Source: Escherichia coli (lineage in GTDB: Bacteria > Pseudomonadota > Gammaproteobacteria > Enterobacterales > Enterobacteriaceae). Taken from it: a DNA stretch of 64,000 bases. The notes under the pieces were generated by a model, which saw only the letters and a program-made list of their open reading frames with translations, did not search any database and was not told the origin of the DNA. The stretch lies in the NCBI RefSeq assembly GCF_003790525.1, contig NZ_CP033632.1. One strand, given 5' to 3'. Made by a program: the position numbers and the translations under genes. This document shows, one piece after another, positions 1-64,000 of the stretch; within the stretch, counting starts at the first letter, position 1; the number at the start of each line of letters is the position of its first letter.

Positions 1-645
1 TGTAAATAATTGTTCAAAACTCATAAACACTCCTTTGTTAAAGGGCAGGAAGCGGTAAACGTCTCTCCCTTAGTTAAGCCATCAATCACTCGATTAGTTT
101 CTGAATGGCAATCAGCGCGTTTGCAATGGCGAGCACAGCCCTGAGAACGATGATTAACAGATTCATCATCCGTTTCTCTAGGTTGATACTGGAGGAAGTC
201 ACCGTAGCTTGCTCATACATCGCCTGTCACAACGGCTCTCTCACATTGTTGGATGTAGAGTACCTTCCCTCTACCAGAGCACTGAACACAGCACCACCCG
301 TTTGTTCAGCCAGGACTTTAATTCGTTCATCCCCAGATAGCGCAGGGGTTAGAAGCAAGGGAGACACACTGTACAGCGCCAACACAAAGATTATACAGAT
401 GCATGCATAAAATTCATTTAAAGAAATTACCATTGACAGACAATCTGAAGTCAAACTAGACAACAGGTGTCTAGTGCCATAATACTATGAGTGTTGGGTG
501 TAGAGTATCTTCCTCCAGTCAGAGCCACCAACTCAAGGCTGGAAAACACAAAAAAGCCAAATTACCAGTCGGTTTTTTTTGTGCTTGTCGTTCAGCTGTA
601 CTTCCGTTTTTTCCCCCCTTCATTGAAGAAGTAGTAGGCAGAGCA

Positions 646-871
646 GGTAATGACTCCAACTTATTGATAGTGTTTTATGTTCAGATAATGCCCGATGACT
701 TTGTCATGCAGCTCCACCGATTTTGAGAACGACAGCGACTTCCGTCCCAGCCGTGCCAGGTGCTGCCTCAGATTCAGGTTATGCCGCTCAATTCGCTGCG
801 TATATCGCTTGCTGATTACGTGCAGCTTTCCCTTCAGGCGGGATTCATACAGCGGCCAGCCATCCGTCATC
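646..871 (-). mobile_element. insB: IS1 fragment (3' end of insB plus terminal IR), truncated by IS26
   Basis: ORF 661..876 translates to the InsB C-terminus (...[46 protein letters not shown]); IS1 terminal sequence ggtaatgactccaac starts at 646. Confidence 0.85.
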
Positions 872-1691
872 GGCACTGTTGCAAATAGTCGGTGGTGATA
901 AACTTATCATCCCCTTTTGCTGATGGAGCTGCACATGAACCCATTCAAAGGCCGGCATTTTCAGCGTGACATCATTCTGTGGGCCGTACGCTGGTACTGC
1001 AAATACGGCATCAGTTACCGTGAGCTGCAGGAGATGCTGGCTGAACGCGGAGTGAATGTCGATCACTCCACGATTTACCGCTGGGTTCAGCGTTATGCGC
1101 CTGAAATGGAAAAACGGCTGCGCTGGTACTGGCGTAACCCTTCCGATCTTTGCCCGTGGCACATGGATGAAACCTACGTGAAGGTCAATGGCCGCTGGGC
1201 GTATCTGTACCGGGCCGTCGACAGCCGGGGCCGCACTGTCGATTTTTATCTCTCCTCCCGTCGTAACAGCAAAGCTGCATACCGGTTTCTGGGTAAAATC
1301 CTCAACAACGTGAAGAAGTGGCAGATCCCACGATTCATCAACACGGATAAAGCGCCCGCCTATGGTCGCGCGCTTGCTCTGCTCAAACGCGAAGGCCGGT
1401 GCCCGTCTGACGTTGAACACCGACAGATTAAGTACCGGAACAACGTGATTGAATGCGATCATGGCAAACTGAAACGGATAATCAACGCCACGCTGGGATT
1501 TAAATCCATGAAGACGGCTTACGCCACCATCAAAGGTATTGAGGTGATGCGTGCACTACGCAAAGGCCAGGCCTCAGCATTTTATTATGGTGATCCCCTG
1601 GGCGAAATGCGCCTGGTAAGCAGAGTTTTTGAAATGTAAGGCCTTTGAATAAGACAAAAGGCTGCCTCATCGCTAACTTTGCAACAGTGCC
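872..1691 (+). mobile_element. IS26: IS26 copy 1 (820 bp, 14-bp terminal IRs ggcactgttgcaaa)
   Basis: Terminal IRs at both ends; contains the Tnp26 ORF. Confidence 0.97.
917..1639 (+). CDS. tnp26: IS26 transposase Tnp26, Asn184 allele (canonical start MNPFKG at 935)
   Basis: ORF translation matches Tnp26; motif RIINATLGF. Confidence 0.95.
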   Translation: MLMELHMNPFKGRHFQRDIILWAVRWYCKYGISYRELQEMLAERGVNVDHSTIYRWVQRYAPEMEKRLRWYWRNPSDLCPWHMDETYVKVNGRWAYLYRAVDSRGRTVDFYLSSRRNSKAAYRFLGKILNNVKKWQIPRFINTDKAPAYGRALALLKREGRCPSDVEHRQIKYRNNVIECDHGKLKRIINATLGFKSMKTAYATIKGIEVMRALRKGQASAFYYGDPLGEMRLVSRVFEM

Positions 1692-1706
1692 AGAAGGTGA
1701 ACACTG

Positions 1707-2291
1707 ATGCCCCGCCCCAAGCTCAAGTCCGATGACGAGGTACTCGAGGCCGCCACCGTAGTGCTGAAGCGTTGCGGTCCCATAGAGTTCACGCTCAGCG
1801 GAGTAGCAAAGGAGGTGGGGCTCTCCCGCGCAGCGTTAATCCAGCGCTTCACCAACCGCGATACGCTGCTGGTGAGGATGATGGAGCGCGGCGTCGAGCA
1901 GGTGCGGCATTACCTGAATGCGATACCGATAGGCGCAGGGCCGCAAGGGCTCTGGGAATTTTTGCAGGTGCTCGTTCGGAGCATGAACACTCGCAACGAC
2001 TTCTCGGTGAACTATCTCATCTCCTGGTACGAGCTCCAGGTGCCGGAGCTACGCACGCTTGCGATCCAGCGGAACCGCGCGGTGGTGGAGGGGATCCGCA
2101 AGCGACTGCCCCCAGGTGCTCCTGCGGCAGCTGAGTTGCTCCTGCACTCGGTCATCGCTGGCGCGACGATGCAGTGGGCCGTCGATCCGGATGGTGAGCT
2201 AGCTGATCATGTGCTGGCTCAGATCGCTGCCATCCTGTGTTTAATGTTTCCCGAACACGACGATTTCCAACTCCTCCAGGCACATGCGTAA
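1707..2291 (+). CDS. mphR(A): TetR-family repressor MphR(A), 194 aa
   Basis: Translation MPRPKLKSDDEVLEAATVVLKRCGPIEF... matches MphR(A) from memory; IS6100 lies downstream as in the usual mph(A) module. Confidence 0.85.
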   Translation: MPRPKLKSDDEVLEAATVVLKRCGPIEFTLSGVAKEVGLSRAALIQRFTNRDTLLVRMMERGVEQVRHYLNAIPIGAGPQGLWEFLQVLVRSMNTRNDFSVNYLISWYELQVPELRTLAIQRNRAVVEGIRKRLPPGAPAAAELLLHSVIAGATMQWAVDPDGELADHVLAQIAAILCLMFPEHDDFQLLQAHA

Positions 2292-2729
2292 ACGGAGGTG
2301 TGCAGAGTCCCTGCGGCAGGCGACGAACACGACCGTCGTCGATTAGTACCGGTACGGTCGGTGGTATCGAAGTCTTGATCACCACTCAGGTCTACGGCTT
2401 ACAAATGGTGACCATCCCGATACTTGCGTCAGAGCACCGGGCCGATTCTTTGACAGTGAATCACTCCCGTAAGGTTGTGCCGGTGTGGGTGTCCCGGGTC
2501 GAGACGATACTCCGCCAATGCGCCCAGCAAACAACCTGGCCATCGCAGGTGGTGGGGAGCGGTGTGGCGGATGAGTTGGACAAGTTGGTGTAGCAGCACG
2601 AGCACGGCGAGATAACATCGCAGGAGTTCGACATGCTCAAGAGACAGCTGATTGCGAATCGCGATGCAGATTCATAACCCGATTGCGGGTTGGCTTCACT
2701 CCACCATCACCGAGCAGACTAGCACGGCG

Positions 2730-3609
2730 GGCTCTGTTGCAAAGATTGGCGGCAGTCAGAGGTAGGCTGTCGCTCTGCGCCGATCAGGCGGCTGCTGCGA
2801 AATGGTGGTTGAGCATGCCCATGGCCTCCGTCAGCGCCGAGGGCCCAATGCCAAAAGCTCTCTCCACAAGGCGCACCTCGCCCCTGATGCCGGGCTGCAG
2901 GCACCAGGGGCGAGCCTGTCCTTTGCGCAGGGCTCGCATGACTTCGAATCCCTTGATCGTGGCATAGGCCGTGGGGATCGATTTGAAACCGCGCACCGGC
3001 TTGATCAGTATCTTGAGCTTTCCGTGATCGGCCTCGATCACGTTATTGAGATACTTCACCTGCCGGTGGGCCGTCTCCCGGTCCAGCTTTCCTTCGCGCT
3101 TCAATTCGGTGATCGCTGCACCATAGCTCGGCGCTTTGTCGGTATTGAGCGTGGCAGGCTTTTCCCAGTGCTTCAGGCCTCGCAGGGCCTTGCCCAGGAA
3201 CCGCTTCGCTGCCTTGGCGCTGCGGGTCGGCGACAGGTAGAAATCGATCGTGTCGCCCCGCTTGTCGACTGCCCGGTACAGGTAGGTCCACTTGCCCCGC
3301 ACCTTGACGTAGGTTTCATCCAGGCGCCAGCTCGGATCAAAGCCACGCCGCCAGAACCAGCGCAGCCGCTTCTCCATCTCCGGGGCGTAGCACTGGACCC
3401 AGCGATAGATCGTCGTATGGTCGACCGAAATGCCGCGTTCCGCCAGCATTTCCTCAAGGTCGCGATAGCTGATCGGATAGCGACAATACCAGCGCACCGC
3501 CCACAGGATCACATCACCCTGGAAATGGCGCCACTTGAAATCCGTCATCGTTCCGTCCGTCCAATCTCCGCCAAGCATGCTCAAGCTTCACGATTTTTGC
3601 AACAGAGCC
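2730..3609 (-). mobile_element. IS6100: IS6100 (880 bp)
   Basis: 14-bp IRs ggctctgttgcaaa at 2730 and, reverse-complemented, at 3596..3609; encodes an IS6-family transposase. Confidence 0.92.
2784..3548 (-). CDS. IS6100 transposase (254 aa from MTDFKWRHFQGD)
   Basis: ORF 2784..3584 translation; IS6-family DDE protein about 60 percent identical to Tnp26. Confidence 0.9.
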   Translation of the reverse strand: MTDFKWRHFQGDVILWAVRWYCRYPISYRDLEEMLAERGISVDHTTIYRWVQCYAPEMEKRLRWFWRRGFDPSWRLDETYVKVRGKWTYLYRAVDKRGDTIDFYLSPTRSAKAAKRFLGKALRGLKHWEKPATLNTDKAPSYGAAITELKREGKLDRETAHRQVKYLNNVIEADHGKLKILIKPVRGFKSIPTAYATIKGFEVMRALRKGQARPWCLQPGIRGEVRLVERAFGIGPSALTEAMGMLNHHFAAAA

Positions 3610-3636
3610 CACACGAGTATTGAGCATAGTCGAGAT
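3610..3636. other. 27-bp fragment of class 1 integron/Tn402 IRt-proximal sequence, between IS6100 and IS26
   Basis: cacacgagtattgagcatagtcgagat is the exact reverse complement of 60699..60725, just inside IRt. Confidence 0.8.
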
Positions 3637-4456
3637 GGCACTGTTGCAAAGTTAGCGATGAGGCAGCCTTTTGTCTTATTCAAAGGCCTTACATTTCAAA
3701 AACTCTGCTTACCAGGCGCATTTCGCCCAGGGGATCACCATAATAAAATGCTGAGGCCTGGCCTTTGCGTAGTGCACGCATCACCTCAATACCTTTGATG
3801 GTGGCGTAAGCCGTCTTCATGGATTTAAATCCCAGCGTGGCGTTGATTATCCGTTTCAGTTTGCCATGATCGCATTCAATCACGTTGTTCCGGTACTTAA
3901 TCTGTCGGTGTTCAACGTCAGACGGGCACCGGCCTTCGCGTTTGAGCAGAGCAAGCGCGCGACCATAGGCGGGCGCTTTATCCGTGTTGATGAATCGTGG
4001 GATCTGCCACTTCTTCACGTTGTTGAGGATTTTACCCAGAAACCGGTATGCAGCTTTGCTGTTACGACGGGAGGAGAGATAAAAATCGACAGTGCGGCCC
4101 CGGCTGTCGACGGCCCGGTACAGATACGCCCAGCGGCCATTGACCTTCACGTAGGTTTCATCCATGTGCCACGGGCAAAGATCGGAAGGGTTACGCCAGT
4201 ACCAGCGCAGCCGTTTTTCCATTTCAGGCGCATAACGCTGAACCCAGCGGTAAATCGTGGAGTGATCGACATTCACTCCGCGTTCAGCCAGCATCTCCTG
4301 CAGCTCACGGTAACTGATGCCGTATTTGCAGTACCAGCGTACGGCCCACAGAATGATGTCACGCTGAAAATGCCGGCCTTTGAATGGGTTCATGTGCAGC
4401 TCCATCAGCAAAAGGGGATGATAAGTTTATCACCACCGACTATTTGCAACAGTGCC
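3637..4456 (-). mobile_element. IS26: IS26 copy 2
   Basis: 820 bp with terminal IRs. Confidence 0.97.
3689..4411 (-). CDS. tnp26: IS26 transposase Tnp26, Asn184 allele
   Basis: ORF translation identical to copy 1. Confidence 0.95.
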   Translation of the reverse strand: MLMELHMNPFKGRHFQRDIILWAVRWYCKYGISYRELQEMLAERGVNVDHSTIYRWVQRYAPEMEKRLRWYWRNPSDLCPWHMDETYVKVNGRWAYLYRAVDSRGRTVDFYLSSRRNSKAAYRFLGKILNNVKKWQIPRFINTDKAPAYGRALALLKREGRCPSDVEHRQIKYRNNVIECDHGKLKRIINATLGFKSMKTAYATIKGIEVMRALRKGQASAFYYGDPLGEMRLVSRVFEM

Positions 4457-4517
4457 CTATAAAGAACTAAAGAAATGAAGATACAAAGATACGAATATCT
4501 GAATAAAAACAGAAAAA

Positions 4518-4637
4518 TGCGTACCCATCCACCTTTCAGTGCGTACCCATCCACCTTTCAGTGCGCAGCCATCCACCTTTCATGAAAATTACAGTGCGTA
4601 CCCATCCACCTTTCAGTGCGTACCCATCCACCTTTCA
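4518..4637. repeat. Five direct ~22-bp iterons (consensus tgcgtacccatccacctttcag) in blocks of 3 and 2
   Basis: Tandem direct repeats read directly in the sequence. Confidence 0.85.
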
Positions 4638-4806
4638 TTTTGAGGCGACAAAAAACAACACCTATCTTAATGAAATTATTGATAAAAAAACTGGCACAAT
4701 GTTTGCAGAATAAGTTAGAGTAAGTTAAAGATCTTAAAGTAGATCTACCGATCTACATTTAAGATCTTAAAAACAAGAAGTTTAATAAGCAAAAAAACAC
4801 AAAAAA

Positions 4807-4861
4807 TCTGTGGATAACTTTGCTCAAAACAAAAAATTCACACTACCTGTGGATAACTTTG
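4807..4861. promoter_or_regulatory. Two 16-bp direct repeats (ctgtggataactttgc), each containing a DnaA-box-like tgtggataa
   Basis: Repeats at 4807..4822 and 4846..4861, next to an AT-rich tract and the iterons. Confidence 0.6.
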
Positions 4862-5499
4862 CGTAAACCCAGAGGACAGATCACTCTGAACCAAGACAAC
4901 CACACATAAAAACAATATGCTCGCTTTTTAACCACTGCGCGTAATTGCCTGATGTTATCCCTGTGCTGTTCCGCTTCCTCGCTCACTAACTCGCTACACT
5001 CGGTCGTTCGGCTGCGGCGAGCGGTGTCTCCTTTCTCAAAACCAGAAGAGTTCAGATCATACGATCCGTTGATTGATCCTTTTTGGATCTTTCACTGAGA
5101 AGCCCTGAATCGCTTTCTAACGCTTTGTTCGATGTAACCATGAGGAAAACCATGTGAAATCGAAAAAATCGCTCAGAATGCGATACAGCGCGTTTTAGAG
5201 GGTATTTACAAAACAGTCGTTGCCTTGAGGAAATTTTGATCAAGATTGAACTCCTATCCGGATCATGGCAACAGATCACAGCAACAAGGCCGCTAAAAAG
5301 CGTTGAGCGGCGTTAAAAACCGTTAAACCGTAGCTGACTATAACGAAACGGGAAAAAACGCTCAGAACGCGTTACAGAGCGTTTTAAGGCGATGTCGGAA
5401 AGAGCCATACCTCACCTGTTCTGATGTTTTTCTCAACACAAGCACTTTTAAGAGTACTTTTAAAGATGCTATTATGCCAATAAGACAAGCGGAGGACTT

Positions 5500-5751
5500 A
5501 TGAGCTATCAAATTCTGACAACCACAGCGGCCAGTATTACTGACCTGAAAAAAAATCCTATGGGAACCGTAGCTGAAGGTGAAGGGGACGCTGTTGCGAT
5601 CCTGAACCGAAACGAACCGGCGTTCTATTGCGTTCCACCAAAACTTTACGCCTACTATCGGGAACTCGCTGAAGATGCTGAGTTAAACGCTGTTGCTGAT
5701 GAGCGCATGAAAAACCCGGAAATTGTGAAGGTTAACCTGGATGACCTATGA
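5500..5751 (+). CDS. Type II antitoxin (StbD/RelB-like, Phd/YefM-type), 83 aa
   Basis: Small acidic protein overlapping a RelE/ParE-like toxin gene by 11 bp. Confidence 0.65.
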   Translation: MSYQILTTTAASITDLKKNPMGTVAEGEGDAVAILNRNEPAFYCVPPKLYAYYRELAEDAELNAVADERMKNPEIVKVNLDDL

Positions 5752-6022
5752 ACTGGCTTTTGACCGCAGAGCACTGAAGGAATGGCAGAAACTCGGCCAC
5801 ACCATCCGTGAACAATTCAAAAAGAAGCTGGCAGAACGGCTGGAAAATCCACGCGTACCCGCAGCCCGGTTACATGGTCATGCTGATCGCTATAAAATCA
5901 AACTTCGTGCATCTGGCTACAGACTTGTATATCAAGTCATTGATGAGAAAGTCGTTTTACTCGTTATTGCTGTTGGAAGAAGGGAAAGCAGCGAAGTTTA
6001 TCAGATTGCAGATATGCGCTGA
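5741..6022 (+). CDS. RelE/ParE-family toxin (StbE-like), 93 aa
   Basis: Translation ...RLHGHADRYKIKLRASGYRLVYQVIDEKVVLLVIAVGRRESSEVY is typical of RelE/ParE. Confidence 0.75.
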   Translation: MTYELAFDRRALKEWQKLGHTIREQFKKKLAERLENPRVPAARLHGHADRYKIKLRASGYRLVYQVIDEKVVLLVIAVGRRESSEVYQIADMR

Positions 6023-6208
6023 ACTGAAACCCGCCCCGTAATTCGCGGCTGCAGCCGCTCAGACGCGCAGATGCTACACACCGTCACGGCGTACCGTTCG
6101 CAAGCTTACGCGCTAACTGCGAAAGGCTAATTGCGTGTTGTTAGTCCGGTAATGGGCTTTGCAGGGAGGGGGGATGTCCCTGATCTTAATTAAGCTGGTT
6201 TGTTTCCG

Positions 6209-6350
6209 GGCACTGTTGCAAAGTTAGCGATGAGGCAGCCTTTTGTCTTATTCAAAGGCCTTACATTTCAAAAACTCTGCTTACCAGGCGCATTTCGCCT
6301 AGGGGATCACCATAATAAAATGCTGAGGCCTGGCCTTTGCGTAGTGCACG
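6209..6350 (-). mobile_element. IS26: IS26 stub (142 bp of the end distal to the tnp start)
   Basis: Matches 3637..3778 with one SNP (t at 6300); homology ends abruptly at 6350. Confidence 0.85.
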
Positions 6351-6518
6351 TATAGGAAATTGAAAAACCAGTCGATACCATTGTCCACGCCTTATGCCAC
6401 GTGAGCCTTTCTGCTTTTCCCACCACTCCGGTGGTTTCCCTCTCTGTATGGTCGATTTTTATACCGTAACAGGCTGTTTTTTATACTTTCACCGATTCCC
6501 GGGCACACTTAGCCTGTG

Positions 6519-7718
6519 TCAGGCCGGCATATACCTCAGTAGACTGATATCCCGCGCGTTTTTCTTCAGCCCTGATACATTCAGCCCCGCAATGGCCCGG
6601 CGGTATACCATCCGGCAGCCACACAGCACGCATTCGAACGGGTCACGACTCAGGAACTGTTTCACCATTTGTGCATAGCACACTTTCGCCACTGGTTCCG
6701 GTTTATCCATCCCCAGTGCACGGTACACCTGCGGCAGCTTCTCTCCACACACACGGTTGGCAAGGAACCCGAAGTACCTCACCATCTTAAAAAACTTCTC
6801 CGGGATGTGCTGTTTCAGCCTCGCGACCAGCTCACGCTGTGTCAGCGTTTCCGTCGCCGTTTCTCCCGTTTTGTGGTCCAGGTAACGGAAGCTCAGGCTT
6901 GCCCCTCCGTTGTAATGAGCCAGTCGGGAAGCCGCTATTGGTGGCTTCTTCAGATAACGACCCAGGTAGCGTGCCGTATTCCGCCCTCCGGCTGTCTTCT
7001 TCGACATGTACACATGCCAGTATTTTCCGCCGGATTTCAGCACCAGGCTTCTCCACTGTGATTCCGTCGTGATATGTGACAACGACTCCGGCATTGCCAT
7101 CCCCTCTGACCACGCTTTCAGAAGCAGCTGCCGCATATTCCACATCCACCGTGAACGCATCGCGTCTTTCAGGAAGCTCAGCTTTTTCCACTGACCATGC
7201 TTATTCAGACCTCCACAGGTTACAGACACATGTACATGCGGATGCCAGTTGAGACGACGGCCATACGTGTGGATGGCGCAGAAGATACCGGGTTCCAGCC
7301 CCCGTTTTCGGGCGGCATACAGCAGATTCTCCACCGCCAGACGGCACACGTCATTCAGCAGCCAGCGGTTGCTTTCGAACACCGGCCACAGCGTGTCCGG
7401 CAGGGTGAAGACCAGATGTACCCAGTCGCAGTCAGGAAGACGATTCAGCTGTGTTGCTGTCCACAGGTCTGTGGCCTTCTTTCCGCAGGACGGGCAGGCA
7501 CGGCTGCCGCATGAGTTGGTCAGGTACTTTACGTGCTGACAGTCCGGGTTATCACACCCGAACTCTTTTACACCCAGTATCCGTGTGCCGCAGGCCAGCA
7601 TTTTGGTGACGGCTTCAACCTCGATATCGCGCAGACCGCCCGCATCCAGGAAGGACGTCCAGCACTGGTTGGCTGTGAACAGACGTTTCAGAGGGCGGGG
7701 AGTAAAACCGGACAACAT
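6519..7718 (-). CDS. IS91-family (HUH rolling-circle) transposase, 399 aa
   Basis: N-terminal Cys cluster CDNPDCQHVKYLTNSCGSRACPSCGKK and IS91-like body, recalled not searched. Confidence 0.65.
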   Translation of the reverse strand: MLSGFTPRPLKRLFTANQCWTSFLDAGGLRDIEVEAVTKMLACGTRILGVKEFGCDNPDCQHVKYLTNSCGSRACPSCGKKATDLWTATQLNRLPDCDWVHLVFTLPDTLWPVFESNRWLLNDVCRLAVENLLYAARKRGLEPGIFCAIHTYGRRLNWHPHVHVSVTCGGLNKHGQWKKLSFLKDAMRSRWMWNMRQLLLKAWSEGMAMPESLSHITTESQWRSLVLKSGGKYWHVYMSKKTAGGRNTARYLGRYLKKPPIAASRLAHYNGGASLSFRYLDHKTGETATETLTQRELVARLKQHIPEKFFKMVRYFGFLANRVCGEKLPQVYRALGMDKPEPVAKVCYAQMVKQFLSRDPFECVLCGCRMVYRRAIAGLNVSGLKKNARDISLLRYMPA

Positions 7719-7727
7719 GAGGATGGA

Positions 7728-7916
7728 TTAAACCCCGGTATCCTGTAGCAGGGTAAGGGCTGCTGTATCGCCACGGCGCTTCAGGATGGAGGTCGTCACC
7801 ATCGCAGGTGGTGGGTCCATGGGTTTGAGCATTTTCATCCAGTCCCATTCTCGTTGTGAGAGCTTCTCAGCACCAACAGAGAGCAGAACTGTATCGATAC
7901 TTTTGCGGGTCAACAT
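7728..7916 (-). CDS. Small ORF upstream of the IS91-family transposase, 62 aa
   Basis: Same strand, 9 bp upstream of the transposase gene; IS91-like elements often carry a small upstream ORF. Confidence 0.3.
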   Translation of the reverse strand: MLTRKSIDTVLLSVGAEKLSQREWDWMKMLKPMDPPPAMVTTSILKRRGDTAALTLLQDTGV

Positions 7917-8026
7917 AAGGGGATGAGTCCTTAATAAAACAGGTCCTCAGAGCATACATATTCTGCGGGGCGTGCGGCAACAACAGGACGAACCGGGGCG
8001 GTTTTCAATTTGCAGCCGCCAGGCTG

Positions 8027-9477
8027 CCGTGGTTCATGATAACTTCTGCTCTTCATCGTGCGGCCGACTGGGCTAAATCTGTGTTCTCTTCGGCGGCGCT
8101 GGGTGATCCTCGCCGTACTGCCCGCTTGGTTAACGTCGCCGCCCAATTGGCAAAATATTCTGGTAAATCAATAACCATCTCATCAGAGGGTAGTGAAGCC
8201 ATGCAGGAAGGCGCTTACCGATTTATCCGCAATCCCAACGTTTCTGCCGAGGCGATCAGAAAGGCTGGCGCCATGCAAACAGTCAAGTTGGCTCAGGAGT
8301 TTCCCGAACTGCTGGCCATTGAGGACACCACCTCTTTGAGTTATCGCCACCAGGTCGCCGAAGAGCTTGGCAAGCTGGGCTCTATTCAGGATAAATCCCG
8401 CGGATGGTGGGTTCACTCCGTTCTCTTGCTCGAGGCCACCACATTCCGCACCGTAGGATTACTGCATCAGGAGTGGTGGATGCGCCCGGATGACCCTGCC
8501 GATGCGGATGAAAAGGAGAGTGGCAAATGGCTGGCAGCGGCCGCAACTAGCCGGTTACGCATGGGCAGCATGATGAGCAACGTGATTGCGGTCTGTGACC
8601 GCGAAGCCGATATTCATGCTTATCTGCAGGACAAACTGGCGCATAACGAGCGCTTCGTGGTGCGCTCCAAGCACCCACGCAAGGACGTAGAGTCTGGGTT
8701 GTATCTGTACGACCATCTGAAGAACCAACCGGAGTTGGGTGGCTATCAGATCAGCATTCCGCAAAAGGGCGTGGTGGATAAACGCGGTAAACGTAAAAAT
8801 CGACCAGCCCGCAAGGCGAGCTTGAGCCTGCGCAGTGGGCGCATCACGCTAAAACAGGGGAATATCACGCTCAACGCGGTGCTGGCCGAGGAGATTAACC
8901 CGCCCAAGGGTGAGACCCCGTTGAAATGGTTGTTGCTGACCAGCGAACCGGTCGAGTCGCTAGCCCAAGCCTTGCGCGTCATCGACATTTATACCCATCG
9001 CTGGCGGATCGAGGAGTTCCATAAGGCATGGAAAACCGGAGCAGGAGCCGAGAGGCAACGCATGGAGGAGCCGGATAATCTGGAGCGGATGGTCTCGATC
9101 CTCTCGTTTGTTGCGGTCAGGCTGTTACAGCTCAGAGAAAGCTTCACGCTGCCGCAAGCACTCAGGGCGCAAGGGCTGCTAAAGGAAGCGGAACACGTAG
9201 AAAGCCAGTCCGCAGAAACGGTGCTGACCCCGGATGAATGTCAGCTACTGGGCTATCTGGACAAGGGAAAACGCAAGCGCAAAGAGAAAGCAGGTAGCTT
9301 GCAGTGGGCTTACATGGCGATAGCTAGACTGGGCGGTTTTATGGACAGCAAGCGAACCGGAATTGCCAGCTGGGGCGCCCTCTGGTAAGCTTGGGAAGCC
9401 CTGCAAAGTAAACTGGATGGCTTTCTTGCCGCCAAGGATCTGATGGCGCAGGGGATCAAGATCTGATCAAGAGACAG
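8027..9477 (+). mobile_element. IS50L: IS50L of Tn5, missing about 90 bp including the outside end
   Basis: Inside end agatctgatcaagagacag at 9459..9477; IS50 homology begins only about 6 bp upstream of the tnp start. Confidence 0.85.
8036..9388 (+). CDS. tnp: IS50L transposase, 450 aa (ochre-truncated relative to the 476-aa IS50R Tnp)
   Basis: Translation MITSALHRAADWAKSVF...; ends at ...GIASWGALW as expected for IS50L. Confidence 0.88.
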   Translation: MITSALHRAADWAKSVFSSAALGDPRRTARLVNVAAQLAKYSGKSITISSEGSEAMQEGAYRFIRNPNVSAEAIRKAGAMQTVKLAQEFPELLAIEDTTSLSYRHQVAEELGKLGSIQDKSRGWWVHSVLLLEATTFRTVGLLHQEWWMRPDDPADADEKESGKWLAAAATSRLRMGSMMSNVIAVCDREADIHAYLQDKLAHNERFVVRSKHPRKDVESGLYLYDHLKNQPELGGYQISIPQKGVVDKRGKRKNRPARKASLSLRSGRITLKQGNITLNAVLAEEINPPKGETPLKWLLLTSEPVESLAQALRVIDIYTHRWRIEEFHKAWKTGAGAERQRMEEPDNLERMVSILSFVAVRLLQLRESFTLPQALRAQGLLKEAEHVESQSAETVLTPDECQLLGYLDKGKRKRKEKAGSLQWAYMAIARLGGFMDSKRTGIASWGALW

Positions 9478-9482
9478 GATGA

Positions 9483-10289
<807 letters not shown>

Positions 10290-10309
10290 GCGGGACTCTG
10301 GGGTTCGAA

Positions 10310-10532
10310 ATGACCGACCAAGCGACGCCCAACCTGCCATCACGAGATTTCGATTCCACCGCCGCCTTCTATGAAAGGTTGGGCTTCGGAATCGTTTTCC
10401 GGGACGCCGGCTGGATGATCCTCCAGCGCGGGGATCTCATGCTGGAGTTCTTCGCCCACCCCGGGCTCGATCCCCTCGCGAGTTGGTTCAGCTGCTGCCT
10501 GAGGCTGGACGACCTCGCGGAGTTCTACCGGC
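10310..10532 (+). pseudogene. ble: Tn5 bleomycin-resistance gene ble, 3' end removed by IS26
   Basis: Translation MTDQATPNLPSRDFDSTAAFYERLGFGIVFRDAGWMILQRGDLMLEFFAHPGLDPLASWFSCCLRLDDLAEFYR matches Ble, then runs into the IS26 IR. Confidence 0.85.
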
Positions 10533-11352
10533 GGCACTGTTGCAAATAGTCGGTGGTGATAAACTTATCATCCCCTTTTGCTGATGGAGCTGCACATGAA
10601 CCCATTCAAAGGCCGGCATTTTCAGCGTGACATCATTCTGTGGGCCGTACGCTGGTACTGCAAATACGGCATCAGTTACCGTGAGCTGCAGGAGATGCTG
10701 GCTGAACGCGGAGTGAATGTCGATCACTCCACGATTTACCGCTGGGTTCAGCGTTATGCGCCTGAAATGGAAAAACGGCTGCGCTGGTACTGGCGTAACC
10801 CTTCCGATCTTTGCCCGTGGCACATGGATGAAACCTACGTGAAGGTCAATGGCCGCTGGGCGTATCTGTACCGGGCCGTCGACAGCCGGGGCCGCACTGT
10901 CGATTTTTATCTCTCCTCCCGTCGTAACAGCAAAGCTGCATACCGGTTTCTGGGTAAAATCCTCAACAACGTGAAGAAGTGGCAGATCCCGCGATTCATC
11001 AACACGGATAAAGCGCCCGCCTATGGTCGCGCGCTTGCTCTGCTCAAACGCGAAGGCCGGTGCCCGTCTGACGTTGAACACCGACAGATTAAGTACCGGA
11101 ACAACGTGATTGAATGCGATCATGGCAAACTGAAACGGATAATCGGCGCCACGCTGGGATTTAAATCCATGAAGACGGCTTACGCCACCATCAAAGGTAT
11201 TGAGGTGATGCGTGCACTACGCAAAGGCCAGGCCTCAGCATTTTATTATGGTGATCCCCTGGGCGAAATGCGCCTGGTAAGCAGAGTTTTTGAAATGTAA
11301 GGCCTTTGAATAAGACAAAAGGCTGCCTCATCGCTAACTTTGCAACAGTGCC
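10533..11352 (+). mobile_element. IS26: IS26 copy 3 (Gly184 allele)
   Basis: 820 bp with terminal IRs. Confidence 0.97.
10578..11300 (+). CDS. tnp26: IS26 transposase Tnp26, Gly184 allele (RIIGATLGF)
   Basis: ORF translation. Confidence 0.95.
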   Translation: MLMELHMNPFKGRHFQRDIILWAVRWYCKYGISYRELQEMLAERGVNVDHSTIYRWVQRYAPEMEKRLRWYWRNPSDLCPWHMDETYVKVNGRWAYLYRAVDSRGRTVDFYLSSRRNSKAAYRFLGKILNNVKKWQIPRFINTDKAPAYGRALALLKREGRCPSDVEHRQIKYRNNVIECDHGKLKRIIGATLGFKSMKTAYATIKGIEVMRALRKGQASAFYYGDPLGEMRLVSRVFEM

Positions 11353-11401
11353 CTCTGCGGTGCTAAAAAGAACAAGATTCACCGCAACCCAGGACACTGC
11401 C

Positions 11402-11881
11402 ATGTTAGATTACCGCTTCCCGACAGCTTTGCAGATGGTTCTCAGCGTAGCAATGGCGGAGCAGATGGGTGAACGTTCGACGAGTGCGATTCTGGCCTAC
11501 GGCCTGGAAGCGAACCCGAGCTTTATCCGTAAACTAATGGTTCCGCTAACTCGTGACGGCATTATCGTCTCCACGCTTGGTCGCAACGGCTCAATTCATC
11601 TTGGCCGTCCGGCGGACAAGATCACCCTGCGTGATATCTATCTTTCGGTTATCGAAGATAAAAAACTGTGGGCGTCGCGTCCTGACGTCCCGGCCCGCTG
11701 CGTGGTCAGCGCCAACGCCTGCTGGTACTTCAAATCGGTTGCCGATGAAGCAGAGCAGGCTTCGTTAAACGTCCTCGCTCGCCATACCGTGGCCAGCGCG
11801 CTGGAGGCGGTCAAAAACGCCGATACCAGCGGCTGCGACCCGGTGCCGGAAATGATCGCCCGCTTTAAAAAAGCGCATTAA
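11402..11881 (+). CDS. oqxR: Rrf2-family repressor OqxR
   Basis: Start taken at MLDYRFPTALQ...; placed next to oqxAB; the track ORF extends into the IS26 end. Confidence 0.7.
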   Translation: MLDYRFPTALQMVLSVAMAEQMGERSTSAILAYGLEANPSFIRKLMVPLTRDGIIVSTLGRNGSIHLGRPADKITLRDIYLSVIEDKKLWASRPDVPARCVVSANACWYFKSVADEAEQASLNVLARHTVASALEAVKNADTSGCDPVPEMIARFKKAH

Positions 11882-11897
11882 TCATTTTCTGGTGACG

Positions 11898-11935
11898 AAA
11901 AAAAACCGCCTTCAAATTGTGAAGGCGGTTTTTTT
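11898..11935. terminator. Bidirectional rho-independent terminator between oqxR and oqxB
   Basis: A-run, stem ccgccttca/tgaaggcgg, T-run. Confidence 0.75.
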
Positions 11936-11950
11936 GTTATCTGCTGCAGG

Positions 11951-14900
11951 CTAGGCGGGCAGATCCTCCTGGACCGGCTTCCTGCGGGTCACCAGTTTCC
12001 GTAGCGTCACGTAAAACACCGGCGTCAGGAACAGACCGAAGAGCGTCACGCCCAGCATCCCGGAGAACACCGTGATCCCGGTGACGCCGCGGACTTCCGC
12101 CCCCGCGCCGTGGCCGAGGATCAGCGGAATGGTCCCGGCGATAAAGGCGATGGAGGTCATCACGATCGGGCGCAGACGCAGGCGGCATGCCTCCAGCGCC
12201 GCTTCCATGATGCCTTTCCCCTGGATCTCCAGCTCGCGGGCAAACTCGACGATCAGAATGGCGTTTTTACAGGCCAGGCCCATCAGGACCACCAGACCCA
12301 CCTGCACGAAGACGTTGTTATCGCCCCCGGTCAGCCAGACGCCAAACAGCGCGGAGAGCATCGTCATCGGTACGATAAGGATCACCGCCAGCGGCAGGGT
12401 CCAGCTTTCATACAGCGCGGCCAGTACGAGGAATGCCAGCAGCACCGCCACCGGGAAGACGATCAGCGCCGTGTTGCCCTGGGTGGCCTGCTGGAAGCTG
12501 AGATCCGTCCACTCAATATTCATCCCATTCGGCAGGATCTGCTTCGACAGCTCTTCCAGATGCGTCATCGCCTGCGAAGAAGAGAGGACCCGCGGATCGG
12601 CATCGCCAATCAGGTCCGCCGCCGGATAACCGTTGTAGCGGATCACCGGATCCGGCCCGTAGGTGGTACTGATATTCACCATACTGCCGATCGGTACCAT
12701 TTCGCCCTGATTATTGCGGGTGCGCAGATTGGCGATATCTTCCACGCTCTCGCGGTATGGTCCGTCAGCCTGGGCCATCACGCGCCAGGTACGCCCGAAC
12801 TGGTTAAAGTCATTGACATAAGACGAGCCGAGATAGGTCTGCAGCGTACCGAACAGATCGGTTAGCGATACCCCCTGCGCTTTCGCCTTATCGCGATCGA
12901 CCTGCACGTCCAGCTGCGGCACGTTAGCCTGGTAAGTCGAGATCGGGAAGTGCATCCCCGGCGTCTGCATAATCGCCCCGGACATCGCATTCACCGCGCT
13001 TTGCAGCGCGCCATAGCCCAGCCCTCCGCGATCCTGGATGTACAGGGAGTAGCCGGAACCCTGACCCAGACCTAAAATCGGCGGCGGCAGGATGGAAAAG
13101 CCAAAGCCCTGCTGGATTTGCGCGATTTTGGCGTTGATCTCCGCGTTAATTTCCGCCGCCGTGTGTTTGCGCTGGTCGAACGGTTTCAGGCCAAAAAAGA
13201 CCGTCCCGGTATTCGGCGTGTTGGTGAACTGCAGCGCGTTAAGCCCCGGGAAAGCGACCGCATAGTCGACCCCTTCGGTATTCATCCCGATCTCGCTCAT
13301 TTTGCGGATCACCGCGTCGGTGCGCGCCAGCGACGACCCTTCCGGCATCTTCACGCCGCCAATGAGATACAGCTTATCCTGGGTGGGAATAAACCCGCCG
13401 GGGACGACTTTAAACATCACCCCAGCGGCGCAGAGCAGCAGCAGGTACACCGCAAACACTGCGCCACGGCGTCCAAGCGTTTTGCCTACCAGTCCCTGAT
13501 AGCCGTTCGAGCTGCGCAGGAAAAAGCGGTTAAACGGACGGAAAATCCAGCCAAACAGGCGATCGATCAGCCGGGTAGGGAGGTCTTTCTTCGCGCCGTG
13601 CGGCTTTAACAGCAGGGCCGCCAGCGCCGGGGAGAGCGTCAGCGAGTTGATGGCCGAGATCACCGTCGAGATGGCGATGGTCACCGCGAACTGTTTGTAG
13701 AACTGGCCGGTGACCCCGGAGAGAAACGCCATCGGCACGAACACCGCACACAGCACCAGCGCAATGGCGATAATCGGCCCGGAGACCTCACGCATCGCCT
13801 GATGCGCCGCGGCAAGCGGCGCAAGCCCCTCTTCGATATTACGCTCGACGTTCTCCACCACCACGATGGCGTCGTCCACCACGATACCGATAGCCAGTAC
13901 CAGCCCGAACAGGCTCAGGGTATTCAGCGAGAAGCCCAGCAGATAGAGAATGCTGAAGGTACCCACCACCGATACCGGCACAGCGATCAACGGGATAATC
14001 GACGCGCGCCAGGTCTGCAGGAACAGGATCACTACCAGCACCACCAGCACTACCGCCTCCAGCAGCGTCTGCACCACCGCGCGGATGGAGTCGCGGACGA
14101 AAACCGTCGGGTCGTACGGCGCCGCCCATTGCATATCTTCCGGGAAGCGGGTGGCCAGCTCGGCCATTTTGGCGCGTACCGCGTTCGACAGATCGATGGC
14201 GTTAGCGCCGGGTGACTGGAAGATACCGATCCCGACCGCATCCTTATTGTTGAGCTGGGAGCGCAGCGCATAGCTACCGGAACCCATCTCGATGCGCGCC
14301 ACGTCGCGCAGGCGGACCAGCGAGCCATCCTGCGCCGTTTTCAGAATGATATTGCCAAACTCTTCTTCGGTATGCAGACGGCCCTGGGCGTTAATGGAGA
14401 TCAGGAAATCGCTCTCCTGCGGCAGCGGCTCGGCGCCAAGCTGTCCGGCAGACACCTGGACGTTTTGCTCCTGCATCGCCGTCACCACATCCGAGGCCGT
14501 CAGACCGCGGGCAGCGACCTTATTGGGATCCAGCCAGACGCGCATCGCATATTCACCGGAGCCAAAAATCTGGATCTGGCCGACGCCGGGCAGGCGCGCC
14601 AGCTCATCCTTCACTTTCAGCGTGGCGTAGTTGCGCATATACAGCGAGTCGTACTTCCCGCCGGGGGAGAACAGATGCACCACCAGGGTCAGCGTCGGAG
14701 ACTGCTTCTGGGTGGTGATCCCCAGACGGCGTACATCCTCCGGCAGACGCGCTTCGGCCTGCGCGACGCGGTTCTGCACCTGAACCTGCGCCTGATCCGG
14801 GTCGGTACCCGGGCGGAAGGTGACGGTGGTGACCAGCACGCCGTCGGAGCCGGCGACCGATTTCATGTACATCATGTTTTCAACGCCGTTGATCGCTTCC

Positions 14901-15103
14901 TCCAGCGGCGTCGCCACGGTCTCGGCAATCACTTTCGGGTTGGCGCCGGGATACTCCGCGCGCACCTGGACGCTCGGCGGGACGACATCCGGATATTCGC
15001 TCACCGGCAGCAGTGGGATAGCGATTAACCCGGTGATAAAAATTAAAATCGACAGCACCGCGGCGAAAATCGGCCTGTCGATAAAAAAGCGGGAAAAGTC
15101 CAT
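11951..15103 (-). CDS. oqxB: RND efflux transporter OqxB, 1050 aa
   Basis: AcrB-like 1050-aa translation; paired with the adaptor gene. Confidence 0.9.
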   Translation of the reverse strand: MDFSRFFIDRPIFAAVLSILIFITGLIAIPLLPVSEYPDVVPPSVQVRAEYPGANPKVIAETVATPLEEAINGVENMMYMKSVAGSDGVLVTTVTFRPGTDPDQAQVQVQNRVAQAEARLPEDVRRLGITTQKQSPTLTLVVHLFSPGGKYDSLYMRNYATLKVKDELARLPGVGQIQIFGSGEYAMRVWLDPNKVAARGLTASDVVTAMQEQNVQVSAGQLGAEPLPQESDFLISINAQGRLHTEEEFGNIILKTAQDGSLVRLRDVARIEMGSGSYALRSQLNNKDAVGIGIFQSPGANAIDLSNAVRAKMAELATRFPEDMQWAAPYDPTVFVRDSIRAVVQTLLEAVVLVVLVVILFLQTWRASIIPLIAVPVSVVGTFSILYLLGFSLNTLSLFGLVLAIGIVVDDAIVVVENVERNIEEGLAPLAAAHQAMREVSGPIIAIALVLCAVFVPMAFLSGVTGQFYKQFAVTIAISTVISAINSLTLSPALAALLLKPHGAKKDLPTRLIDRLFGWIFRPFNRFFLRSSNGYQGLVGKTLGRRGAVFAVYLLLLCAAGVMFKVVPGGFIPTQDKLYLIGGVKMPEGSSLARTDAVIRKMSEIGMNTEGVDYAVAFPGLNALQFTNTPNTGTVFFGLKPFDQRKHTAAEINAEINAKIAQIQQGFGFSILPPPILGLGQGSGYSLYIQDRGGLGYGALQSAVNAMSGAIMQTPGMHFPISTYQANVPQLDVQVDRDKAKAQGVSLTDLFGTLQTYLGSSYVNDFNQFGRTWRVMAQADGPYRESVEDIANLRTRNNQGEMVPIGSMVNISTTYGPDPVIRYNGYPAADLIGDADPRVLSSSQAMTHLEELSKQILPNGMNIEWTDLSFQQATQGNTALIVFPVAVLLAFLVLAALYESWTLPLAVILIVPMTMLSALFGVWLTGGDNNVFVQVGLVVLMGLACKNAILIVEFARELEIQGKGIMEAALEACRLRLRPIVMTSIAFIAGTIPLILGHGAGAEVRGVTGITVFSGMLGVTLFGLFLTPVFYVTLRKLVTRRKPVQEDLPA

Positions 15104-15126
15104 GTCTTGGATTCTCTGATTAGGGA

Positions 15127-16302
15127 TCAGTTAAGGGTGGCGCTGGAGGTCATGGCAACGGTTTTGGCGTTAACCGGCATACCCGGCATAAACACTTTTT
15201 GTAAGCCGTCGACGATGACGCTATCCCCAGGATTCAACCCCTTCTGAACGATGCGTAAACCGTCTGCCAGCCGCCCTGGGGTAATGTCGCGGCGCTGTGC
15301 TTTACCATCTTTATCAACGATATAGACGTATTTACGATCCTGATCGGTCAGTACCGCTTTGTCGTCGATCAGCGTGGCTTTGAACTCTGCGCTGCCCGGC
15401 AGACGCACGCGGGCAAACAGCCCCGGCGTGAACAGACGCTGCGAGTTATCCAGCAGCGCACGCATGCGGATGGTGCCGGTACTCGGCGTTAACTGATTAT
15501 CGAGAAAATCCACTTTGCCCTGGTGGGGGTAACCCTCCTCGCCCACCAGGCCAATCTCCACCGGGAGCGCCTGATTATCGCTGGACGCGCCTTGCCCGCG
15601 GCGGGCGAGGTTTTGATAGTGGAGGTAGGTTGACTCGTCGACGTCAAAGTAGACGTACACCGTCTTTTGCGAGACCAGGGTGGTGAGCACGCTGGCGGTG
15701 TCGCCCGCGGTGACCAGGTTACCGCTGGTGATCAGCGCCCGGCTGGCGCGGCCGTCAATAGGGGCGGTCACTTTGGTGAAGTCGAGGTTAAGCTGCGCGG
15801 CATCCACCGCCGCCTGCGCGGCGCGAATGTCGGCCTGCGCCTGAACCGCGGCTGACCGGCGCTGCTCCCACTCTTCACGGGAGACGAGGTTGGTATGGAC
15901 TAATTTATCGGTGCGGTTCGCCTCGCTTTGCGCGAGGCTGGCCTGCGTTTTGGCTCTTGCCAACGCCGCCTGCGCCTGCTCCAGCGCGGCGCGATAGGTT
16001 CTGTCATCTATCGTGAACAGCACCTGGCCCTTTTTCACCTCCTGGCCGTCAGTGTAATTCACTTTATCAATGTATCCCGAGACGCGAGGGCGAAGCTGAA
16101 CGCTCTCCACCGCTTCAATGCGACCGTTAAAACTATCCCACTGACTGATCGACTTCACCAGCACCTTAGCGGCGCTGACCGTCGGGGCGGGAGGCGCAGC
16201 ATTCTGTGCGACGCTGTCGTCGCAGCCGACGAGCAGAAAGGAGAGCATCATCGCGCCGAGCGCGGTCAGGTGAATGTTTCCCCAGGTTTTTTGCAGGCTC
16301 AT
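15127..16302 (-). CDS. oqxA: RND periplasmic adaptor OqxA, 391 aa
   Basis: Membrane-fusion-protein translation upstream of oqxB. Confidence 0.9.
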   Translation of the reverse strand: MSLQKTWGNIHLTALGAMMLSFLLVGCDDSVAQNAAPPAPTVSAAKVLVKSISQWDSFNGRIEAVESVQLRPRVSGYIDKVNYTDGQEVKKGQVLFTIDDRTYRAALEQAQAALARAKTQASLAQSEANRTDKLVHTNLVSREEWEQRRSAAVQAQADIRAAQAAVDAAQLNLDFTKVTAPIDGRASRALITSGNLVTAGDTASVLTTLVSQKTVYVYFDVDESTYLHYQNLARRGQGASSDNQALPVEIGLVGEEGYPHQGKVDFLDNQLTPSTGTIRMRALLDNSQRLFTPGLFARVRLPGSAEFKATLIDDKAVLTDQDRKYVYIVDKDGKAQRRDITPGRLADGLRIVQKGLNPGDSVIVDGLQKVFMPGMPVNAKTVAMTSSATLN

Positions 16303-16558
16303 TATTTTTATTCCGGTAAATGTAGCCGCCGGGCAAGACGCAGCGTGAGAAGCCGCGCCACTTCCTTTGTCCGGGCTGGCTTAAGGCCATTTGTGTCGAT
16401 CATCGCCACAAAACTGTAACAATTTCGAATACACTATCGCGGCGATTGTAGGAAGGCGCTTAACTAAGTGCAAGAATAATTGTTGCACTTTATGTGCGGT
16501 CCAGGGGGGGGATAAAAAACCGCGATCCCGGCGTGGATTTAAATGTAACAATAAAACT

Positions 16559-17378
16559 GGCACTGTTGCAAATAGTCGGTGGTGATAAACTTATCATCCC
16601 CTTTTGCTGATGGAGCTGCACATGAACCCATTCAAAGGCCGGCATTTTCAGCGTGACATCATTCTGTGGGCCGTACGCTGGTACTGCAAATACGGCATCA
16701 GTTACCGTGAGCTGCAGGAGATGCTGGCTGAACGCGGAGTGAATGTCGATCACTCCACGATTTACCGCTGGGTTCAGCGTTATGCGCCTGAAATGGAAAA
16801 ACGGCTGCGCTGGTACTGGCGTAACCCTTCCGATCTTTGCCCGTGGCACATGGATGAAACCTACGTGAAGGTCAATGGCCGCTGGGCGTATCTGTACCGG
16901 GCCGTCGACAGCCGGGGCCGCACTGTCGATTTTTATCTCTCCTCCCGTCGTAACAGCAAAGCTGCATACCGGTTTCTGGGTAAAATCCTCAACAACGTGA
17001 AGAAGTGGCAGATCCCACGATTCATCAACACGGATAAAGCGCCCGCCTATGGTCGCGCGCTTGCTCTGCTCAAACGCGAAGGCCGGTGCCCGTCTGACGT
17101 TGAACACCGACAGATTAAGTACCGGAACAACGTGATTGAATGCGATCATGGCAAACTGAAACGGATAATCAACGCCACGCTGGGATTTAAATCCATGAAG
17201 ACGGCTTACGCCACCATCAAAGGTATTGAGGTGATGCGTGCACTACGCAAAGGCCAGGCCTCAGCATTTTATTATGGTGATCCCCTGGGCGAAATGCGCC
17301 TGGTAAGCAGAGTTTTTGAAATGTAAGGCCTTTGAATAAGACAAAAGGCTGCCTCATCGCTAACTTTGCAACAGTGCC
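16559..17378 (+). mobile_element. IS26: IS26 copy 4
   Basis: 820 bp with terminal IRs. Confidence 0.97.
16604..17326 (+). CDS. tnp26: IS26 transposase Tnp26, Asn184 allele
   Basis: ORF translation. Confidence 0.95.
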   Translation: MLMELHMNPFKGRHFQRDIILWAVRWYCKYGISYRELQEMLAERGVNVDHSTIYRWVQRYAPEMEKRLRWYWRNPSDLCPWHMDETYVKVNGRWAYLYRAVDSRGRTVDFYLSSRRNSKAAYRFLGKILNNVKKWQIPRFINTDKAPAYGRALALLKREGRCPSDVEHRQIKYRNNVIECDHGKLKRIINATLGFKSMKTAYATIKGIEVMRALRKGQASAFYYGDPLGEMRLVSRVFEM

Positions 17379-19084
17379 ATATGACGATGGCTGCTAAAGA
17401 GCTGCTGGAGTCACAAGGGCTGAAGGTCACGGCGCTGGCCCCCTATGGGACACAGAAAAAAGCGCTTGAAGATGATGGATTACCGGCCCGCACCGTTGCC
17501 GCTTTCCTCAAAGCGAAGGATAAAAAGCTGGATGAAAAATCAGTCGTATTCATTGATGAAGCCGGGGTTATACCCGCCCGACAGATGAAACAGCTGATGG
17601 AGGTAATCGAGAAGCATAACGCTCGCGCGGTATTCCTGGGGGATACGTCACAGACGAAAGCGGTAGAAGCCGGTAAGCCTTTTGAGCAGCTGATTAAAGC
17701 AGGTATGCAGACCAGCTACATGAAAGACATTCAGCGACAGAAGAATGAAGTTTTGCTTGAGGCGGTTAAGTATGCCGCTGAAGGTAATGCCGCGCGCGCC
17801 CTGAAAAATATCACCGGCGTGAACGAACTGAAGGAAGAAGCGCCCCGACTCGCTCAACTTGCCGATCGCTACCTGTCTCTGTCCTCAGAACAACAGGATG
17901 CCACCCTGATAATCTCTGGTACGAACGCCTCACGCAAAACCCTCAATGACTACATCCGGGGCAATCTGGGGCTTGCCGGAACCGGCGAAACGTTCACGCT
18001 ACTTGACCGCGTGGATTCGACACAGGCGGAACGCCGCGACAGCCGTTATTTCAGTAAAGGGCAAATCATTATCCCCGAACAGGATTACAAAAATGGTATG
18101 AAGCGGGGCGAGTCTTACCAGGTTCTTGATACCGGGCCGGGCAACAAATTGACGGTTGAAAGCATCAGCGGTGAGCAGATCGCTTTCAGCCCGCGTACAC
18201 ACACCAAGCTGTCTGTATACCAGGCAGTCAGCGCCGAACTGGCGCCGGGCGATAAGGTTATGGTAACGCGTAACGATAAAACGCTGGACGTTGCCAACGG
18301 CGACCGCTTCACGGTGAAAACCGTGGAGGGTGAAAAACTGACGCTTGAGGACAAAAAAGGGCGCACGGTTGAGCTGGATAAAAAACAGGCTTCTTATCTT
18401 TCCTATGCTTATGCAACCACCGTCCACAAATCCCAGGGGCTTACCTGTGATCGCGTGTTGTTCAACATAGATACCAAATCGCTTACCACTTCTAAGGACG
18501 TTTTTTATGTTGGTATTTCGCGTGCGCGTCATGAGGTGGAAATTTTTACCGACGATAAAAAATCTTTGGCATCGAGCGTGAGCCGCGACAGCCCGAAAAC
18601 CACGGCCGCAGAAATTGACCGTTTCTTTGGACTTGAGGCCAGGTTTAAGGATATTGGCCGCGATACCAGTTTAGAAACCCGATCAGCTGAAAAAGGTCTG
18701 CCAGAAGCCACGGGGGAAAGCATGGCGTTTAACCAGAAACCCGATGAACATAACATGACAACCGGCACTGATTATCAGCCGGTGAGCAACGCAGAGGACG
18801 CCTTTCATCTTAAGCAGAACCCTATGGATGATTCCGTTGGCCTGCGGCGTCATGAAGCACAGCAAAATGATGCAGAGCTGGCCCATGATTATGCTGCTGC
18901 CGACGATCAGCAGTGGAGCGCGCAGGAGTATGCCGATTACGAGCATTATGCCGAAGCATCCGACTACGACTTTGACAGCAGCATTTACGACGATTACGCC
19001 ATGCCGCAGACGTCTCAGGCGGAACAGAGCCATACCGGAAAAGAACACACCCATGAGCATGAAGAAGGGGGCCATGAAATCTGA
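17379..19084 (+). pseudogene. traI: Conjugative relaxase/helicase (TraI-like) C-terminal fragment; 5' part removed by IS26
   Basis: Reading frame starts at the IS26 boundary; helicase-like body with an acidic C-terminal tail. Confidence 0.7.
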
Positions 19085-19710
19085 TGGAGCAGATCGACAA
19101 GCGCAAGCAGGATAAACTGAAGTTCGACCGGGTAATTAATCTGGCGCACAGACTGCCGCAACCGGCGATCCATGACTTACTACGCGCGCTGATACTGCCA
19201 ATTCAGGCCGATTACTTGCTGGCCGTTGGCACGGAGGGCCAGGACGCGCGCCCGGACATGAACGAGCGCGAGTTCTTCTTCACAAAAATCATCTGGGCGA
19301 TGGATTACACGCACATGAAATCACTCAGGCTTGCAGCTGAAGATTTTCCCCTGGCGCTTGCGACGGCCAAGATCCTGCCGTGGCCGTGGGGTGAATCAAG
19401 CTACCGGAGTGCTTTAGCCGATATAGGCAGCGCTAAGGGCAATCCGTGGGTACAGGATATTAACCACCGCGTTACTTTGTGGTTGCCCTGGCGGATAGGC
19501 TTTGTACGAGGAGGGAACCATTCTATTGCCAGCGGCGTTCTGGCCGGTGAGGGTGAGGTAATACCCGATACGGTTTATGATATGCGGTATTTGCTCGATA
19601 TTGTCAGCACTGACGGGTATTACTGGTACATGAGCGGGAAGATCTGCGAGAGAGTCAGTGACTACCGTACAGCCGCCTTTTTTGAAATAGGCCGCCTGCT
19701 TACACTGTGA
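19084..19710 (+). CDS. Hypothetical protein, 208 aa, coupled to the relaxase gene
   Basis: ATGA stop/start overlap with the upstream gene; no recognised domain. Confidence 0.5.
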   Translation: MEQIDKRKQDKLKFDRVINLAHRLPQPAIHDLLRALILPIQADYLLAVGTEGQDARPDMNEREFFFTKIIWAMDYTHMKSLRLAAEDFPLALATAKILPWPWGESSYRSALADIGSAKGNPWVQDINHRVTLWLPWRIGFVRGGNHSIASGVLAGEGEVIPDTVYDMRYLLDIVSTDGYYWYMSGKICERVSDYRTAAFFEIGRLLTL

Positions 19711-19753
19711 TTCCTTCAAAATATCTCAACGAAATTTCCCGACACCTGTTTAA

Positions 19754-19774
19754 GGGGGAACCGCAGAATTCGGA
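19754..19774. repeat. 21-bp remnant of a Tn21/Tn501-family terminal inverted repeat
   Basis: gggggaaccgcagaattcgga matches the first 21 bp of the 38-bp IR; compare the complete IR at 49753..49790. Confidence 0.6.
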
Positions 19775-20172
19775 TTTCATATAACCTATTTTTGTTGTTC
19801 AAGTTTGATTCCTTGGACTCTTCAGAATACAGACAGCAAATAAAGACCTTTCGTTTGAAGTATGTATTTCTTGCAGCAAAAATAATCAAAACCGCAAGAT
19901 ATGTAATCATGAAGTTGTCGGAAAACTATCCGTACAAGGGAGTGTATGAAAAATGTCTGGTATAATAAGAATATCATCAATAAAATTGAGTGTTGCTCTG
20001 TGGATAACTTGCAGAGTTTATTAAGTATCATTGCAGCAAAGATGAAATCAATGATTTATCAAAAATGATTGAAAGGTGGTTGTAAATAATGTTACAATGT
20101 GTGAGAAGCAGTCTAAATTCTTCGTGAAATAGTGATTTTTGAAGCTAATAAAAAACACACGTGGAATTTAGG
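19775..20172 (+). mobile_element. ISEcp1: ISEcp1 3' remnant with IRR and outward promoter; left boundary approximate
   Basis: Sequence ...tgttgctctgtggataacttgcagag...ttgaaa...tacaat...acacacgtggaatttagg recalled as the ISEcp1 right end; a 42-bp spacer follows. Confidence 0.8.
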
Positions 20173-20196
20173 GAATACTGATGTAACACGGATTGA

Positions 20197-21090
<894 letters not shown>

Positions 21091-21092
21091 CT

Positions 21093-22149
21093 GGTTTTGT
21101 TGAATAAATCGAACTTTTGCTGAGTTGAAGGATCAGATCACGTATCTTCCCGACAACGCAGACCGTTCCGTGGCAAAGCAAAAGTTCAAAATCACCAACT
21201 GGCCCACCTACAATAAAGCCCTCATCAACCGTGGCTCCATAACTTTCTGGCTGGATGATGAAGCTATTCAGGCCTGGTATGAGTCAGCAACACCTTCTTC
21301 ACGAGGCAGACCTCAGCGCTATTCTGACCTTGCCATCACGACTGTGCTGGTCATTAAACGCGTATTCAGGCTGACCCTGCGCGCTGCGCAGGGCTTTATT
21401 GATTCCATTTTTTCTCTGATGAACGTTCCGCTACGCTGCCCGGATTACAGCTGTGTCAGCAGGCGGGCAAAGTCGGTTAATATCAGTTTCAAAACGCCCA
21501 CCCGGGGTGAAATCGCACACCTGGTAATTGATTCCACCGGGCTGAAGGTCTTCGGTGAAGGCGAGTGGAAAGTCAAAAAGCATGGCCAGGAACGCCGTCG
21601 TATATGGCGTAAGCTGCATCTGGCAGTTGACAGTAAAACACATGAAATCATCTGCGCTGACCTGTCGCTGAACAACGTTACGGACTCAGAGGCCTTCCCC
21701 GGGTTAATCCGGCAAACCCACCGGAAAATCAGGTCAGCCGCCGCCGATGGAGCTTACGATACCCGGCTCTGTCACGATGAACTGCGGCGTAAGAAAATCA
21801 GCGCGCTTATCCCGCCCCGAAAAGGTGCGGGTTACTGGCCCGGTGAATATGCAGACCGTAACCGTGCAGTGGCTAATCAGCGAATGACCGGGAGTAATGC
21901 GCGGTGGAAATGGACAACAGATTACAACCGTCGCTCGATAGCGGAAACGGCGATGTACCGGGTAAAACAGCTGTTCGGGGGTTCACTGACGCTGCGTGAC
22001 TACGATGGTCAGGTTGCGGAGGCTATGGCCCTGGTACGAGCGCTGAACAAAATGACGAAAGCAGGTATGCCTGAAAGCGTGCGTATTGCCTGAAAACACA
22101 ACCCGCTACGGGGGAGACTTACCCGAAATCTGATTTATTCAACAAAGCC
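21093..22149 (+). mobile_element. IS903: IS903 (1057 bp, 18-bp IRs)
   Basis: IRs ggttttgttgaataaatc at 21093 and gatttattcaacaaagcc at 22132..22149. Confidence 0.9.
21170..22093 (+). CDS. IS903 transposase (GTG start)
   Basis: ORF 21125..22093 translation is IS5-family. Confidence 0.88.
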   Translation: MAKQKFKITNWPTYNKALINRGSITFWLDDEAIQAWYESATPSSRGRPQRYSDLAITTVLVIKRVFRLTLRAAQGFIDSIFSLMNVPLRCPDYSCVSRRAKSVNISFKTPTRGEIAHLVIDSTGLKVFGEGEWKVKKHGQERRRIWRKLHLAVDSKTHEIICADLSLNNVTDSEAFPGLIRQTHRKIRSAAADGAYDTRLCHDELRRKKISALIPPRKGAGYWPGEYADRNRAVANQRMTGSNARWKWTTDYNRRSIAETAMYRVKQLFGGSLTLRDYDGQVAEAMALVRALNKMTKAGMPESVRIA

Positions 22150-23247
22150 ACGCGCTGGACACACCACGATGACAGCGGTTTTATCCCTTACGCCATCACC
22201 ACCGGCCTTGATTACGAGGCGATGACCGAACAGCGCAAAGGCTATGAGAACTTTGTTTATCAGAACGGCGTTTACGATCTCGGCACCAAAGGTGATATGC
22301 GACGTAACGAACGTAACCTGATGTGGAACCTCGATCCCTACATTCAAACGCACTGGCAGCTCACCTCAGCCCTGGGGCTGGACGCCGGGGCGCGCTATAG
22401 CTCGGTATGGTTTGATTCCAACGATCGTTATGTTGTAGGTAAAAATGGTGATGATAGCGGCGAAGCGAGCTATCACAAGTGGCTTCCGGCGGCAGCGCTG
22501 AAGTATGCCATGACGCCGCAGTGGAACGTTTACCTCTCTGCCGGGAGGGGATTTGAAACGCCGACCATTAACGAGCTGTCCTATCGTCCCGATGGTCAGT
22601 CCGGGCTTAACTTTGCTCTGCAACCGGCCACTAACACCACCGTTGAAGCAGGCAGTAAATGGCAGGTGGGCACCGGGATGGCGAGCCTGAGCGTCTTCAA
22701 TACGGACACGAAAAATGAAATTGTCGTTGCCGCCAGCGACAATGGCCGTACGTCCTATCAGAACGCGGGCAAGACGCGCCGCCGCGGGGTCGAACTGGGA
22801 TGGGATCAGCAATTTGCGCCCGCCTGGCGCGCCAAACTGGCGTGGACGCTGCTGGATGCGACCTACCGTGAAAACGCCGGCGATGCTATTCAGAGCGGCA
22901 ATCGGATCCCGGGGATTGCACGTAATAGCGCCTATGCCTCCTTTGGCTGGGTGCCGGAAGAGGGATGGTACGCTGGCGCTGAAGTCCGCTATATGAGCGA
23001 TATTCAGGTCAACGATGCCAATAGCGAGCAGGCTCCAGCCTATACGGTGACGGCACTGAATACCGGCTATAAATATGTGCTAGATAACTGGACCGTCGAC
23101 CTCTATACGCGCGTTGATAACCTGTTTGATAAGCGCTACGTCGGCTCTGTTATCGTCAACGAGAGCAACGGACGCTATTATGAACCGGCGCCGGGCCGTA
23201 ACTATGGCGTTGGGCTATCGGTCAGCTATCAGTTTGATTCGCTGTAA
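22150..23247 (+). pseudogene. iroN: TonB-dependent siderophore receptor (IroN-like) C-terminal fragment
   Basis: Beta-barrel C-terminus ending ...YGVGLSVSYQFDSL; starts at the IS903 boundary. Confidence 0.75.
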
Positions 23248-23791
23248 CAATACGGCTGCCGGAGAGTGCTATTGAGGTGAGGCTCCGGCAGCGGGTAAAG
23301 GCGTTGATTCCTGGTAACAATAAGCTGCTTATTGATGTATCAGTAAGCATGCCGGCAGCCATTGCGCTTGATATAATACTACCCCATATGAGCAAGAGTA
23401 TTTTCACGGAAAAGCTAGCAGCCAATTTCGGCCTCGCGGCCTTCCCGCTTCTCAATTGAGCATATAATTTTTCCGCAGCCAAAACCTGCTCAGGTTCAGG
23501 CTTGGTCCTTACAGACTGGTATTCAACAATCGAACCATTCTTAGCTATTGGCGTTACATAAGCACTTACCCAATAGTGGTCGCCATTTTTACAGCGATTT
23601 TTTACTAGCCCCATCCATGAGCGGCCAGATTTTAATGTACTCCACATATGCTCAAATGCAGCAGGCGGCATATCTGGGTGTCTTACGATGTTGTGAGGCT
23701 GGCCTAATAGTTCTTCCTCAGTGAAACCACTGATTTTAATGAAGTCAGGATTAACGTACGTGATATGGCTTTGAGGGGAGGTAGTCGAAAG
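23222..23791 (-). pseudogene. PAS-domain sensor (Aer-like) fragment, 5' end removed by IS26
   Basis: PAS-like segment PAAFEHMWSTLKSGRSWMGLVKNRCKNGDHYWV; coding frame continues up to the IS26 boundary. Confidence 0.55.
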
Positions 23792-24611
23792 GGCACTGTT
23801 GCAAAGTTAGCGATGAGGCAGCCTTTTGTCTTATTCAAAGGCCTTACATTTCAAAAACTCTGCTTACCAGGCGCATTTCGCCCAGGGGATCACCATAATA
23901 AAATGCTGAGGCCTGGCCTTTGCGTAGTGCACGCATCACCTCAATACCTTTGATGGTGGCGTAAGCCGTCTTCATGGATTTAAATCCCAGCGTGGCGCCG
24001 ATTATCCGTTTCAGTTTGCCATGATCGCATTCAATCACGTTGTTCCGGTACTTAATCTGTCGGTGTTCAACGTCAGACGGGCACCGGCCTTCGCGTTTGA
24101 GCAGAGCAAGCGCGCGACCATAGGCGGGCGCTTTATCCGTGTTGATGAATCGCGGGATCTGCCACTTCTTCACGTTGTTGAGGATTTTACCCAGAAACCG
24201 GTATGCAGCTTTGCTGTTACGACGGGAGGAGAGATAAAAATCGACAGTGCGGCCCCGGCTGTCGACGGCCCGGTACAGATACGCCCAGCGGCCATTGACC
24301 TTCACGTAGGTTTCATCCATGTGCCACGGGCAAAGATCGGAAGGGTTACGCCAGTACCAGCGCAGCCGTTTTTCCATTTCAGGCGCATAACGCTGAACCC
24401 AGCGGTAAATCGTGGAGTGATCGACATTCACTCCGCGTTCAGCCAGCATCTCCTGCAGCTCACGGTAACTGATGCCGTATTTGCAGTACCAGCGTACGGC
24501 CCACAGAATGATGTCACGCTGAAAATGCCGGCCTTTGAATGGGTTCATGTGCAGCTCCATCAGCAAAAGGGGATGATAAGTTTATCACCACCGACTATTT
24601 GCAACAGTGCC
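23792..24611 (-). mobile_element. IS26: IS26 copy 5 (Gly184 allele)
   Basis: 820 bp with terminal IRs. Confidence 0.97.
23844..24566 (-). CDS. tnp26: IS26 transposase Tnp26, Gly184 allele
   Basis: ORF translation. Confidence 0.95.
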   Translation of the reverse strand: MLMELHMNPFKGRHFQRDIILWAVRWYCKYGISYRELQEMLAERGVNVDHSTIYRWVQRYAPEMEKRLRWYWRNPSDLCPWHMDETYVKVNGRWAYLYRAVDSRGRTVDFYLSSRRNSKAAYRFLGKILNNVKKWQIPRFINTDKAPAYGRALALLKREGRCPSDVEHRQIKYRNNVIECDHGKLKRIIGATLGFKSMKTAYATIKGIEVMRALRKGQASAFYYGDPLGEMRLVSRVFEM

Positions 24612-24933
24612 GTAATTATTTAGGATATAGCTCTGTGATTTAGTCTTTTTAGGGCGTTTATTTATGTCTTTATGCTGTAATGTCGGTGCTGATTTGGTCT
24701 TCAATAAGGCGATTTTTAGCCCGCTTTTTCCGGGGGGATGAAATGTTATTGGATTGCTAAATGATTTCAAAAAAGGGGTAACATAGAGCGGGGATTAGTG
24801 TGGCGAGGCGCAGGTTTCCGATGGCAGGCTAAACGCAAAAAATGCGCTTTTTAGCCGGTGATGAGGTGAGGCCGGGAGGGGATGCGTCGCCGATCACAGT
24901 TTACAACAGGGTTTGATAACGGGAGGAAAAGTC

Positions 24934-25350
24934 ATGCTGCAGGGATTGAATCATCTGACGCTGGCGGTCAGCGATCTGGCGTCAAGCCTGGCATTTTATC
25001 AGCAGTTACCTGGAATGCGCCTGCACGCCAGCTGGGATAGCGGAGCCTATCTCTCCTGTGGGGCGCTGTGGCTGTGCTTGTCGCTGGATGAGCAGCGGCG
25101 TAAAACGCCCCCTCAGGAAAGCGACTATACCCACTACGCCTTCAGCGTGGCGGAAGAAGAGTTTGCCGGGGTGGTGGCTCTGCTGGCGCAGGCGGGGGCT
25201 GAGGTATGGAAAGATAACCGCAGTGAAGGGGCGTCTTACTATTTTCTCGACCCTGACGGCCATAAGCTGGAGCTGCATGTGGGGAATCTGGCGCAGCGGC
25301 TGGCCGCCTGTCGCGAACGCCCCTACAAGGGGATGGTCTTTTTTGATTGA
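24934..25350 (+). CDS. fosA3: Fosfomycin glutathione transferase FosA3, 138 aa
   Basis: Translation from [40 protein letters not shown]... matches FosA3. Confidence 0.9.
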
Positions 25351-25354
25351 CGGG

Positions 25355-25873
25355 TTAGTTCAGCTTACTGCCGGATTTCAACGTGCAGATCCACAGCGGT
25401 GAATTGATAGAGCTGAGCAAGATAGCCTTTTCGTTGAGCTTCTGAGCGTTGAGAAACAGCCCGTCGTGGCTGTCGGACATCTCGCGCATAAAGTAGTCGA
25501 AAATCACGTTCGGCGATTCATCAATCGAGGAGGCGCTCGATTCCCACTGATTGATGCGGTAATGACGCTCGGTGGCCGAGATGCGTTTGCTGCTGTAGGT
25601 AAACTTCACGTAGCGTTGCAGGTAGAGCCAGCCGGCGGCGGAGTCGGTGTAACCTTCGACCACCATCGAGCCTTTACCCTGCGCGCCAAAATTGAAGTGA
25701 ATATTGCCGTTAACGTTCTCTTTGTCCATGTTCTCAAAGCGCATGATGCCCTTAGTGGAACAGCTCATGACACCCGCGTTGTCGGCAGGCAGCAGCCGCC
25801 AGGCGCTAAACGCGGCGGCGGCAATAAATACCAGAACGCAGAGGGCAAAGAACGGACGCGGCGCGAGTCTCAT
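25355..25873 (-). CDS. Hypothetical membrane-anchored protein (orf1 of the fosA3 module)
   Basis: N-terminal hydrophobic segment; position in the usual fosA3 module. Confidence 0.6.
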   Translation of the reverse strand: MRLAPRPFFALCVLVFIAAAAFSAWRLLPADNAGVMSCSTKGIMRFENMDKENVNGNIHFNFGAQGKGSMVVEGYTDSAAGWLYLQRYVKFTYSSKRISATERHYRINQWESSASSIDESPNVIFDYFMREMSDSHDGLFLNAQKLNEKAILLSSINSPLWICTLKSGSKLN

Positions 25874-26661
25874 TACGGCTTCCAGGAGTAGTAAAAGTAG
25901 TTATCGCAATAGCTGAACGGGTTATCTTCATGCATGGCGCAGTGGGCAAGGAACACGCGCCCCAGCCCGTTGGTTTCGAGCCGATCGCCGTAGAAGAAAA
26001 GAAAACGTTCACCGGGTTTACAGGCAATATTCAGCCGCTGGCGTACCTCATCGAAGTTTTTGCCGTAGGACTCTTCACTGACCGAACGTCGCATTTCATC
26101 GCTGGCCAGCAGTTCGCACTGGCTATGGCTGAGGCGGGTCAGCGCGATAGGCTGGGATTCACTGATGCCGACCAGACTGAAGGCAACCAGAAGCAGGGCA
26201 ATGGTGAGCAAGCAGGCTCCGGCCATGTACCAGCACATCCCGCGAGCATGTGCGGAGCGCGGTGCGTCTGGCGTTGTCGTAACGGGCGGCGGTTCGGCAG
26301 GCGTCTGTTGTGGTGAAACCGGCGGCGCGTCGTCCAGCGCTTCGATAATGACCTCGGGATTAAGCTGCAAATAGCCGCGCGAGACGGTGACGATGATGTT
26401 ATCGACGCCGTAATGGCGAAAGGTCTTCCGCAGCATGCTGAGATACTGATTCAGATTGCTGTTGGATGAGGTTAATCCATTGTCATCCCAGACTTTTTTC
26501 AGAACATCTTCCCGGCTGACAATCTCGGTATGGCGCAGAAAATAGTTAAACAGGGCGCTGGCGGTGAGGGATAGCTGGCTGTCCGGTTCATCGCTTTGCG
26601 GCAGCGTCAGGGTTCCGTCGGTGGCGTCGTAGATAAAACGGGCATTGATGTTGTAGCGCAT
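25873..26661 (-). CDS. CadC/ToxR-like membrane-anchored winged-helix regulator (orf2)
   Basis: OmpR/PhoB-type DNA-binding N-terminus, proline-rich linker, one transmembrane segment. Confidence 0.6.
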   Translation of the reverse strand: MRYNINARFIYDATDGTLTLPQSDEPDSQLSLTASALFNYFLRHTEIVSREDVLKKVWDDNGLTSSNSNLNQYLSMLRKTFRHYGVDNIIVTVSRGYLQLNPEVIIEALDDAPPVSPQQTPAEPPPVTTTPDAPRSAHARGMCWYMAGACLLTIALLLVAFSLVGISESQPIALTRLSHSQCELLASDEMRRSVSEESYGKNFDEVRQRLNIACKPGERFLFFYGDRLETNGLGRVFLAHCAMHEDNPFSYCDNYFYYSWKP

Positions 26662-26680
26662 CGCGGCCTCAGTCTGTGCT

Positions 26681-27108
26681 TCACGCGGGAAGCGTCATTT
26701 TATTCAGGGAGTCAACCAGCGCGCGACGGTGGTCGGCGCTCATGGTGATCCCTTCCGTCAACTCCGAAAGCCAGATGCCGTCAGCGGCGTAGCGCACCAG
26801 CGTGCCGGTTGGGCTGTTATCCAGCTCATCGCCCTGCGCCAGTTTCTCCAGCATCCAGTCGCGCCAGCATTTGCGCAGCACCGGTTCATCGGGCATTGCC
26901 AGCGACAAAACCATAAGCTGGCGGCTTTCATGGGTGTCCGTGAGATCCGCCAGATAGTTCAGATAGGCGCGGGTAAACCGGCCATAGCTCACGCCATCCT
27001 GTTGCATCAGCGCGGTAATCGCTTCTTCCATGATTGCCAGCAGACGCGCGAACAGGGCGAATATTAGCGCCTGCTTGTTCGGGAAATGGTGGATAAGGCC
27101 GCCTTTAC
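26681..27108 (-). pseudogene. TetR-family regulator C-terminal fragment (orf3), 5' end removed by IS26
   Basis: TetR-like ligand-domain sequence; frame runs into the IS26 end. Confidence 0.6.
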
Positions 27109-27928
27109 GGCACTGTTGCAAAGTTAGCGATGAGGCAGCCTTTTGTCTTATTCAAAGGCCTTACATTTCAAAAACTCTGCTTACCAGGCGCATTTCGCCC
27201 AGGGGATCACCATAATAAAATGCTGAGGCCTGGCCTTTGCGTAGTGCACGCATCACCTCAATACCTTTGATGGTGGCGTAAGCCGTCTTCATGGATTTAA
27301 ATCCCAGCGTGGCGCCGATTATCCGTTTCAGTTTGCCATGATCGCATTCAATCACGTTGTTCCGGTACTTAATCTGTCGGTGTTCAACGTCAGACGGGCA
27401 CCGGCCTTCGCGTTTGAGCAGAGCAAGCGCGCGACCATAGGCGGGCGCTTTATCCGTGTTGATGAATCGCGGGATCTGCCACTTCTTCACGTTGTTGAGG
27501 ATTTTACCCAGAAACCGGTATGCAGCTTTGCTGTTACGACGGGAGGAGAGATAAAAATCGACAGTGCGGCCCCGGCTGTCGACGGCCCGGTACAGATACG
27601 CCCAGCGGCCATTGACCTTCACGTAGGTTTCATCCATGTGCCACGGGCAAAGATCGGAAGGGTTACGCCAGTACCAGCGCAGCCGTTTTTCCATTTCAGG
27701 CGCATAACGCTGAACCCAGCGGTAAATCGTGGAGTGATCGACATTCACTCCGCGTTCAGCCAGCATCTCCTGCAGCTCACGGTAACTGATGCCGTATTTG
27801 CAGTACCAGCGTACGGCCCACAGAATGATGTCACGCTGAAAATGCCGGCCTTTGAATGGGTTCATGTGCAGCTCCATCAGCAAAAGGGGATGATAAGTTT
27901 ATCACCACCGACTATTTGCAACAGTGCC
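27109..27928 (-). mobile_element. IS26: IS26 copy 6 (Gly184 allele)
   Basis: 820 bp with terminal IRs. Confidence 0.97.
27161..27883 (-). CDS. tnp26: IS26 transposase Tnp26, Gly184 allele
   Basis: ORF translation. Confidence 0.95.
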   Translation of the reverse strand: MLMELHMNPFKGRHFQRDIILWAVRWYCKYGISYRELQEMLAERGVNVDHSTIYRWVQRYAPEMEKRLRWYWRNPSDLCPWHMDETYVKVNGRWAYLYRAVDSRGRTVDFYLSSRRNSKAAYRFLGKILNNVKKWQIPRFINTDKAPAYGRALALLKREGRCPSDVEHRQIKYRNNVIECDHGKLKRIIGATLGFKSMKTAYATIKGIEVMRALRKGQASAFYYGDPLGEMRLVSRVFEM

Positions 27929-28400
27929 GGCTATCGCTGCTGCTGAGGCTGCAATTGACGACTATAGAGGCGATGCTTGCGATGGATGGAGCGAAGAGGT
28001 CGAAAGCATTTGCTGGGGGGTAATTATTCAGCAGGCAACCAAGGTCGGTGAACGCAAGAAGAGGAAATGCGACAGAGTATCACCATGGATTGAAAGAGTT
28101 TGTGATTATGAGCTTCGACCTAATGTCGAAATCCCAGCCACCGATGCTTTCCTGTCTGAAATTCGTGCGGAAGCACGCAACGAGGGGATTAACTATACCG
28201 CCAGCCGTCTTGCTGCTGCGTTCAATCACGGATTTATCAATAAGTCTTTGCGTGAAGTTTTCGACGTTACACGCATGATTTTGTCAGCGAAAGAAGAGTT
28301 GGCTAATGAAGCGCATCCGATTGATGGCCTGTCTGGTGAATATGCGGAGAAATCCCTTGAAGAATGGGCGGAACAAATTCGCAAAGGAAGCAGCCAGTGA
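27929..28400 (+). CDS. Hypothetical phage protein; 5' end probably removed by IS26
   Basis: Frame opens at the IS26 boundary; shares the PATDAFL-E-RA segment with the gene at 28684. Confidence 0.5.
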
Positions 28401-28687
28401 ATATCGACACGACAATAACGATCGATACGCTCCTAAATACCGGTCTGGCACTTCTCGGTTGGCTTTACATCATGTCCCGCACATGGCGATGGCTGGGTTC
28501 CATTTTCCTAAAACAGTGGAAAAAACGGCGCAAACAGGAACTACGCCAGAAGGCATTAGAAGCGTTCTATGACGCATTTGAGCTTAGCCGCATTGAACCA
28601 GGTACAACAGCCAGGATAGCGACAAAAGGCGACCTGATGATAGTGATGTTCCGACAGGAGAGAGCAGAGAAAGGGGAATCAGCATGA
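28397..28687 (+). CDS. Small membrane protein (GTG start)
   Basis: GTGA overlap with the upstream stop; one hydrophobic segment. Confidence 0.45.
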   Translation: MNIDTTITIDTLLNTGLALLGWLYIMSRTWRWLGSIFLKQWKKRRKQELRQKALEAFYDAFELSRIEPGTTARIATKGDLMIVMFRQERAEKGESA

Positions 28688-29418
28688 AATTTTCCAAATT
28701 TTCTGAGTTGGTGAATCGTATTTTGTCCAACAACCACAGCCATCGTCGCGATATGGATGTAACAATCGTTGTTCATTCGCCTGGCAGCATTGGTTCAACA
28801 CCTTCAGTTGAGGTTCAGTCAATTCACGCTGGTTTTGATTGGGATTCCGGGAAAGTGCTTATTTTCCCATCACAGCCACTGACCACGCTAACACCAGAAC
28901 AGATTACTGATATCACTGATAGTGTGCGCAAAGGTCAGTCTTGGCACGCATATCAGGAATACAAGAAGCATCAAGAGCAGTTGGAAAAATTGTCGATTGA
29001 ACTGGATGCCGCAAAACAGCGCATTGCAGAGCTGGAGGGTAATCGCACGGCGCTGGCAGTGGAGAATGAGCTGGCTCGTAAGGCAGTTCAGGCATTCTGC
29101 GATGTTGTTGGCGACAACACCGAGGTTATCGCTGAGGTGGTTGGGCGAGATGGCGTTCTGGTTATTTTGGAGGCCATGAAGGCAACAGGAAATATGCCAG
29201 CCACCGATGCTTTCCTGGCTGAAGTGCGGGCGCAGGGCGTGGATGCTGCTATAGAAGCTGCAAAAAATCTGGTGGCCCAAGAATATGAGTATAAGGATTT
29301 CAAAGCGGCGCAGAGTGATTGCTGTATGCACCCTGGTTCAGACCTGGTAGGGAAGGTTGAAATGACTGAGTGGTTAGTTGACTTTGCTGCCCAGCTTCGC
29401 AAAGGAGGCAACCAGTGA
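28684..29418 (+). CDS. Hypothetical phage protein, coiled-coil, 244 aa
   Basis: ATGA overlap; paralogous C-terminal region to 27929..28400. Confidence 0.55.
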   Translation: MKFSKFSELVNRILSNNHSHRRDMDVTIVVHSPGSIGSTPSVEVQSIHAGFDWDSGKVLIFPSQPLTTLTPEQITDITDSVRKGQSWHAYQEYKKHQEQLEKLSIELDAAKQRIAELEGNRTALAVENELARKAVQAFCDVVGDNTEVIAEVVGRDGVLVILEAMKATGNMPATDAFLAEVRAQGVDAAIEAAKNLVAQEYEYKDFKAAQSDCCMHPGSDLVGKVEMTEWLVDFAAQLRKGGNQ

Positions 29419-29933
29419 GCGAAATTAATTACCAGGCACTGCGTGAGGCGGCGGAACGTGCAATTCCAGCAATGGAACGCCTGTTAATGTTGCCAGCTGA
29501 TGATGATTTGTTAAGTGAACAGGAACTTAAAGATTACGGTGTGGATATTGATGCGCTCAACGCCTTCAAATTTCTGGCCGGACCAGAAACCGTGCTGGCA
29601 CTACTGGATGAACGGGAAAGGAACCAGCAATACATCAAACGCCGCGACCAGGAGAACGAGGATATTGCGCTAACGGTAGGGAAGCTGCGCGTTGAGCTTG
29701 AAGCAGCAAAATCAAAACTCAACGAGCAGCGTGAATATTACGAGGGAGTAATCGCGGATGGAAGTAAGCGCATAGCAGAACTGGAGGAGCGGGAAATACT
29801 GCTCCCGGAACGTAGCAGCATGCTTCATCGAACAGATTTTCACGATGATTACCAAACGGTAATGGCATACAAAGTTTCTGAAGTCATCGCTGCAATCCGC
29901 GCCGCAGGCATTCGCATCAAAGGAGGTGAGTAA
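29415..29933 (+). CDS. Hypothetical coiled-coil protein, 172 aa
   Basis: GTGA overlap with the upstream gene. Confidence 0.55.
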   Translation: MSEINYQALREAAERAIPAMERLLMLPADDDLLSEQELKDYGVDIDALNAFKFLAGPETVLALLDERERNQQYIKRRDQENEDIALTVGKLRVELEAAKSKLNEQREYYEGVIADGSKRIAELEEREILLPERSSMLHRTDFHDDYQTVMAYKVSEVIAAIRAAGIRIKGGE

Positions 29934-30109
29934 TGCGTGTGGCATGTATCGGCTTGTTACCGTACCCGACTCGTTTTTGGGCTTCTGCGCTAATTGCAAA
30001 GCCGTATGTCCTGATGGCTGACAACATCATCCCGGCACCAAAGCGCCGCCATACCGGTATTGCAGCGGCACGACGAGCAGCAAAGAGACGCAGGAGAGCA
30101 AAGCGATGA
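29933..30109 (+). CDS. Small basic protein, 58 aa (below the ORF-track threshold)
   Basis: Manual translation [58 protein letters not shown]; overlaps neighbours at both ends. Confidence 0.4.
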   Translation: MRVACIGLLPYPTRFWASALIAKPYVLMADNIIPAPKRRHTGIAAARRAAKRRRRAKR

Positions 30110-30282
30110 AAAACCGTAAGGCAAAACGACTTTTTTTACAGCGACCTGTGCGTGTGGTGGAGCTGGTTATTAGCAACCATAAGATAGCGGTACTCCATCC
30201 ATTTGGTCAGGTGGCTTTTGCCGCAAAGCGTAAGCCTACTGCGTCACAGAACAGGCGGAAGAAAGGGTACGCAGTAAGATGA
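30106..30282 (+). CDS. Small basic protein, 58 aa, starting MKNRKAK
   Basis: Manual translation; ATGA overlap with the next gene; paralog of 30279..30467. Confidence 0.4.
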   Translation: MKNRKAKRLFLQRPVRVVELVISNHKIAVLHPFGQVAFAAKRKPTASQNRRKKGYAVR

Positions 30283-30467
30283 AAAACCGTAAAGCAAAGA
30301 TTCTGTTAGTTCGTAGAAACGCTCCTGGCGTCTGGCAGTGGGTGAGACTCAGCAACCGACGGATGGGGTTGATGAAATATTACGGGATGATGGATTGTGG
30401 TTTTTGCAAAAAGCCCAGCGCGGCGCAAAACCGCTGGAAAAACCATTTGCGCACTAAAGGAGAGTGA
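30279..30467 (+). CDS. Small basic protein, 62 aa, starting MKNRKAK
   Basis: ORF-track entry; tandem paralog of the preceding gene. Confidence 0.45.
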   Translation: MKNRKAKILLVRRNAPGVWQWVRLSNRRMGLMKYYGMMDCGFCKKPSAAQNRWKNHLRTKGE

Positions 30468-30468
30468 T

Positions 30469-30984
30469 ATGGCGTTAACACACCGCGAACTCTGTCAGAT
30501 TGCGTACAAGTTCCTTAAGCGCAACGGGTTCAAGGTTTGTTTTCATGACCGCTTTATAGCTGTAACCAGTACCGGAGAACAGCCAGATGCTATGGGGTTC
30601 AGAAATTCAGCATCATGCCTGATAGAGGCGAAGTGTTCTCGTGCTGATTTGTTGGCAGATAGAAAAAAGCGTTTTCGTAAAAATCCGTCTCTTGGAATGG
30701 GCGACTGGCGATTCTTTATTAGTGAGCCGGGAATTATTTCAATTGAGGATTTACCACCTGGCTGGGGATTACTTCACGTTGTTAACGGAAGAGTACGGAA
30801 AGTACATGGGTGGCCCAAGGGTAATTGCTGTTGGGGTAACCCTGAAGATAAACCTTTTATTGGGAATAAGCAGGTTGAATGCGATTACATGTTATCTGCA
30901 TTAAGGCGCATGGAGTTGAGAGGGCACCTTAATGAAATATATGACGGTGTAATTGTTAATAAGAAAGAAGGAAACGCGGCATGA
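30469..30984 (+). CDS. PD-(D/E)xK-type nuclease-like protein (about 171 aa from MALTHRELCQ)
   Basis: Motif ...EQPDAMGF...CLIEAKCS... (PD, then E-x-K); AAGGAG Shine-Dalgarno 9 bp upstream. Confidence 0.5.
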   Translation: MALTHRELCQIAYKFLKRNGFKVCFHDRFIAVTSTGEQPDAMGFRNSASCLIEAKCSRADLLADRKKRFRKNPSLGMGDWRFFISEPGIISIEDLPPGWGLLHVVNGRVRKVHGWPKGNCCWGNPEDKPFIGNKQVECDYMLSALRRMELRGHLNEIYDGVIVNKKEGNAA

Positions 30985-31838
30985 TCACTATTACCAAAGA
31001 GCGACTGCTGACAATCAAGCAGTGGCGCGAAACATACGGACCTGATAGCAACGTTGTACTGCCAGCAGAAGAAGCGGAAGAACTGGCGCGTATCGTGCTG
31101 GCATCGCTGGAAGCAGAGCCTGTTCTGTATCAGTCCTGCACTCGCCCCACCTGGAATAGCGGTGTTCCGTGGACGGAATGGAAAGAACGTAGTCGTGAGT
31201 GCTACGAAGACGATTTGCGTTTTACAGACACGCCTGACCATGCCGGTTGGATATACAAATGTCGAAAACTATATACCACTCCGCCAGCGCCGATAGCGTT
31301 AGAGGCCATTGAAAACGCAATTGAATACATTCGTAGTATCGCTTTTCACATCGATGAAGACGATTACCACGGCAAACATATTGCGTATTTCATGCGACAA
31401 GCATTGGCCTGGCTGGAAGGGCATTCATGCAGCGACGACAGACTGGGTAAAGCCGACAATCAACCAGTACGCGGCAACCAGGCTGCCGAATCCAATCGCG
31501 GTAATGAGTGGACCGGCAATCCTGATATTGATAACGCAATCATCATGCTCGACCGCATAGATACGGCGGAAAGTTACGATGATGACCGTATTGAGGCTGT
31601 TAAGGCTGTTTTGCGTAGACTGGCAGGCAACTCTCCGGTAACTCCGGATGGTTGGATAAGCTGTAGTGAGCGAATGCCCCCTCAAGATGATTGGATTTTA
31701 ATTTATTCAAAGCACGGCGAGTATATGGCAGGACAGGTACAAGGGGAATACGTGGAGTTGAGCGACGGCACTTTATCGTGGTTAGGGAACGCCTTGTTCT
31801 GGATGCCGCTACCAGAACCGCCGCAGGAGGCGAAATGA
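30981..31838 (+). CDS. Phage protein with a DUF551-like C-terminal domain, 285 aa
   Basis: C-terminal GWISCSERMPPQDDWILIY...LSWLGNALFWMPLPEPP resembles DUF551. Confidence 0.5.
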   Translation: MITITKERLLTIKQWRETYGPDSNVVLPAEEAEELARIVLASLEAEPVLYQSCTRPTWNSGVPWTEWKERSRECYEDDLRFTDTPDHAGWIYKCRKLYTTPPAPIALEAIENAIEYIRSIAFHIDEDDYHGKHIAYFMRQALAWLEGHSCSDDRLGKADNQPVRGNQAAESNRGNEWTGNPDIDNAIIMLDRIDTAESYDDDRIEAVKAVLRRLAGNSPVTPDGWISCSERMPPQDDWILIYSKHGEYMAGQVQGEYVELSDGTLSWLGNALFWMPLPEPPQEAK

Positions 31839-32095
31839 TGGATGTAAAAGAGAAGGTTTTGCAGGTGATGCGTTCCCGGGCTGCCCTGCAAGATAAAGCT
31901 CTCGGCGGGGAATATCCATTCAGGATGGCAACCTGGAATCTGCGGTTGGCAATGGAGAAGGAATTTCCTGATGAAGAATGGCGTTCGGCAGATTTGCGCA
32001 AAATTCTTATGGAGCTGGCTAAAGACGGAACAGTATCCAAAGATACCCATGCCAGCCGGATTGGTCAGGCGGTATGGAGACTGGAGGTGAGGTAA
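31835..32095 (+). CDS. Hypothetical protein, 86 aa
   Basis: ATGA coupling to the upstream gene. Confidence 0.45.
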   Translation: MMDVKEKVLQVMRSRAALQDKALGGEYPFRMATWNLRLAMEKEFPDEEWRSADLRKILMELAKDGTVSKDTHASRIGQAVWRLEVR

Positions 32096-32376
32096 TGGCT
32101 AACCTGCAACTTGCCGTTAAAGGTGAATACTTCGATGCCATGATTCGCGGGGAGAAAACGGAAGAGTATCGCCTGTGTAATGACTACTGGAATAAGCGCC
32201 TCGTTAACCGTAAGTATTACCGCCTGATTATCACAAAGGGATATCCGAAGCGCGAAGACTTCAGTCGCAGAATTGACGTCCCGTATAACGGATATGAAAT
32301 AAAAACAATCACACATCCACACTTCGGTGATAAACCGGTAAAGGTGTTCGCGATAAAAGTGAAGATTAATAGCTAA
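32095..32376 (+). CDS. ASCH/PUA-like small protein, 93 aa
   Basis: N-terminal KGEYFDAMIRGEKTEEYR motif typical of ASCH-type domains. Confidence 0.45.
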   Translation: MANLQLAVKGEYFDAMIRGEKTEEYRLCNDYWNKRLVNRKYYRLIITKGYPKREDFSRRIDVPYNGYEIKTITHPHFGDKPVKVFAIKVKINS

Positions 32377-32399
32377 ATTTCAATTAACACGGAGTAATT

Positions 32400-32693
32400 A
32401 TGTGGCGCGGTAATAATCATGGCGGAAGTCAGATGATACTTACCGAATATACGTTCGACCACAAAACCAATAAATCACGTTCAGTATATTTGCTTCGGCA
32501 CAATAGCCGCGTAAGAAATACCGTTCTGGAGCAAAATCTGACCGTTGAAATGGATAATTTGGGAAACTTCAAGCCAACAATATCGCTTGATGATTTTCCG
32601 TGTGGTTTAAGCGAAAGAGAAGCAATGCTGAAATTAGCAGAATGGCTACAAAGATTAAGCATTGCTATTGAAGATAACTGGTCTGAACCTTAA
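32400..32693 (+). CDS. Hypothetical protein, 97 aa
   Basis: ORF with GGAG Shine-Dalgarno. Confidence 0.45.
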   Translation: MWRGNNHGGSQMILTEYTFDHKTNKSRSVYLLRHNSRVRNTVLEQNLTVEMDNLGNFKPTISLDDFPCGLSEREAMLKLAEWLQRLSIAIEDNWSEP

Positions 32694-32699
32694 ATTAAT

Positions 32700-33074
32700 A
32701 TGATGACACTAAAACATTTTCTTGACCGCCCATTATGGGCGGCAGCCGCAGGCTATGACTTTAATTATATGGATTGCATGTCTTATACTGCCAATGCATA
32801 CGACCATTCGTTCAGCCTGCTGTTTAATTCTTTAAGAATATTGCCGGAAACAGAAGTTGGAGAGCTTCATTTATGGATATTGGGCTTTATCGCGGCTGGA
32901 GTTGGTATTGCCGTATGGCCTTTTATTTTCTGGCTGGTGGCTGTTGTAGTGTGGTTTAAGTGCAAGACGTACCGGAAAAAGTATTTCTTAGGTGATGGAA
33001 TGACTGATATTGCCAAAATGAACATTGAAAAATGGACTAAGGAATGTGAAAAGAAATGGCGCAAAAAGAAATGA
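32700..33074 (+). CDS. Membrane protein, 124 aa, basic C-terminus
   Basis: Hydrophobic stretch LWILGFIAAGVGIAVWPFIFWLVAVVVWF. Confidence 0.5.
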   Translation: MMTLKHFLDRPLWAAAAGYDFNYMDCMSYTANAYDHSFSLLFNSLRILPETEVGELHLWILGFIAAGVGIAVWPFIFWLVAVVVWFKCKTYRKKYFLGDGMTDIAKMNIEKWTKECEKKWRKKK

Positions 33075-33730
33075 CTACTCTAACGACAGCATACTTACAG
33101 CAATTGGTATTTTTTGCAGGCGAGGCTACTTGTCATCCTGACGCAAACTATTTATTGGAATTTGAGAGGTTAGCGTCACCCGGTATCGTTCTGGAACTGG
33201 CCCAACAGGTGCTGGCCTTGAGACAAAAAGAGCAACATGAAAGTAATACGTGTAGATTGAATTTTGAGCAGTGGCTGGAACAGCAACGCGGGAAAATCGA
33301 TGTGGACTGTGGTTGTGTGTCCACTGAAACATTCATGCACTGGCTGCGGGTAGCTTACGAGGCTGGCAACTATCCGGATATTCCGGATAGTTCGGTGCCA
33401 GCGCCAGGAAAGGGCGTCACCGGTGAACGTATCCGCATTAAGCCGCATGTTTATCGCGAACTGGTTAACCGTCTCCACGATACAGCGATCAAGTGTGCTG
33501 GCACTCAGCAATTACGAGAAAGAATTAGCCGTGTTTTGGGCGACGTTATTACGCCATATCATCATAAACAAGCCGAGAAAAGCGGTCTGGAAAGGTGTCA
33601 TCTTGAGGCAGCATTAAACATTAAGCCGGGGCATACGCTAGGCATTATTGATGCACTGTTGGTTCATAAGATGGCCAGGGCTTTATTGTCGTTGGTGGAC
33701 GCTGGTGATACAAGCGAGGGTGAAGTATGA
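33056..33730 (+). CDS. Hypothetical protein, 224 aa
   Basis: ORF overlapping the upstream gene. Confidence 0.5.
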   Translation: MAQKEMTTLTTAYLQQLVFFAGEATCHPDANYLLEFERLASPGIVLELAQQVLALRQKEQHESNTCRLNFEQWLEQQRGKIDVDCGCVSTETFMHWLRVAYEAGNYPDIPDSSVPAPGKGVTGERIRIKPHVYRELVNRLHDTAIKCAGTQQLRERISRVLGDVITPYHHKQAEKSGLERCHLEAALNIKPGHTLGIIDALLVHKMARALLSLVDAGDTSEGEV

Positions 33731-34089
33731 GAGTTGCAGATCACATCAAACACCTTGAAAGAATTATCGAAAACGGTGAACTCTTAAGAGATCAGATGAG
33801 ACGCACGGCAGAAGCCAGGGAGGCGATAATCCGCAGTCAGGCTGGTAAATTAAAGCAATTGTCAGAGATTAACACGCTATACAAGAACAGACGTAACCGG
33901 GCGGTGATGCGGCTTCAGAAAGCACGTAATGAAATTAAATTGGTGGAGGCAAAACTGAAAAAACAGATCCAGCGTTACGATCAGCAAGATGCTTTTTATG
34001 CCGCCATCAAGGCGGCTGCTAATGAAATAGGCATCTGGAAGTTGCTGGTGGAGAAAGCAAAGACGAAGTTAAATGCCAACGAAAGCTGA
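33727..34089 (+). CDS. Hypothetical coiled-coil protein, 120 aa; last gene of the + strand operon
   Basis: ATGA coupling to the upstream gene. Confidence 0.5.
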   Translation: MRVADHIKHLERIIENGELLRDQMRRTAEAREAIIRSQAGKLKQLSEINTLYKNRRNRAVMRLQKARNEIKLVEAKLKKQIQRYDQQDAFYAAIKAAANEIGIWKLLVEKAKTKLNANES

Positions 34090-34164
34090 ACTACAGGTGC
34101 CCACCAGCACATACAGAAAATGATTGTTTCCACATCAAGGAGATTTTAATGTTTCACTGAAACA

Positions 34165-34302
34165 TTAAGTAAGCCAGTGCATAATTCCATTTTTTACTGA
34201 CCTTAAAAGCAAAATCAAAACGATGATGAGGATAATAGCCAGAATCTGGCTAATAATAGGCGCATCTAAAAATGCACTCAGGAACTGAAAAAAAGCGTTC
34301 AT
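34165..34302 (-). CDS. Small hydrophobic peptide, 45 aa (possible membrane-active toxin or holin-like peptide)
   Basis: Manual translation MNAFFQFLSAFLDAPIISQILAIILIIVLILLLRSVKNGIMHWLT; below the ORF-track threshold. Confidence 0.3.
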   Translation of the reverse strand: MNAFFQFLSAFLDAPIISQILAIILIIVLILLLRSVKNGIMHWLT

Positions 34303-35164
34303 TCAGGTGGTTCCTTGTCAAATGTAAAGGTGCACTTGCTCACGTTGACGTAGAAACCCAACCCCTATATAGTTGGATTCGGTGAATGAAAGTCGTTAAC
34401 GTGAGCTTACGGCACATGTTTTCGGAAAAACATCAGGGAACGGCTAATTCCTTGATGCGGGTGGGGTCTGTAATGCAGACCCTATCTATTAACGTCATGA
34501 TTGCATCTCAAATTTTCTCCTTATCTTCAATTAATCTACATTCATTTCATCTGTTAGCCACCACAATATGTAGAAAATGGCCCTCTTGCAAGTGCATAAC
34601 TTTGTGGATAACTCAGGAAGGAAAAAGTGGCTTTCGCGCACCTTCGGTCAGACAAGGTGTCCGGGAAAGTCAACGCAAAGAAAAAAATTGTTAAAAATAA
34701 CGTTTGTTGGAATTGTATATTTTTATCCCCTTCAATGGTTAGCATTCTATTAACATCTTTTTTTAGAGACAGAAAAACATATCGTAACAACATATATACA
34801 GTGTTAAGCGGCGAGTATTATCCTGCGGTGGGAATTCTGGGCGCTGTTAGATTCGACTTTCTCAGCAGGATTACATCGTCAACTTGCGACGTTGCCGTAT
34901 GACTTTCGTGTAATAGGTGACAATGATGCGGCTAGTGAGTTACTTGTGAAGTTTTTCGGAAAAGGTTTTGTGGCCTCGGATCTTGATGAGCTACAGCAAC
35001 ATGAAGTGTCTAATTTGATTTTTAGCCATAGCCAATAAGCCTCCCTCCTCCATCAAGGCCACAATTTGTGACCTTAAACAATTTGTTTTCTGCTTTTTCT
35101 TATTTGAGAAAATAACGTTGTTGACAGCTAATAGGCTCGTTGTTGTTATACATGCCTGTATAGA

Positions 35165-35521
35165 TTATGACCGTAAATTATTAGCGGATTTTAAGCCATA
35201 TTCACCGTTGTAGAAATTACTCATGTTCCATTCATTAGGAAGTTCTTTTCTGTCCAATGTATAGTGGCGCACGATATAACGATCTTCATCTTCTTCGATG
35301 GACAGGCGGACATAGCCAATGTGAATCACCGATACGGGCGGTGTTCGTATTGCATAGATGTCGCGGAGATATACCGGCAGCTCGACAAATGCATCAGGTG
35401 CATCTGTGATGCTCGTTTTTTCACAGTATTCATATAACGCATCGTTGATATCGTTAAGAGATTCATGATCGTATATTTCCAGGTAATTACCGCGATCGCG
35501 ATGGTACTCGATTTTAGCCAT
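35165..35521 (-). CDS. Hypothetical protein, 118 aa (second gene of a two-gene operon)
   Basis: Start codon immediately follows the stop of the upstream gene. Confidence 0.55.
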   Translation of the reverse strand: MAKIEYHRDRGNYLEIYDHESLNDINDALYEYCEKTSITDAPDAFVELPVYLRDIYAIRTPPVSVIHIGYVRLSIEEDEDRYIVRHYTLDRKELPNEWNMSNFYNGEYGLKSANNLRS

Positions 35522-36106
35522 TCAAAATCCCCTGTTATCGTTTTGCATTTCTCTAATCCGGTTCAGAACTACTTCATGCTGGACTTGGATAGCGGCTTTT
35601 TCGTTTTCAAGCCGGGCAATAGACATCTCTAATTCTTTGCTGTACCAGGCGAGCTGGGCCAGGTTCATCCGGTTGTGGTCGAGAGTTGGAGACACTTCGA
35701 CGCGATCCCTTTCTTCCTGCTTTAATGAGAAGAGATTTATCTCATCCCTTGAGGAAAATTCAGCAACAATTTCTTGTTGATGATCCGGTCGCTGCGGCAT
35801 CCTCGCCAGTATAAATGGCGGTTCTTTTGAAAACATGAATGTCGGTTCAGACCGTGTTTTTACCCAGCTTGCCTGCTGTCTTTCGGCAAGTTCACAGGCT
35901 TCATCATAGTTATCTGCCAAACAAAGCACGGATGGACGGTCCCACGCCCCACCATTCAGACAATAAACTACAATTTTCCCGTCAGGTTGTGTAACCCCAT
36001 ATGGATGGTCCCACCAGGCGTCCAGCTGAGCTTTAGAGCGTTTCTCGTTAGGAGTGCAGTCAAAATTTTTGGGCAATACAGGATCGAGAGGAATGCGGGC
36101 AGGCAT
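35522..36106 (-). CDS. Hypothetical protein, 194 aa, C-terminal coiled coil (first gene of the operon)
   Basis: AAGGA Shine-Dalgarno 9 bp upstream; divergent from humD. Confidence 0.55.
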   Translation of the reverse strand: MPARIPLDPVLPKNFDCTPNEKRSKAQLDAWWDHPYGVTQPDGKIVVYCLNGGAWDRPSVLCLADNYDEACELAERQQASWVKTRSEPTFMFSKEPPFILARMPQRPDHQQEIVAEFSSRDEINLFSLKQEERDRVEVSPTLDHNRMNLAQLAWYSKELEMSIARLENEKAAIQVQHEVVLNRIREMQNDNRGF

Positions 36107-36241
36107 AGCTAATTCCTTATTAACTGATTGGCAACGAGGTTACGCTGATCCGTTGGTGATGAATAGTAGCAAAGAGCACAAAATCATCAGCGGTGGTTGA
36201 TGTACGTAACGCGTTTGCACCAAAGGTGTCTCTTTAATGTA

Positions 36242-36261
36242 TACTGTATAAATGAACAGTA
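36242..36261. promoter_or_regulatory. LexA (SOS) box tactgtataaatgaacagta upstream of humD
   Basis: CTGT-N8-ACAG consensus read directly, 20 bp before the humD start. Confidence 0.8.
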
Positions 36262-36280
36262 TTATTGAGGTGAAAACGCT

Positions 36281-36670
36281 ATGGGCTTCCCTTCTCCTGC
36301 GGCGGATTATGTTGAAAGCCGAATTTCTCTTGATCAGCAACTAATCAGGCATCCATCAGCAACCTACTTCATGCGGGCAGTTGATAGCCATCACCGTGAG
36401 GGAATATTGCAGGGTGCTTTGCTGGTGGTTGATTCCTCGCTTACTCCGGTTGATGGTTCTCTGCTTGTGTGCGCTATGGAGGGTGAATATCGCATAAAGA
36501 GATACAGGAAGTATCCGCGCCAGCACCTGGAGGATTTAAGCACCGGGAAGAAAGAGGCGTTACCAGTAGATGACGATGGATGCACGGGCAGTAATGCTGT
36601 TTTTGGTGTGATCACTCATGTCATCAATGATGCCAGAAGTGGGGAGTTTGATGATTGTCCGGTTATTTAA
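36281..36670 (+). CDS. humD: HumD (UmuD'-like, LexA/S24 peptidase-type)
   Basis: 129-aa translation with S24-like features; LexA box upstream; position before phd-doc as in P1. Confidence 0.8.
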   Translation: MGFPSPAADYVESRISLDQQLIRHPSATYFMRAVDSHHREGILQGALLVVDSSLTPVDGSLLVCAMEGEYRIKRYRKYPRQHLEDLSTGKKEALPVDDDGCTGSNAVFGVITHVINDARSGEFDDCPVI

Positions 36671-36742
36671 GCTGCAAAGGGCTGGTGCTTTATGCCTGTG
36701 AAGTTTATAATTGTGTACACATAACGAGTACACGAGGTGTTT

Positions 36743-36964
36743 ATGCAATCCATTAACTTCCGTACCGCGCGTGGCAACCTTTCTGAAGTGCTCAACAATG
36801 TTGAAGCCGGGGAAGAGGTTGAAATCACCCGCAGAGGCCGTGAGCCAGCAGTAATTGTCAGCAAGGCTACTTTCGAAGCCTACAAAAAAGCGGCGCTGGA
36901 TGCTGAATTTGCATCCCTGTTTGACACCCTGGACTCCACCAACAAGGAACTGGTTAACCGATAA
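36743..36964 (+). CDS. phd: Phd antitoxin, 73 aa
   Basis: Translation [73 protein letters not shown]. Confidence 0.9.
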
Positions 36965-37344
36965 TGAGGCATATATCACCGGAAGAACTTATTGCGCTTC
37001 ATGATGCGAATATAAGCCGCTACGGCGGCCTGCCGGGAATGTCTGATCCGGGTAGGGCAGAGGCCATTATCGGGAGAGTTCAGGCCAGAGTTGCCTACGA
37101 AGAGATCACCGACCTTTTCGAAGTCTCTGCCACCTACCTGGTGGCTACAGCGAGAGGGCATATATTCAATGATGCCAATAAGCGTACCGCGCTAAACAGT
37201 GCGCTGCTATTTCTACGCCGTAACGGGGTGCAGGTATTTGATTCACCTGAACTGGCAGACCTTACCGTAGGCGCTGCGACTGGCGAGATATCTGTATCTT
37301 CTGTCGCCGACACGTTACGTAGATTGTATGGTTCTGCGGAGTAG
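36964..37344 (+). CDS. doc: Doc toxin, 126 aa
   Basis: Translation [43 protein letters not shown]...; overlaps the phd stop. Confidence 0.9.
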
Positions 37345-37348
37345 ATTA

Positions 37349-37528
37349 ATGGCACGCAAATACAACAAGTTGTCCCGTGAAGCGTTAAAGATGCTTCTTG
37401 ATGGCGTGAGTCGCCGCAAGGTAAAGCAATACCTGGTTGGTAAGCAAATTGGTGCCAGGACAGCTATTGCTGTGTTATGCCGTCAGGAAATGGTTGTGCT
37501 TAAACAGAGAATGCCGGGCAGCAGATAA
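37349..37528 (+). CDS. Small basic protein (P1 pdcA position)
   Basis: ORF 37328..37528 with internal start MARKYNK; assignment by position only. Confidence 0.4.
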   Translation: MARKYNKLSREALKMLLDGVSRRKVKQYLVGKQIGARTAIAVLCRQEMVVLKQRMPGSR

Positions 37529-37555
37529 AGCCCAATCAGTGATTAAAGGTGTGAT

Positions 37556-38599
37556 GTGAAAGCCGTAATTACTCCATTTGTACAGAAAGAGCTTGGCCTC
37601 GCCACGTTCAAAGTGGATCAGGAGGTCAGAAAGCTGGTGGAGGCTGGCCGTAAATTTATTATGGAGCCGGTGCCGCGTGAGTTAATCGAGCACATGGAAG
37701 ACGGCCTCGTTGTTACCGAGCAAACCATGGCAACAAATGAGGCGTTGCAGCCGTTTTTTAACAGCGATGAACTGTTTCGCCGTATTGGTGGAATTGACGC
37801 GCTGGTGGCGTGGTTGCGTAGGAAAGAGGGTCAATGCCAGGCCGCAGATCGTAGTTGGTGTGACAACCATATTGTCCACGCTGAACGAGACAATAGCGCG
37901 GTGTTGTTGTGCTGGCATCACGATAACCATTACCGGATGCGTGGTTTTAATGAGCTGAAAGAAACGCTGCACAATAATCGCGTTAACTGGATACTGGATG
38001 TCGCCCGTCAGGAAATGGGCCTTTCAAATAGCCATGATTTAAGTATTCAGGAGCTGTGCTGGTGGGCTTTCATGCGCAACATGATGCACCTGATGCCGGA
38101 AGAAGTCTGCCGCATATCAATAAATAAGATGAAGGCTACTCCGCAGGATAGCGGACCTCTGAAAGAGGCGGATATTCGCCCGTATGACGATCGCGCTACA
38201 GCATATGTTCAGATGATGGAAGAACGCGCCGCGCCGATGCGTGCAAAAGTATGCCCTGTGGATGTTGACTCCGACCCTGGCATGGCGCATTTCAAAATAC
38301 CAAAACTGCAATCGCTAAAATTACCTGAGTACATGGACTTTGTTGCTTCCCGTCCATGCTGTGGGTGTGGAGCTGCGGGAGCTGGCGCTCACATTACGCC
38401 TTATATCGTTCGTCATAGTCGATTATGCGCGCATGACATTTACGCAATTCCTCTGTGCCAGTCATGCCAGCGTGATATTGAGCGTGACCGCGATAATTGG
38501 GAGAAGACGCACGGTAGGTTGGCGATGCATCAACGATTGTTCTTTGATTACGCGCTTGGAGTGGGCGTTATCACAAGTCATTCGTCGAGTGTTAGATAA
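37556..38599 (+). CDS. Cys-rich hypothetical protein, 347 aa (P1 pdcB position)
   Basis: C-terminal Cys/His cluster ...[12 protein letters not shown]...CQSCQRD... Confidence 0.5.
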
Positions 38600-38687
38600 A
38601 ATTGCTCTAATGTATTGCTATTTCTTTAATCGAGGGTATTATATTCCACGTTGATTAGTTGACATGGGCTAATCAGTAGGTGACAGG

Positions 38688-39140
38688 ATGTTACTTAACT
38701 GGCAGGGACGCCACTTCATGGAAATAAATCACTCACGAATAACATCGTACGAGATTGCGGATTACATGATCCGCACTAAATCTCTTCTATCAGCGAAAGA
38801 ACTCGCAGCAATTCTTGAAAAGGAATACCCGCATCTGGATGTCGATAAGCGCGATGTTTATCTGCGCTTAAAGGCTATCGCTGTGTCTAAGTATTCGTCT
38901 GTTTTGATAGATGACAGTACACGCCCACGTAGATTTCAGATCCACTCTCTGAATCCTGAATTCTTTCGCCGTAGCCGCGCTCCGCGCCGGTTTGATGAAA
39001 AACTCCAGAACGAACTCTATATGACGCAGGACGAAAAGGAACGCCGGGAGCACCAGCCTTGGGTAATGGCGCGTCAACTTTTCAATAAGGTGGCCCGTCA
39101 GCACCGTCATTACGGTAATGCCACATCCGCACGTATCTGA
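38688..39140 (+). CDS. lpa: Late promoter activator Lpa-like, 150 aa
   Basis: Positioned immediately upstream of pacA as in P1; sequence not verified from memory. Confidence 0.55.
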   Translation: MLLNWQGRHFMEINHSRITSYEIADYMIRTKSLLSAKELAAILEKEYPHLDVDKRDVYLRLKAIAVSKYSSVLIDDSTRPRRFQIHSLNPEFFRRSRAPRRFDEKLQNELYMTQDEKERREHQPWVMARQLFNKVARQHRHYGNATSARI

Positions 39141-39225
39141 TTGATTGCTTGCCCGTTCCGGGCCTTTTGACATGTGACTTTCGTTACCCTCGCGTCAAAA
39201 AGAGTTTTTACGAAAGGAAGCATAA

Positions 39226-40419
39226 GTGACCTGGGACGATCACAAGAAGAATTTTGCTCGCCTGGCGCGAGATGGTGGTTACACCATCGCACAGTATGCC
39301 GCCGAGTTTAATCTTAACCCTAATACCGCACGTCGTTATCTCCGTGCCTTCAAAGAAGACACCAGGACTACGGACAGCCGCAAGCCAAATAAGCCAGTCA
39401 GGAAGCCACTAAAAAGCATGATCATTGATCACTCTAATGATCAACATGCAGGTGATCACATTTCGGCTGAAATAGCGGAAAAACAAAGAGTTAATGCCGT
39501 TGTCAGTGCCGCAGTCGAGAATGCGAAGCGCCAAAATAAGCGCATAAATGATCGTTCAGATGATCATGACGTGATCACCCGCGCCCACCGGACCTTACGT
39601 GATCGCCTGGAACGCGACACCCTGGATGATGATGGTGAACGCTTTGAATTCGAAGCTGGCGATTACCTGATAGATAACGTTGAAGCGCGGAAGGCCGCGC
39701 GCGCTATGTTGCGTCGGTCCGGGGCCGATGTTCTGGAAACCACTCTTCTGGAAAAGTCTCTTTCTCATCTCCTTATGCTGGAGAACGCCAGGGATACGTG
39801 TATTCGCCTAGTGCAGGAAATGCGCGATCAGCAAAAAGACGATGATGAAGGTACTCCGCCTGAATACCGTATCGCGAGCATGCTAAACAGCTGTTCCGCG
39901 CAGATAAGCAGCCTGATCAACACCATTTACAGCATCCGGAATAACTATCGAAAAGAAAGCCGGGAGGCGGAAAAGCACGCTTTATCTATGGGGCAAGCTG
40001 GCATTGTTAAGCTGGCATACGAACGAAAGCGTGAAAATAACTGGTCAGTGCTGGAAGCGGCTGAATTCATCGAGGCGCATGGAGGAAAAGTGCCTCCCCT
40101 GATGCTGGAGCAAATCAAAGCCGATCTGCGTGCTCCTAAGACCAATACCGATGATGAGGAAAACCAAACAGCATCTGGCGCTCCATCACTTGAAGATCTG
40201 GATAAAATCGCGCGAGAACGGGCCGCCAGCCGCCGCGCTGATGCCGCATTGTGGATTGAGCATCGTAGAGAAGAAATTGCCGATATCGTCGATACAGGTG
40301 GTTATGGTGATGTCGATGCGGAAGGCATATCAAACGAAGCATGGCTTGAACAGGATCTGGACGAAGACGAGGAGGAAGACGAAGAAGTTACCCGCAAACT
40401 GTACGGGGATGATGATTAA
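39226..40419 (+). CDS. pacA: Terminase small subunit PacA, 397 aa (GTG start)
   Basis: Translation starts [27 protein letters not shown]...; contains the pac hexamer cluster. Confidence 0.85.
39419..39577. other. pac: P1-type pac site: 4 + 3 tgatca/tgatcg hexamers
   Basis: Hexamers at 39419, 39426, 39438, 39453 and 39549, 39561, 39572. Confidence 0.8.
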
Positions 40420-49790: not shown

Positions 49791-51606
49791 GTTTTCCGGG
49801 CATCCGTAAGGGCCGAAACTTCCCGTCTTCCAGTCTGCGGCTCTGCCGCCAGACGTAATCGCCGGTTAGGTTGATGTGCTCCCAGCCCAGCGGCGACAGG
49901 AATTGCAGCAGCTCGCCGTCCACCGGCTTGCCGGCCTCGACCAACCCCTGGGTGGCGCGTTCCAGGTACACCGTGTTCCACAGCACGATAGCCGCCGTCA
50001 CCAGGTTGAGGCCGCTGGCCCGGTAGCGCTGCTGCTCGAAGCTCCGATCCCTGATTTCCCCAAGGCGGTTGAAGAACACCGCCCTGGCCAGCGAGTTGCG
50101 CGCCTCACCTTTGTTCAGGCCGGCATGCACGCGGCGGAGCAGTTCAACACTTTGCAGCCAGTCCAGGATGAACAGCGTGCGCTCGATCCGGCCCAGCTCG
50201 CGCAGGGCCACGGCCAGTCCGTTCTGGCGCGGGTAGCTGCCGAGCTTGCGCAGCATCAGCGAGGCGGTGACGGTGCCCTGCTTGATCGAGCTGGCCAGGC
50301 GCAGGATGTCGTCCCAGTGGGCACGCACGTGCTTGATGTTCAGGGTGCCGCCGATCAGCGGGCGCAACGTCGGGTAGGCTTGCACGCCCTGCGGCACGTA
50401 CAGCTTGGTTTCGCCGAGGTCGCGGATGCGCGGCGCGAAGCGGAAGCCTAGCAGGTGCATCAGGGCAAAGACGTGATCGGTGAAGCCGGCCGTGTCGGTG
50501 TAGTGCTCCTCGATCCGCAGGTCGGACTCGTGGTACAGCAGGCCGTCGAGCACATAGGTGGAATCGCGGACGCCGACATTCACCACGCGGGTGCTGAACG
50601 GCGCGTACTGGTCGGAGATATGGGTATAGAACAGCCGTCCCGGCTCGCTACCGTACTTCGGGTTGACGTGCCCGGTGCTCTCGCCCCGGCCCCCCGCGCG
50701 GAAGCGCTGGCCATCGGAGGATGAGGTCGTGCCGTCGCCCCAGTGGGCGGCAAAGGCGTGGCGATACTGGTGGTTGACCAGCTCGGCCAAGGCCGCCGAA
50801 TAGGTTTCGTCGCGGATGTGCCAGGCTTGCAGCCAGGACAGCTTGGCGTAGGTCAGGCCGGGGCTCGACTCGGCCATCTTGGTCAGCCCGAGGTTGATCG
50901 CATCACCGAGGATTGCGGACAGCAGCAACGTCCTGTCTTTGGCCTCGGCCCCGTCCTTCAAGTGGGTGAAGTGGCGGCTGAAGCCCGTCCAGTCGTCCAC
51001 GTCCATCAGCAGTTCGGTGATCTTGATGCGCGGCAGTAACTGGCTGGTTTGGTCGATCAGCGCCTGCGCCCGATCCGGCACCGCCGCATCCAGCGGGGTG
51101 ATTTTCAGCCCTGACTCGGTGAGGATGGCATCGGGCAGCTCGTTGTCCTTGGCCAGGCGGGTGACGGTGGCCAACTGCTCGTCCAGCAGCTGCAAACGCT
51201 CTTCCAGGTACTGGTCGCTGTTCGGGTTGATCGCCAGGGGCAGGGCCTGCTCGCGCTTGAGTGCGGCGAACTTCTCGGCCGGCAGCAGGTAGTCGTCGAA
51301 GTCGCGGAACTGCCGCGAGCCCTTGACCCAGATGTCGCCGGAGCGCAGGGCGTTCTTCAGCTCGGACAGGGCGCAGATTTCGTAGAATTTCCGGTCGAGG
51401 CCTTCCGGGGTGATCACCAGCGGCTTCCAGCGCGGCTTGATGAAGGCCGTGGGTGCATCGGCCGGCACCTTGCGCAGGTTGTCGGCGTTCATCTCACGCA
51501 GGGTCTGCACGGCTGCCAGCACGCCTTGCGCGGCCGGCCCGTGCTGTTCCCCAACTTTTCGCTCGGCGAAGAGTATGAACATGCGCCGCCGGCGACGAAT
51601 CGCCAA
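49786..51606 (-). pseudogene. tnpA: Tn3-family transposase (Tn1721-type), C-terminal about 600 codons only
   Basis: 606-aa ORF ending next to the IR; full-length proteins are near 990 aa. Confidence 0.85.
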
Positions 51607-51649
51607 ATCTCACCGTATCTCCCGAGCGGACGATTTCGCACCGGTCTGC

Positions 51650-51933
51650 CCGTCGAAGGGCTTGCGATCGAACGGGGCGACCTTTTCTATGCATGTCCGC
51701 GAGCCAGCGTCTTTTATGGCACGGCGCTCGACGCCGACCTTCGGACGCGCGGCGTAAGCACGCTTGTCATGGCCGGGATAAGCACCACCGGCGTTGTTCT
51801 TTCAAGCGTCGCCTGGGCTAGTGATGCGGACTACGACGTGCGTTTGGTCCAGGACTGCTGCTACGACCCGGATCGGGATGCCCACGAAGCTCTGTTGCGT
51901 TCCGGGTTCGGCGGACGTGTACAGGTCGTGTAA
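51650..51933 (+). pseudogene. Isochorismatase-family hydrolase C-terminal fragment
   Basis: Tail ...LVMAGISTTGVVLSSVAWASDADYDVRLVQDCCYDPDRDAHEALLRSGFGGRVQVV. Confidence 0.55.
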
Positions 51934-52070
51934 TTTTCGGGCCTCGCATGATCGCGGCCATAGCCGCAGGTGGATTGGTGCGAGGCAGGGCCAGTCCAAG
52001 TCAGGGTGCGGTCATCGCGGCGCCTGCAACTCTCAAAAACCCATCGCCGTAGCGGAGGTCTTGTAATCGC

Positions 52071-52955
52071 ATGTCATTACGCACGCCCGATTTATTGTTC
52101 ACAGCGATAGCACCTGCCATTTGGGGCAGCACCTACATTGTCACCACCCAATACCTGCCGAACTTCTCACCGATGACGGTCGCGATGCTGCGGGCGTTGC
52201 CGGCGGGTTTATTGCTCGTGATGATCGTCCGACAGATTCCAACGGGAATCTGGTGGATGCGCATCTTCATCCTCGGCGCACTTAATATTTCGCTATTCTG
52301 GAGCTTGTTGTTTATTTCGGTCTACCGCCTGCCGGGCGGGGTCGCGGCGACGGTAGGCGCTGTGCAGCCGCTGATGGTCGTGTTCATCTCTGCCGCTCTG
52401 CTAGGTAGCCCGATACGATTGATGGCGGTCCTGGGGGCTATTTGCGGAACTGCGGGCGTGGCGCTGTTGGTGTTGACACCAAACGCAGCGCTAGATCCTG
52501 TCGGCGTCGCAGCGGGCCTGGCGGGGGCGGTTTCCATGGCGTTCGGAACCGTGCTGACCCGCAAGTGGCAACCTCCCGTGCCTCTGCTCACCTTTACCGC
52601 CTGGCAACTGGCGGCCGGAGGACTTCTGCTCGTTCCAGTAGCTTTAGTGTTTGATCCGCCAATCCCGATGCCTACAGGAACCAATGTTCTCGGCCTGGCG
52701 TGGCTCGGCCTGATCGGAGCGGGTTTAACCTACTTCCTTTGGTTCCGGGGGATCTCGCGACTCGAACCTACAGTTGTTTCCTTACTGGGCTTTCTCAGCC
52801 CGGGGACCGCCGTGTTGCTAGGATGGTTGTTCTTGGATCAGACGCTGAGTGCGCTTCAAATCATCGGCGTCCTGCTCGTGATCGGGAGTATCTGGCTGGG
52901 CCAACGTTCCAACCGCACTCCTAGGGCGCGTATAGCTTGCCGGAAGTCGCCTTGA
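52071..52955 (+). CDS. pecM: EamA-family transporter PecM
   Basis: Ten-helix membrane protein beside tetA(A), as in Tn1721. Confidence 0.8.
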   Translation: MSLRTPDLLFTAIAPAIWGSTYIVTTQYLPNFSPMTVAMLRALPAGLLLVMIVRQIPTGIWWMRIFILGALNISLFWSLLFISVYRLPGGVAATVGAVQPLMVVFISAALLGSPIRLMAVLGAICGTAGVALLVLTPNAALDPVGVAAGLAGAVSMAFGTVLTRKWQPPVPLLTFTAWQLAAGGLLLVPVALVFDPPIPMPTGTNVLGLAWLGLIGAGLTYFLWFRGISRLEPTVVSLLGFLSPGTAVLLGWLFLDQTLSALQIIGVLLVIGSIWLGQRSNRTPRARIACRKSP

Positions 52956-52986
52956 CCCGCATGGCATAGGCCTATCGTTTCCACGA

Positions 52987-54186
52987 TCAGCGATCGGCTC
53001 GTTGCCCTGCGCCGCTCCAAAGCCCGCGACGCAGCGCCGGCAGGCAGAGCAAGTAGAGGGCAGCGCCTGCAATCCATGCCCACCCGTTCCACGTTGTTAT
53101 AGAAGCCGCATAGATCGCCGTGAAGAGGAGGGGTCCGACGATCGAGGTCAGGCTGGTGAGCGCCGCCAGTGAGCCTTGCAGCTGCCCCTGACGTTCCTCA
53201 TCCACCTGCCTGGACAACATTGCTTGCAGCGCCGGCATTCCGATGCCACCCGAAGCAAGCAGGACCATGATCGGGAACGCCATCCATCCCCGTGTCGCGA
53301 AGGCAAGCAGGATGTAGCCTGTGCCGTCGGCAATCATTCCGAGCATGAGTGCCCGCCTTTCGCCGAGCCGGGCGGCTACAGGGCCGGTGATCATTGCCTG
53401 GGCGAGTGAATGCAGAATGCCAAATGCGGCAAGCGAAATGCCGATCGTGGTCGCGTCCCAGTGAAAGCGATCCTCGCCGAAAATGACCCAAAGCGCGGCC
53501 GGCACCTGTCCGACAAGTTGCATGATGAAGAAGACCGCCATCAGGGCGGCGACGACGGTCATGCCCCGGGCCCACCGGAACGAAGCGAGCGGGTTGAGAG
53601 CCTCCCGGCGTAACGGCCGGCGTTCGCCTTTGTGCGACTCCGGCAAAAGGAAACAGCCCGTCAGGAAATTGAGGCCGTTCAAGGCTGCCGCGGCGAAGAA
53701 CGGAGCGTGGGGGGAGAAACCGCCCATCAGCCCACCGAGCACAGGTCCCGCGACCATCCCGAACCCGAAACAGGCGCTCATGAAGCCGAAGTGCCGCGCG
53801 CGCTCATCGCCATCAGTGATATCGGCAATATAAGCGCCGGCTACCGCCCCAGTCGCCCCGGTGATGCCGGCCACGATCCGCCCGATATAGAGAACCCAAA
53901 GGAAAGGCGCCGTCGCCATGATGGCGTAGTCGACAGCAGCGCCGGCCAGCGAGACGAGCAAGACCGGCCGCCGCCCGAAACGATCCGACAGCGCGCCCAG
54001 CACAGGTGCGCAGGCAAATTGCATCAACGCATACAGCGCCAGCAGAATGCCATAGTGGGCGGTGACGTCGTTCGAGTGAACCAGATCGCGCAGGAGGCCC
54101 GGCAGCACCGGCATAATCAGGCCGATGCCGACAGCGTCGAGCGCGACAGTGCTCAGAATTACGATCAGGGGTCTGTTGGGTTTCAC
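52987..54186 (-). CDS. tet(A): Tetracycline efflux protein TetA(A), 399 aa (GTG start)
   Basis: Translation from KPNRPLIVILSTVALDAVGIGLIMPVLPGLLRDLVHSNDVTAHYG... matches TetA(A). Confidence 0.95.
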   Translation of the reverse strand: MKPNRPLIVILSTVALDAVGIGLIMPVLPGLLRDLVHSNDVTAHYGILLALYALMQFACAPVLGALSDRFGRRPVLLVSLAGAAVDYAIMATAPFLWVLYIGRIVAGITGATGAVAGAYIADITDGDERARHFGFMSACFGFGMVAGPVLGGLMGGFSPHAPFFAAAALNGLNFLTGCFLLPESHKGERRPLRREALNPLASFRWARGMTVVAALMAVFFIMQLVGQVPAALWVIFGEDRFHWDATTIGISLAAFGILHSLAQAMITGPVAARLGERRALMLGMIADGTGYILLAFATRGWMAFPIMVLLASGGIGMPALQAMLSRQVDEERQGQLQGSLAALTSLTSIVGPLLFTAIYAASITTWNGWAWIAGAALYLLCLPALRRGLWSGAGQRADR

Positions 54187-54291
54187 GTCTGGCCTCCGGA
54201 CCAGCCTCCGCTGGTCCGATTGAACGCGCGGATTCTTTATCACTGATAAGTTGGTGGACATATTATGTTTATCAGTGATAAAGTGTCAAGC

Positions 54292-54942
54292 ATGACAAAG
54301 TTGCAGCCGAATACAGTGATCCGTGCCGCCCTGGACCTGTTGAACGAGGTCGGCGTAGACGGTCTGACGACACGCAAACTGGCGGAACGGTTGGGGGTTC
54401 AGCAGCCGGCGCTTTACTGGCACTTCAGGAACAAGCGGGCGCTGCTCGACGCACTGGCCGAAGCCATGCTGGCGGAGAATCATACGCATTCGGTGCCGAG
54501 AGCCGACGACGACTGGCGCTCATTTCTGATCGGGAATGCCCGCAGCTTCAGGCAGGCGCTGCTCGCCTACCGCGATGGCGCGCGCATCCATGCCGGCACG
54601 CGACCGGGCGCACCGCAGATGGAAACGGCCGACGCGCAGCTTCGCTTCCTCTGCGAGGCGGGTTTTTCGGCCGGGGACGCCGTCAATGCGCTGATGACAA
54701 TCAGCTACTTCACTGTTGGGGCCGTGCTTGAGGAGCAGGCCGGCGACAGCGATGCCGGCGAGCGCGGCGGCACCGTTGAACAGGCTCCGCTCTCGCCGCT
54801 GTTGCGGGCCGCGATAGACGCCTTCGACGAAGCCGGTCCGGACGCAGCGTTCGAGCAGGGACTCGCGGTGATTGTCGATGGATTGGCGAAAAGGAGGCTC
54901 GTTGTCAGGAACGTTGAAGGACCGAGAAAGGGTGACGATTGA
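54292..54942 (+). CDS. tetR(A): Tetracycline repressor TetR(A), 216 aa
   Basis: Translation MTKLQPNTVIRAALDLLNEVGVDGLTTRKLAERLGVQQPALYWHF... Confidence 0.95.
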   Translation: MTKLQPNTVIRAALDLLNEVGVDGLTTRKLAERLGVQQPALYWHFRNKRALLDALAEAMLAENHTHSVPRADDDWRSFLIGNARSFRQALLAYRDGARIHAGTRPGAPQMETADAQLRFLCEAGFSAGDAVNALMTISYFTVGAVLEEQAGDSDAGERGGTVEQAPLSPLLRAAIDAFDEAGPDAAFEQGLAVIVDGLAKRRLVVRNVEGPRKGDD

Positions 54943-55026
54943 TCAGGACCGCTGCCGGAGCGCAACCCACTCACTACAGCAGAGCCATGTAGACAACATC
55001 CCCTCCCCCTTTCCACCGCGTCAGAC

Positions 55027-55054
55027 GCCCGTAGCAGCCCGCTACGGGCTTTTT
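55027..55054 (+). terminator. Rho-independent terminator downstream of tetR(A)
   Basis: Stem gcccgtagc/gctacgggc followed by ttttt. Confidence 0.65.
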
Positions 55055-55289
55055 CATGCCCTGCCCTAGCGTCCAAGCCTCACGGCCGCGCTCGGCCTCT
55101 CTGGCGGCCTTCTGGCGCTCCTGCTGCGGCGTCCGCTCGTGGGCCGTGGCGCGGGTCCGCGCGCCGGCCTCGTGCGCCTGGCGCTCGCGGGCGAGGTCCA
55201 GGGCGGCCGTCTTCACGTTCTGCCTTGCGCAGATGAGATAGATCTAGCGTGGACTCAAGGCTCTCGCGAATGGCTCGCGTTGGAAACTT

Positions 55290-55960
55290 TCATTGACACT
55301 TGAGGGGCACCGCAGGGAAATTCTCGTCCTTGCGAGAACCGGCTATGTCGTGCTGCGCATCGAGCCTGCGCCCTTGGCTTGTCTCGCCCCTCTCCGCGTC
55401 GCTACGGGGCTTCCAGCGCCTTTCCGACGCTCACCGGGCTGGTTGCCCTCGCCGCTGGGCTGGCGGCCGTCTATGGCCCTGCAAACGCGCCAGAAACGCC
55501 GTCGAAGCCGTGTGCGAGACACCGCGGCCGCCGGCGTTGTGGATACCTCGCGGAAAACTTGGCCCTCACTGACAGATGAGGGGCGCGATCCTTGACACTT
55601 GAGGGGCAGAGTGCTGACAGATGAGGGGCGCACCTATTGACATTTGAGGGGCTGTCCACAGGCAGAAAATCCAGCATTTGCAAGGGTTTCCGCCCGTTTT
55701 TCGGCCACCGCTAACCTGTCTTTTAACCTGCTTTTAAACCAATATTTATAAACCTTGTTTTTAACCAGGGCTGCGCCCTGTGCGCGTGACCGCGCACGCC
55801 GAAGGGGGGTGCCCCCCCTTCTCGAACCCTCCCGGCCCGCTAACGCGGGCCTCCCATCCCCCCAGGGGCTGCGCCCCTCGGCCGCGAACGGCCTCACCCC
55901 AAAAATGGCAGCGCCTACGGCGCTGACTCTTTCGTTGACCAGGCGCAAGCGCCTGGAAAT
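55290..55960. other. oriV: IncP-1 (RK2-like) oriV relic with iterons, A+T-rich and GC-rich tracts
   Basis: 17-bp iterons tgaca(c/g)(a/t)tgaggggc at 55294, 55570, 55593, 55615, 55638, followed by the AT-rich and GC-rich oriV segments as recalled. Confidence 0.8.
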
Positions 55961-55969
55961 GCTCAATTA

Positions 55970-56007
55970 GGGGGCACCTCAGAAAACGGAAAATAAAGCA
56001 CGCTAAG
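55970..56007. repeat. Tn21-subgroup 38-bp terminal IR at the mer end
   Basis: gggggcacctcagaaaacggaaaataaagcacgctaag. Confidence 0.85.
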
Positions 56008-56437
56008 GCATAGCTGACCTTGCCAGGCCTGCTTCGCCCTGTAGTGACGCGATCAACGGGCAGGAAACATTCCCCTTTCGTGCATGGCAGGCGCACACGA
56101 GTTCAGACAGCACGGTTTCCATGCGCGCCAAGTCGGCCATCTTCTCGCGCACGTCCTTGAGCTTGTGTTCGGCCAGGCTGCTGGCCTCCTCGCAGTGGGT
56201 GCCATCGTCGAGCCGCAACAGCTCGGCAATCTCGTCCAGACTGAACCCCAGCCGCTGTGCCGATTTCACGAATTTCACCCGAACCACGTCCGCCTCCCCA
56301 TAGCGGCGGATGCTGCCGTAAGGCTTGTCCGGTTCCCGCAACAGGCCCTTGCGCTGATAGAAGCGGATTGTCTCCACGTTGACCCCGGCCGCCTTGGCAA
56401 AAACGCCAATGGTCAGGTTTTCCAAATTATTTTCCAT
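56003..56437 (-). CDS. merR: MerR regulator, 144 aa
   Basis: Translation from [33 protein letters not shown]... Confidence 0.92.
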
Positions 56438-56508
56438 ATCGCTTGACTCCGTACATGAGTACGGAAGTAAGGTTACGCTATCCAATCCAAATTCAAAAGG
56501 GCCAACGT

Positions 56509-56859
56509 ATGTCTGAACCACAAAACGGGCGCGGTGCGCTCTTCGCCGGCGGGCTGGCCGCCATTCTTGCATCGACCTGCTGCCTGGGGCCGCTAGTACT
56601 GGTCGCCCTGGGCTTCTCCGGTGCTTGGATCGGCAACCTGACGGTGCTGGAACCCTATCGACCGTTGTTCATCGGCGCGGCGCTAGTGGCGCTGTTCTTC
56701 GCCTGGAAGCGGATTTACCGGCCCGTGCAGGCATGCAAGCCAGGTGAGGTCTGCGCGATTCCGCAGGTGCGCGCCACCTACAAGCTGATTTTCTGGATCG
56801 TGGCCGTGCTGGTCCTGGTCGCGCTTGGATTTCCCTATGTCGTTCCATTTTTCTATTAA
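56509..56859 (+). CDS. merT: MerT, 116 aa
   Basis: Translation [42 protein letters not shown]... Confidence 0.92.
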
Positions 56860-56872
56860 CCAGGAGTTCATC

Positions 56873-57148
56873 ATGAAGAAACTGTTTGCCTCCCTTGCCC
56901 TCGCCGCCACTGTTGCCCCGGTGTGGGCCGCTACCCAGACCGTCACGCTAGCGGTTCCCGGCATGACTTGCGCCGCCTGCCCGATCACAGTCAAGAAAGC
57001 GCTCTCCAAGGTCGAAGGCGTGAGCAAGGTCGATGTGGGCTTCGAGAAGCGCGAGGCCGTCGTCACTTTTGACGACACCAAGGCCAGCGTACAGAAGCTG
57101 ACCAAGGCCACCGCAGACGCCGGCTATCCGTCCAGCGTCAAGCAGTGA
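56873..57148 (+). CDS. merP: MerP, 91 aa
   Basis: Signal peptide plus GMTCAAC metal-binding motif. Confidence 0.92.
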   Translation: MKKLFASLALAATVAPVWAATQTVTLAVPGMTCAACPITVKKALSKVEGVSKVDVGFEKREAVVTFDDTKASVQKLTKATADAGYPSSVKQ

Positions 57149-57183
57149 GCCAGCAAGCCAACGACAACAGCGAGAGCCGCTTC

Positions 57184-57606
57184 ATGGGACTGATGACACG
57201 CATTGCCGATAAAACCGGCGCGCTCGGCAGCGTCGTTTCCGCGATGGGCTGCGCCGCCTGCTTTCCAGCCCTCGCCAGCTTCGGCGCGGCCATCGGGCTG
57301 GGCTTCTTGAGCCAGTACGAGGGACTGTTCATCAGCCGCCTGCTGCCGCTGTTTGCCGCGCTGGCCTTCCTGGCGAACGCGCTGGGTTGGTTCAGTCATC
57401 GGCAATGGCTGCGCAGTCTGCTCGGCATGATCGGCCCGGCCATCGTGTTTGCGGCCACGGTCTGGCTGCTCGGCAACTGGTGGACGGCGAACCTGATGTA
57501 CGTCGGCCTGGCCTTGATGATTGGGGTGTCGATCTGGGACTTCGTGTCGCCGGCGCATCGCCGTTGCGGACCGGACGGCTGCGAACTCCCCGCCAAGCGC
57601 TTGTGA
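57184..57606 (+). CDS. merC: MerC, 140 aa
   Basis: Translation from MGLMTRIADKTGALGSVVSAMGCAACFPALASFG... Confidence 0.85.
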   Translation: MGLMTRIADKTGALGSVVSAMGCAACFPALASFGAAIGLGFLSQYEGLFISRLLPLFAALAFLANALGWFSHRQWLRSLLGMIGPAIVFAATVWLLGNWWTANLMYVGLALMIGVSIWDFVSPAHRRCGPDGCELPAKRL

Positions 57607-59352
<1,746 letters not shown>

Positions 59353-59369
59353 GGACAAGGAGGTGTGCG

Positions 59370-59732
59370 ATGAGCGCCTACACGGTATCGCAACTGGCCC
59401 ATAACGTTGGGGTGAGCGTACATATCGTGCGCGACTACCTGGTGCGCGGCTTGTTACGGCCGGTGGCCTGCACCACGGGCGGCTACGGCGTGTTCGACGA
59501 TGCGGCCTTGCAACGGCTGTGCTTCGTGCGCGCGGCCTTCGAGGCGGGTATCGGCCTGGATGCCCTGGCGCGGCTGTGCCGTGCGCTCGACGCAGCGGAC
59601 GGCGCACAAGCCGCAGCGCAGCTTGCCGTGCTGCGCCAGTTGGTCGAGCGGCGGCGCGCGGCGTTGGCCCATCTGGACGCGCAACTGGCCTCCATGCCAG
59701 CCGAGCGGGCGCACGAGGAGGCATTGCCGTGA
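59370..59732 (+). CDS. merD: MerD
   Basis: MerR-like HTH protein after merA; start taken at [11 protein letters not shown]. Confidence 0.85.
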
Positions 59733-59965
59733 ACGCCCCTGACAAACTGCCGCCCGAGACGCGCCAACCCGTTTCCGGCTACCTGTGGGGTGCGCTGGCC
59801 GTGTTGACCTGCCCCTGCCATCTGCCGATTCTCGCCGCCGTGCTGGCCGGGACGACCGCCGGTGCCTTCCTTGGCGAGCATTGGGGTGTTGCCGCGCTCG
59901 CGCTGACCGGCTTGTTCGTTCTGGCCGTAACGCGGCTGCTGCGCGCCTTCCGGGGCGGATCATGA
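59729..59965 (+). CDS. merE: MerE, 78 aa (GTG start)
   Basis: Translation [47 protein letters not shown]... Confidence 0.85.
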
Positions 59966-60669
59966 CGAGTTCGCAGCCCGCCGGATGGACGGCGGCCGAG
60001 TTGGCGCAGGCGGCGGCGCGCGGACAGCTTGACCTGCATTACCAGCCGCTGGTCGATCTGCGCGATCACCGGATCGCTGGCGCGGAAGCGTTGATGCGCT
60101 GGCGGCATCCGAGGCTTGGCCTGTTGCCGCCCGGCCAGTTCCTGCCGCTGGCCGAGTCGTTCGGCCTGATGCCGGAAATAGGCGCGTGGGTGCTGGGCGA
60201 GGCCTGTCGCCAGATGCACAAGTGGCAAGGACCGGCATGGCAACCGTTCCGTCTTGCCATCAATGTGTCCGCCAGCCAGGTTGGGCCAACGTTCGACGAC
60301 GAGGTAAAGCTGGTGCTGGCCGATATGGCCCTGCCCGCCGAGCTTCTGGAGATCGAACTGACCGAATCGGTCGCATTCGGCAATCCAGCCCTGTTCGCCA
60401 GTTTCGACGCCTTGCGCGCCATCGGCGTGCGCTTCGCCGCCGACGACTTCGGCACCGGCTATTCCTGCCTGCAACATCTGAAATGCTGCCCCATCACCAC
60501 ATTGAAAATCGACCAATCCTTTGTCGCCAGGCTCCCGGATGATGCCCGTGACCAAACTATCGTGCGGGCGGTGATCCAGCTCGCGCACGGGCTGGGCATG
60601 GATGTCATTTTCAGAAGACGACTGCACCAGTTGATTGGGCGTAATGGCTGTTGTGCAGCCAGCTCCTGA
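59962..60669 (+). CDS. urf2: Urf2 (EAL-domain protein); 3' end encoded by integron IRt-proximal DNA
   Basis: ATGA overlap with merE; frame runs through IRt as in Tn21. Confidence 0.8.
   Translation: MTSSQPAGWTAAELAQAAARGQLDLHYQPLVDLRDHRIAGAEALMRWRHPRLGLLPPGQFLPLAESFGLMPEIGAWVLGEACRQMHKWQGPAWQPFRLAINVSASQVGPTFDDEVKLVLADMALPAELLEIELTESVAFGNPALFASFDALRAIGVRFAADDFGTGYSCLQHLKCCPITTLKIDQSFVARLPDDARDQTIVRAVIQLAHGLGMDVIFRRRLHQLIGRNGCCAASS
60603..60627. repeat. IRt: Class 1 integron/Tn402 IRt (25 bp)
   Basis: tgtcattttcagaagacgactgcac. Confidence 0.85.
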
Positions 60670-60743
60670 CAGTTCAATATCAGAAGTGATCTGCACCAAT
60701 CTCGACTATGCTCAATACTCGTGTGCACCAAAGCGAGGTGAGC

Positions 60744-62423
60744 ATGGCGACGGACACCCCACGGATTCCAGAACAAGGCGTGGCCACTCTGCCTGATGAG
60801 GCTTGGGAGCGTGCGCGCCGTCGTGCGGAGATCATCAGTCCGTTGGCGCAGTCGGAGACGGTCGGGCACGAAGCGGCCGATATGGCGGCTCAGGCGCTGG
60901 GCTTGTCTCGGCGCCAGGTATACGTTCTGATCCGGCGTGCCCGGCAAGGCAGCGGCCTCGTGACGGATCTGGTGCCCGGCCAGTCCGGTGGAGGTAAAGG
61001 TAAGGGGCGCTTGCCGGAACCGGTCGAGCGCGTCATCCACGAGCTACTGCAAAAGCGGTTCCTGACCAAGCAGAAGCGCAGCCTAGCGGCCTTTCACCGC
61101 GAAGTCACTCAGGTGTGCAAGGCTCAAAAACTGCGAGTGCCGGCGCGCAATACCGTGGCCTTACGGATCGCTAGCCTTGACCCGCGCAAGGTCATCCGCC
61201 GGCGGGAAGGCCAGGATGCCGCTCGTGACCTACAAGGTGTGGGCGGCGAGCCTCCTGCCGTGACCGCGCCGCTGGAGCAGGTGCAGATAGACCATACGGT
61301 CATCGACCTGATCGTGGTCGATGACCGCGACCGGCAACCTATTGGCCGCCCGTACCTGACCCTCGCCATCGACGTGTTCACCCGCTGCGTGCTCGGCATG
61401 GTCGTCACGCTGGAAGCGCCGTCTGCCGTTTCGGTTGGCCTGTGCCTCGTGCATGTCGCCTGCGACAAGCGCCCTTGGCTGGAAGGACTGAACGTGGAAA
61501 TGGATTGGCAGATGAGCGGCAAGCCCTTGCTGCTCTACCTAGACAACGCGGCCGAGTTCAAGAGCGAGGCCCTGCGCCGGGGTTGCGAGCAGCATGGCAT
61601 CCGGCTGGACTATCGCCCGCTGGGACAGCCGCACTATGGCGGCATCGTGGAACGGATCATCGGCACGGCGATGCAGATGATTCACGACGAACTGCCGGGA
61701 ACGACCTTCTCCAACCCTGACCAGCGCGGCGACTACGATTCCGAAAACAAGGCCGCCCTGACGCTGCGCGAGCTAGAGCGCTGGCTCACATTGGCGGTCG
61801 GCACCTACCACGGTTCGGTGCACAACGGCCTGCTCCAACCGCCGGCCGCGCGCTGGGCCGAGGCCGTGGCGCGTGTCGGCGTACCGGCCGTCGTCACACG
61901 CGCTACTTCGTTCCTGGTCGATTTTCTGCCGATCCTCCGGCGCACGCTGACCCGCACCGGCTTTGTCATCGACCACATCCACTACTACGCCGATGCGCTC
62001 AAGCCGTGGATTGCGCGGCGTGAACGCTGGCCGTCCTTTCTGATCCGGCGCGATCCGCGCGACATCAGCCGTATCTGGGTCCTGGAACCGGAGGGACAGC
62101 ATTACCTGGAAATTCCCTACCGTACCTTGTCGCATCCGGCTGTCACCCTCTGGGAACAACGGCAGGCGCTGGCGAAACTGCGGCAGCAAGGGCGCGAACA
62201 GGTGGATGAGTCGGCGCTGTTCCGCATGATCGGCCAGATGCGTGAGATTGTGACCAGCGCGCAGAAGGCCACACGCAAGGCGCGGCGTGACGCGGATCGC
62301 CGCCAGCACCTCAAGACATCAGCTCGGCCGGACAAGCCCGTTCCGCCGGATACGGATATTGCCGACCCGCAGGCAGACAACTTGCCACCCGCCAAACCGT
62401 TCGACCAGATTGAGGAGTGGTAG
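60744..62423 (+). CDS. tniA: Tn402-type transposase TniA, 559 aa
   Basis: Translation from MATDTPRIPEQGVATLPDEAWERARRRAEIISPLAQ... Confidence 0.92.
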   Translation: MATDTPRIPEQGVATLPDEAWERARRRAEIISPLAQSETVGHEAADMAAQALGLSRRQVYVLIRRARQGSGLVTDLVPGQSGGGKGKGRLPEPVERVIHELLQKRFLTKQKRSLAAFHREVTQVCKAQKLRVPARNTVALRIASLDPRKVIRRREGQDAARDLQGVGGEPPAVTAPLEQVQIDHTVIDLIVVDDRDRQPIGRPYLTLAIDVFTRCVLGMVVTLEAPSAVSVGLCLVHVACDKRPWLEGLNVEMDWQMSGKPLLLYLDNAAEFKSEALRRGCEQHGIRLDYRPLGQPHYGGIVERIIGTAMQMIHDELPGTTFSNPDQRGDYDSENKAALTLRELERWLTLAVGTYHGSVHNGLLQPPAARWAEAVARVGVPAVVTRATSFLVDFLPILRRTLTRTGFVIDHIHYYADALKPWIARRERWPSFLIRRDPRDISRIWVLEPEGQHYLEIPYRTLSHPAVTLWEQRQALAKLRQQGREQVDESALFRMIGQMREIVTSAQKATRKARRDADRRQHLKTSARPDKPVPPDTDIADPQADNLPPAKPFDQIEEW

Positions 62424-62425
62424 CC

Positions 62426-64000: not shown

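What the first reader, a model, noticed from the sequence alone, without database searches (positions are those of the whole stretch)
34303..35164. About 860 bp without a credible protein-coding gene inside an otherwise gene-dense phage region
Flanking phage DNA is packed with overlapping genes, yet this stretch has only low-complexity ORFs lacking ribosome-binding sites. It contains a 7-bp-stem hairpin (gggtctg taatg cagaccc, 34464..34482), a DnaA-box-like tgtggataa near 34597, and a TTGACA -35-like hexamer at 35123. A structured non-coding RNA, an origin or a regulatory region is plausible.
Basis: seen in the sequence. Interest (0 to 1): 0.5.

Follow-up and report, generated by a model that had tools for sequence, protein, structure and literature searches.

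The report
Mosaic regulatory gap in P1-like phage
The 860-bp "gene-free" stretch of this P1/P7-type phage-plasmid is a patchwork: a strongly conserved non-coding control region, a promoter with DnaA boxes copied from the E. coli nrdA gene, and dead remnants of a humD promoter and a primase gene. It is mostly explained, with one moderately interesting conserved piece.

Summary
It is not one element but a recombination mosaic in a known hypervariable zone of P1-like phage-plasmids.

Left part: a ~190-bp non-coding block (34338-34525) is 90-91% identical between P1-type and SSU5-type phage-plasmids, and ~98% in its core. The neighbouring genes humD and hot are 85% and 87.5%.

Next comes a leftward nrdA-type promoter with two DnaA boxes. 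Window 34573-34672 matches the E. coli chromosome at 99/100. This promoter faces the block and an under-annotated 45-aa membrane-peptide ORF (34165-34302, minus strand). The three always occur together, with or without hot, so they form a cassette (34099-34613).

Right part (34702-35164): a decayed humD promoter copy, the last ~67 codons of a primase gene, and a 3' flank. P7 carries IS903 here.

My inferred mechanism is a DnaA-responsive leader plus cis-antisense control of the peptide gene. It is untested. An origin is not supported, and Rfam finds nothing.

The parts
34099..34164 (-). 3' flank of the small ORF. It is the left end of the cassette shared with SSU5-type phage-plasmids.
   Evidence: Homology to L009 begins at 34099, just after the pmgV stop at 34089. 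It is 65-67% identical with indels.
34165..34302 (-). 45-aa hydrophobic peptide ORF (MNAFFQFLSAFLDAPIISQILAIILIIVLILLLRSVKNGIMHWLT). SD AAGGA at 34316..34312. Not annotated in P1 or P7.
   Evidence: It has the same length, start and stop in P1-type and SSU5-type despite 24% nucleotide divergence, with no indels, and hydrophobic character and SD kept. PGAP calls it WP_000123562.1. No PHROG or NCBIfam family matches.
34338..34525 (.). Conserved non-coding block. Core 34339-34425 has 2 differences in 87 nt between the deep lineages.
   Evidence: 90-91% identical to L009, against humD 85%, hot 87.5%, the small ORF 76-78% and flanks 46-71%. No conserved ORF. No second copy in the window.
34345..34373 (+). 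Sigma-70-type promoter TTGACG-17-TATAGT (P1 'PupfN'). It is flanked by the inverted repeat 34338-34350 / 34394-34406.
   Evidence: Best promoter match in the region, 10/12. Both hexamers are invariant across lineages; only spacer positions 34364/34365 vary. P1 annotation. Inverted repeat I5.
34398..34487 (+). Three predicted hairpins of a + strand RNA: H1 34398-34420, H2 34431-34457, H3 34459-34487.
   Evidence: MFE -47.4 kcal/mol, z = -4.09, against z = -2.42 for the minus strand. H3 has a compensatory pair 34467/34479 plus two G.U to A-U changes. The three substitutions inside H2 proper (34442, 34444, 34445) fall in its loop. Three pairs are broken overall.
34563..34591 (-). nrdA-type promoter reading leftward: -35 TTGCAA 34591..34586, 17-bp spacer, -10 TATTGT 34568..34563.
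   Evidence: M95666 annotates it as an 'nrdA-like promoter'. The -35, the spacing and a TAnnnT -10 are retained in P7-type, P1, IncY, SSU5-type, Cyrano-type and E. coli while neighbouring bases diverge.
34591..34611 (-). Two DnaA boxes: TTATCCACA 34611..34603 (perfect) and TTATGCACT 34599..34591 (8/9).
   Evidence: Annotated in M95666 and NC_005856. These are the two boxes abutting the -35 of the E. coli nrdAB promoter; DnaA control of that promoter is reviewed in PMC8203912.
34573..34701 (.). Copy of the E. coli nrdA-ypaB intergenic and regulatory DNA. It includes the ypaB-like ORF start (34577, + strand; P7 upf91.6, P1 upfO) and verbatim HusR-site sequences at 34614-34629 and 34649-34664.
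   Evidence: 5425 of 5426 E. coli genomes match. 34573-34672 is 99/100 to an O157 chromosome, and from ~34673 it follows the Cyrano type. YpaB comparison. HusR sequences from PMC12844172. The ORF has no coding signature.
34702..34826 (+). Decayed copy of a humD/umuD promoter region. It is AT-rich, half of the LexA box is left (~34796-34804), an RBS remnant is present, and the start codon is deleted.
   Evidence: It aligns to the Cyrano region immediately upstream of umuD with two ~11-13-nt deletions.
34827..35038 (+). 3' remnant of a Toprim/DNA-primase-like gene: the last ~67 codons, in frame from 34838, stop at 35036-35038.
   Evidence: 90.6% identical to PhiR41_1, where the 174-aa gene is intact. 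phrog_17952 E = 9e-39; phrog_849 positions 261-334 of 435.
34902..34910 (.). Site where P7 carries IS903 (9-bp target duplication).
   Evidence: P7 aligns to window 34000-34910 and 34902-35600 on either side of the IS.
35039..35164 (.). Non-coding tail. 35039-35091 is the sequence downstream of the primase gene (PhiR41 type). 35092-35164 is the 3' flank of convergent upf93.6 and contains TTGACA at 35122-35127.
   Evidence: It has no homolog outside P7-type elements.

Best explanation
The gap is a recombination mosaic inside the hypervariable pmgT-humD zone of P1-like phage-plasmids. It contains no conserved protein-coding gene. It has a functional left part and a decayed right part.

Left part. 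Window 34099-34613 is a self-contained accessory cassette that reads leftward. It starts with a promoter captured from the E. coli nrdA gene, with two DnaA boxes abutting the -35 (34563-34611). This promoter would start a transcript near 34556. The transcript crosses a ~250-nt leader whose central ~190 nt (34338-34525) is under strong purifying selection. It ends in a 45-aa membrane-peptide ORF (34302..34165).

Inside the leader, a fully conserved near-consensus promoter (34345-34373) fires in the opposite direction.

I infer that peptide expression is tied to the host's DnaA and replication status through the nrdA-type promoter. I also infer that it is held in check by convergent transcription, antisense RNA, or both, in the manner of a type I toxin-antitoxin or a plasmid antisense-control module.

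Right part. Window 34702-35164 is non-functional debris: a humD promoter copy that lost half its LexA box and its start codon, the last third of a primase gene, and 3' flank. P7 tolerates an IS903 there.

Shown: the mosaic map, the lack of conserved ORFs, the conservation gradient, the host origin of the DnaA-box promoter, and the fact that the cassette co-occurs independently of hot. Inferred: that both promoters fire, that the RNA structure matters, and what the peptide does.
For: Identity of the locus and its annotation. Mosaic map by BLAST and alignment.

No conserved ORF in 34303-34826. Primase remnant. IS903 insertion in P7.

Conservation gradient between the P1 and SSU5-type lineages. 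The block is 90.4%, and its core has 2 differences in 87 nt. humD is 85.1%, with 45 of its 58 differences at third codon positions. hot is 87.5%, the small ORF 77.5% and the flanks 46-65%.

The nrdA-type -35, spacer and -10 plus the DnaA boxes are retained in six lineages. There is 99/100 identity to the E. coli chromosome. DnaA control of nrdAB is documented (PMC8203912).

The + strand RNA fold has z = -4.09 and one compensatory pair, and the three substitutions inside H2 proper fall in its loop.

The small ORF is intact in both deep lineages and PGAP calls it.

Cassette logic. All 228 PLSDB carriers have the ORF and block together. 92 or more of them are hot-less P7-type. hot occurs in ~600 records, mostly without the cassette. 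Two P1-like plasmids with hot lack the cassette entirely.

P1 upfN and upfO are non-essential for lytic growth (PMC10695390).
Against: There is no transcript evidence; no P1 transcriptome was found, and the paper on hot expression is not held.

Only two deep lineages exist, so covariation rests on one compensatory pair, with three predicted pairs broken. Substitutions are not depleted in paired positions.

The small ORF shows no third-position bias (12/8/13; 8 synonymous against 19 non-synonymous codon changes), so its coding status rests on ORF integrity, the SD and hydrophobicity. It matches no toxin family and is almost absent from protein databases.

Co-occurrence of the block with the small ORF could simply reflect adjacency.

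The overall count of promoter-like matches in the region is at chance level.

In P1 and SSU5-type elements the rightward promoter could simply serve upfO-hot.
Confidence: 0.6

Rival explanations
1. The conserved block is the promoter and 5' leader of a rightward operon (upfO/ypaB-like plus hot, the Pol III theta homolog). In this hot-less P7-type element it is an orphan that has not yet decayed. The leftward nrdA-type promoter and the small ORF are incidental.
For: In P1 and SSU5-type elements the block is followed by upfO and hot on the same strand, and homology is continuous through hot. The + strand folds better than the minus strand. Hot is reported to be expressed in lysogens as well as lytically, which needs a sigma-70 promoter in addition to the late promoter LPhot (Chikova & Schaaper 2007, as summarised in PMC7556043). 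P7-type copies are nearly identical to each other, so they may simply be young.
Against: hot occurs in hundreds of plasmids without the block, with matches starting inside the hot CDS. P1-like plasmids carry hot with entirely different upstream DNA. The block persists with the small ORF in 92 or more hot-less plasmids. The region between the block and hot (the upfO remainder) is poorly conserved, at 53-70%. A leader more conserved than the gene it serves would still need a function of its own.
Confidence: 0.2
2. The block and the DnaA boxes act at the DNA level: as an auxiliary origin, a priming site, a DnaA-titrating site, or an operator cluster for an unknown DNA-binding protein.
For: There are two high-affinity-type DnaA boxes. 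The surroundings are AT-rich, at 38-41% GC. An inverted repeat GCTCACGTTGACG/CGTTAACGTGAGC brackets the promoter. Conservation in the core is of primary sequence rather than of pairing. The neighbours are replication and repair genes (hot, humD, a primase remnant).
Against: There are no iterons or direct-repeat families and no adjacent initiator gene. The boxes and the -35 are inherited as a unit from the nrdA promoter. The segment is absent from otherwise complete P1-like plasmids. The homologous P1 ORFs upfN and upfO are dispensable for lytic growth. From my own knowledge, the known P1 origins oriR and oriL lie elsewhere.
Confidence: 0.1
3. Nothing here is functional. The whole stretch is hitch-hiking recombination debris, and the apparent conservation reflects recent horizontal spread of one segment.
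For: The zone is one of eight hypervariable regions of P1-like phage-plasmids (PMC9603915). The right part is demonstrably debris. P7 tolerates IS903. It is non-essential in P1.
Against: Within one contiguous homologous segment, P1 against SSU5-type identity ranges from 46-65% in the flanks to 98% in the block core, and exceeds that of humD and hot, which are under purifying selection. Recent transfer would give uniformly high identity. The promoter hexamers are kept in six lineages while adjacent bases vary.
Confidence: 0.07
4. One or more of the annotated small ORFs (P7 upf91.3/91.4/91.6/91.7; P1 upfM/N/O; the YpaB-like ORF) is a real protein-coding gene.
For: They are annotated in P1 and P7. 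upfM has its own PHROG. E. coli annotates YpaB, and ypaB mRNA was measured (PMC12844172).
Against: Start codons, frames and stops are not conserved. There is no codon-position bias. There are no family hits beyond self-annotation. The conserved part of the ypaB-like ORF coincides exactly with the -35 and the DnaA boxes.
Confidence: 0.03

Closest known systems
Phage P1 upfM-upfN-upfO region with its 'nrdA-like promoter' and DnaA box (GenBank M95666; NC_005856)
   Same: It is directly homologous: 93% over window 34000-34710. It has the same two DnaA boxes, the same leftward promoter, the same predicted PupfN promoter, the same hairpin and the same unannotated 45-aa minus-strand ORF.
   Different: P1 continues into LPhot and hot. 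This element has lost hot. In its place it has a longer, 99% E. coli-like nrdA/ypaB patch, then a dead humD promoter copy and a primase remnant, as in P7 and SJ46. The P1 annotation treats the stretch as three hypothetical genes; the comparison here argues they are not genes.
E. coli nrdAB promoter / nrdA-ypaB intergenic region
   Same: The -35, two DnaA boxes, HusR-site sequences and ~130 bp of upstream DNA are shared, with 99/100 identity over 34573-34672.
   Different: Homology decays at the -10 and is absent downstream: there is no nrdA leader and no nrdA. The promoter faces phage DNA instead.
Type I toxin-antitoxin and plasmid antisense-control cassettes (for example hok/sok)
   Same: There is a small hydrophobic peptide ORF, a long conserved leader, and a strong conserved promoter on the opposite strand inside the leader. 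Carriage is on low-copy plasmid-prophages of two families.
   Different: There is no sequence similarity to any known toxin family. The antisense RNA would not cover the peptide's ribosome-binding site. Toxicity, transcripts and a post-segregational effect are all untested.
humD/umuD upstream regions of SSU5-like phage-plasmids (Cyrano, PhiR41_1, pEc2-51408)
   Same: They share the DnaA-box segment, the AT-rich stretch, the LexA box and RBS (Cyrano type), the primase-like gene (PhiR41 type) and the whole cassette plus hot (pEc2-51408).
   Different: In the window these pieces are fused and truncated. The functional LexA box and humD lie 1.4 kb further right.

Membership tests
E. coli nrdAB-type DnaA-regulated promoter (homolog) | Two DnaA boxes immediately upstream of and abutting the -35 | tested here: met
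   TTATCCACA-AAG-TTATGCACT-TGCAA on the minus strand, 34611..34586, identical to E. coli.
E. coli nrdAB-type DnaA-regulated promoter (homolog) | Sequence homology to the chromosomal locus | tested here: met
   5425 of 5426 E. coli genomes match; 99/100 over 34573-34672.
E. coli nrdAB-type DnaA-regulated promoter (homolog) | -35 / 17-bp spacer / -10 retained | tested here: met
   TTGCAA-17-TATTGT. A TAnnnT -10 is kept in all six lineages. This is a sequence-level test only.
E. coli nrdAB-type DnaA-regulated promoter (homolog) | DnaA-dependent transcription in vivo | not testable with these tools
   This needs promoter fusions or DnaA perturbation. Regulation of the E. coli original is documented in PMC8203912.
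E. coli nrdAB-type DnaA-regulated promoter (homolog) | nrdA leader and nrdA downstream | tested here: not met
   Homology ends around the -10, and the downstream DNA is phage-specific.
Type I toxin-antitoxin system | Small (<60 aa) hydrophobic peptide ORF | tested here: met
   45 aa with a ~20-residue hydrophobic core. The ORF is intact in both deep lineages.
Type I toxin-antitoxin system | Antisense or overlapping sRNA gene with its own promoter | tested here: inconclusive
   A conserved 10/12 promoter lies on the opposite strand inside the leader, and the RNA fold has z = -4.1. There is no transcript evidence and no clear terminator.
Type I toxin-antitoxin system | Similarity to a known toxin family (Hok, Ldr, TisB, Ibs, ShoB and others) | tested here: not met
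   No NCBIfam or PHROG hit. The only Rfam hit is a chance-level BsrG match at 15 bits against a gathering score of 55.
Type I toxin-antitoxin system | Toxicity of the peptide and neutralisation by the RNA | not testable with these tools
   This needs expression experiments.
DnaA-dependent plasmid or phage replication origin | DnaA boxes | tested here: met
   Two boxes, but they are inherited with the nrdA promoter.
DnaA-dependent plasmid or phage replication origin | Iterons or direct repeats and an adjacent initiator gene | tested here: not met
   There is no repeat family beyond chance two-copy matches, and no rep gene among the neighbouring ORFs.
DnaA-dependent plasmid or phage replication origin | Required for replication or maintenance | tested here: not met
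   The segment is absent from complete P1-like plasmids. P1 upfN and upfO knock-downs are non-essential for lytic growth (PMC10695390). This is indirect evidence.
Described ncRNA family (Rfam 15) | Covariance-model match at or near the gathering score | tested here: not met
   The best hits are 14-16 bits against gathering scores of 40-55, with E values of 1.3-7.7.
Protein-coding genes upfM/N/O (P1) and upf91.3-91.7 (P7), YpaB | ORF with conserved start, frame and stop, and excess third-position change | tested here: not met
Phage DNA primase (Toprim) gene | Full-length Toprim-containing ORF | tested here: not met
   Only the last ~67 codons remain. They match positions 261-334 of the 435-position phrog_849 and all of the 68-position phrog_17952. 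The 174-aa gene is intact in PhiR41_1. It is therefore a pseudogene remnant.

The most novel reading that the evidence does not exclude
Window 34099-34613 is an unrecognised, mobile, DnaA-sensing type-I-toxin-antitoxin-like cassette shared by two unrelated families of plasmid-prophages (P1-like and SSU5-like). A promoter stolen from the host's ribonucleotide-reductase gene reports the host's DnaA and replication status. It drives a 45-aa membrane peptide through a conserved leader. A constitutive cis-antisense RNA from the conserved internal promoter keeps the peptide off. The cassette would thus link plasmid-prophage maintenance, or an abortive or induction decision, to host replication stress.
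Probability: 0.2. Interest if true: 0.65.

Novelty: new member of a known kind. Interest (0 to 1): 0.38.

Why it matters
P1 is a reference phage, and this stretch is still annotated as a string of hypothetical "upf" genes.

The comparison replaces those genes with three things: a small conserved non-coding control element, an overlooked 45-aa membrane peptide, and a host-derived DnaA-box promoter. The rest is shown to be gene debris.

If the cassette works as inferred, it is an example of a mobile element wiring a captured host cell-cycle promoter to its own small-peptide gene. It would also add a candidate antisense-controlled module to phage-plasmids that spread resistance genes.

If not, the result is still useful for annotation. 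It removes several phantom genes. It also documents near-identical homology with the host chromosome (99/100) that can seed phage-chromosome recombination.

Tried and rejected
Rfam at a permissive threshold gave only chance-level hits.

Origin reading: rejected, because there are no iterons or rep gene and the segment is dispensable.

TTGACA at 35122 as a promoter: rejected. It has a poor -10, no conservation outside P7-type elements, and it points into the end of a convergent gene.

Minus-strand mini-ORFs in the leader: rejected as genes. These are MQS* after a strong AAGGAG, a 21-codon ORF from 34498 and a 25-codon ORF from 34417. The first is ATG-TAA in L009. The second has 8 non-synonymous against 1 synonymous nucleotide changes. 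The third has no SD (codon changes read from those alignments).

A hok-like 5'/3' fold-back (inverted repeat 34130-34141 / 34449-34460): rejected, because the 3' arm is not conserved in L009.

The AT-rich hairpin 34146-34168 as a terminator: not conserved and has no U-run.

H2 read on the minus strand followed by UUUUU as an attenuator or terminator: left open. The U-run is kept in P7-type and SSU5-type but interrupted in P1 (UUGUU).

The hot-leader explanation was down-weighted because hot and the block are separable.

The peptide homology search found 2 hits only.

An exact-motif scan of viral contigs returned 53 loci but only three lineages, so there is no extra covariation power.

The Lobocka 2004 and Chikova & Schaaper 2007 papers are not held.
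Full report
**Where we are.** The downstream ORFs are HumD, Phd and Doc, and the upstream ORF is PmgV. Megablast shows that window 33700-35600 is 100% identical to several "P1" records and 99.6% identical to P7 and SJ46. P1 itself matches only the left half. The finding therefore lies in a P7-type P1-like phage-plasmid, between pmgV (33727-34089, +) and the convergent upf93.6 and lxr-like genes (35165-36106, minus). This pmgT-humD stretch is one of eight hypervariable regions of P1-like phage-plasmids (PMC9603915).

**Observation.** The hairpin (34464-34482), the DnaA box (TGTGGATAA, 34603-34611) and the TTGACA (35122-35127) are all present.

- The perfect DnaA box occurs 4 times in the window against 0.28 expected.
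- A 7-bp perfect hairpin is not unusual by itself: 33% of shuffles have at least one.
- 34090-35164 is the fourth-largest stretch of the window without an ORF of at least 110 aa. The finding region is 40% GC, and the local backbone is 38-51% GC.
- Rfam gives nothing above chance.

**Are the annotated small ORFs genes?** P7 annotates upf91.3, 91.4, 91.6 and 91.7 here, and P1 annotates upfM, upfN and upfO. About 30 plasmids carry an ~81%-identical version of the left half. These are SSU5-like phage-plasmids, for example pEc2-51408 (L009), where the segment sits between a type I R-M gene and hot-umuD. Aligned against them, the ORFs do not hold up:

- The window's ATG at 34386 is AAG in other lineages.
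- A 1-nt indel (~34428) and a 17-nt insertion (~34525) break the frames.
- The ypaB-like ORF (34577-34753; P7 upf91.6, P1 upfO) ends at codon 35, 46, 48 or 59 depending on lineage, and its differences are evenly spread over codon positions.

I conclude that none of them is a conserved gene.

**The right part is debris.**

- Window 34827-35091 is 90.6% identical to phage PhiR41_1, where it forms the 3' end of an intact 174-aa Toprim/primase-like gene plus its downstream spacer.
- The window keeps only the last ~67 codons, in frame from 34838, with the stop at 35036-35038. They match phrog_17952 (E = 9e-39) and positions 261-334 of the 435-position primase family phrog_849.
- Window 34702-34826 aligns to the DNA immediately upstream of umuD in phage Cyrano. 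One ~11-nt deletion removes half of the LexA box, and another removes the start codon.
- P7 carries IS903 at 34902-34910, with a 9-bp duplication.
- 35092-35164, which contains the TTGACA, is 3' flank of convergent upf93.6. It is found only in P7-type elements, and the promoter scan does not call it.

**The DnaA boxes come from the host.**

- M95666 and NC_005856 already annotate an "nrdA-like promoter" and a DnaA box here.
- A 141-nt query matched 5425 of 5426 complete E. coli genomes at ypaB, immediately upstream of nrdA. YpaB and the window ORF share their first 33 residues almost exactly.
- The window copy is chimeric. It is P1-type up to 34572. It matches an O157 chromosome at 99/100 over 34573-34672. 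From ~34673 it follows the Cyrano type. This suggests repeated recombination through this shared segment, including with the chromosome.
- The two HusR(YnfL) site sequences reported for the ypaB/nrdA intergenic region are present verbatim at 34614-34629 and 34649-34664 (PMC12844172).
- Read on the minus strand, the arrangement is TTATCCACA-AAG-TTATGCAC-TTGCAA-17 bp-TATTGT.
- The -35, the spacing and a TAnnnT -10 are kept in P7-type, P1, IncY, SSU5-type and Cyrano-type elements and in E. coli, while the bases around them diverge.
- In E. coli, DnaA-ATP and DnaA-ADP act through these boxes to repress or activate nrdAB (PMC8203912).

**A conserved non-coding block.** Between the P1 and SSU5-type lineages, identity varies sharply along one contiguous homologous segment:

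| Segment | Identity |
|---|---|
| 3' flank of the small ORF | 65% |
| Small minus-strand ORF | 77.5% |
| ORF's upstream 35 nt | 63% |
| Block 34338-34525 | 90.4% |
| -10 side of the nrdA-type promoter | 46% |
| -35 plus DnaA boxes | 90% |
| Remainder of upfO | 70% |
| hot | 87.5% |
| humD | 85.1% |

- 45 of the 58 humD differences are at third codon positions, so humD is under purifying selection.
- The core of the block, 34339-34425, has only 2 differences in 87 nt.
- A non-coding piece that is better conserved than neighbouring genes under purifying selection is itself under selection.
- The block contains the best sigma-70 match of the region, TTGACG-17-TATAGT (34345-34373, + strand; P1's predicted PupfN). 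Both hexamers are invariant across lineages. It is bracketed by a 13-nt inverted repeat.

**RNA structure.**

- A + strand RNA (34377-34530) folds at -47.4 kcal/mol with z = -4.09, and no shuffle out of 200 does as well. It forms three hairpins: H1 (34398-34420), H2 (34431-34457, 10 bp) and H3 (34459-34487, 13 bp with four G.U pairs).
- The minus strand folds less exceptionally, with z = -2.42.
- Across lineages, H3 has one compensatory pair (34467/34479, U-A to C-G) and two G.U to A-U changes. The three substitutions inside H2 proper fall in its loop. Three predicted pairs are broken, including H2's terminal pair.
- With only two deep lineages this is suggestive, not proof. An exact-motif scan of viral contigs gave 53 loci but the same three lineages. 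PLSDB holds nothing more diverged.

**What the block belongs to.**

- Just left of the finding lies a 45-aa ORF on the minus strand (34302..34165) with an SD (AAGGA, 34316..34312). It has a hydrophobic core followed by basic residues.
- It keeps its length, start, stop, SD and hydrophobic character in both deep lineages despite 24% nucleotide divergence and no indels. PGAP calls it in an IncY plasmid.
- Its substitutions show no third-position excess, and it matches no known family.
- All 228 PLSDB carriers have this ORF and the block together. At least 92 of them are hot-less P7-type.
- By contrast, hot occurs in ~600 records, mostly without the block. P1-like plasmids pTX376-2 and p1303_95 have hot but nothing of 34099-34613.
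- The unit shared among P1-type, P7-type and SSU5-type elements runs from the DnaA boxes to ~66 nt past the ORF's stop. That is exactly one leftward transcription unit.

**Mechanism (inferred).** The captured nrdA-type promoter would start a leftward transcript near 34556. The transcript crosses the conserved leader and encodes the 45-aa membrane peptide. The conserved internal promoter fires rightward from about 34380, producing a structured RNA antisense to that leader. In P1 and SSU5-type elements it possibly also feeds upfO-hot. Convergent transcription, antisense pairing, or both, would gate peptide expression, with the DnaA boxes coupling it to host replication status.

This resembles type I toxin-antitoxin and plasmid antisense-control cassettes in design. 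It is not a member of any known family.

My confidence levels are:
- About 0.85 for the structural reading (mosaic, no genes, a conserved regulatory block, a host-derived promoter, debris on the right).
- About 0.35 for the specific antisense-gated, DnaA-responsive peptide mechanism.
- The overall 0.6 reflects the composite.

**Rivals.**
- A hot leader, now orphaned. This is weakened because hot and the block are separable.
- A DNA-level element or origin. There are no iterons or rep gene, and the segment is dispensable.
- Pure debris. This is contradicted by the conservation gradient.
- Real small proteins. This is contradicted by non-conserved frames.

P1 upfN, upfO and hot are non-essential for lytic growth (PMC10695390), which is consistent with an accessory cassette.

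**Limits.** There are no expression data, and no P1 transcriptome paper was found. Two key papers are not held. Statements about the positions of the known P1 origins, and about the content of Chikova & Schaaper 2007 beyond the summary in PMC7556043, rest on my own knowledge.

Noticed in passing
window 12001-16000 and 48001-64000: GC content is 57-64% here, against 43-50% in the P1-like backbone. These are probably cargo (transposon or resistance) insertions in the phage-plasmid.
   Followed up: no
window 4400-6600: This 2-kb stretch has no ORF of at least 110 aa and holds two perfect DnaA boxes (4809, 4848). Its ends match IS26 sequence, and the interior is absent from the phage collection. 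It may be a foreign replicon or origin fragment.
   Followed up: partly
window 34165-34302 (minus strand): A 45-aa hydrophobic peptide ORF is conserved in P1-like and SSU5-like phage-plasmids. It is not annotated in P1 or P7, PGAP calls it only in some plasmids (WP_000123562.1), and it is nearly absent from protein databases.
   Followed up: yes
L005 (phage Cyrano) 2390-2530; same in L064: In Cyrano-type elements the same nrdA-type promoter with DnaA boxes is followed ~80 nt downstream by a canonical bidirectional terminator (GCCCAG...CTGGGC plus a T-run). This would make a short leftward RNA of unrelated sequence.
   Followed up: partly
L004 (PhiR41_1) 2779-2807 vs window 35529-35557: PhiR41_1 retains a 29-nt remnant of the lxr 3' end between its primase-like gene and umuD. 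This implies deletion of an upf93.6-lxr segment there, so the humD-upstream zone is a chain of deletion and recombination scars.
   Followed up: partly
window 35165-36106 (minus strand): upf93.6 (118 aa, phrog_5797, function unknown) and an Lxr-like 194-aa protein replace P1's hot-lxr arrangement. Their function is unknown, and they presumably respond to LexA through the box upstream of humD.
   Followed up: no
window 34573-34672: There is 99/100 identity to the E. coli chromosome within a phage-plasmid. It is a ready substrate for homologous recombination between plasmid-prophage and chromosome at the essential nrdA promoter.
   Followed up: partly

Follow-up and report, generated by a model that had tools for sequence, protein, structure and literature searches.

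Proteins of the DUF968/YdfU family have been classified as His-Me fingers, and a role in recombination has been hypothesised for them (PMC5714182). As set out in the superfamily review, the general base is a nearly invariant catalytic His that closes the first strand at its C-terminal end, and the metal is held by an Asn or His (Gln not being named) of the first helix turn together with a polar residue at +4; lineages without these residues, e.g. Smad MH1 and ENPP, are inactive binders. Only one relative with the motif dealt with here has been tested biochemically, Gp16 of Staphylococcus phage phiNM1, a RecA-stimulated nickase in which mutation of the zinc ligands abolishes activity, H157A has no effect, and H185A and H189A have partial effects on toxicity (PMC12817073). 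A literature search found no biochemical reports on YdfU, on the E. coli DLP12 protein YbcO or on PdcB of phage P1. Genetic studies report the P1 gene to be non-essential. CRISPRi knock-down of pdcB gives an EOP of 0.68, the neighbouring lpa, pacA and pacB being essential (PMC10695390), and prophages carrying pdcB::kan are viable and give stable lysogens (PMC10067587, PMC10999674). The gene is among the most conserved of P1-like phage-plasmids, for which it serves as a PCR marker (PMC9603915), and it is transcribed in P1vir infection (bioRxiv 10.64898/2025.12.28.696737).

The window considered here, i.e. the whole 64,000-nucleotide stretch analysed (E. coli contig NZ_CP033632.1), is P1, and the open reading frame at issue is pdcB ('post-doc'), a gene already named. 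The initial annotation gave its extent, 37556-38599 and 347 aa, exactly (it is on the plus strand and has a GTG start), and suggested from its position that it might be P1 pdcB. Alignment bears this out: 344 of the 347 aa are identical to P1 PdcB AAQ14077.1 over the full length and with no gaps, the substitutions (window residue first: V4I, A225S and D313Y) affecting no conserved Cys/His position. In the P1 reference (AF234172/NC_005856) pdcB is annotated at precisely the same location, within the series humD, phd, doc, pdcA, pdcB, Olpa/Plpa, lpa, pacA, pacB; over the 4.3 kb around the ORF identity is 100% with Punavirus P1 MH422554 and 99.3% with the reference. The placing of the frame between doc and lpa was correct, with the proviso that the small pdcA intervenes between it and doc. 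Full-length identity to P1 PdcB had been named beforehand as the outcome that would dispose of novelty, and given near-identity of this extent there is nothing new in the ORF itself; it is a known gene of an already classified family and, as such, an ordinary finding. The notion of a chance ORF is ruled out by conservation and by the dN/dS values given below. Two database records with 100% identity to the window, MH422554.1 and MH445381.1, carry no annotation of pdcB although the ORF is intact, and 1.1 kb between PdcA and Lpa (1830-2988 in the former) is without features; the GTG start may be the reason for the missing annotation in both.

Features of the pdcB region, in coordinates of the window
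Feature	Position	Strand	Basis or remark
pdcA (66 aa; overlaps doc end)	37328..37528	+	ORF list and P1 annotation; phrog_3345
Shine-Dalgarno-like AAAGGTG, 4-6 nt 5' of the pdcB GTG	37545..37551	+	direct sequence reading
pdcB CDS (347 aa and stop, GTG start)	37556..38599	+	ORF list; P1 AF234172/NC_005856 annotation agrees
N-terminal region, aa 1-90	37556..37825	+	small beta-rich part (strands 2-4, 7-10, 15-18, 50-52), then short helices
N-module, aa 94-130, beta-beta-alpha (b106-111, b114-119, a120-129)	37835..37945	+	predicted zinc site
Pfam DUF968 (PF06147), aa 161-337	38036..38566	+	hmmscan E 4.6e-50
C-module, aa 266-311, zinc-knuckle His-Me finger core	38351..38488	+	contains the Cys/His cluster of the initial annotation
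C1 operator Olpa	38601-38617	+	coordinates carried over from AF234172 annotation
Promoter Plpa	38615-38642	+	AF234172 annotation; promoter-like TTGCTA-16-TATTAT
lpa (late promoter activator)	38688..39140	+	Pfam BPP1_LPA E 3e-57; conserved 3' neighbour of pdcB

Invariance of the N-terminus, MKA.ITPF.Q, in orthologs supports the GTG start, and the AAAGGTG upstream of it reads as a putative ribosome-binding site. The pdcA ORF, which shares the last 17 nt of doc, matches phrog_3345 (E 1e-43), whose function is not known, and is without a Pfam family; its PADLOC match (PDC-M45B, E 0.024) falls short of significance. A sequence scan found no convincing terminator between the genes of phd-doc-pdcA-pdcB, so that their co-transcription from Pphd is plausible. 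Directly 3' of the pdcB stop codon begins the Olpa/Plpa region, ATTGCTCTAATGTATTG (38601..38642), which sets the 3' limit of the transcription unit of pdcB. On the minus strand of the pdcB-lpa intergenic sequence, at 38638-38665, a site facing pdcB (ATGTCA-16-TATAAT, 10/12) is the region's best match to a sigma-70 promoter; shuffled sequence is expected to contain as many such sites as the region does, and this match may be due to chance.

The DUF968 match of PdcB covers the full model at 170.4 bits, the gathering threshold being 27.8, and the whole protein falls in PHROGs phrog_96, labelled "HNH endonuclease" (E 1e-128). The predicted structure has the beta-beta-alpha-metal core fold of the His-Me finger (HNH) superfamily; its best matches are P1 Ref (3plw, score 8.0) and YbcO (3g27, 6.5), followed by the HNH domains of IscB, Cap5 and McrA (5-6). 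Profile comparison with the C-terminal module brings in phiNM1 Gp16 (E 2.7e-7, probability 93%), Ref (E 1.3e-5) and YbcO (E 2e-5), and by structure and profile together the His-Me fold assignment of this module is confirmed. Other routes were unproductive. Foldseek gave no significant match, PDB sequence searches with either the protein or a 41-sequence profile gave nothing at E<=10, NCBIfam only a meaningless beta-lactamase match (E 0.12), and the PADLOC-DB defence models no match at E<=1. Nor was PF16786, the RecA-dependent nuclease family of P1 Ref, matched (DUF968 is alone in the Pfam scan at E<=1), a profile that Ref itself matches at E 2.3e-51; the resemblance of PdcB to Ref is at the level of fold and superfamily only.

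An exhaustive profile-free search for relatives yielded only 136 cluster representatives, and a protein-level search 155 phage records with full-length homologs at about 25% identity. The carriers are typically lambdoid phages with the order rusA-ydfU-Q, e.g. mEp390 gp44-45-46. Sequence comparison places pdcB as an apparently diverged YdfU rather than a P1-specific orphan. Longer proteins sharing only the N-terminal ~220 aa were considered as informative domain swaps and discarded, their C-termini being portal, capsid, tail-tip and tail-fibre fragments. Seven such database proteins (P0037, P0049, P0051, P0058, P0078, P0080 and P0134) have a YdfU/PdcB-like N-terminal 160-300 aa that continues into portal, capsid, tail-tip (J), tail-collar or tail-fibre domains; these fusions are probably deletions in decaying prophages or assembly chimeras, and not real architectures.

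What had attracted attention at the outset was a cluster of Cys and His in the C-terminal third, and the peptides then quoted are present at aa 268-279 and aa 290-307. That third has 7 Cys and 7 His (12.2%, the other thirds having 4.3% and 7.8% and the whole protein 8.1%), but against shuffles of the protein's own composition 9 Cys plus His in 46 aa is not significant (P=0.18; for Cys alone P=0.06), and by this measure the local density, to which the initial annotation had pointed, is not unusual. The conservation of the cluster across homologs is another matter, and it is this, rather than density, that gives the cluster its meaning: the P1 clade (11 PdcB-like proteins, 38-81% identity) shows no variation at C268, C271, H293, D294, C301 and C304, and C268 and D294 are invariant in 41/41 full-length homologs. 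A second cluster, absent from that annotation, is at aa 94-125 (C94, C102, C119-W-H-H-D-N-H125), and is equally dense and at least as well conserved as the C-terminal one.

Many members of the superfamily, though not all, have a zinc knuckle, recognised by a CxxC before strand 1 and a Cxx[CH] at the junction of strand 2 and the helix. Its counterpart in PdcB is C268-x2-C271 plus C301-x2-C304, all four of them among the invariant residues of the P1 clade, and from this pattern we infer that they are ligands of a structural zinc. The H293-D294 pair is also conserved in the module. The canonical family consensus is QPC..CG..ADDPHH.IGHG.GGMG.KAHD.F..PLCR.[CH]H.ELH, and an HMM built from canonical members only aligns P1 PdcB to it with a single 1-residue gap, the span from C268 to D311 being 44 aa in P1 PdcB and 45 aa in canonical members; by both measures the 5-7 residue indels introduced by MAFFT near aa 279-290 are artefacts. 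The canonical H-H dyad then corresponds to A278-H279 in P1, and in orthologs of 65-81% identity to A, N, D or G at 278 and to R, Q, N or a deletion at 279. The first helix His is Q305 in P1 and also in these orthologs, Gln occupying the first-helix-turn position where Asn or His is the metal ligand, and the second helix His is E309 in P1 and mostly A309 in the orthologs. P1 retains only H279 of the four canonical His, and its 65-81% identical orthologs retain none. All four (HH...H...H) are present in 53 of the 80 domain-containing sequences retrieved, all but one of the deviants being in the P1 clade, and each of the positions corresponding to Q305 and 309 is His in 32/33 canonical members. 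The pattern is a reciprocal one, with the four Cys invariant in the P1 clade and canonical members often without C271, C301 and the Cys at 304. The register at residues 279-284 is ambiguous, as judged from the alignments: in that of the HMM H279 aligns with the conserved catalytic His, and MAFFT and hhalign put Y283/I284 there (T-P-Y-I under D-P-H-H).

PdcB may, though on balance this is doubtful, be an active HNH endonuclease or nickase, in line with its RefSeq and PHROGs label, with H279 as general base and Q305, D307 or E309 holding the metal; it would then process recombination or replication intermediates, possibly with RecA in the manner of P1 Ref and phiNM1 Gp16. Consistent with this are the His-Me fold, the position of H279 under the conserved second His in the HMM register, the presence of all the zinc ligands that are essential in Gp16, strong purifying selection on the C-module and the recombination role hypothesised for the family (PMC5714182). 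YbcO likewise has A-H and an acidic residue at the i+4 helix position, and E309 together with D307 could, by analogy, help PdcB bind Mg2+. However, syntenic orthologs with 65-81% identity have R, Q or N, or a deletion, in place of H279, and His at 305 and 309 is absent clade-wide when 53/80 family members keep all four; furthermore, Gln is not named as a metal ligand in the superfamily review, and the literature search gave no report of activity for PdcB. The description 'metal-binding or nuclease-type module' in the initial annotation therefore holds at the level of the fold (DUF968, His-Me finger, with P1 Ref and YbcO as best structure matches), and its 'nuclease' part is the weaker: with three of the four canonical catalytic or metal-binding His replaced in P1, and all four in its nearest orthologs, 'metal-binding', in the sense of a structural zinc, is better supported. 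Since the zinc ligands of Gp16 are essential and mutation of its His residues has partial or no effect, loss of His need not abolish the function of PdcB.

The N-terminal half also merits consideration. No recognisable fold match was found for aa 1-90. The N-module has a conserved CWHHDN motif; of 41 family sequences 40 have C94 and C119, positions 102 and 122 swap Cys and His, and W120 and D123 are nearly invariant, from which a four-ligand zinc site (C94, C/H102, C119, H/C122) is predicted. Its structure matches are IscB (5.0), ScoMcrA (4.8), Ref (3.8), Cap5 (3.7) and YbcO (3.6). Sequence profiles reveal no link between the N-module and the C-module, and the former has no conserved His at a strand end and no conserved catalytic His. 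It is a probable second, non-catalytic, beta-beta-alpha zinc module.

Nei-Gojobori dN/dS for pdcB is 0.03-0.16 (window copy, reference P1, JL22, RCS47, 673R5 and Cronobacter phage JK004), and for the C-module it is 0-0.07 among P1-like phages. Purifying selection of this strength implies that PdcB, with its degenerate finger, is functional, and, combined with loss of the catalytic residues in the P1 clade, that it is most likely mainly a zinc-stabilised DNA binder. The interpretation we prefer, with moderate confidence, makes PdcB a DNA-binding protein that is stabilised by zinc and descends from a nickase associated with recombination or replication, its nuclease activity being weakened, non-canonical or absent. 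It would be the P1-lineage version of the YdfU/DUF968 protein sited between rusA and Q in lambdoid phages, with a beta-rich N-terminus, the beta-beta-alpha zinc module (94-130), long helices and the zinc-knuckle His-Me finger (266-311) in succession. Within the finger C268, C271, C301 and C304 would hold the structural zinc, H293-D294 would stabilise the loop between the strands, and A278-H279, Q305 and E309 would stand in place of H-H, H and H, the residues by which canonical members activate water and bind the catalytic metal. The protein would act mainly by binding DNA, probably recognising DNA structure. Against it are the retention of H279 by P1, which the HMM register, the one with fewest gaps, puts at the place of the general base, the Mg2+ binding to which E309 and D307 could contribute, the ambiguous register at 279-284 and the mild or absent effects of the His mutations in Gp16.

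Synteny is also relevant to the role. In Cronobacter phage JK004 pdcB-lpa-pacA-pacB is kept (67%, 67% and 70% identity), phd-doc is not upstream, and three unrelated-looking small genes are at the pdcA position; on another contig the gene for a relative 38% identical to PdcB (P0020) is directly upstream of an Lpa homolog. The conserved linkage of pdcB is to lpa, not to doc. For a further protein of the PdcB clade, P0022, the gene is in an early-gene-like region of a phage-plasmid-like contig of ~95 kb. There a Ref-like gene (PF16786 RecA_dep_nuc) is ~5 kb upstream of the DUF968 gene (L007 904-1482 and 6001-6996; L006), and the latter is between genes for a Metallophos (NinI-like) phosphatase and Ead/Ea22, not beside lpa.

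Adjacency of pdcB to lpa, seen both in JK004 (67% identity), where phd-doc is not upstream, and in the 38%-identical relative, could suggest an exapted late-switch regulator or accessory, a nuclease-derived DNA binder working with or upstream of Lpa. The lambdoid homologs (YdfU) are directly upstream of Q, and Smad MH1 is a precedent. Such a role is nevertheless quite improbable. The two genes may be neighbours simply because pdcB stands last in an early operon; lpa has a promoter of its own, under C1 control; the phage plates almost normally when pdcB is knocked down or disrupted, whereas lpa is essential; and the Pfam scan gave no HTH or other regulator signature. Hardly to be credited is assistance to the PacA/PacB pacase, by analogy with that given to terminase by HK97 gp74. 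For such a packaging-associated HNH protein there is the location of pdcB two genes upstream of pacA-pacB, an order kept in JK004, and terminase-associated HNH proteins are a known class, as cited in a passage of PMC12817073. But pdcB is non-essential where pacA and pacB are essential, the lambdoid homologs are encoded in the ninR region, a long way from the terminase genes, and the catalytic residues of PdcB are degenerate. Both the late-switch and the packaging roles are less likely than either DNA binding as the main activity or nuclease action.

A more elaborate version of the DNA-binding interpretation, which we think unlikely but put forward tentatively, is that P1-clade PdcB is nuclease-dead and, with two tandem His-Me-finger-like zinc modules, has been exapted from YdfU as a binder of DNA or protein tied to the lpa-pacAB late/packaging block. 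If true, it would be a phage counterpart of the nuclease-to-binder conversion of Smad MH1, and the "HNH endonuclease" label in RefSeq and PHROGs would be wrong for the P1 clade. The present results suggest, in any event, that this automatic product name overstates knowledge for that clade. The importance is modest, pdcB representing no new kind of system. What is added to a known gene is erosion of the HNH His in the P1 clade under purifying selection, the second conserved zinc module and the pdcB-lpa linkage, together with targets for mutagenesis, namely H279, Q305, E309, the four Cys and the CWHHDN module.

Of the systems with which PdcB can be compared, the YdfU/DUF968 family (e.g. mEp390 gp45; His-Me finger group 7, Jablonska et al. 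2017) is the one with homology over the full length, at ~25%, and with the same domain order, N-module and C-terminal finger included. Canonical YdfU has DPHH...KAHD...PLCR.[CH]H.ELH and is encoded between rusA and Q, whereas the P1-clade gene is upstream of lpa, and its product has lost the HH dyad (P1 keeping one His) and both helix His, the four Cys having become fixed. YbcO of E. coli DLP12 (3g27; PF07102/DUF1364) is a 96-aa single domain of another Pfam family; like PdcB it has A-H and not H-H, and its D62 may help bind Mg2+, but it keeps a His after the CxxC (H58) where PdcB has Q305. P1 Ref (3plw; PF16786) has the LHH...CRWHH motif intact, and its basic N-terminus is disordered; PdcB, unlike Ref, has a large structured N-terminal half and no PF16786 match. 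Gp16 of phiNM1 (PF16784 HNHc_6, with a marginal DUF968 match) has the finger spacing of PdcB, C..C / H / C..H-H...H, and scores E 5e-10 against the canonical-member HMM and a probability of 93% against the family profile. Its N-terminus, however, is NinB/Orf-like and not PdcB-like, and its H185 and H189 are where PdcB has Q305 and E309.

What the first reader, a model, noticed from the sequence alone, without database searches (positions are those of the whole stretch)
55290..55960. IncP-1 oriV relic lies between the tet(A) module and the mer transposon without trfA
Five 17-bp iterons plus the AT-rich and GC-rich oriV segments match RK2-type oriV as recalled, but the expected eight iterons are not all present and no trfA lies within the window. 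The Tn21-type IR abuts the GC-rich end at 55970. The arrangement tetR(A)-oriV looks like the RK2 or IncP-1 beta tet region, implying this block was lifted from an IncP-1 plasmid along with the transposon-derived tet genes.
Basis: partly seen in the sequence, partly recalled or inferred. Interest (0 to 1): 0.4.

Follow-up and report, generated by a model that had tools for sequence, protein, structure and literature searches.

The report
Dead IncP-1α plasmid origin remnant
This is a leftover, internally deleted copy of the replication origin of an RK2-type (IncP-1α) plasmid, carried as passenger DNA between a tetracycline-resistance module and the mercury transposon Tn21; the arrangement is already published and widespread, so the finding is correct but ordinary.

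Summary
There are five exact 17-bp iterons, at 55294, 55570, 55593, 55615 and 55638, followed by an AT-rich and then a GC-rich segment. Window 52186-55969 is colinear with the IncP-1α plasmid pBS228 (tetA-tetR-oriV) at 99.7-100% identity. The one exception is a 218-bp deletion formed across an 18-bp repeat shared by iterons 2 and 6. It removed four of the nine iterons and all three DnaA-box-like sites. Other IncP-1 subgroups are only about 72-73% identical, so the source was α, not β.

IncP homology stops exactly at 55969, and the 38-bp IRmer of Tn21 starts at 55970. There is no trfA in the window. The left arm of the tet module (full pecM, ΔtnpA, Tn1721 IR at 49753) is longer than in pBS228, so pBS228 is not the direct donor.

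The Tn21-oriV(IncP-1α)-ΔTn1721 locus, including iteron-deletion variants, was described by Venturini et al. 2013. This exact deletion junction occurs in 57 PLSDB plasmids and 29 of 5426 complete E. coli genomes. The undeleted relic occurs in about 300 plasmids.

The relic is most likely inert hitchhiking DNA. It may still bind TrfA if an IncP-1α plasmid enters the cell. Interest is low and the feature is already known.

The parts
49753..49790 (+). 38-bp terminal inverted repeat of Tn1721 (tet-end IR). It is the left boundary of the ΔTn1721-oriV-Tn21 block.
   Evidence: Exact match to the Tn1721 IR. Homology with unrelated plasmids and chromosomes starts at 49752/49753.
49786..51606 (-). Truncated Tn1721 tnpA (ΔtnpA)
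   Evidence: ORF of 606 aa matching Pfam DDE_Tnp_Tn3, E=5.9e-154. Annotated as a partial TnAs1-family transposase in relatives.
52071..52955 (+). pecM / EamA-family transporter gene of Tn1721. It is full length here; pBS228 homology begins only at 52186.
   Evidence: ORF list. Annotated as WP_000058717.1 in colinear records. pBS228 homology starts at 52186.
52990..54186 (-). tet(A) tetracycline efflux gene
   Evidence: Coordinates transferred from pFORC19 (L001, 99.94% colinear over 49752-61995).
54292..54942 (+). tetR(A) repressor gene
   Evidence: The same protein, WP_000164043.1, is annotated in pBS228.
54974..55216 (-). 80-aa ORF between tetR and oriV, also present in pBS228. Its coding status is doubtful.
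   Evidence: Annotated as WP_000844627.1 'transposase' and 'relaxase' in other records. No Pfam domain at E<=0.01.
52186..55969 (+). Block colinear with the IncP-1α plasmid pBS228 (ΔpecM-tetA-tetR-oriV), apart from the 218-bp deletion
   Evidence: blastn: 52186-55607 = L002 3602-7021 (99.7%); 55568-55969 = L002 7200-7601 (100%).
55294..55308 (+). oriV iteron 1 (the solitary upstream iteron)
   Evidence: Exact iteron match. Aligns to the pBS228 iteron at L002 6710.
55568..55585 (+). Deletion junction: the 18-bp ACTGACAGATGAGGGGCG shared by iterons 2 and 6. 218 bp of the α origin are missing here.
   Evidence: Alignment A1. The two blast segments overlap. Sequence context is printed.
55570..55652 (+). 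Remaining cluster of four iterons (hybrid 2/6, then 7, 8 and 9)
55700..55768 (+). AT-rich DNA-unwinding region of oriV with short repeated motifs
   Evidence: GC minimum. Direct repeats D4 at 55713-55766. 100% identical to pBS228.
55769..55900 (+). GC-rich segment of oriV
   Evidence: GC 0.69-0.78. 100% identical to pBS228.
55901..55969 (+). Last 69 bp of IncP-1α backbone (the klcA side of oriV) before the Tn21 insertion point
   Evidence: Identical to pBS228 up to L002 7601, then the sequences diverge.
55970..56007 (+). IRmer, the 38-bp terminal inverted repeat of Tn21
   Evidence: Exact match.
56003..56437 (-). merR, the first gene of the Tn21 mer module. merTPCADE, urf2, tniA and other genes follow, running to the end of the window.
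   Evidence: Annotation of colinear records; colinearity shown.

Best explanation
The feature is a non-functional remnant of the vegetative replication origin (oriV) of an IncP-1α (RK2/RP4/pBS228-type) plasmid. It travels as passenger DNA inside a widely disseminated resistance block: Tn1721-derived tet(A) module, then oriV, then Tn21.

Inferred history:
1. An IncP-1α plasmid already carried the tetA-tetR module next to oriV.
2. Tn21 transposed into the backbone just beyond oriV, on the klcA side, at the position equivalent to 55969/55970.
3. The stretch from the Tn1721 IR through Tn21 was later moved into other replicons, leaving trfA and the rest of the IncP backbone behind.
4. In one lineage, recombination or slippage between the 18-bp identical cores of iterons 2 and 6 removed 218 bp. 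That took four iterons and the DnaA-box cluster.

The plasmid in this window has a P1-like phage-plasmid backbone and no trfA in the 64 kb available. The relic therefore cannot fire on its own. Because the DnaA boxes required in E. coli are gone, it should not fire in E. coli even if TrfA were supplied in trans.

Shown: sequence identity, deletion anatomy, junctions, absence of trfA, and distribution. Inferred: the order of events and the lack of function.
For: - Five exact iterons.
- 100% identity to pBS228 oriV over 55568-55969, and 99.7% over 52186-55607, in the same gene order tetA-tetR-orf-oriV.
- The deletion maps to an 18-bp repeat between iterons 2 and 6. It removes the three DnaA-box-like sites at L002 7130-7164.
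- Only about 72-73% identity to other IncP-1 subgroups.
- No trfA in the window.
- Exact Tn21 IR at 55970 and exact Tn1721 IR at 49753.
- The same oriV/IRmer junction occurs in pU302L, pFORC19, pPSS-10_1 and an E. coli chromosome.
- The 200-bp segment missing here is present in 311 PLSDB plasmids, but only 12 carry the full klcA-side IncP-1α flank, so most are relics in other replicons.
- The deletion-specific 36-mer occurs in 57 plasmids and 29 E. coli genomes.
- Other iteron-to-iteron deletions exist: 160 bp in pO26-CRL125 (PMC3817090) and 544 bp in pPSS-10_1.
- Venturini et al. 2013 describe the Tn21-oriV(IncP-1α)-ΔTn1721 locus and judge it non-functional because trfA is absent.
- The minimal RK2 origin needs correctly placed DnaA boxes, iterons and the unwinding element (review PMC4980987).
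Against: - No experiment was done, so lack of function is inferred.
- Only 64 kb of the replicon is visible. A trfA elsewhere on the plasmid or in the host cannot be excluded from the window alone.
- Four contiguous iterons and an intact AT-rich/GC-rich core remain. From my own recollection of the RK2 literature (Schmidhauser 1983; Shah 1995; Doran 1999), such a core can suffice in Pseudomonas when TrfA is supplied, so 'dead' may be host-dependent.
- pBS228 lacks the left arm of the tet module seen here, so the exact donor is not identified.
- No klcA-side IncP flank was found next to any non-IncP Tn21. The Tn21 transposition step therefore rests on one junction only.
Confidence: 0.88

Rival explanations
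1. The relic is still biologically active in trans. Its five iterons bind TrfA whenever an IncP-1α plasmid enters the same cell. They would then either titrate or handcuff the initiator, which would show as incompatibility or lowered copy number of the incoming plasmid, or act as a TrfA-dependent auxiliary origin in hosts that do not need the DnaA boxes, such as Pseudomonas.
For: The iterons, AT-rich region and GC-rich region are 100% identical to a working α origin. Four iterons remain contiguous with the unwinding element. From my own knowledge, not tested here: cloned RK2 iterons express incompatibility and inhibit replication (Kittell and Helinski 1991), and the DnaA-box requirement is host-dependent (Doran et al. 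1999).
Against: Nothing indicates selection for the relic. It decays through several independent iteron deletions, down to a single iteron in pPSS-10_1, and is interrupted by IS421 in pU302L. That is the pattern of neutral passenger DNA. IncP-1α plasmids are rare among the enterobacterial records that carry the relic (12 records with the full klcA-side flank). In E. coli the position and orientation of the DnaA boxes are critical, and here they are absent.
Confidence: 0.2
2. The block came from an IncP-1β plasmid of the pB10 type, not from an α plasmid.
For: Venturini et al. state that the ΔTn1721 module, including ΔtnpA, is identical to that of the IncP-1β plasmid pB10, and that the oriV-ΔTn1721 module matches pB10. 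That would explain the longer left arm that pBS228 lacks.
Against: Over 55560-55969 the origin is 100% identical to α plasmids, while β-type plasmids such as pJP4 reach only 72-73%. pB10 is not in the searchable collection, so its sequence could not be compared directly. If pB10 has α-type sequence next to tetR, that sequence would itself be an import.
Confidence: 0.05
3. The repeats belong to an unrelated repeat family or are a chance cluster, not IncP oriV.
For: None found.
Against: The match to pBS228 is base-for-base on both sides of a single deletion. None of 100 shuffles reaches the observed hit count.
Confidence: 0.01

Closest known systems
oriV of IncP-1α plasmids (RK2/RP4/RP1, pBS228 NC_008357)
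   Same: The nucleotide sequence is identical for iteron 1, iterons 7-9, the AT-rich unwinding region, the GC-rich region and 69 bp beyond. The neighbours on the left are also the same (tetA-tetR-80-aa ORF).
   Different: 218 bp are missing: four of the nine iterons and the DnaA-box cluster. There is no trfA, ssb, klcA or any other IncP backbone. Tn21 replaces the klcA side at 55970. pecM is full length and is followed by ΔtnpA and the Tn1721 IR, which pBS228 lacks.
Tn21-oriV(IncP-1α)-ΔTn1721 complex resistance locus of pO111-CRL115 / pO26-CRL125 (Venturini et al. 2013, PMC3817090)
   Same: The three modules are the same and in the same order. The oriV/ΔTn1721 junction is the same as in pBS228. 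trfA is absent. pO26-CRL125 also has an internal iteron deletion.
   Different: The deletion here is 218 bp (iteron 2 to 6). pO26-CRL125 has a 160-bp deletion removing iterons 4 and 5, and pO111-CRL115 has none. The host replicon here is a P1-like phage-plasmid rather than IncZ/IncI1-type. Those records were not aligned directly.
Full-length relic in pU302L (NC_006816) and about 300 other enterobacterial plasmids
   Same: Same tetR-oriV sequence and same oriV/IRmer junction.
   Different: pU302L keeps all nine iterons, but has IS421 inserted in the GC-rich segment and IS5075 next to the Tn21 IR.
pPSS-10_1 (NZ_AP027686), a P1-like phage-plasmid
   Same: Related backbone and the same ΔTn1721-oriV-Tn21 block.
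   Different: Its relic is reduced to a single iteron by a 544-bp iteron 1 to iteron 9 deletion. The block is inserted about 4 kb away at a different backbone site, bounded by both Tn1721 IRs with a 5-bp duplication CTGGG.

Membership tests
IncP-1α oriV (RK2-type origin sequence) | Direct 17-bp TrfA-binding iterons with core TGACANNTGAGGGGC | tested here: met
   Five exact copies on one strand, each aligned to a pBS228 iteron.
IncP-1α oriV (RK2-type origin sequence) | Full complement of nine direct iterons arranged 1 + 3 + 5 | tested here: not met
   The window has 1 + 4. pBS228 has nine, at L002 6710-7284.
IncP-1α oriV (RK2-type origin sequence) | DnaA-box cluster immediately upstream of the main iteron cluster | tested here: not met
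   The three DnaA-box-like sites at L002 7130-7164 lie inside the 218-bp deletion. Only one distant box-like site remains, at 55538.
IncP-1α oriV (RK2-type origin sequence) | AT-rich unwinding region followed by a GC-rich region downstream of the iterons | tested here: met
   Composition, repeats and 100% identity to pBS228.
IncP-1α oriV (RK2-type origin sequence) | Near-identity to α-subgroup origins rather than to other IncP-1 subgroups | tested here: met
   100% identity to α plasmids, against 71-73% for full-length matches to other subgroups (up to 77.5% at 85% coverage).
Functional IncP-1 replicon | Cognate initiator gene trfA on the same replicon | tested here: not met
   tblastn with pBS228 TrfA gives a best E of 0.4. 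Only the 64-kb window could be tested.
Functional IncP-1 replicon | TrfA-dependent initiation at the origin | not testable with these tools
   This needs a replication assay with TrfA supplied in trans.
Tn21-oriV-ΔTn1721 complex resistance locus (Venturini 2013) | ΔTn1721 arm: IR, ΔtnpA, pecM, tetA(A), tetR(A) | tested here: met
Tn21-oriV-ΔTn1721 complex resistance locus (Venturini 2013) | The tetR-to-oriV junction is identical to that of pBS228 | tested here: met
   Continuous 99.7% alignment over 52186-55607. Alignment A1 is identical over 55230-55567.
Tn21-oriV-ΔTn1721 complex resistance locus (Venturini 2013) | IRmer of Tn21, followed by the mer operon, abuts the far end of oriV | tested here: met
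   Exact IR at 55970. merR-merE and the following genes are colinear with Tn21-bearing records.
Tn21-oriV-ΔTn1721 complex resistance locus (Venturini 2013) | Tn21 transposition module (tnpM, tnpR, tnpA, IRtnp) at the other end | not testable with these tools
   The window ends at 64000, inside the integron 3' region. The source replicon was not found in PLSDB or among the E. coli genomes.

The most novel reading that the evidence does not exclude
The truncated origin (four contiguous iterons plus an intact unwinding element, without DnaA boxes) may still be a working TrfA-responsive element. It could give the resistance block, here on a P1-like phage-plasmid, incompatibility against incoming IncP-1α plasmids. 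Or it could allow helper-dependent replication in non-enteric hosts such as Pseudomonas when an IncP-1α plasmid co-resides.
Probability: 0.15. Interest if true: 0.35.

Novelty: already known. Interest (0 to 1): 0.1.

Why it matters
- It documents how backbone DNA of a broad-host-range plasmid is dragged along with resistance transposons into unrelated replicons. Here the recipient is a P1-like phage-plasmid; elsewhere the block also sits in E. coli chromosomes.
- The different iteron-to-iteron deletions (160, 218 and 544 bp) are convenient lineage markers for tracing the tet(A)-Tn21 block.
- Annotation pipelines leave the relic unlabelled, and a replicon-typing or origin-finding tool could mistake it for an IncP replicon.
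- Beyond that, nothing here changes current understanding.

Tried and rejected
- RK2 (BN000925) and pB10 (NC_004840) could not be fetched because they are not in the collections. pBS228 served as the α reference instead, and pB10 remains uncompared.
- I looked for the exact Tn1721/IncP backbone boundary to the right of tetR. I inspected records whose homology stops at 55063, 55157, 55192, 55205, 55241 and 55416. All were secondary junctions (IS26, strAB/Tn5393 IR, class 1 integron 5'-CS, IncN backbone). None was a canonical Tn1721 IRR-I, so that boundary stays undefined.
- I looked for the other IncP flank of the ancestral Tn21 insertion (klcA-side sequence next to IRtnp). None exists outside true IncP-1α plasmids and one Tn21-free Klebsiella/Serratia lineage.
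- I looked for the source replicon in order to see the right end and a target duplication. No record covers the window in the same arrangement.
- A scan for an inverted tenth iteron, allowing up to 2 mismatches, found none in the window or in pBS228.
- The β-origin and unrelated-repeat readings were rejected.

Full report
**Observation.**
- The iteron core TGACANNTGAGGGGC occurs five times with no mismatch, all on the + strand, at 55294, 55570, 55593, 55615 and 55638. Dinucleotide shuffles of the window give a mean of 1.76 hits even when two mismatches are allowed, and none of 100 shuffles reaches the observed total of eight.
- Downstream lies an AT-rich stretch: GC is 0.46-0.50 in 100-bp windows around 55650-55799. 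It holds three AACCTGTCTTTTAACC-like repeats at 55713-55766.
- A GC-rich stretch follows, with GC 0.69-0.78 at 55750-55949.
- The exact 38-bp Tn21 terminal repeat GGGGGCACCTCAGAAAACGGAAAATAAAGCACGCTAAG lies at 55970-56007.

**Identity.**
- I used the 200 bp that I recalled from RK2 between the iteron clusters as a probe. It matched 311 PLSDB plasmids at 99-100%, including the IncP-1α plasmid pBS228.
- In pBS228 the gene order is trfA ... tet(A), tetR(A), an 80-aa ORF, oriV, klcA.
- Window 52186-55607 equals pBS228 locus L002 3602-7021 at 99.7%. Window 55568-55969 equals L002 7200-7601 at 100%.
- The two segments overlap, which marks a single deletion. The three-way alignment shows that 218 bp of the α origin are missing. 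The break lies inside ACTGACAGATGAGGGGCG, an 18-bp stretch identical in iteron 2 and iteron 6.
- pBS228 has nine direct iterons arranged 1 + 3 + 5, and three DnaA-box-like sites between iterons 4 and 5 (L002 7130-7164). The window keeps iteron 1, a 2/6 hybrid, and iterons 7, 8 and 9. It has lost all three DnaA-box-like sites.
- Origins of other IncP-1 subgroups, such as pJP4, are only about 72-73% identical over 55560-55969. The source was therefore an α plasmid, not a β plasmid.

**Boundaries and neighbours.**
- On the right, identity with pBS228 stops exactly at 55969 and the Tn21 IR begins at 55970. pBS228 continues there towards klcA. merR and the mer operon follow.
- On the left, homology with pBS228 begins only at 52186, inside pecM. 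The window continues with a full-length pecM (52071-52955), an isochorismatase-like ORF, a truncated Tn3-family tnpA (49786-51606; Pfam DDE_Tnp_Tn3, E=5.9e-154) and the exact Tn1721 IR at 49753-49790.
- The tet arm is thus more complete than in pBS228. The donor was another IncP-1α plasmid, or the left arm was exchanged by recombination within tet. According to the literature, pB10 carries such an arm, but it could not be fetched.
- tblastn with pBS228 TrfA finds nothing in the window (best E=0.4).

**Context.** The window is a P1-like phage-plasmid.
- 27.9-49.75 kb carries P1-type genes: a UmuD-like gene and doc, and lpa, terminase, c1, cre-like integrase and ref by colinearity with pPSS-10_1 and NZ_CP062884.
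- 0.9-27.9 kb is an IS26-rich resistance region.
- The ΔTn1721-oriV-Tn21 block is inserted in the backbone at 49752/49753.

**Distribution.**
- The same block, starting precisely at the Tn1721 IR, occurs in IncF plasmids (pFORC19), in many other plasmids, and in E. coli chromosomes. In strain G47-1 it sits between IS1 copies in the elfA-ssuE interval.
- I designed a 36-mer that can seed a megablast hit only across the deletion junction. It is present in 57 PLSDB plasmids (40 Escherichia, 11 Salmonella, and a few Klebsiella, Citrobacter, Shigella and Enterobacter) and in 29 of 5426 complete E. coli genomes, 11 of them chromosomal.
- The undeleted relic is more common. Of the 311 records holding the 200-bp probe segment, only 12 carry the full klcA-side α backbone flank.
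- Other iteron-to-iteron deletions exist. pPSS-10_1 retains a single iteron after a 544-bp iteron 1 to iteron 9 deletion. pO26-CRL125 lacks 160 bp.
- pU302L has the full origin, interrupted by IS421 in the GC-rich part.
- About ten Klebsiella/Serratia plasmids keep oriV plus 303 bp of klcA-side backbone without Tn21. This is evidence of a second, independent capture.

**Literature.**
- Venturini et al. [quoted passage not shown]
  - It is identical to pBS228 and has nine iterons in pO111-CRL115.
  - pO26-CRL125 has a 160-bp deletion that removes iterons 4 and 5, two DnaA sites and an IHF site.
  - The authors note that trfA is absent and that the origin is not expected to function.
- A review of iteron plasmids states that the minimal RK2 origin consists of DnaA boxes, iterons and the unwinding element. 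It adds that the position and orientation of the DnaA boxes are critical in E. coli (PMC4980987).

**Mechanism.** The best-supported account is historical, not functional.
1. Tn21 inserted into an IncP-1α plasmid just past oriV.
2. The segment from the Tn1721 IR through Tn21 was then moved elsewhere without trfA.
3. The repeated iterons have since been collapsing through recombination or slippage.

The relic should be inert in this plasmid. Because the DnaA boxes are gone, it should also be inert in E. coli if TrfA were provided. The sequence identity, junctions and deletion anatomy are shown. The order of events and the loss of function are inferred.

The main rival is residual activity in trans: TrfA titration or handcuffing, or helper-dependent firing in hosts that do not need the DnaA boxes. 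It is biochemically plausible, because the remaining iterons and unwinding element are intact. However, the pattern of repeated independent decay argues against selection for any such role.

**Verdict.**
- the source was α, not β;
- a single 218-bp iteron 2/6 deletion removed the DnaA boxes;
- the Tn1721 left arm is longer than in pBS228.

The feature is already known and widespread, so interest is low.

Noticed in passing
window 27900-49752: The backbone is a P1-like phage-plasmid. It has a UmuD-like gene (36281-36670) and doc (36964-37344), with lpa, terminase genes, c1, a cre-like integrase and ref inferred by colinearity with pPSS-10_1 and NZ_CP062884. In NZ_CP062884, Tn21 alone is inserted 144 bp away, at the position equivalent to 49608/49609. 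This backbone spot has therefore been hit independently.
   Followed up: partly
window 872-27928: A large IS26-rich multiresistance region. There are 13 IS26 end motifs, and the best matches carry oqxAB, aph(3')-IIa, IS91-family elements and mph(A)/mrx. It was not analysed further.
   Followed up: no
L004 (pPSS-10_1, NZ_AP027686) 18283-41148: A 22.9-kb element bounded by the Tn1721 tet-end IR and an IRL-like Tn1721 IR, flanked by a 5-bp duplication CTGGG. It carries tet(A), the oriV relic reduced to one iteron, and Tn21 remnants. The whole composite evidently transposed as a Tn1721 derivative.
   Followed up: partly
L006 (IncC plasmid pRM13514) 5217/5218, equivalent to window 55416/55417: A Tn5393-type IR (recognised from memory, next to strAB) is inserted into the same RK2-type sequence between iterons 1 and 2. 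The floR-tet(A)-strAB-sul2 cluster annotated in this IncC record therefore still carries oriV iteron 1.
   Followed up: partly
window 54974-55216 (- strand): An 80-aa ORF (WP_000844627.1) lies between tetR and oriV and is also present in pBS228. Different records call it 'transposase' or 'relaxase', but it has no Pfam domain. It is probably not a real gene, or it is mis-named.
   Followed up: partly
PLSDB records NZ_CP024192, NZ_CP024564, NZ_LR890548, NZ_LR890658 and others: Klebsiella and Serratia plasmids carry α oriV plus 303 bp of klcA-side IncP backbone with no Tn21 at the 55969 position. This indicates a separate capture of the same origin region.
   Followed up: no
L003 (pU302L) 7449-8787, equivalent to window 55806-55817: IS421 is inserted in the GC-rich part of the full-length relic, with a 12-bp duplication. 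An IS5075 transposase gene is annotated just beyond the Tn21 IR.
   Followed up: partly
L010 (E. coli G47-1 chromosome) 15872-35897: The same block, with the 218-bp deletion form, lies in the chromosome between elfA and ssuE, bracketed by IS1 copies. Eleven of the 29 E. coli genomes with this junction carry it chromosomally.
   Followed up: partly
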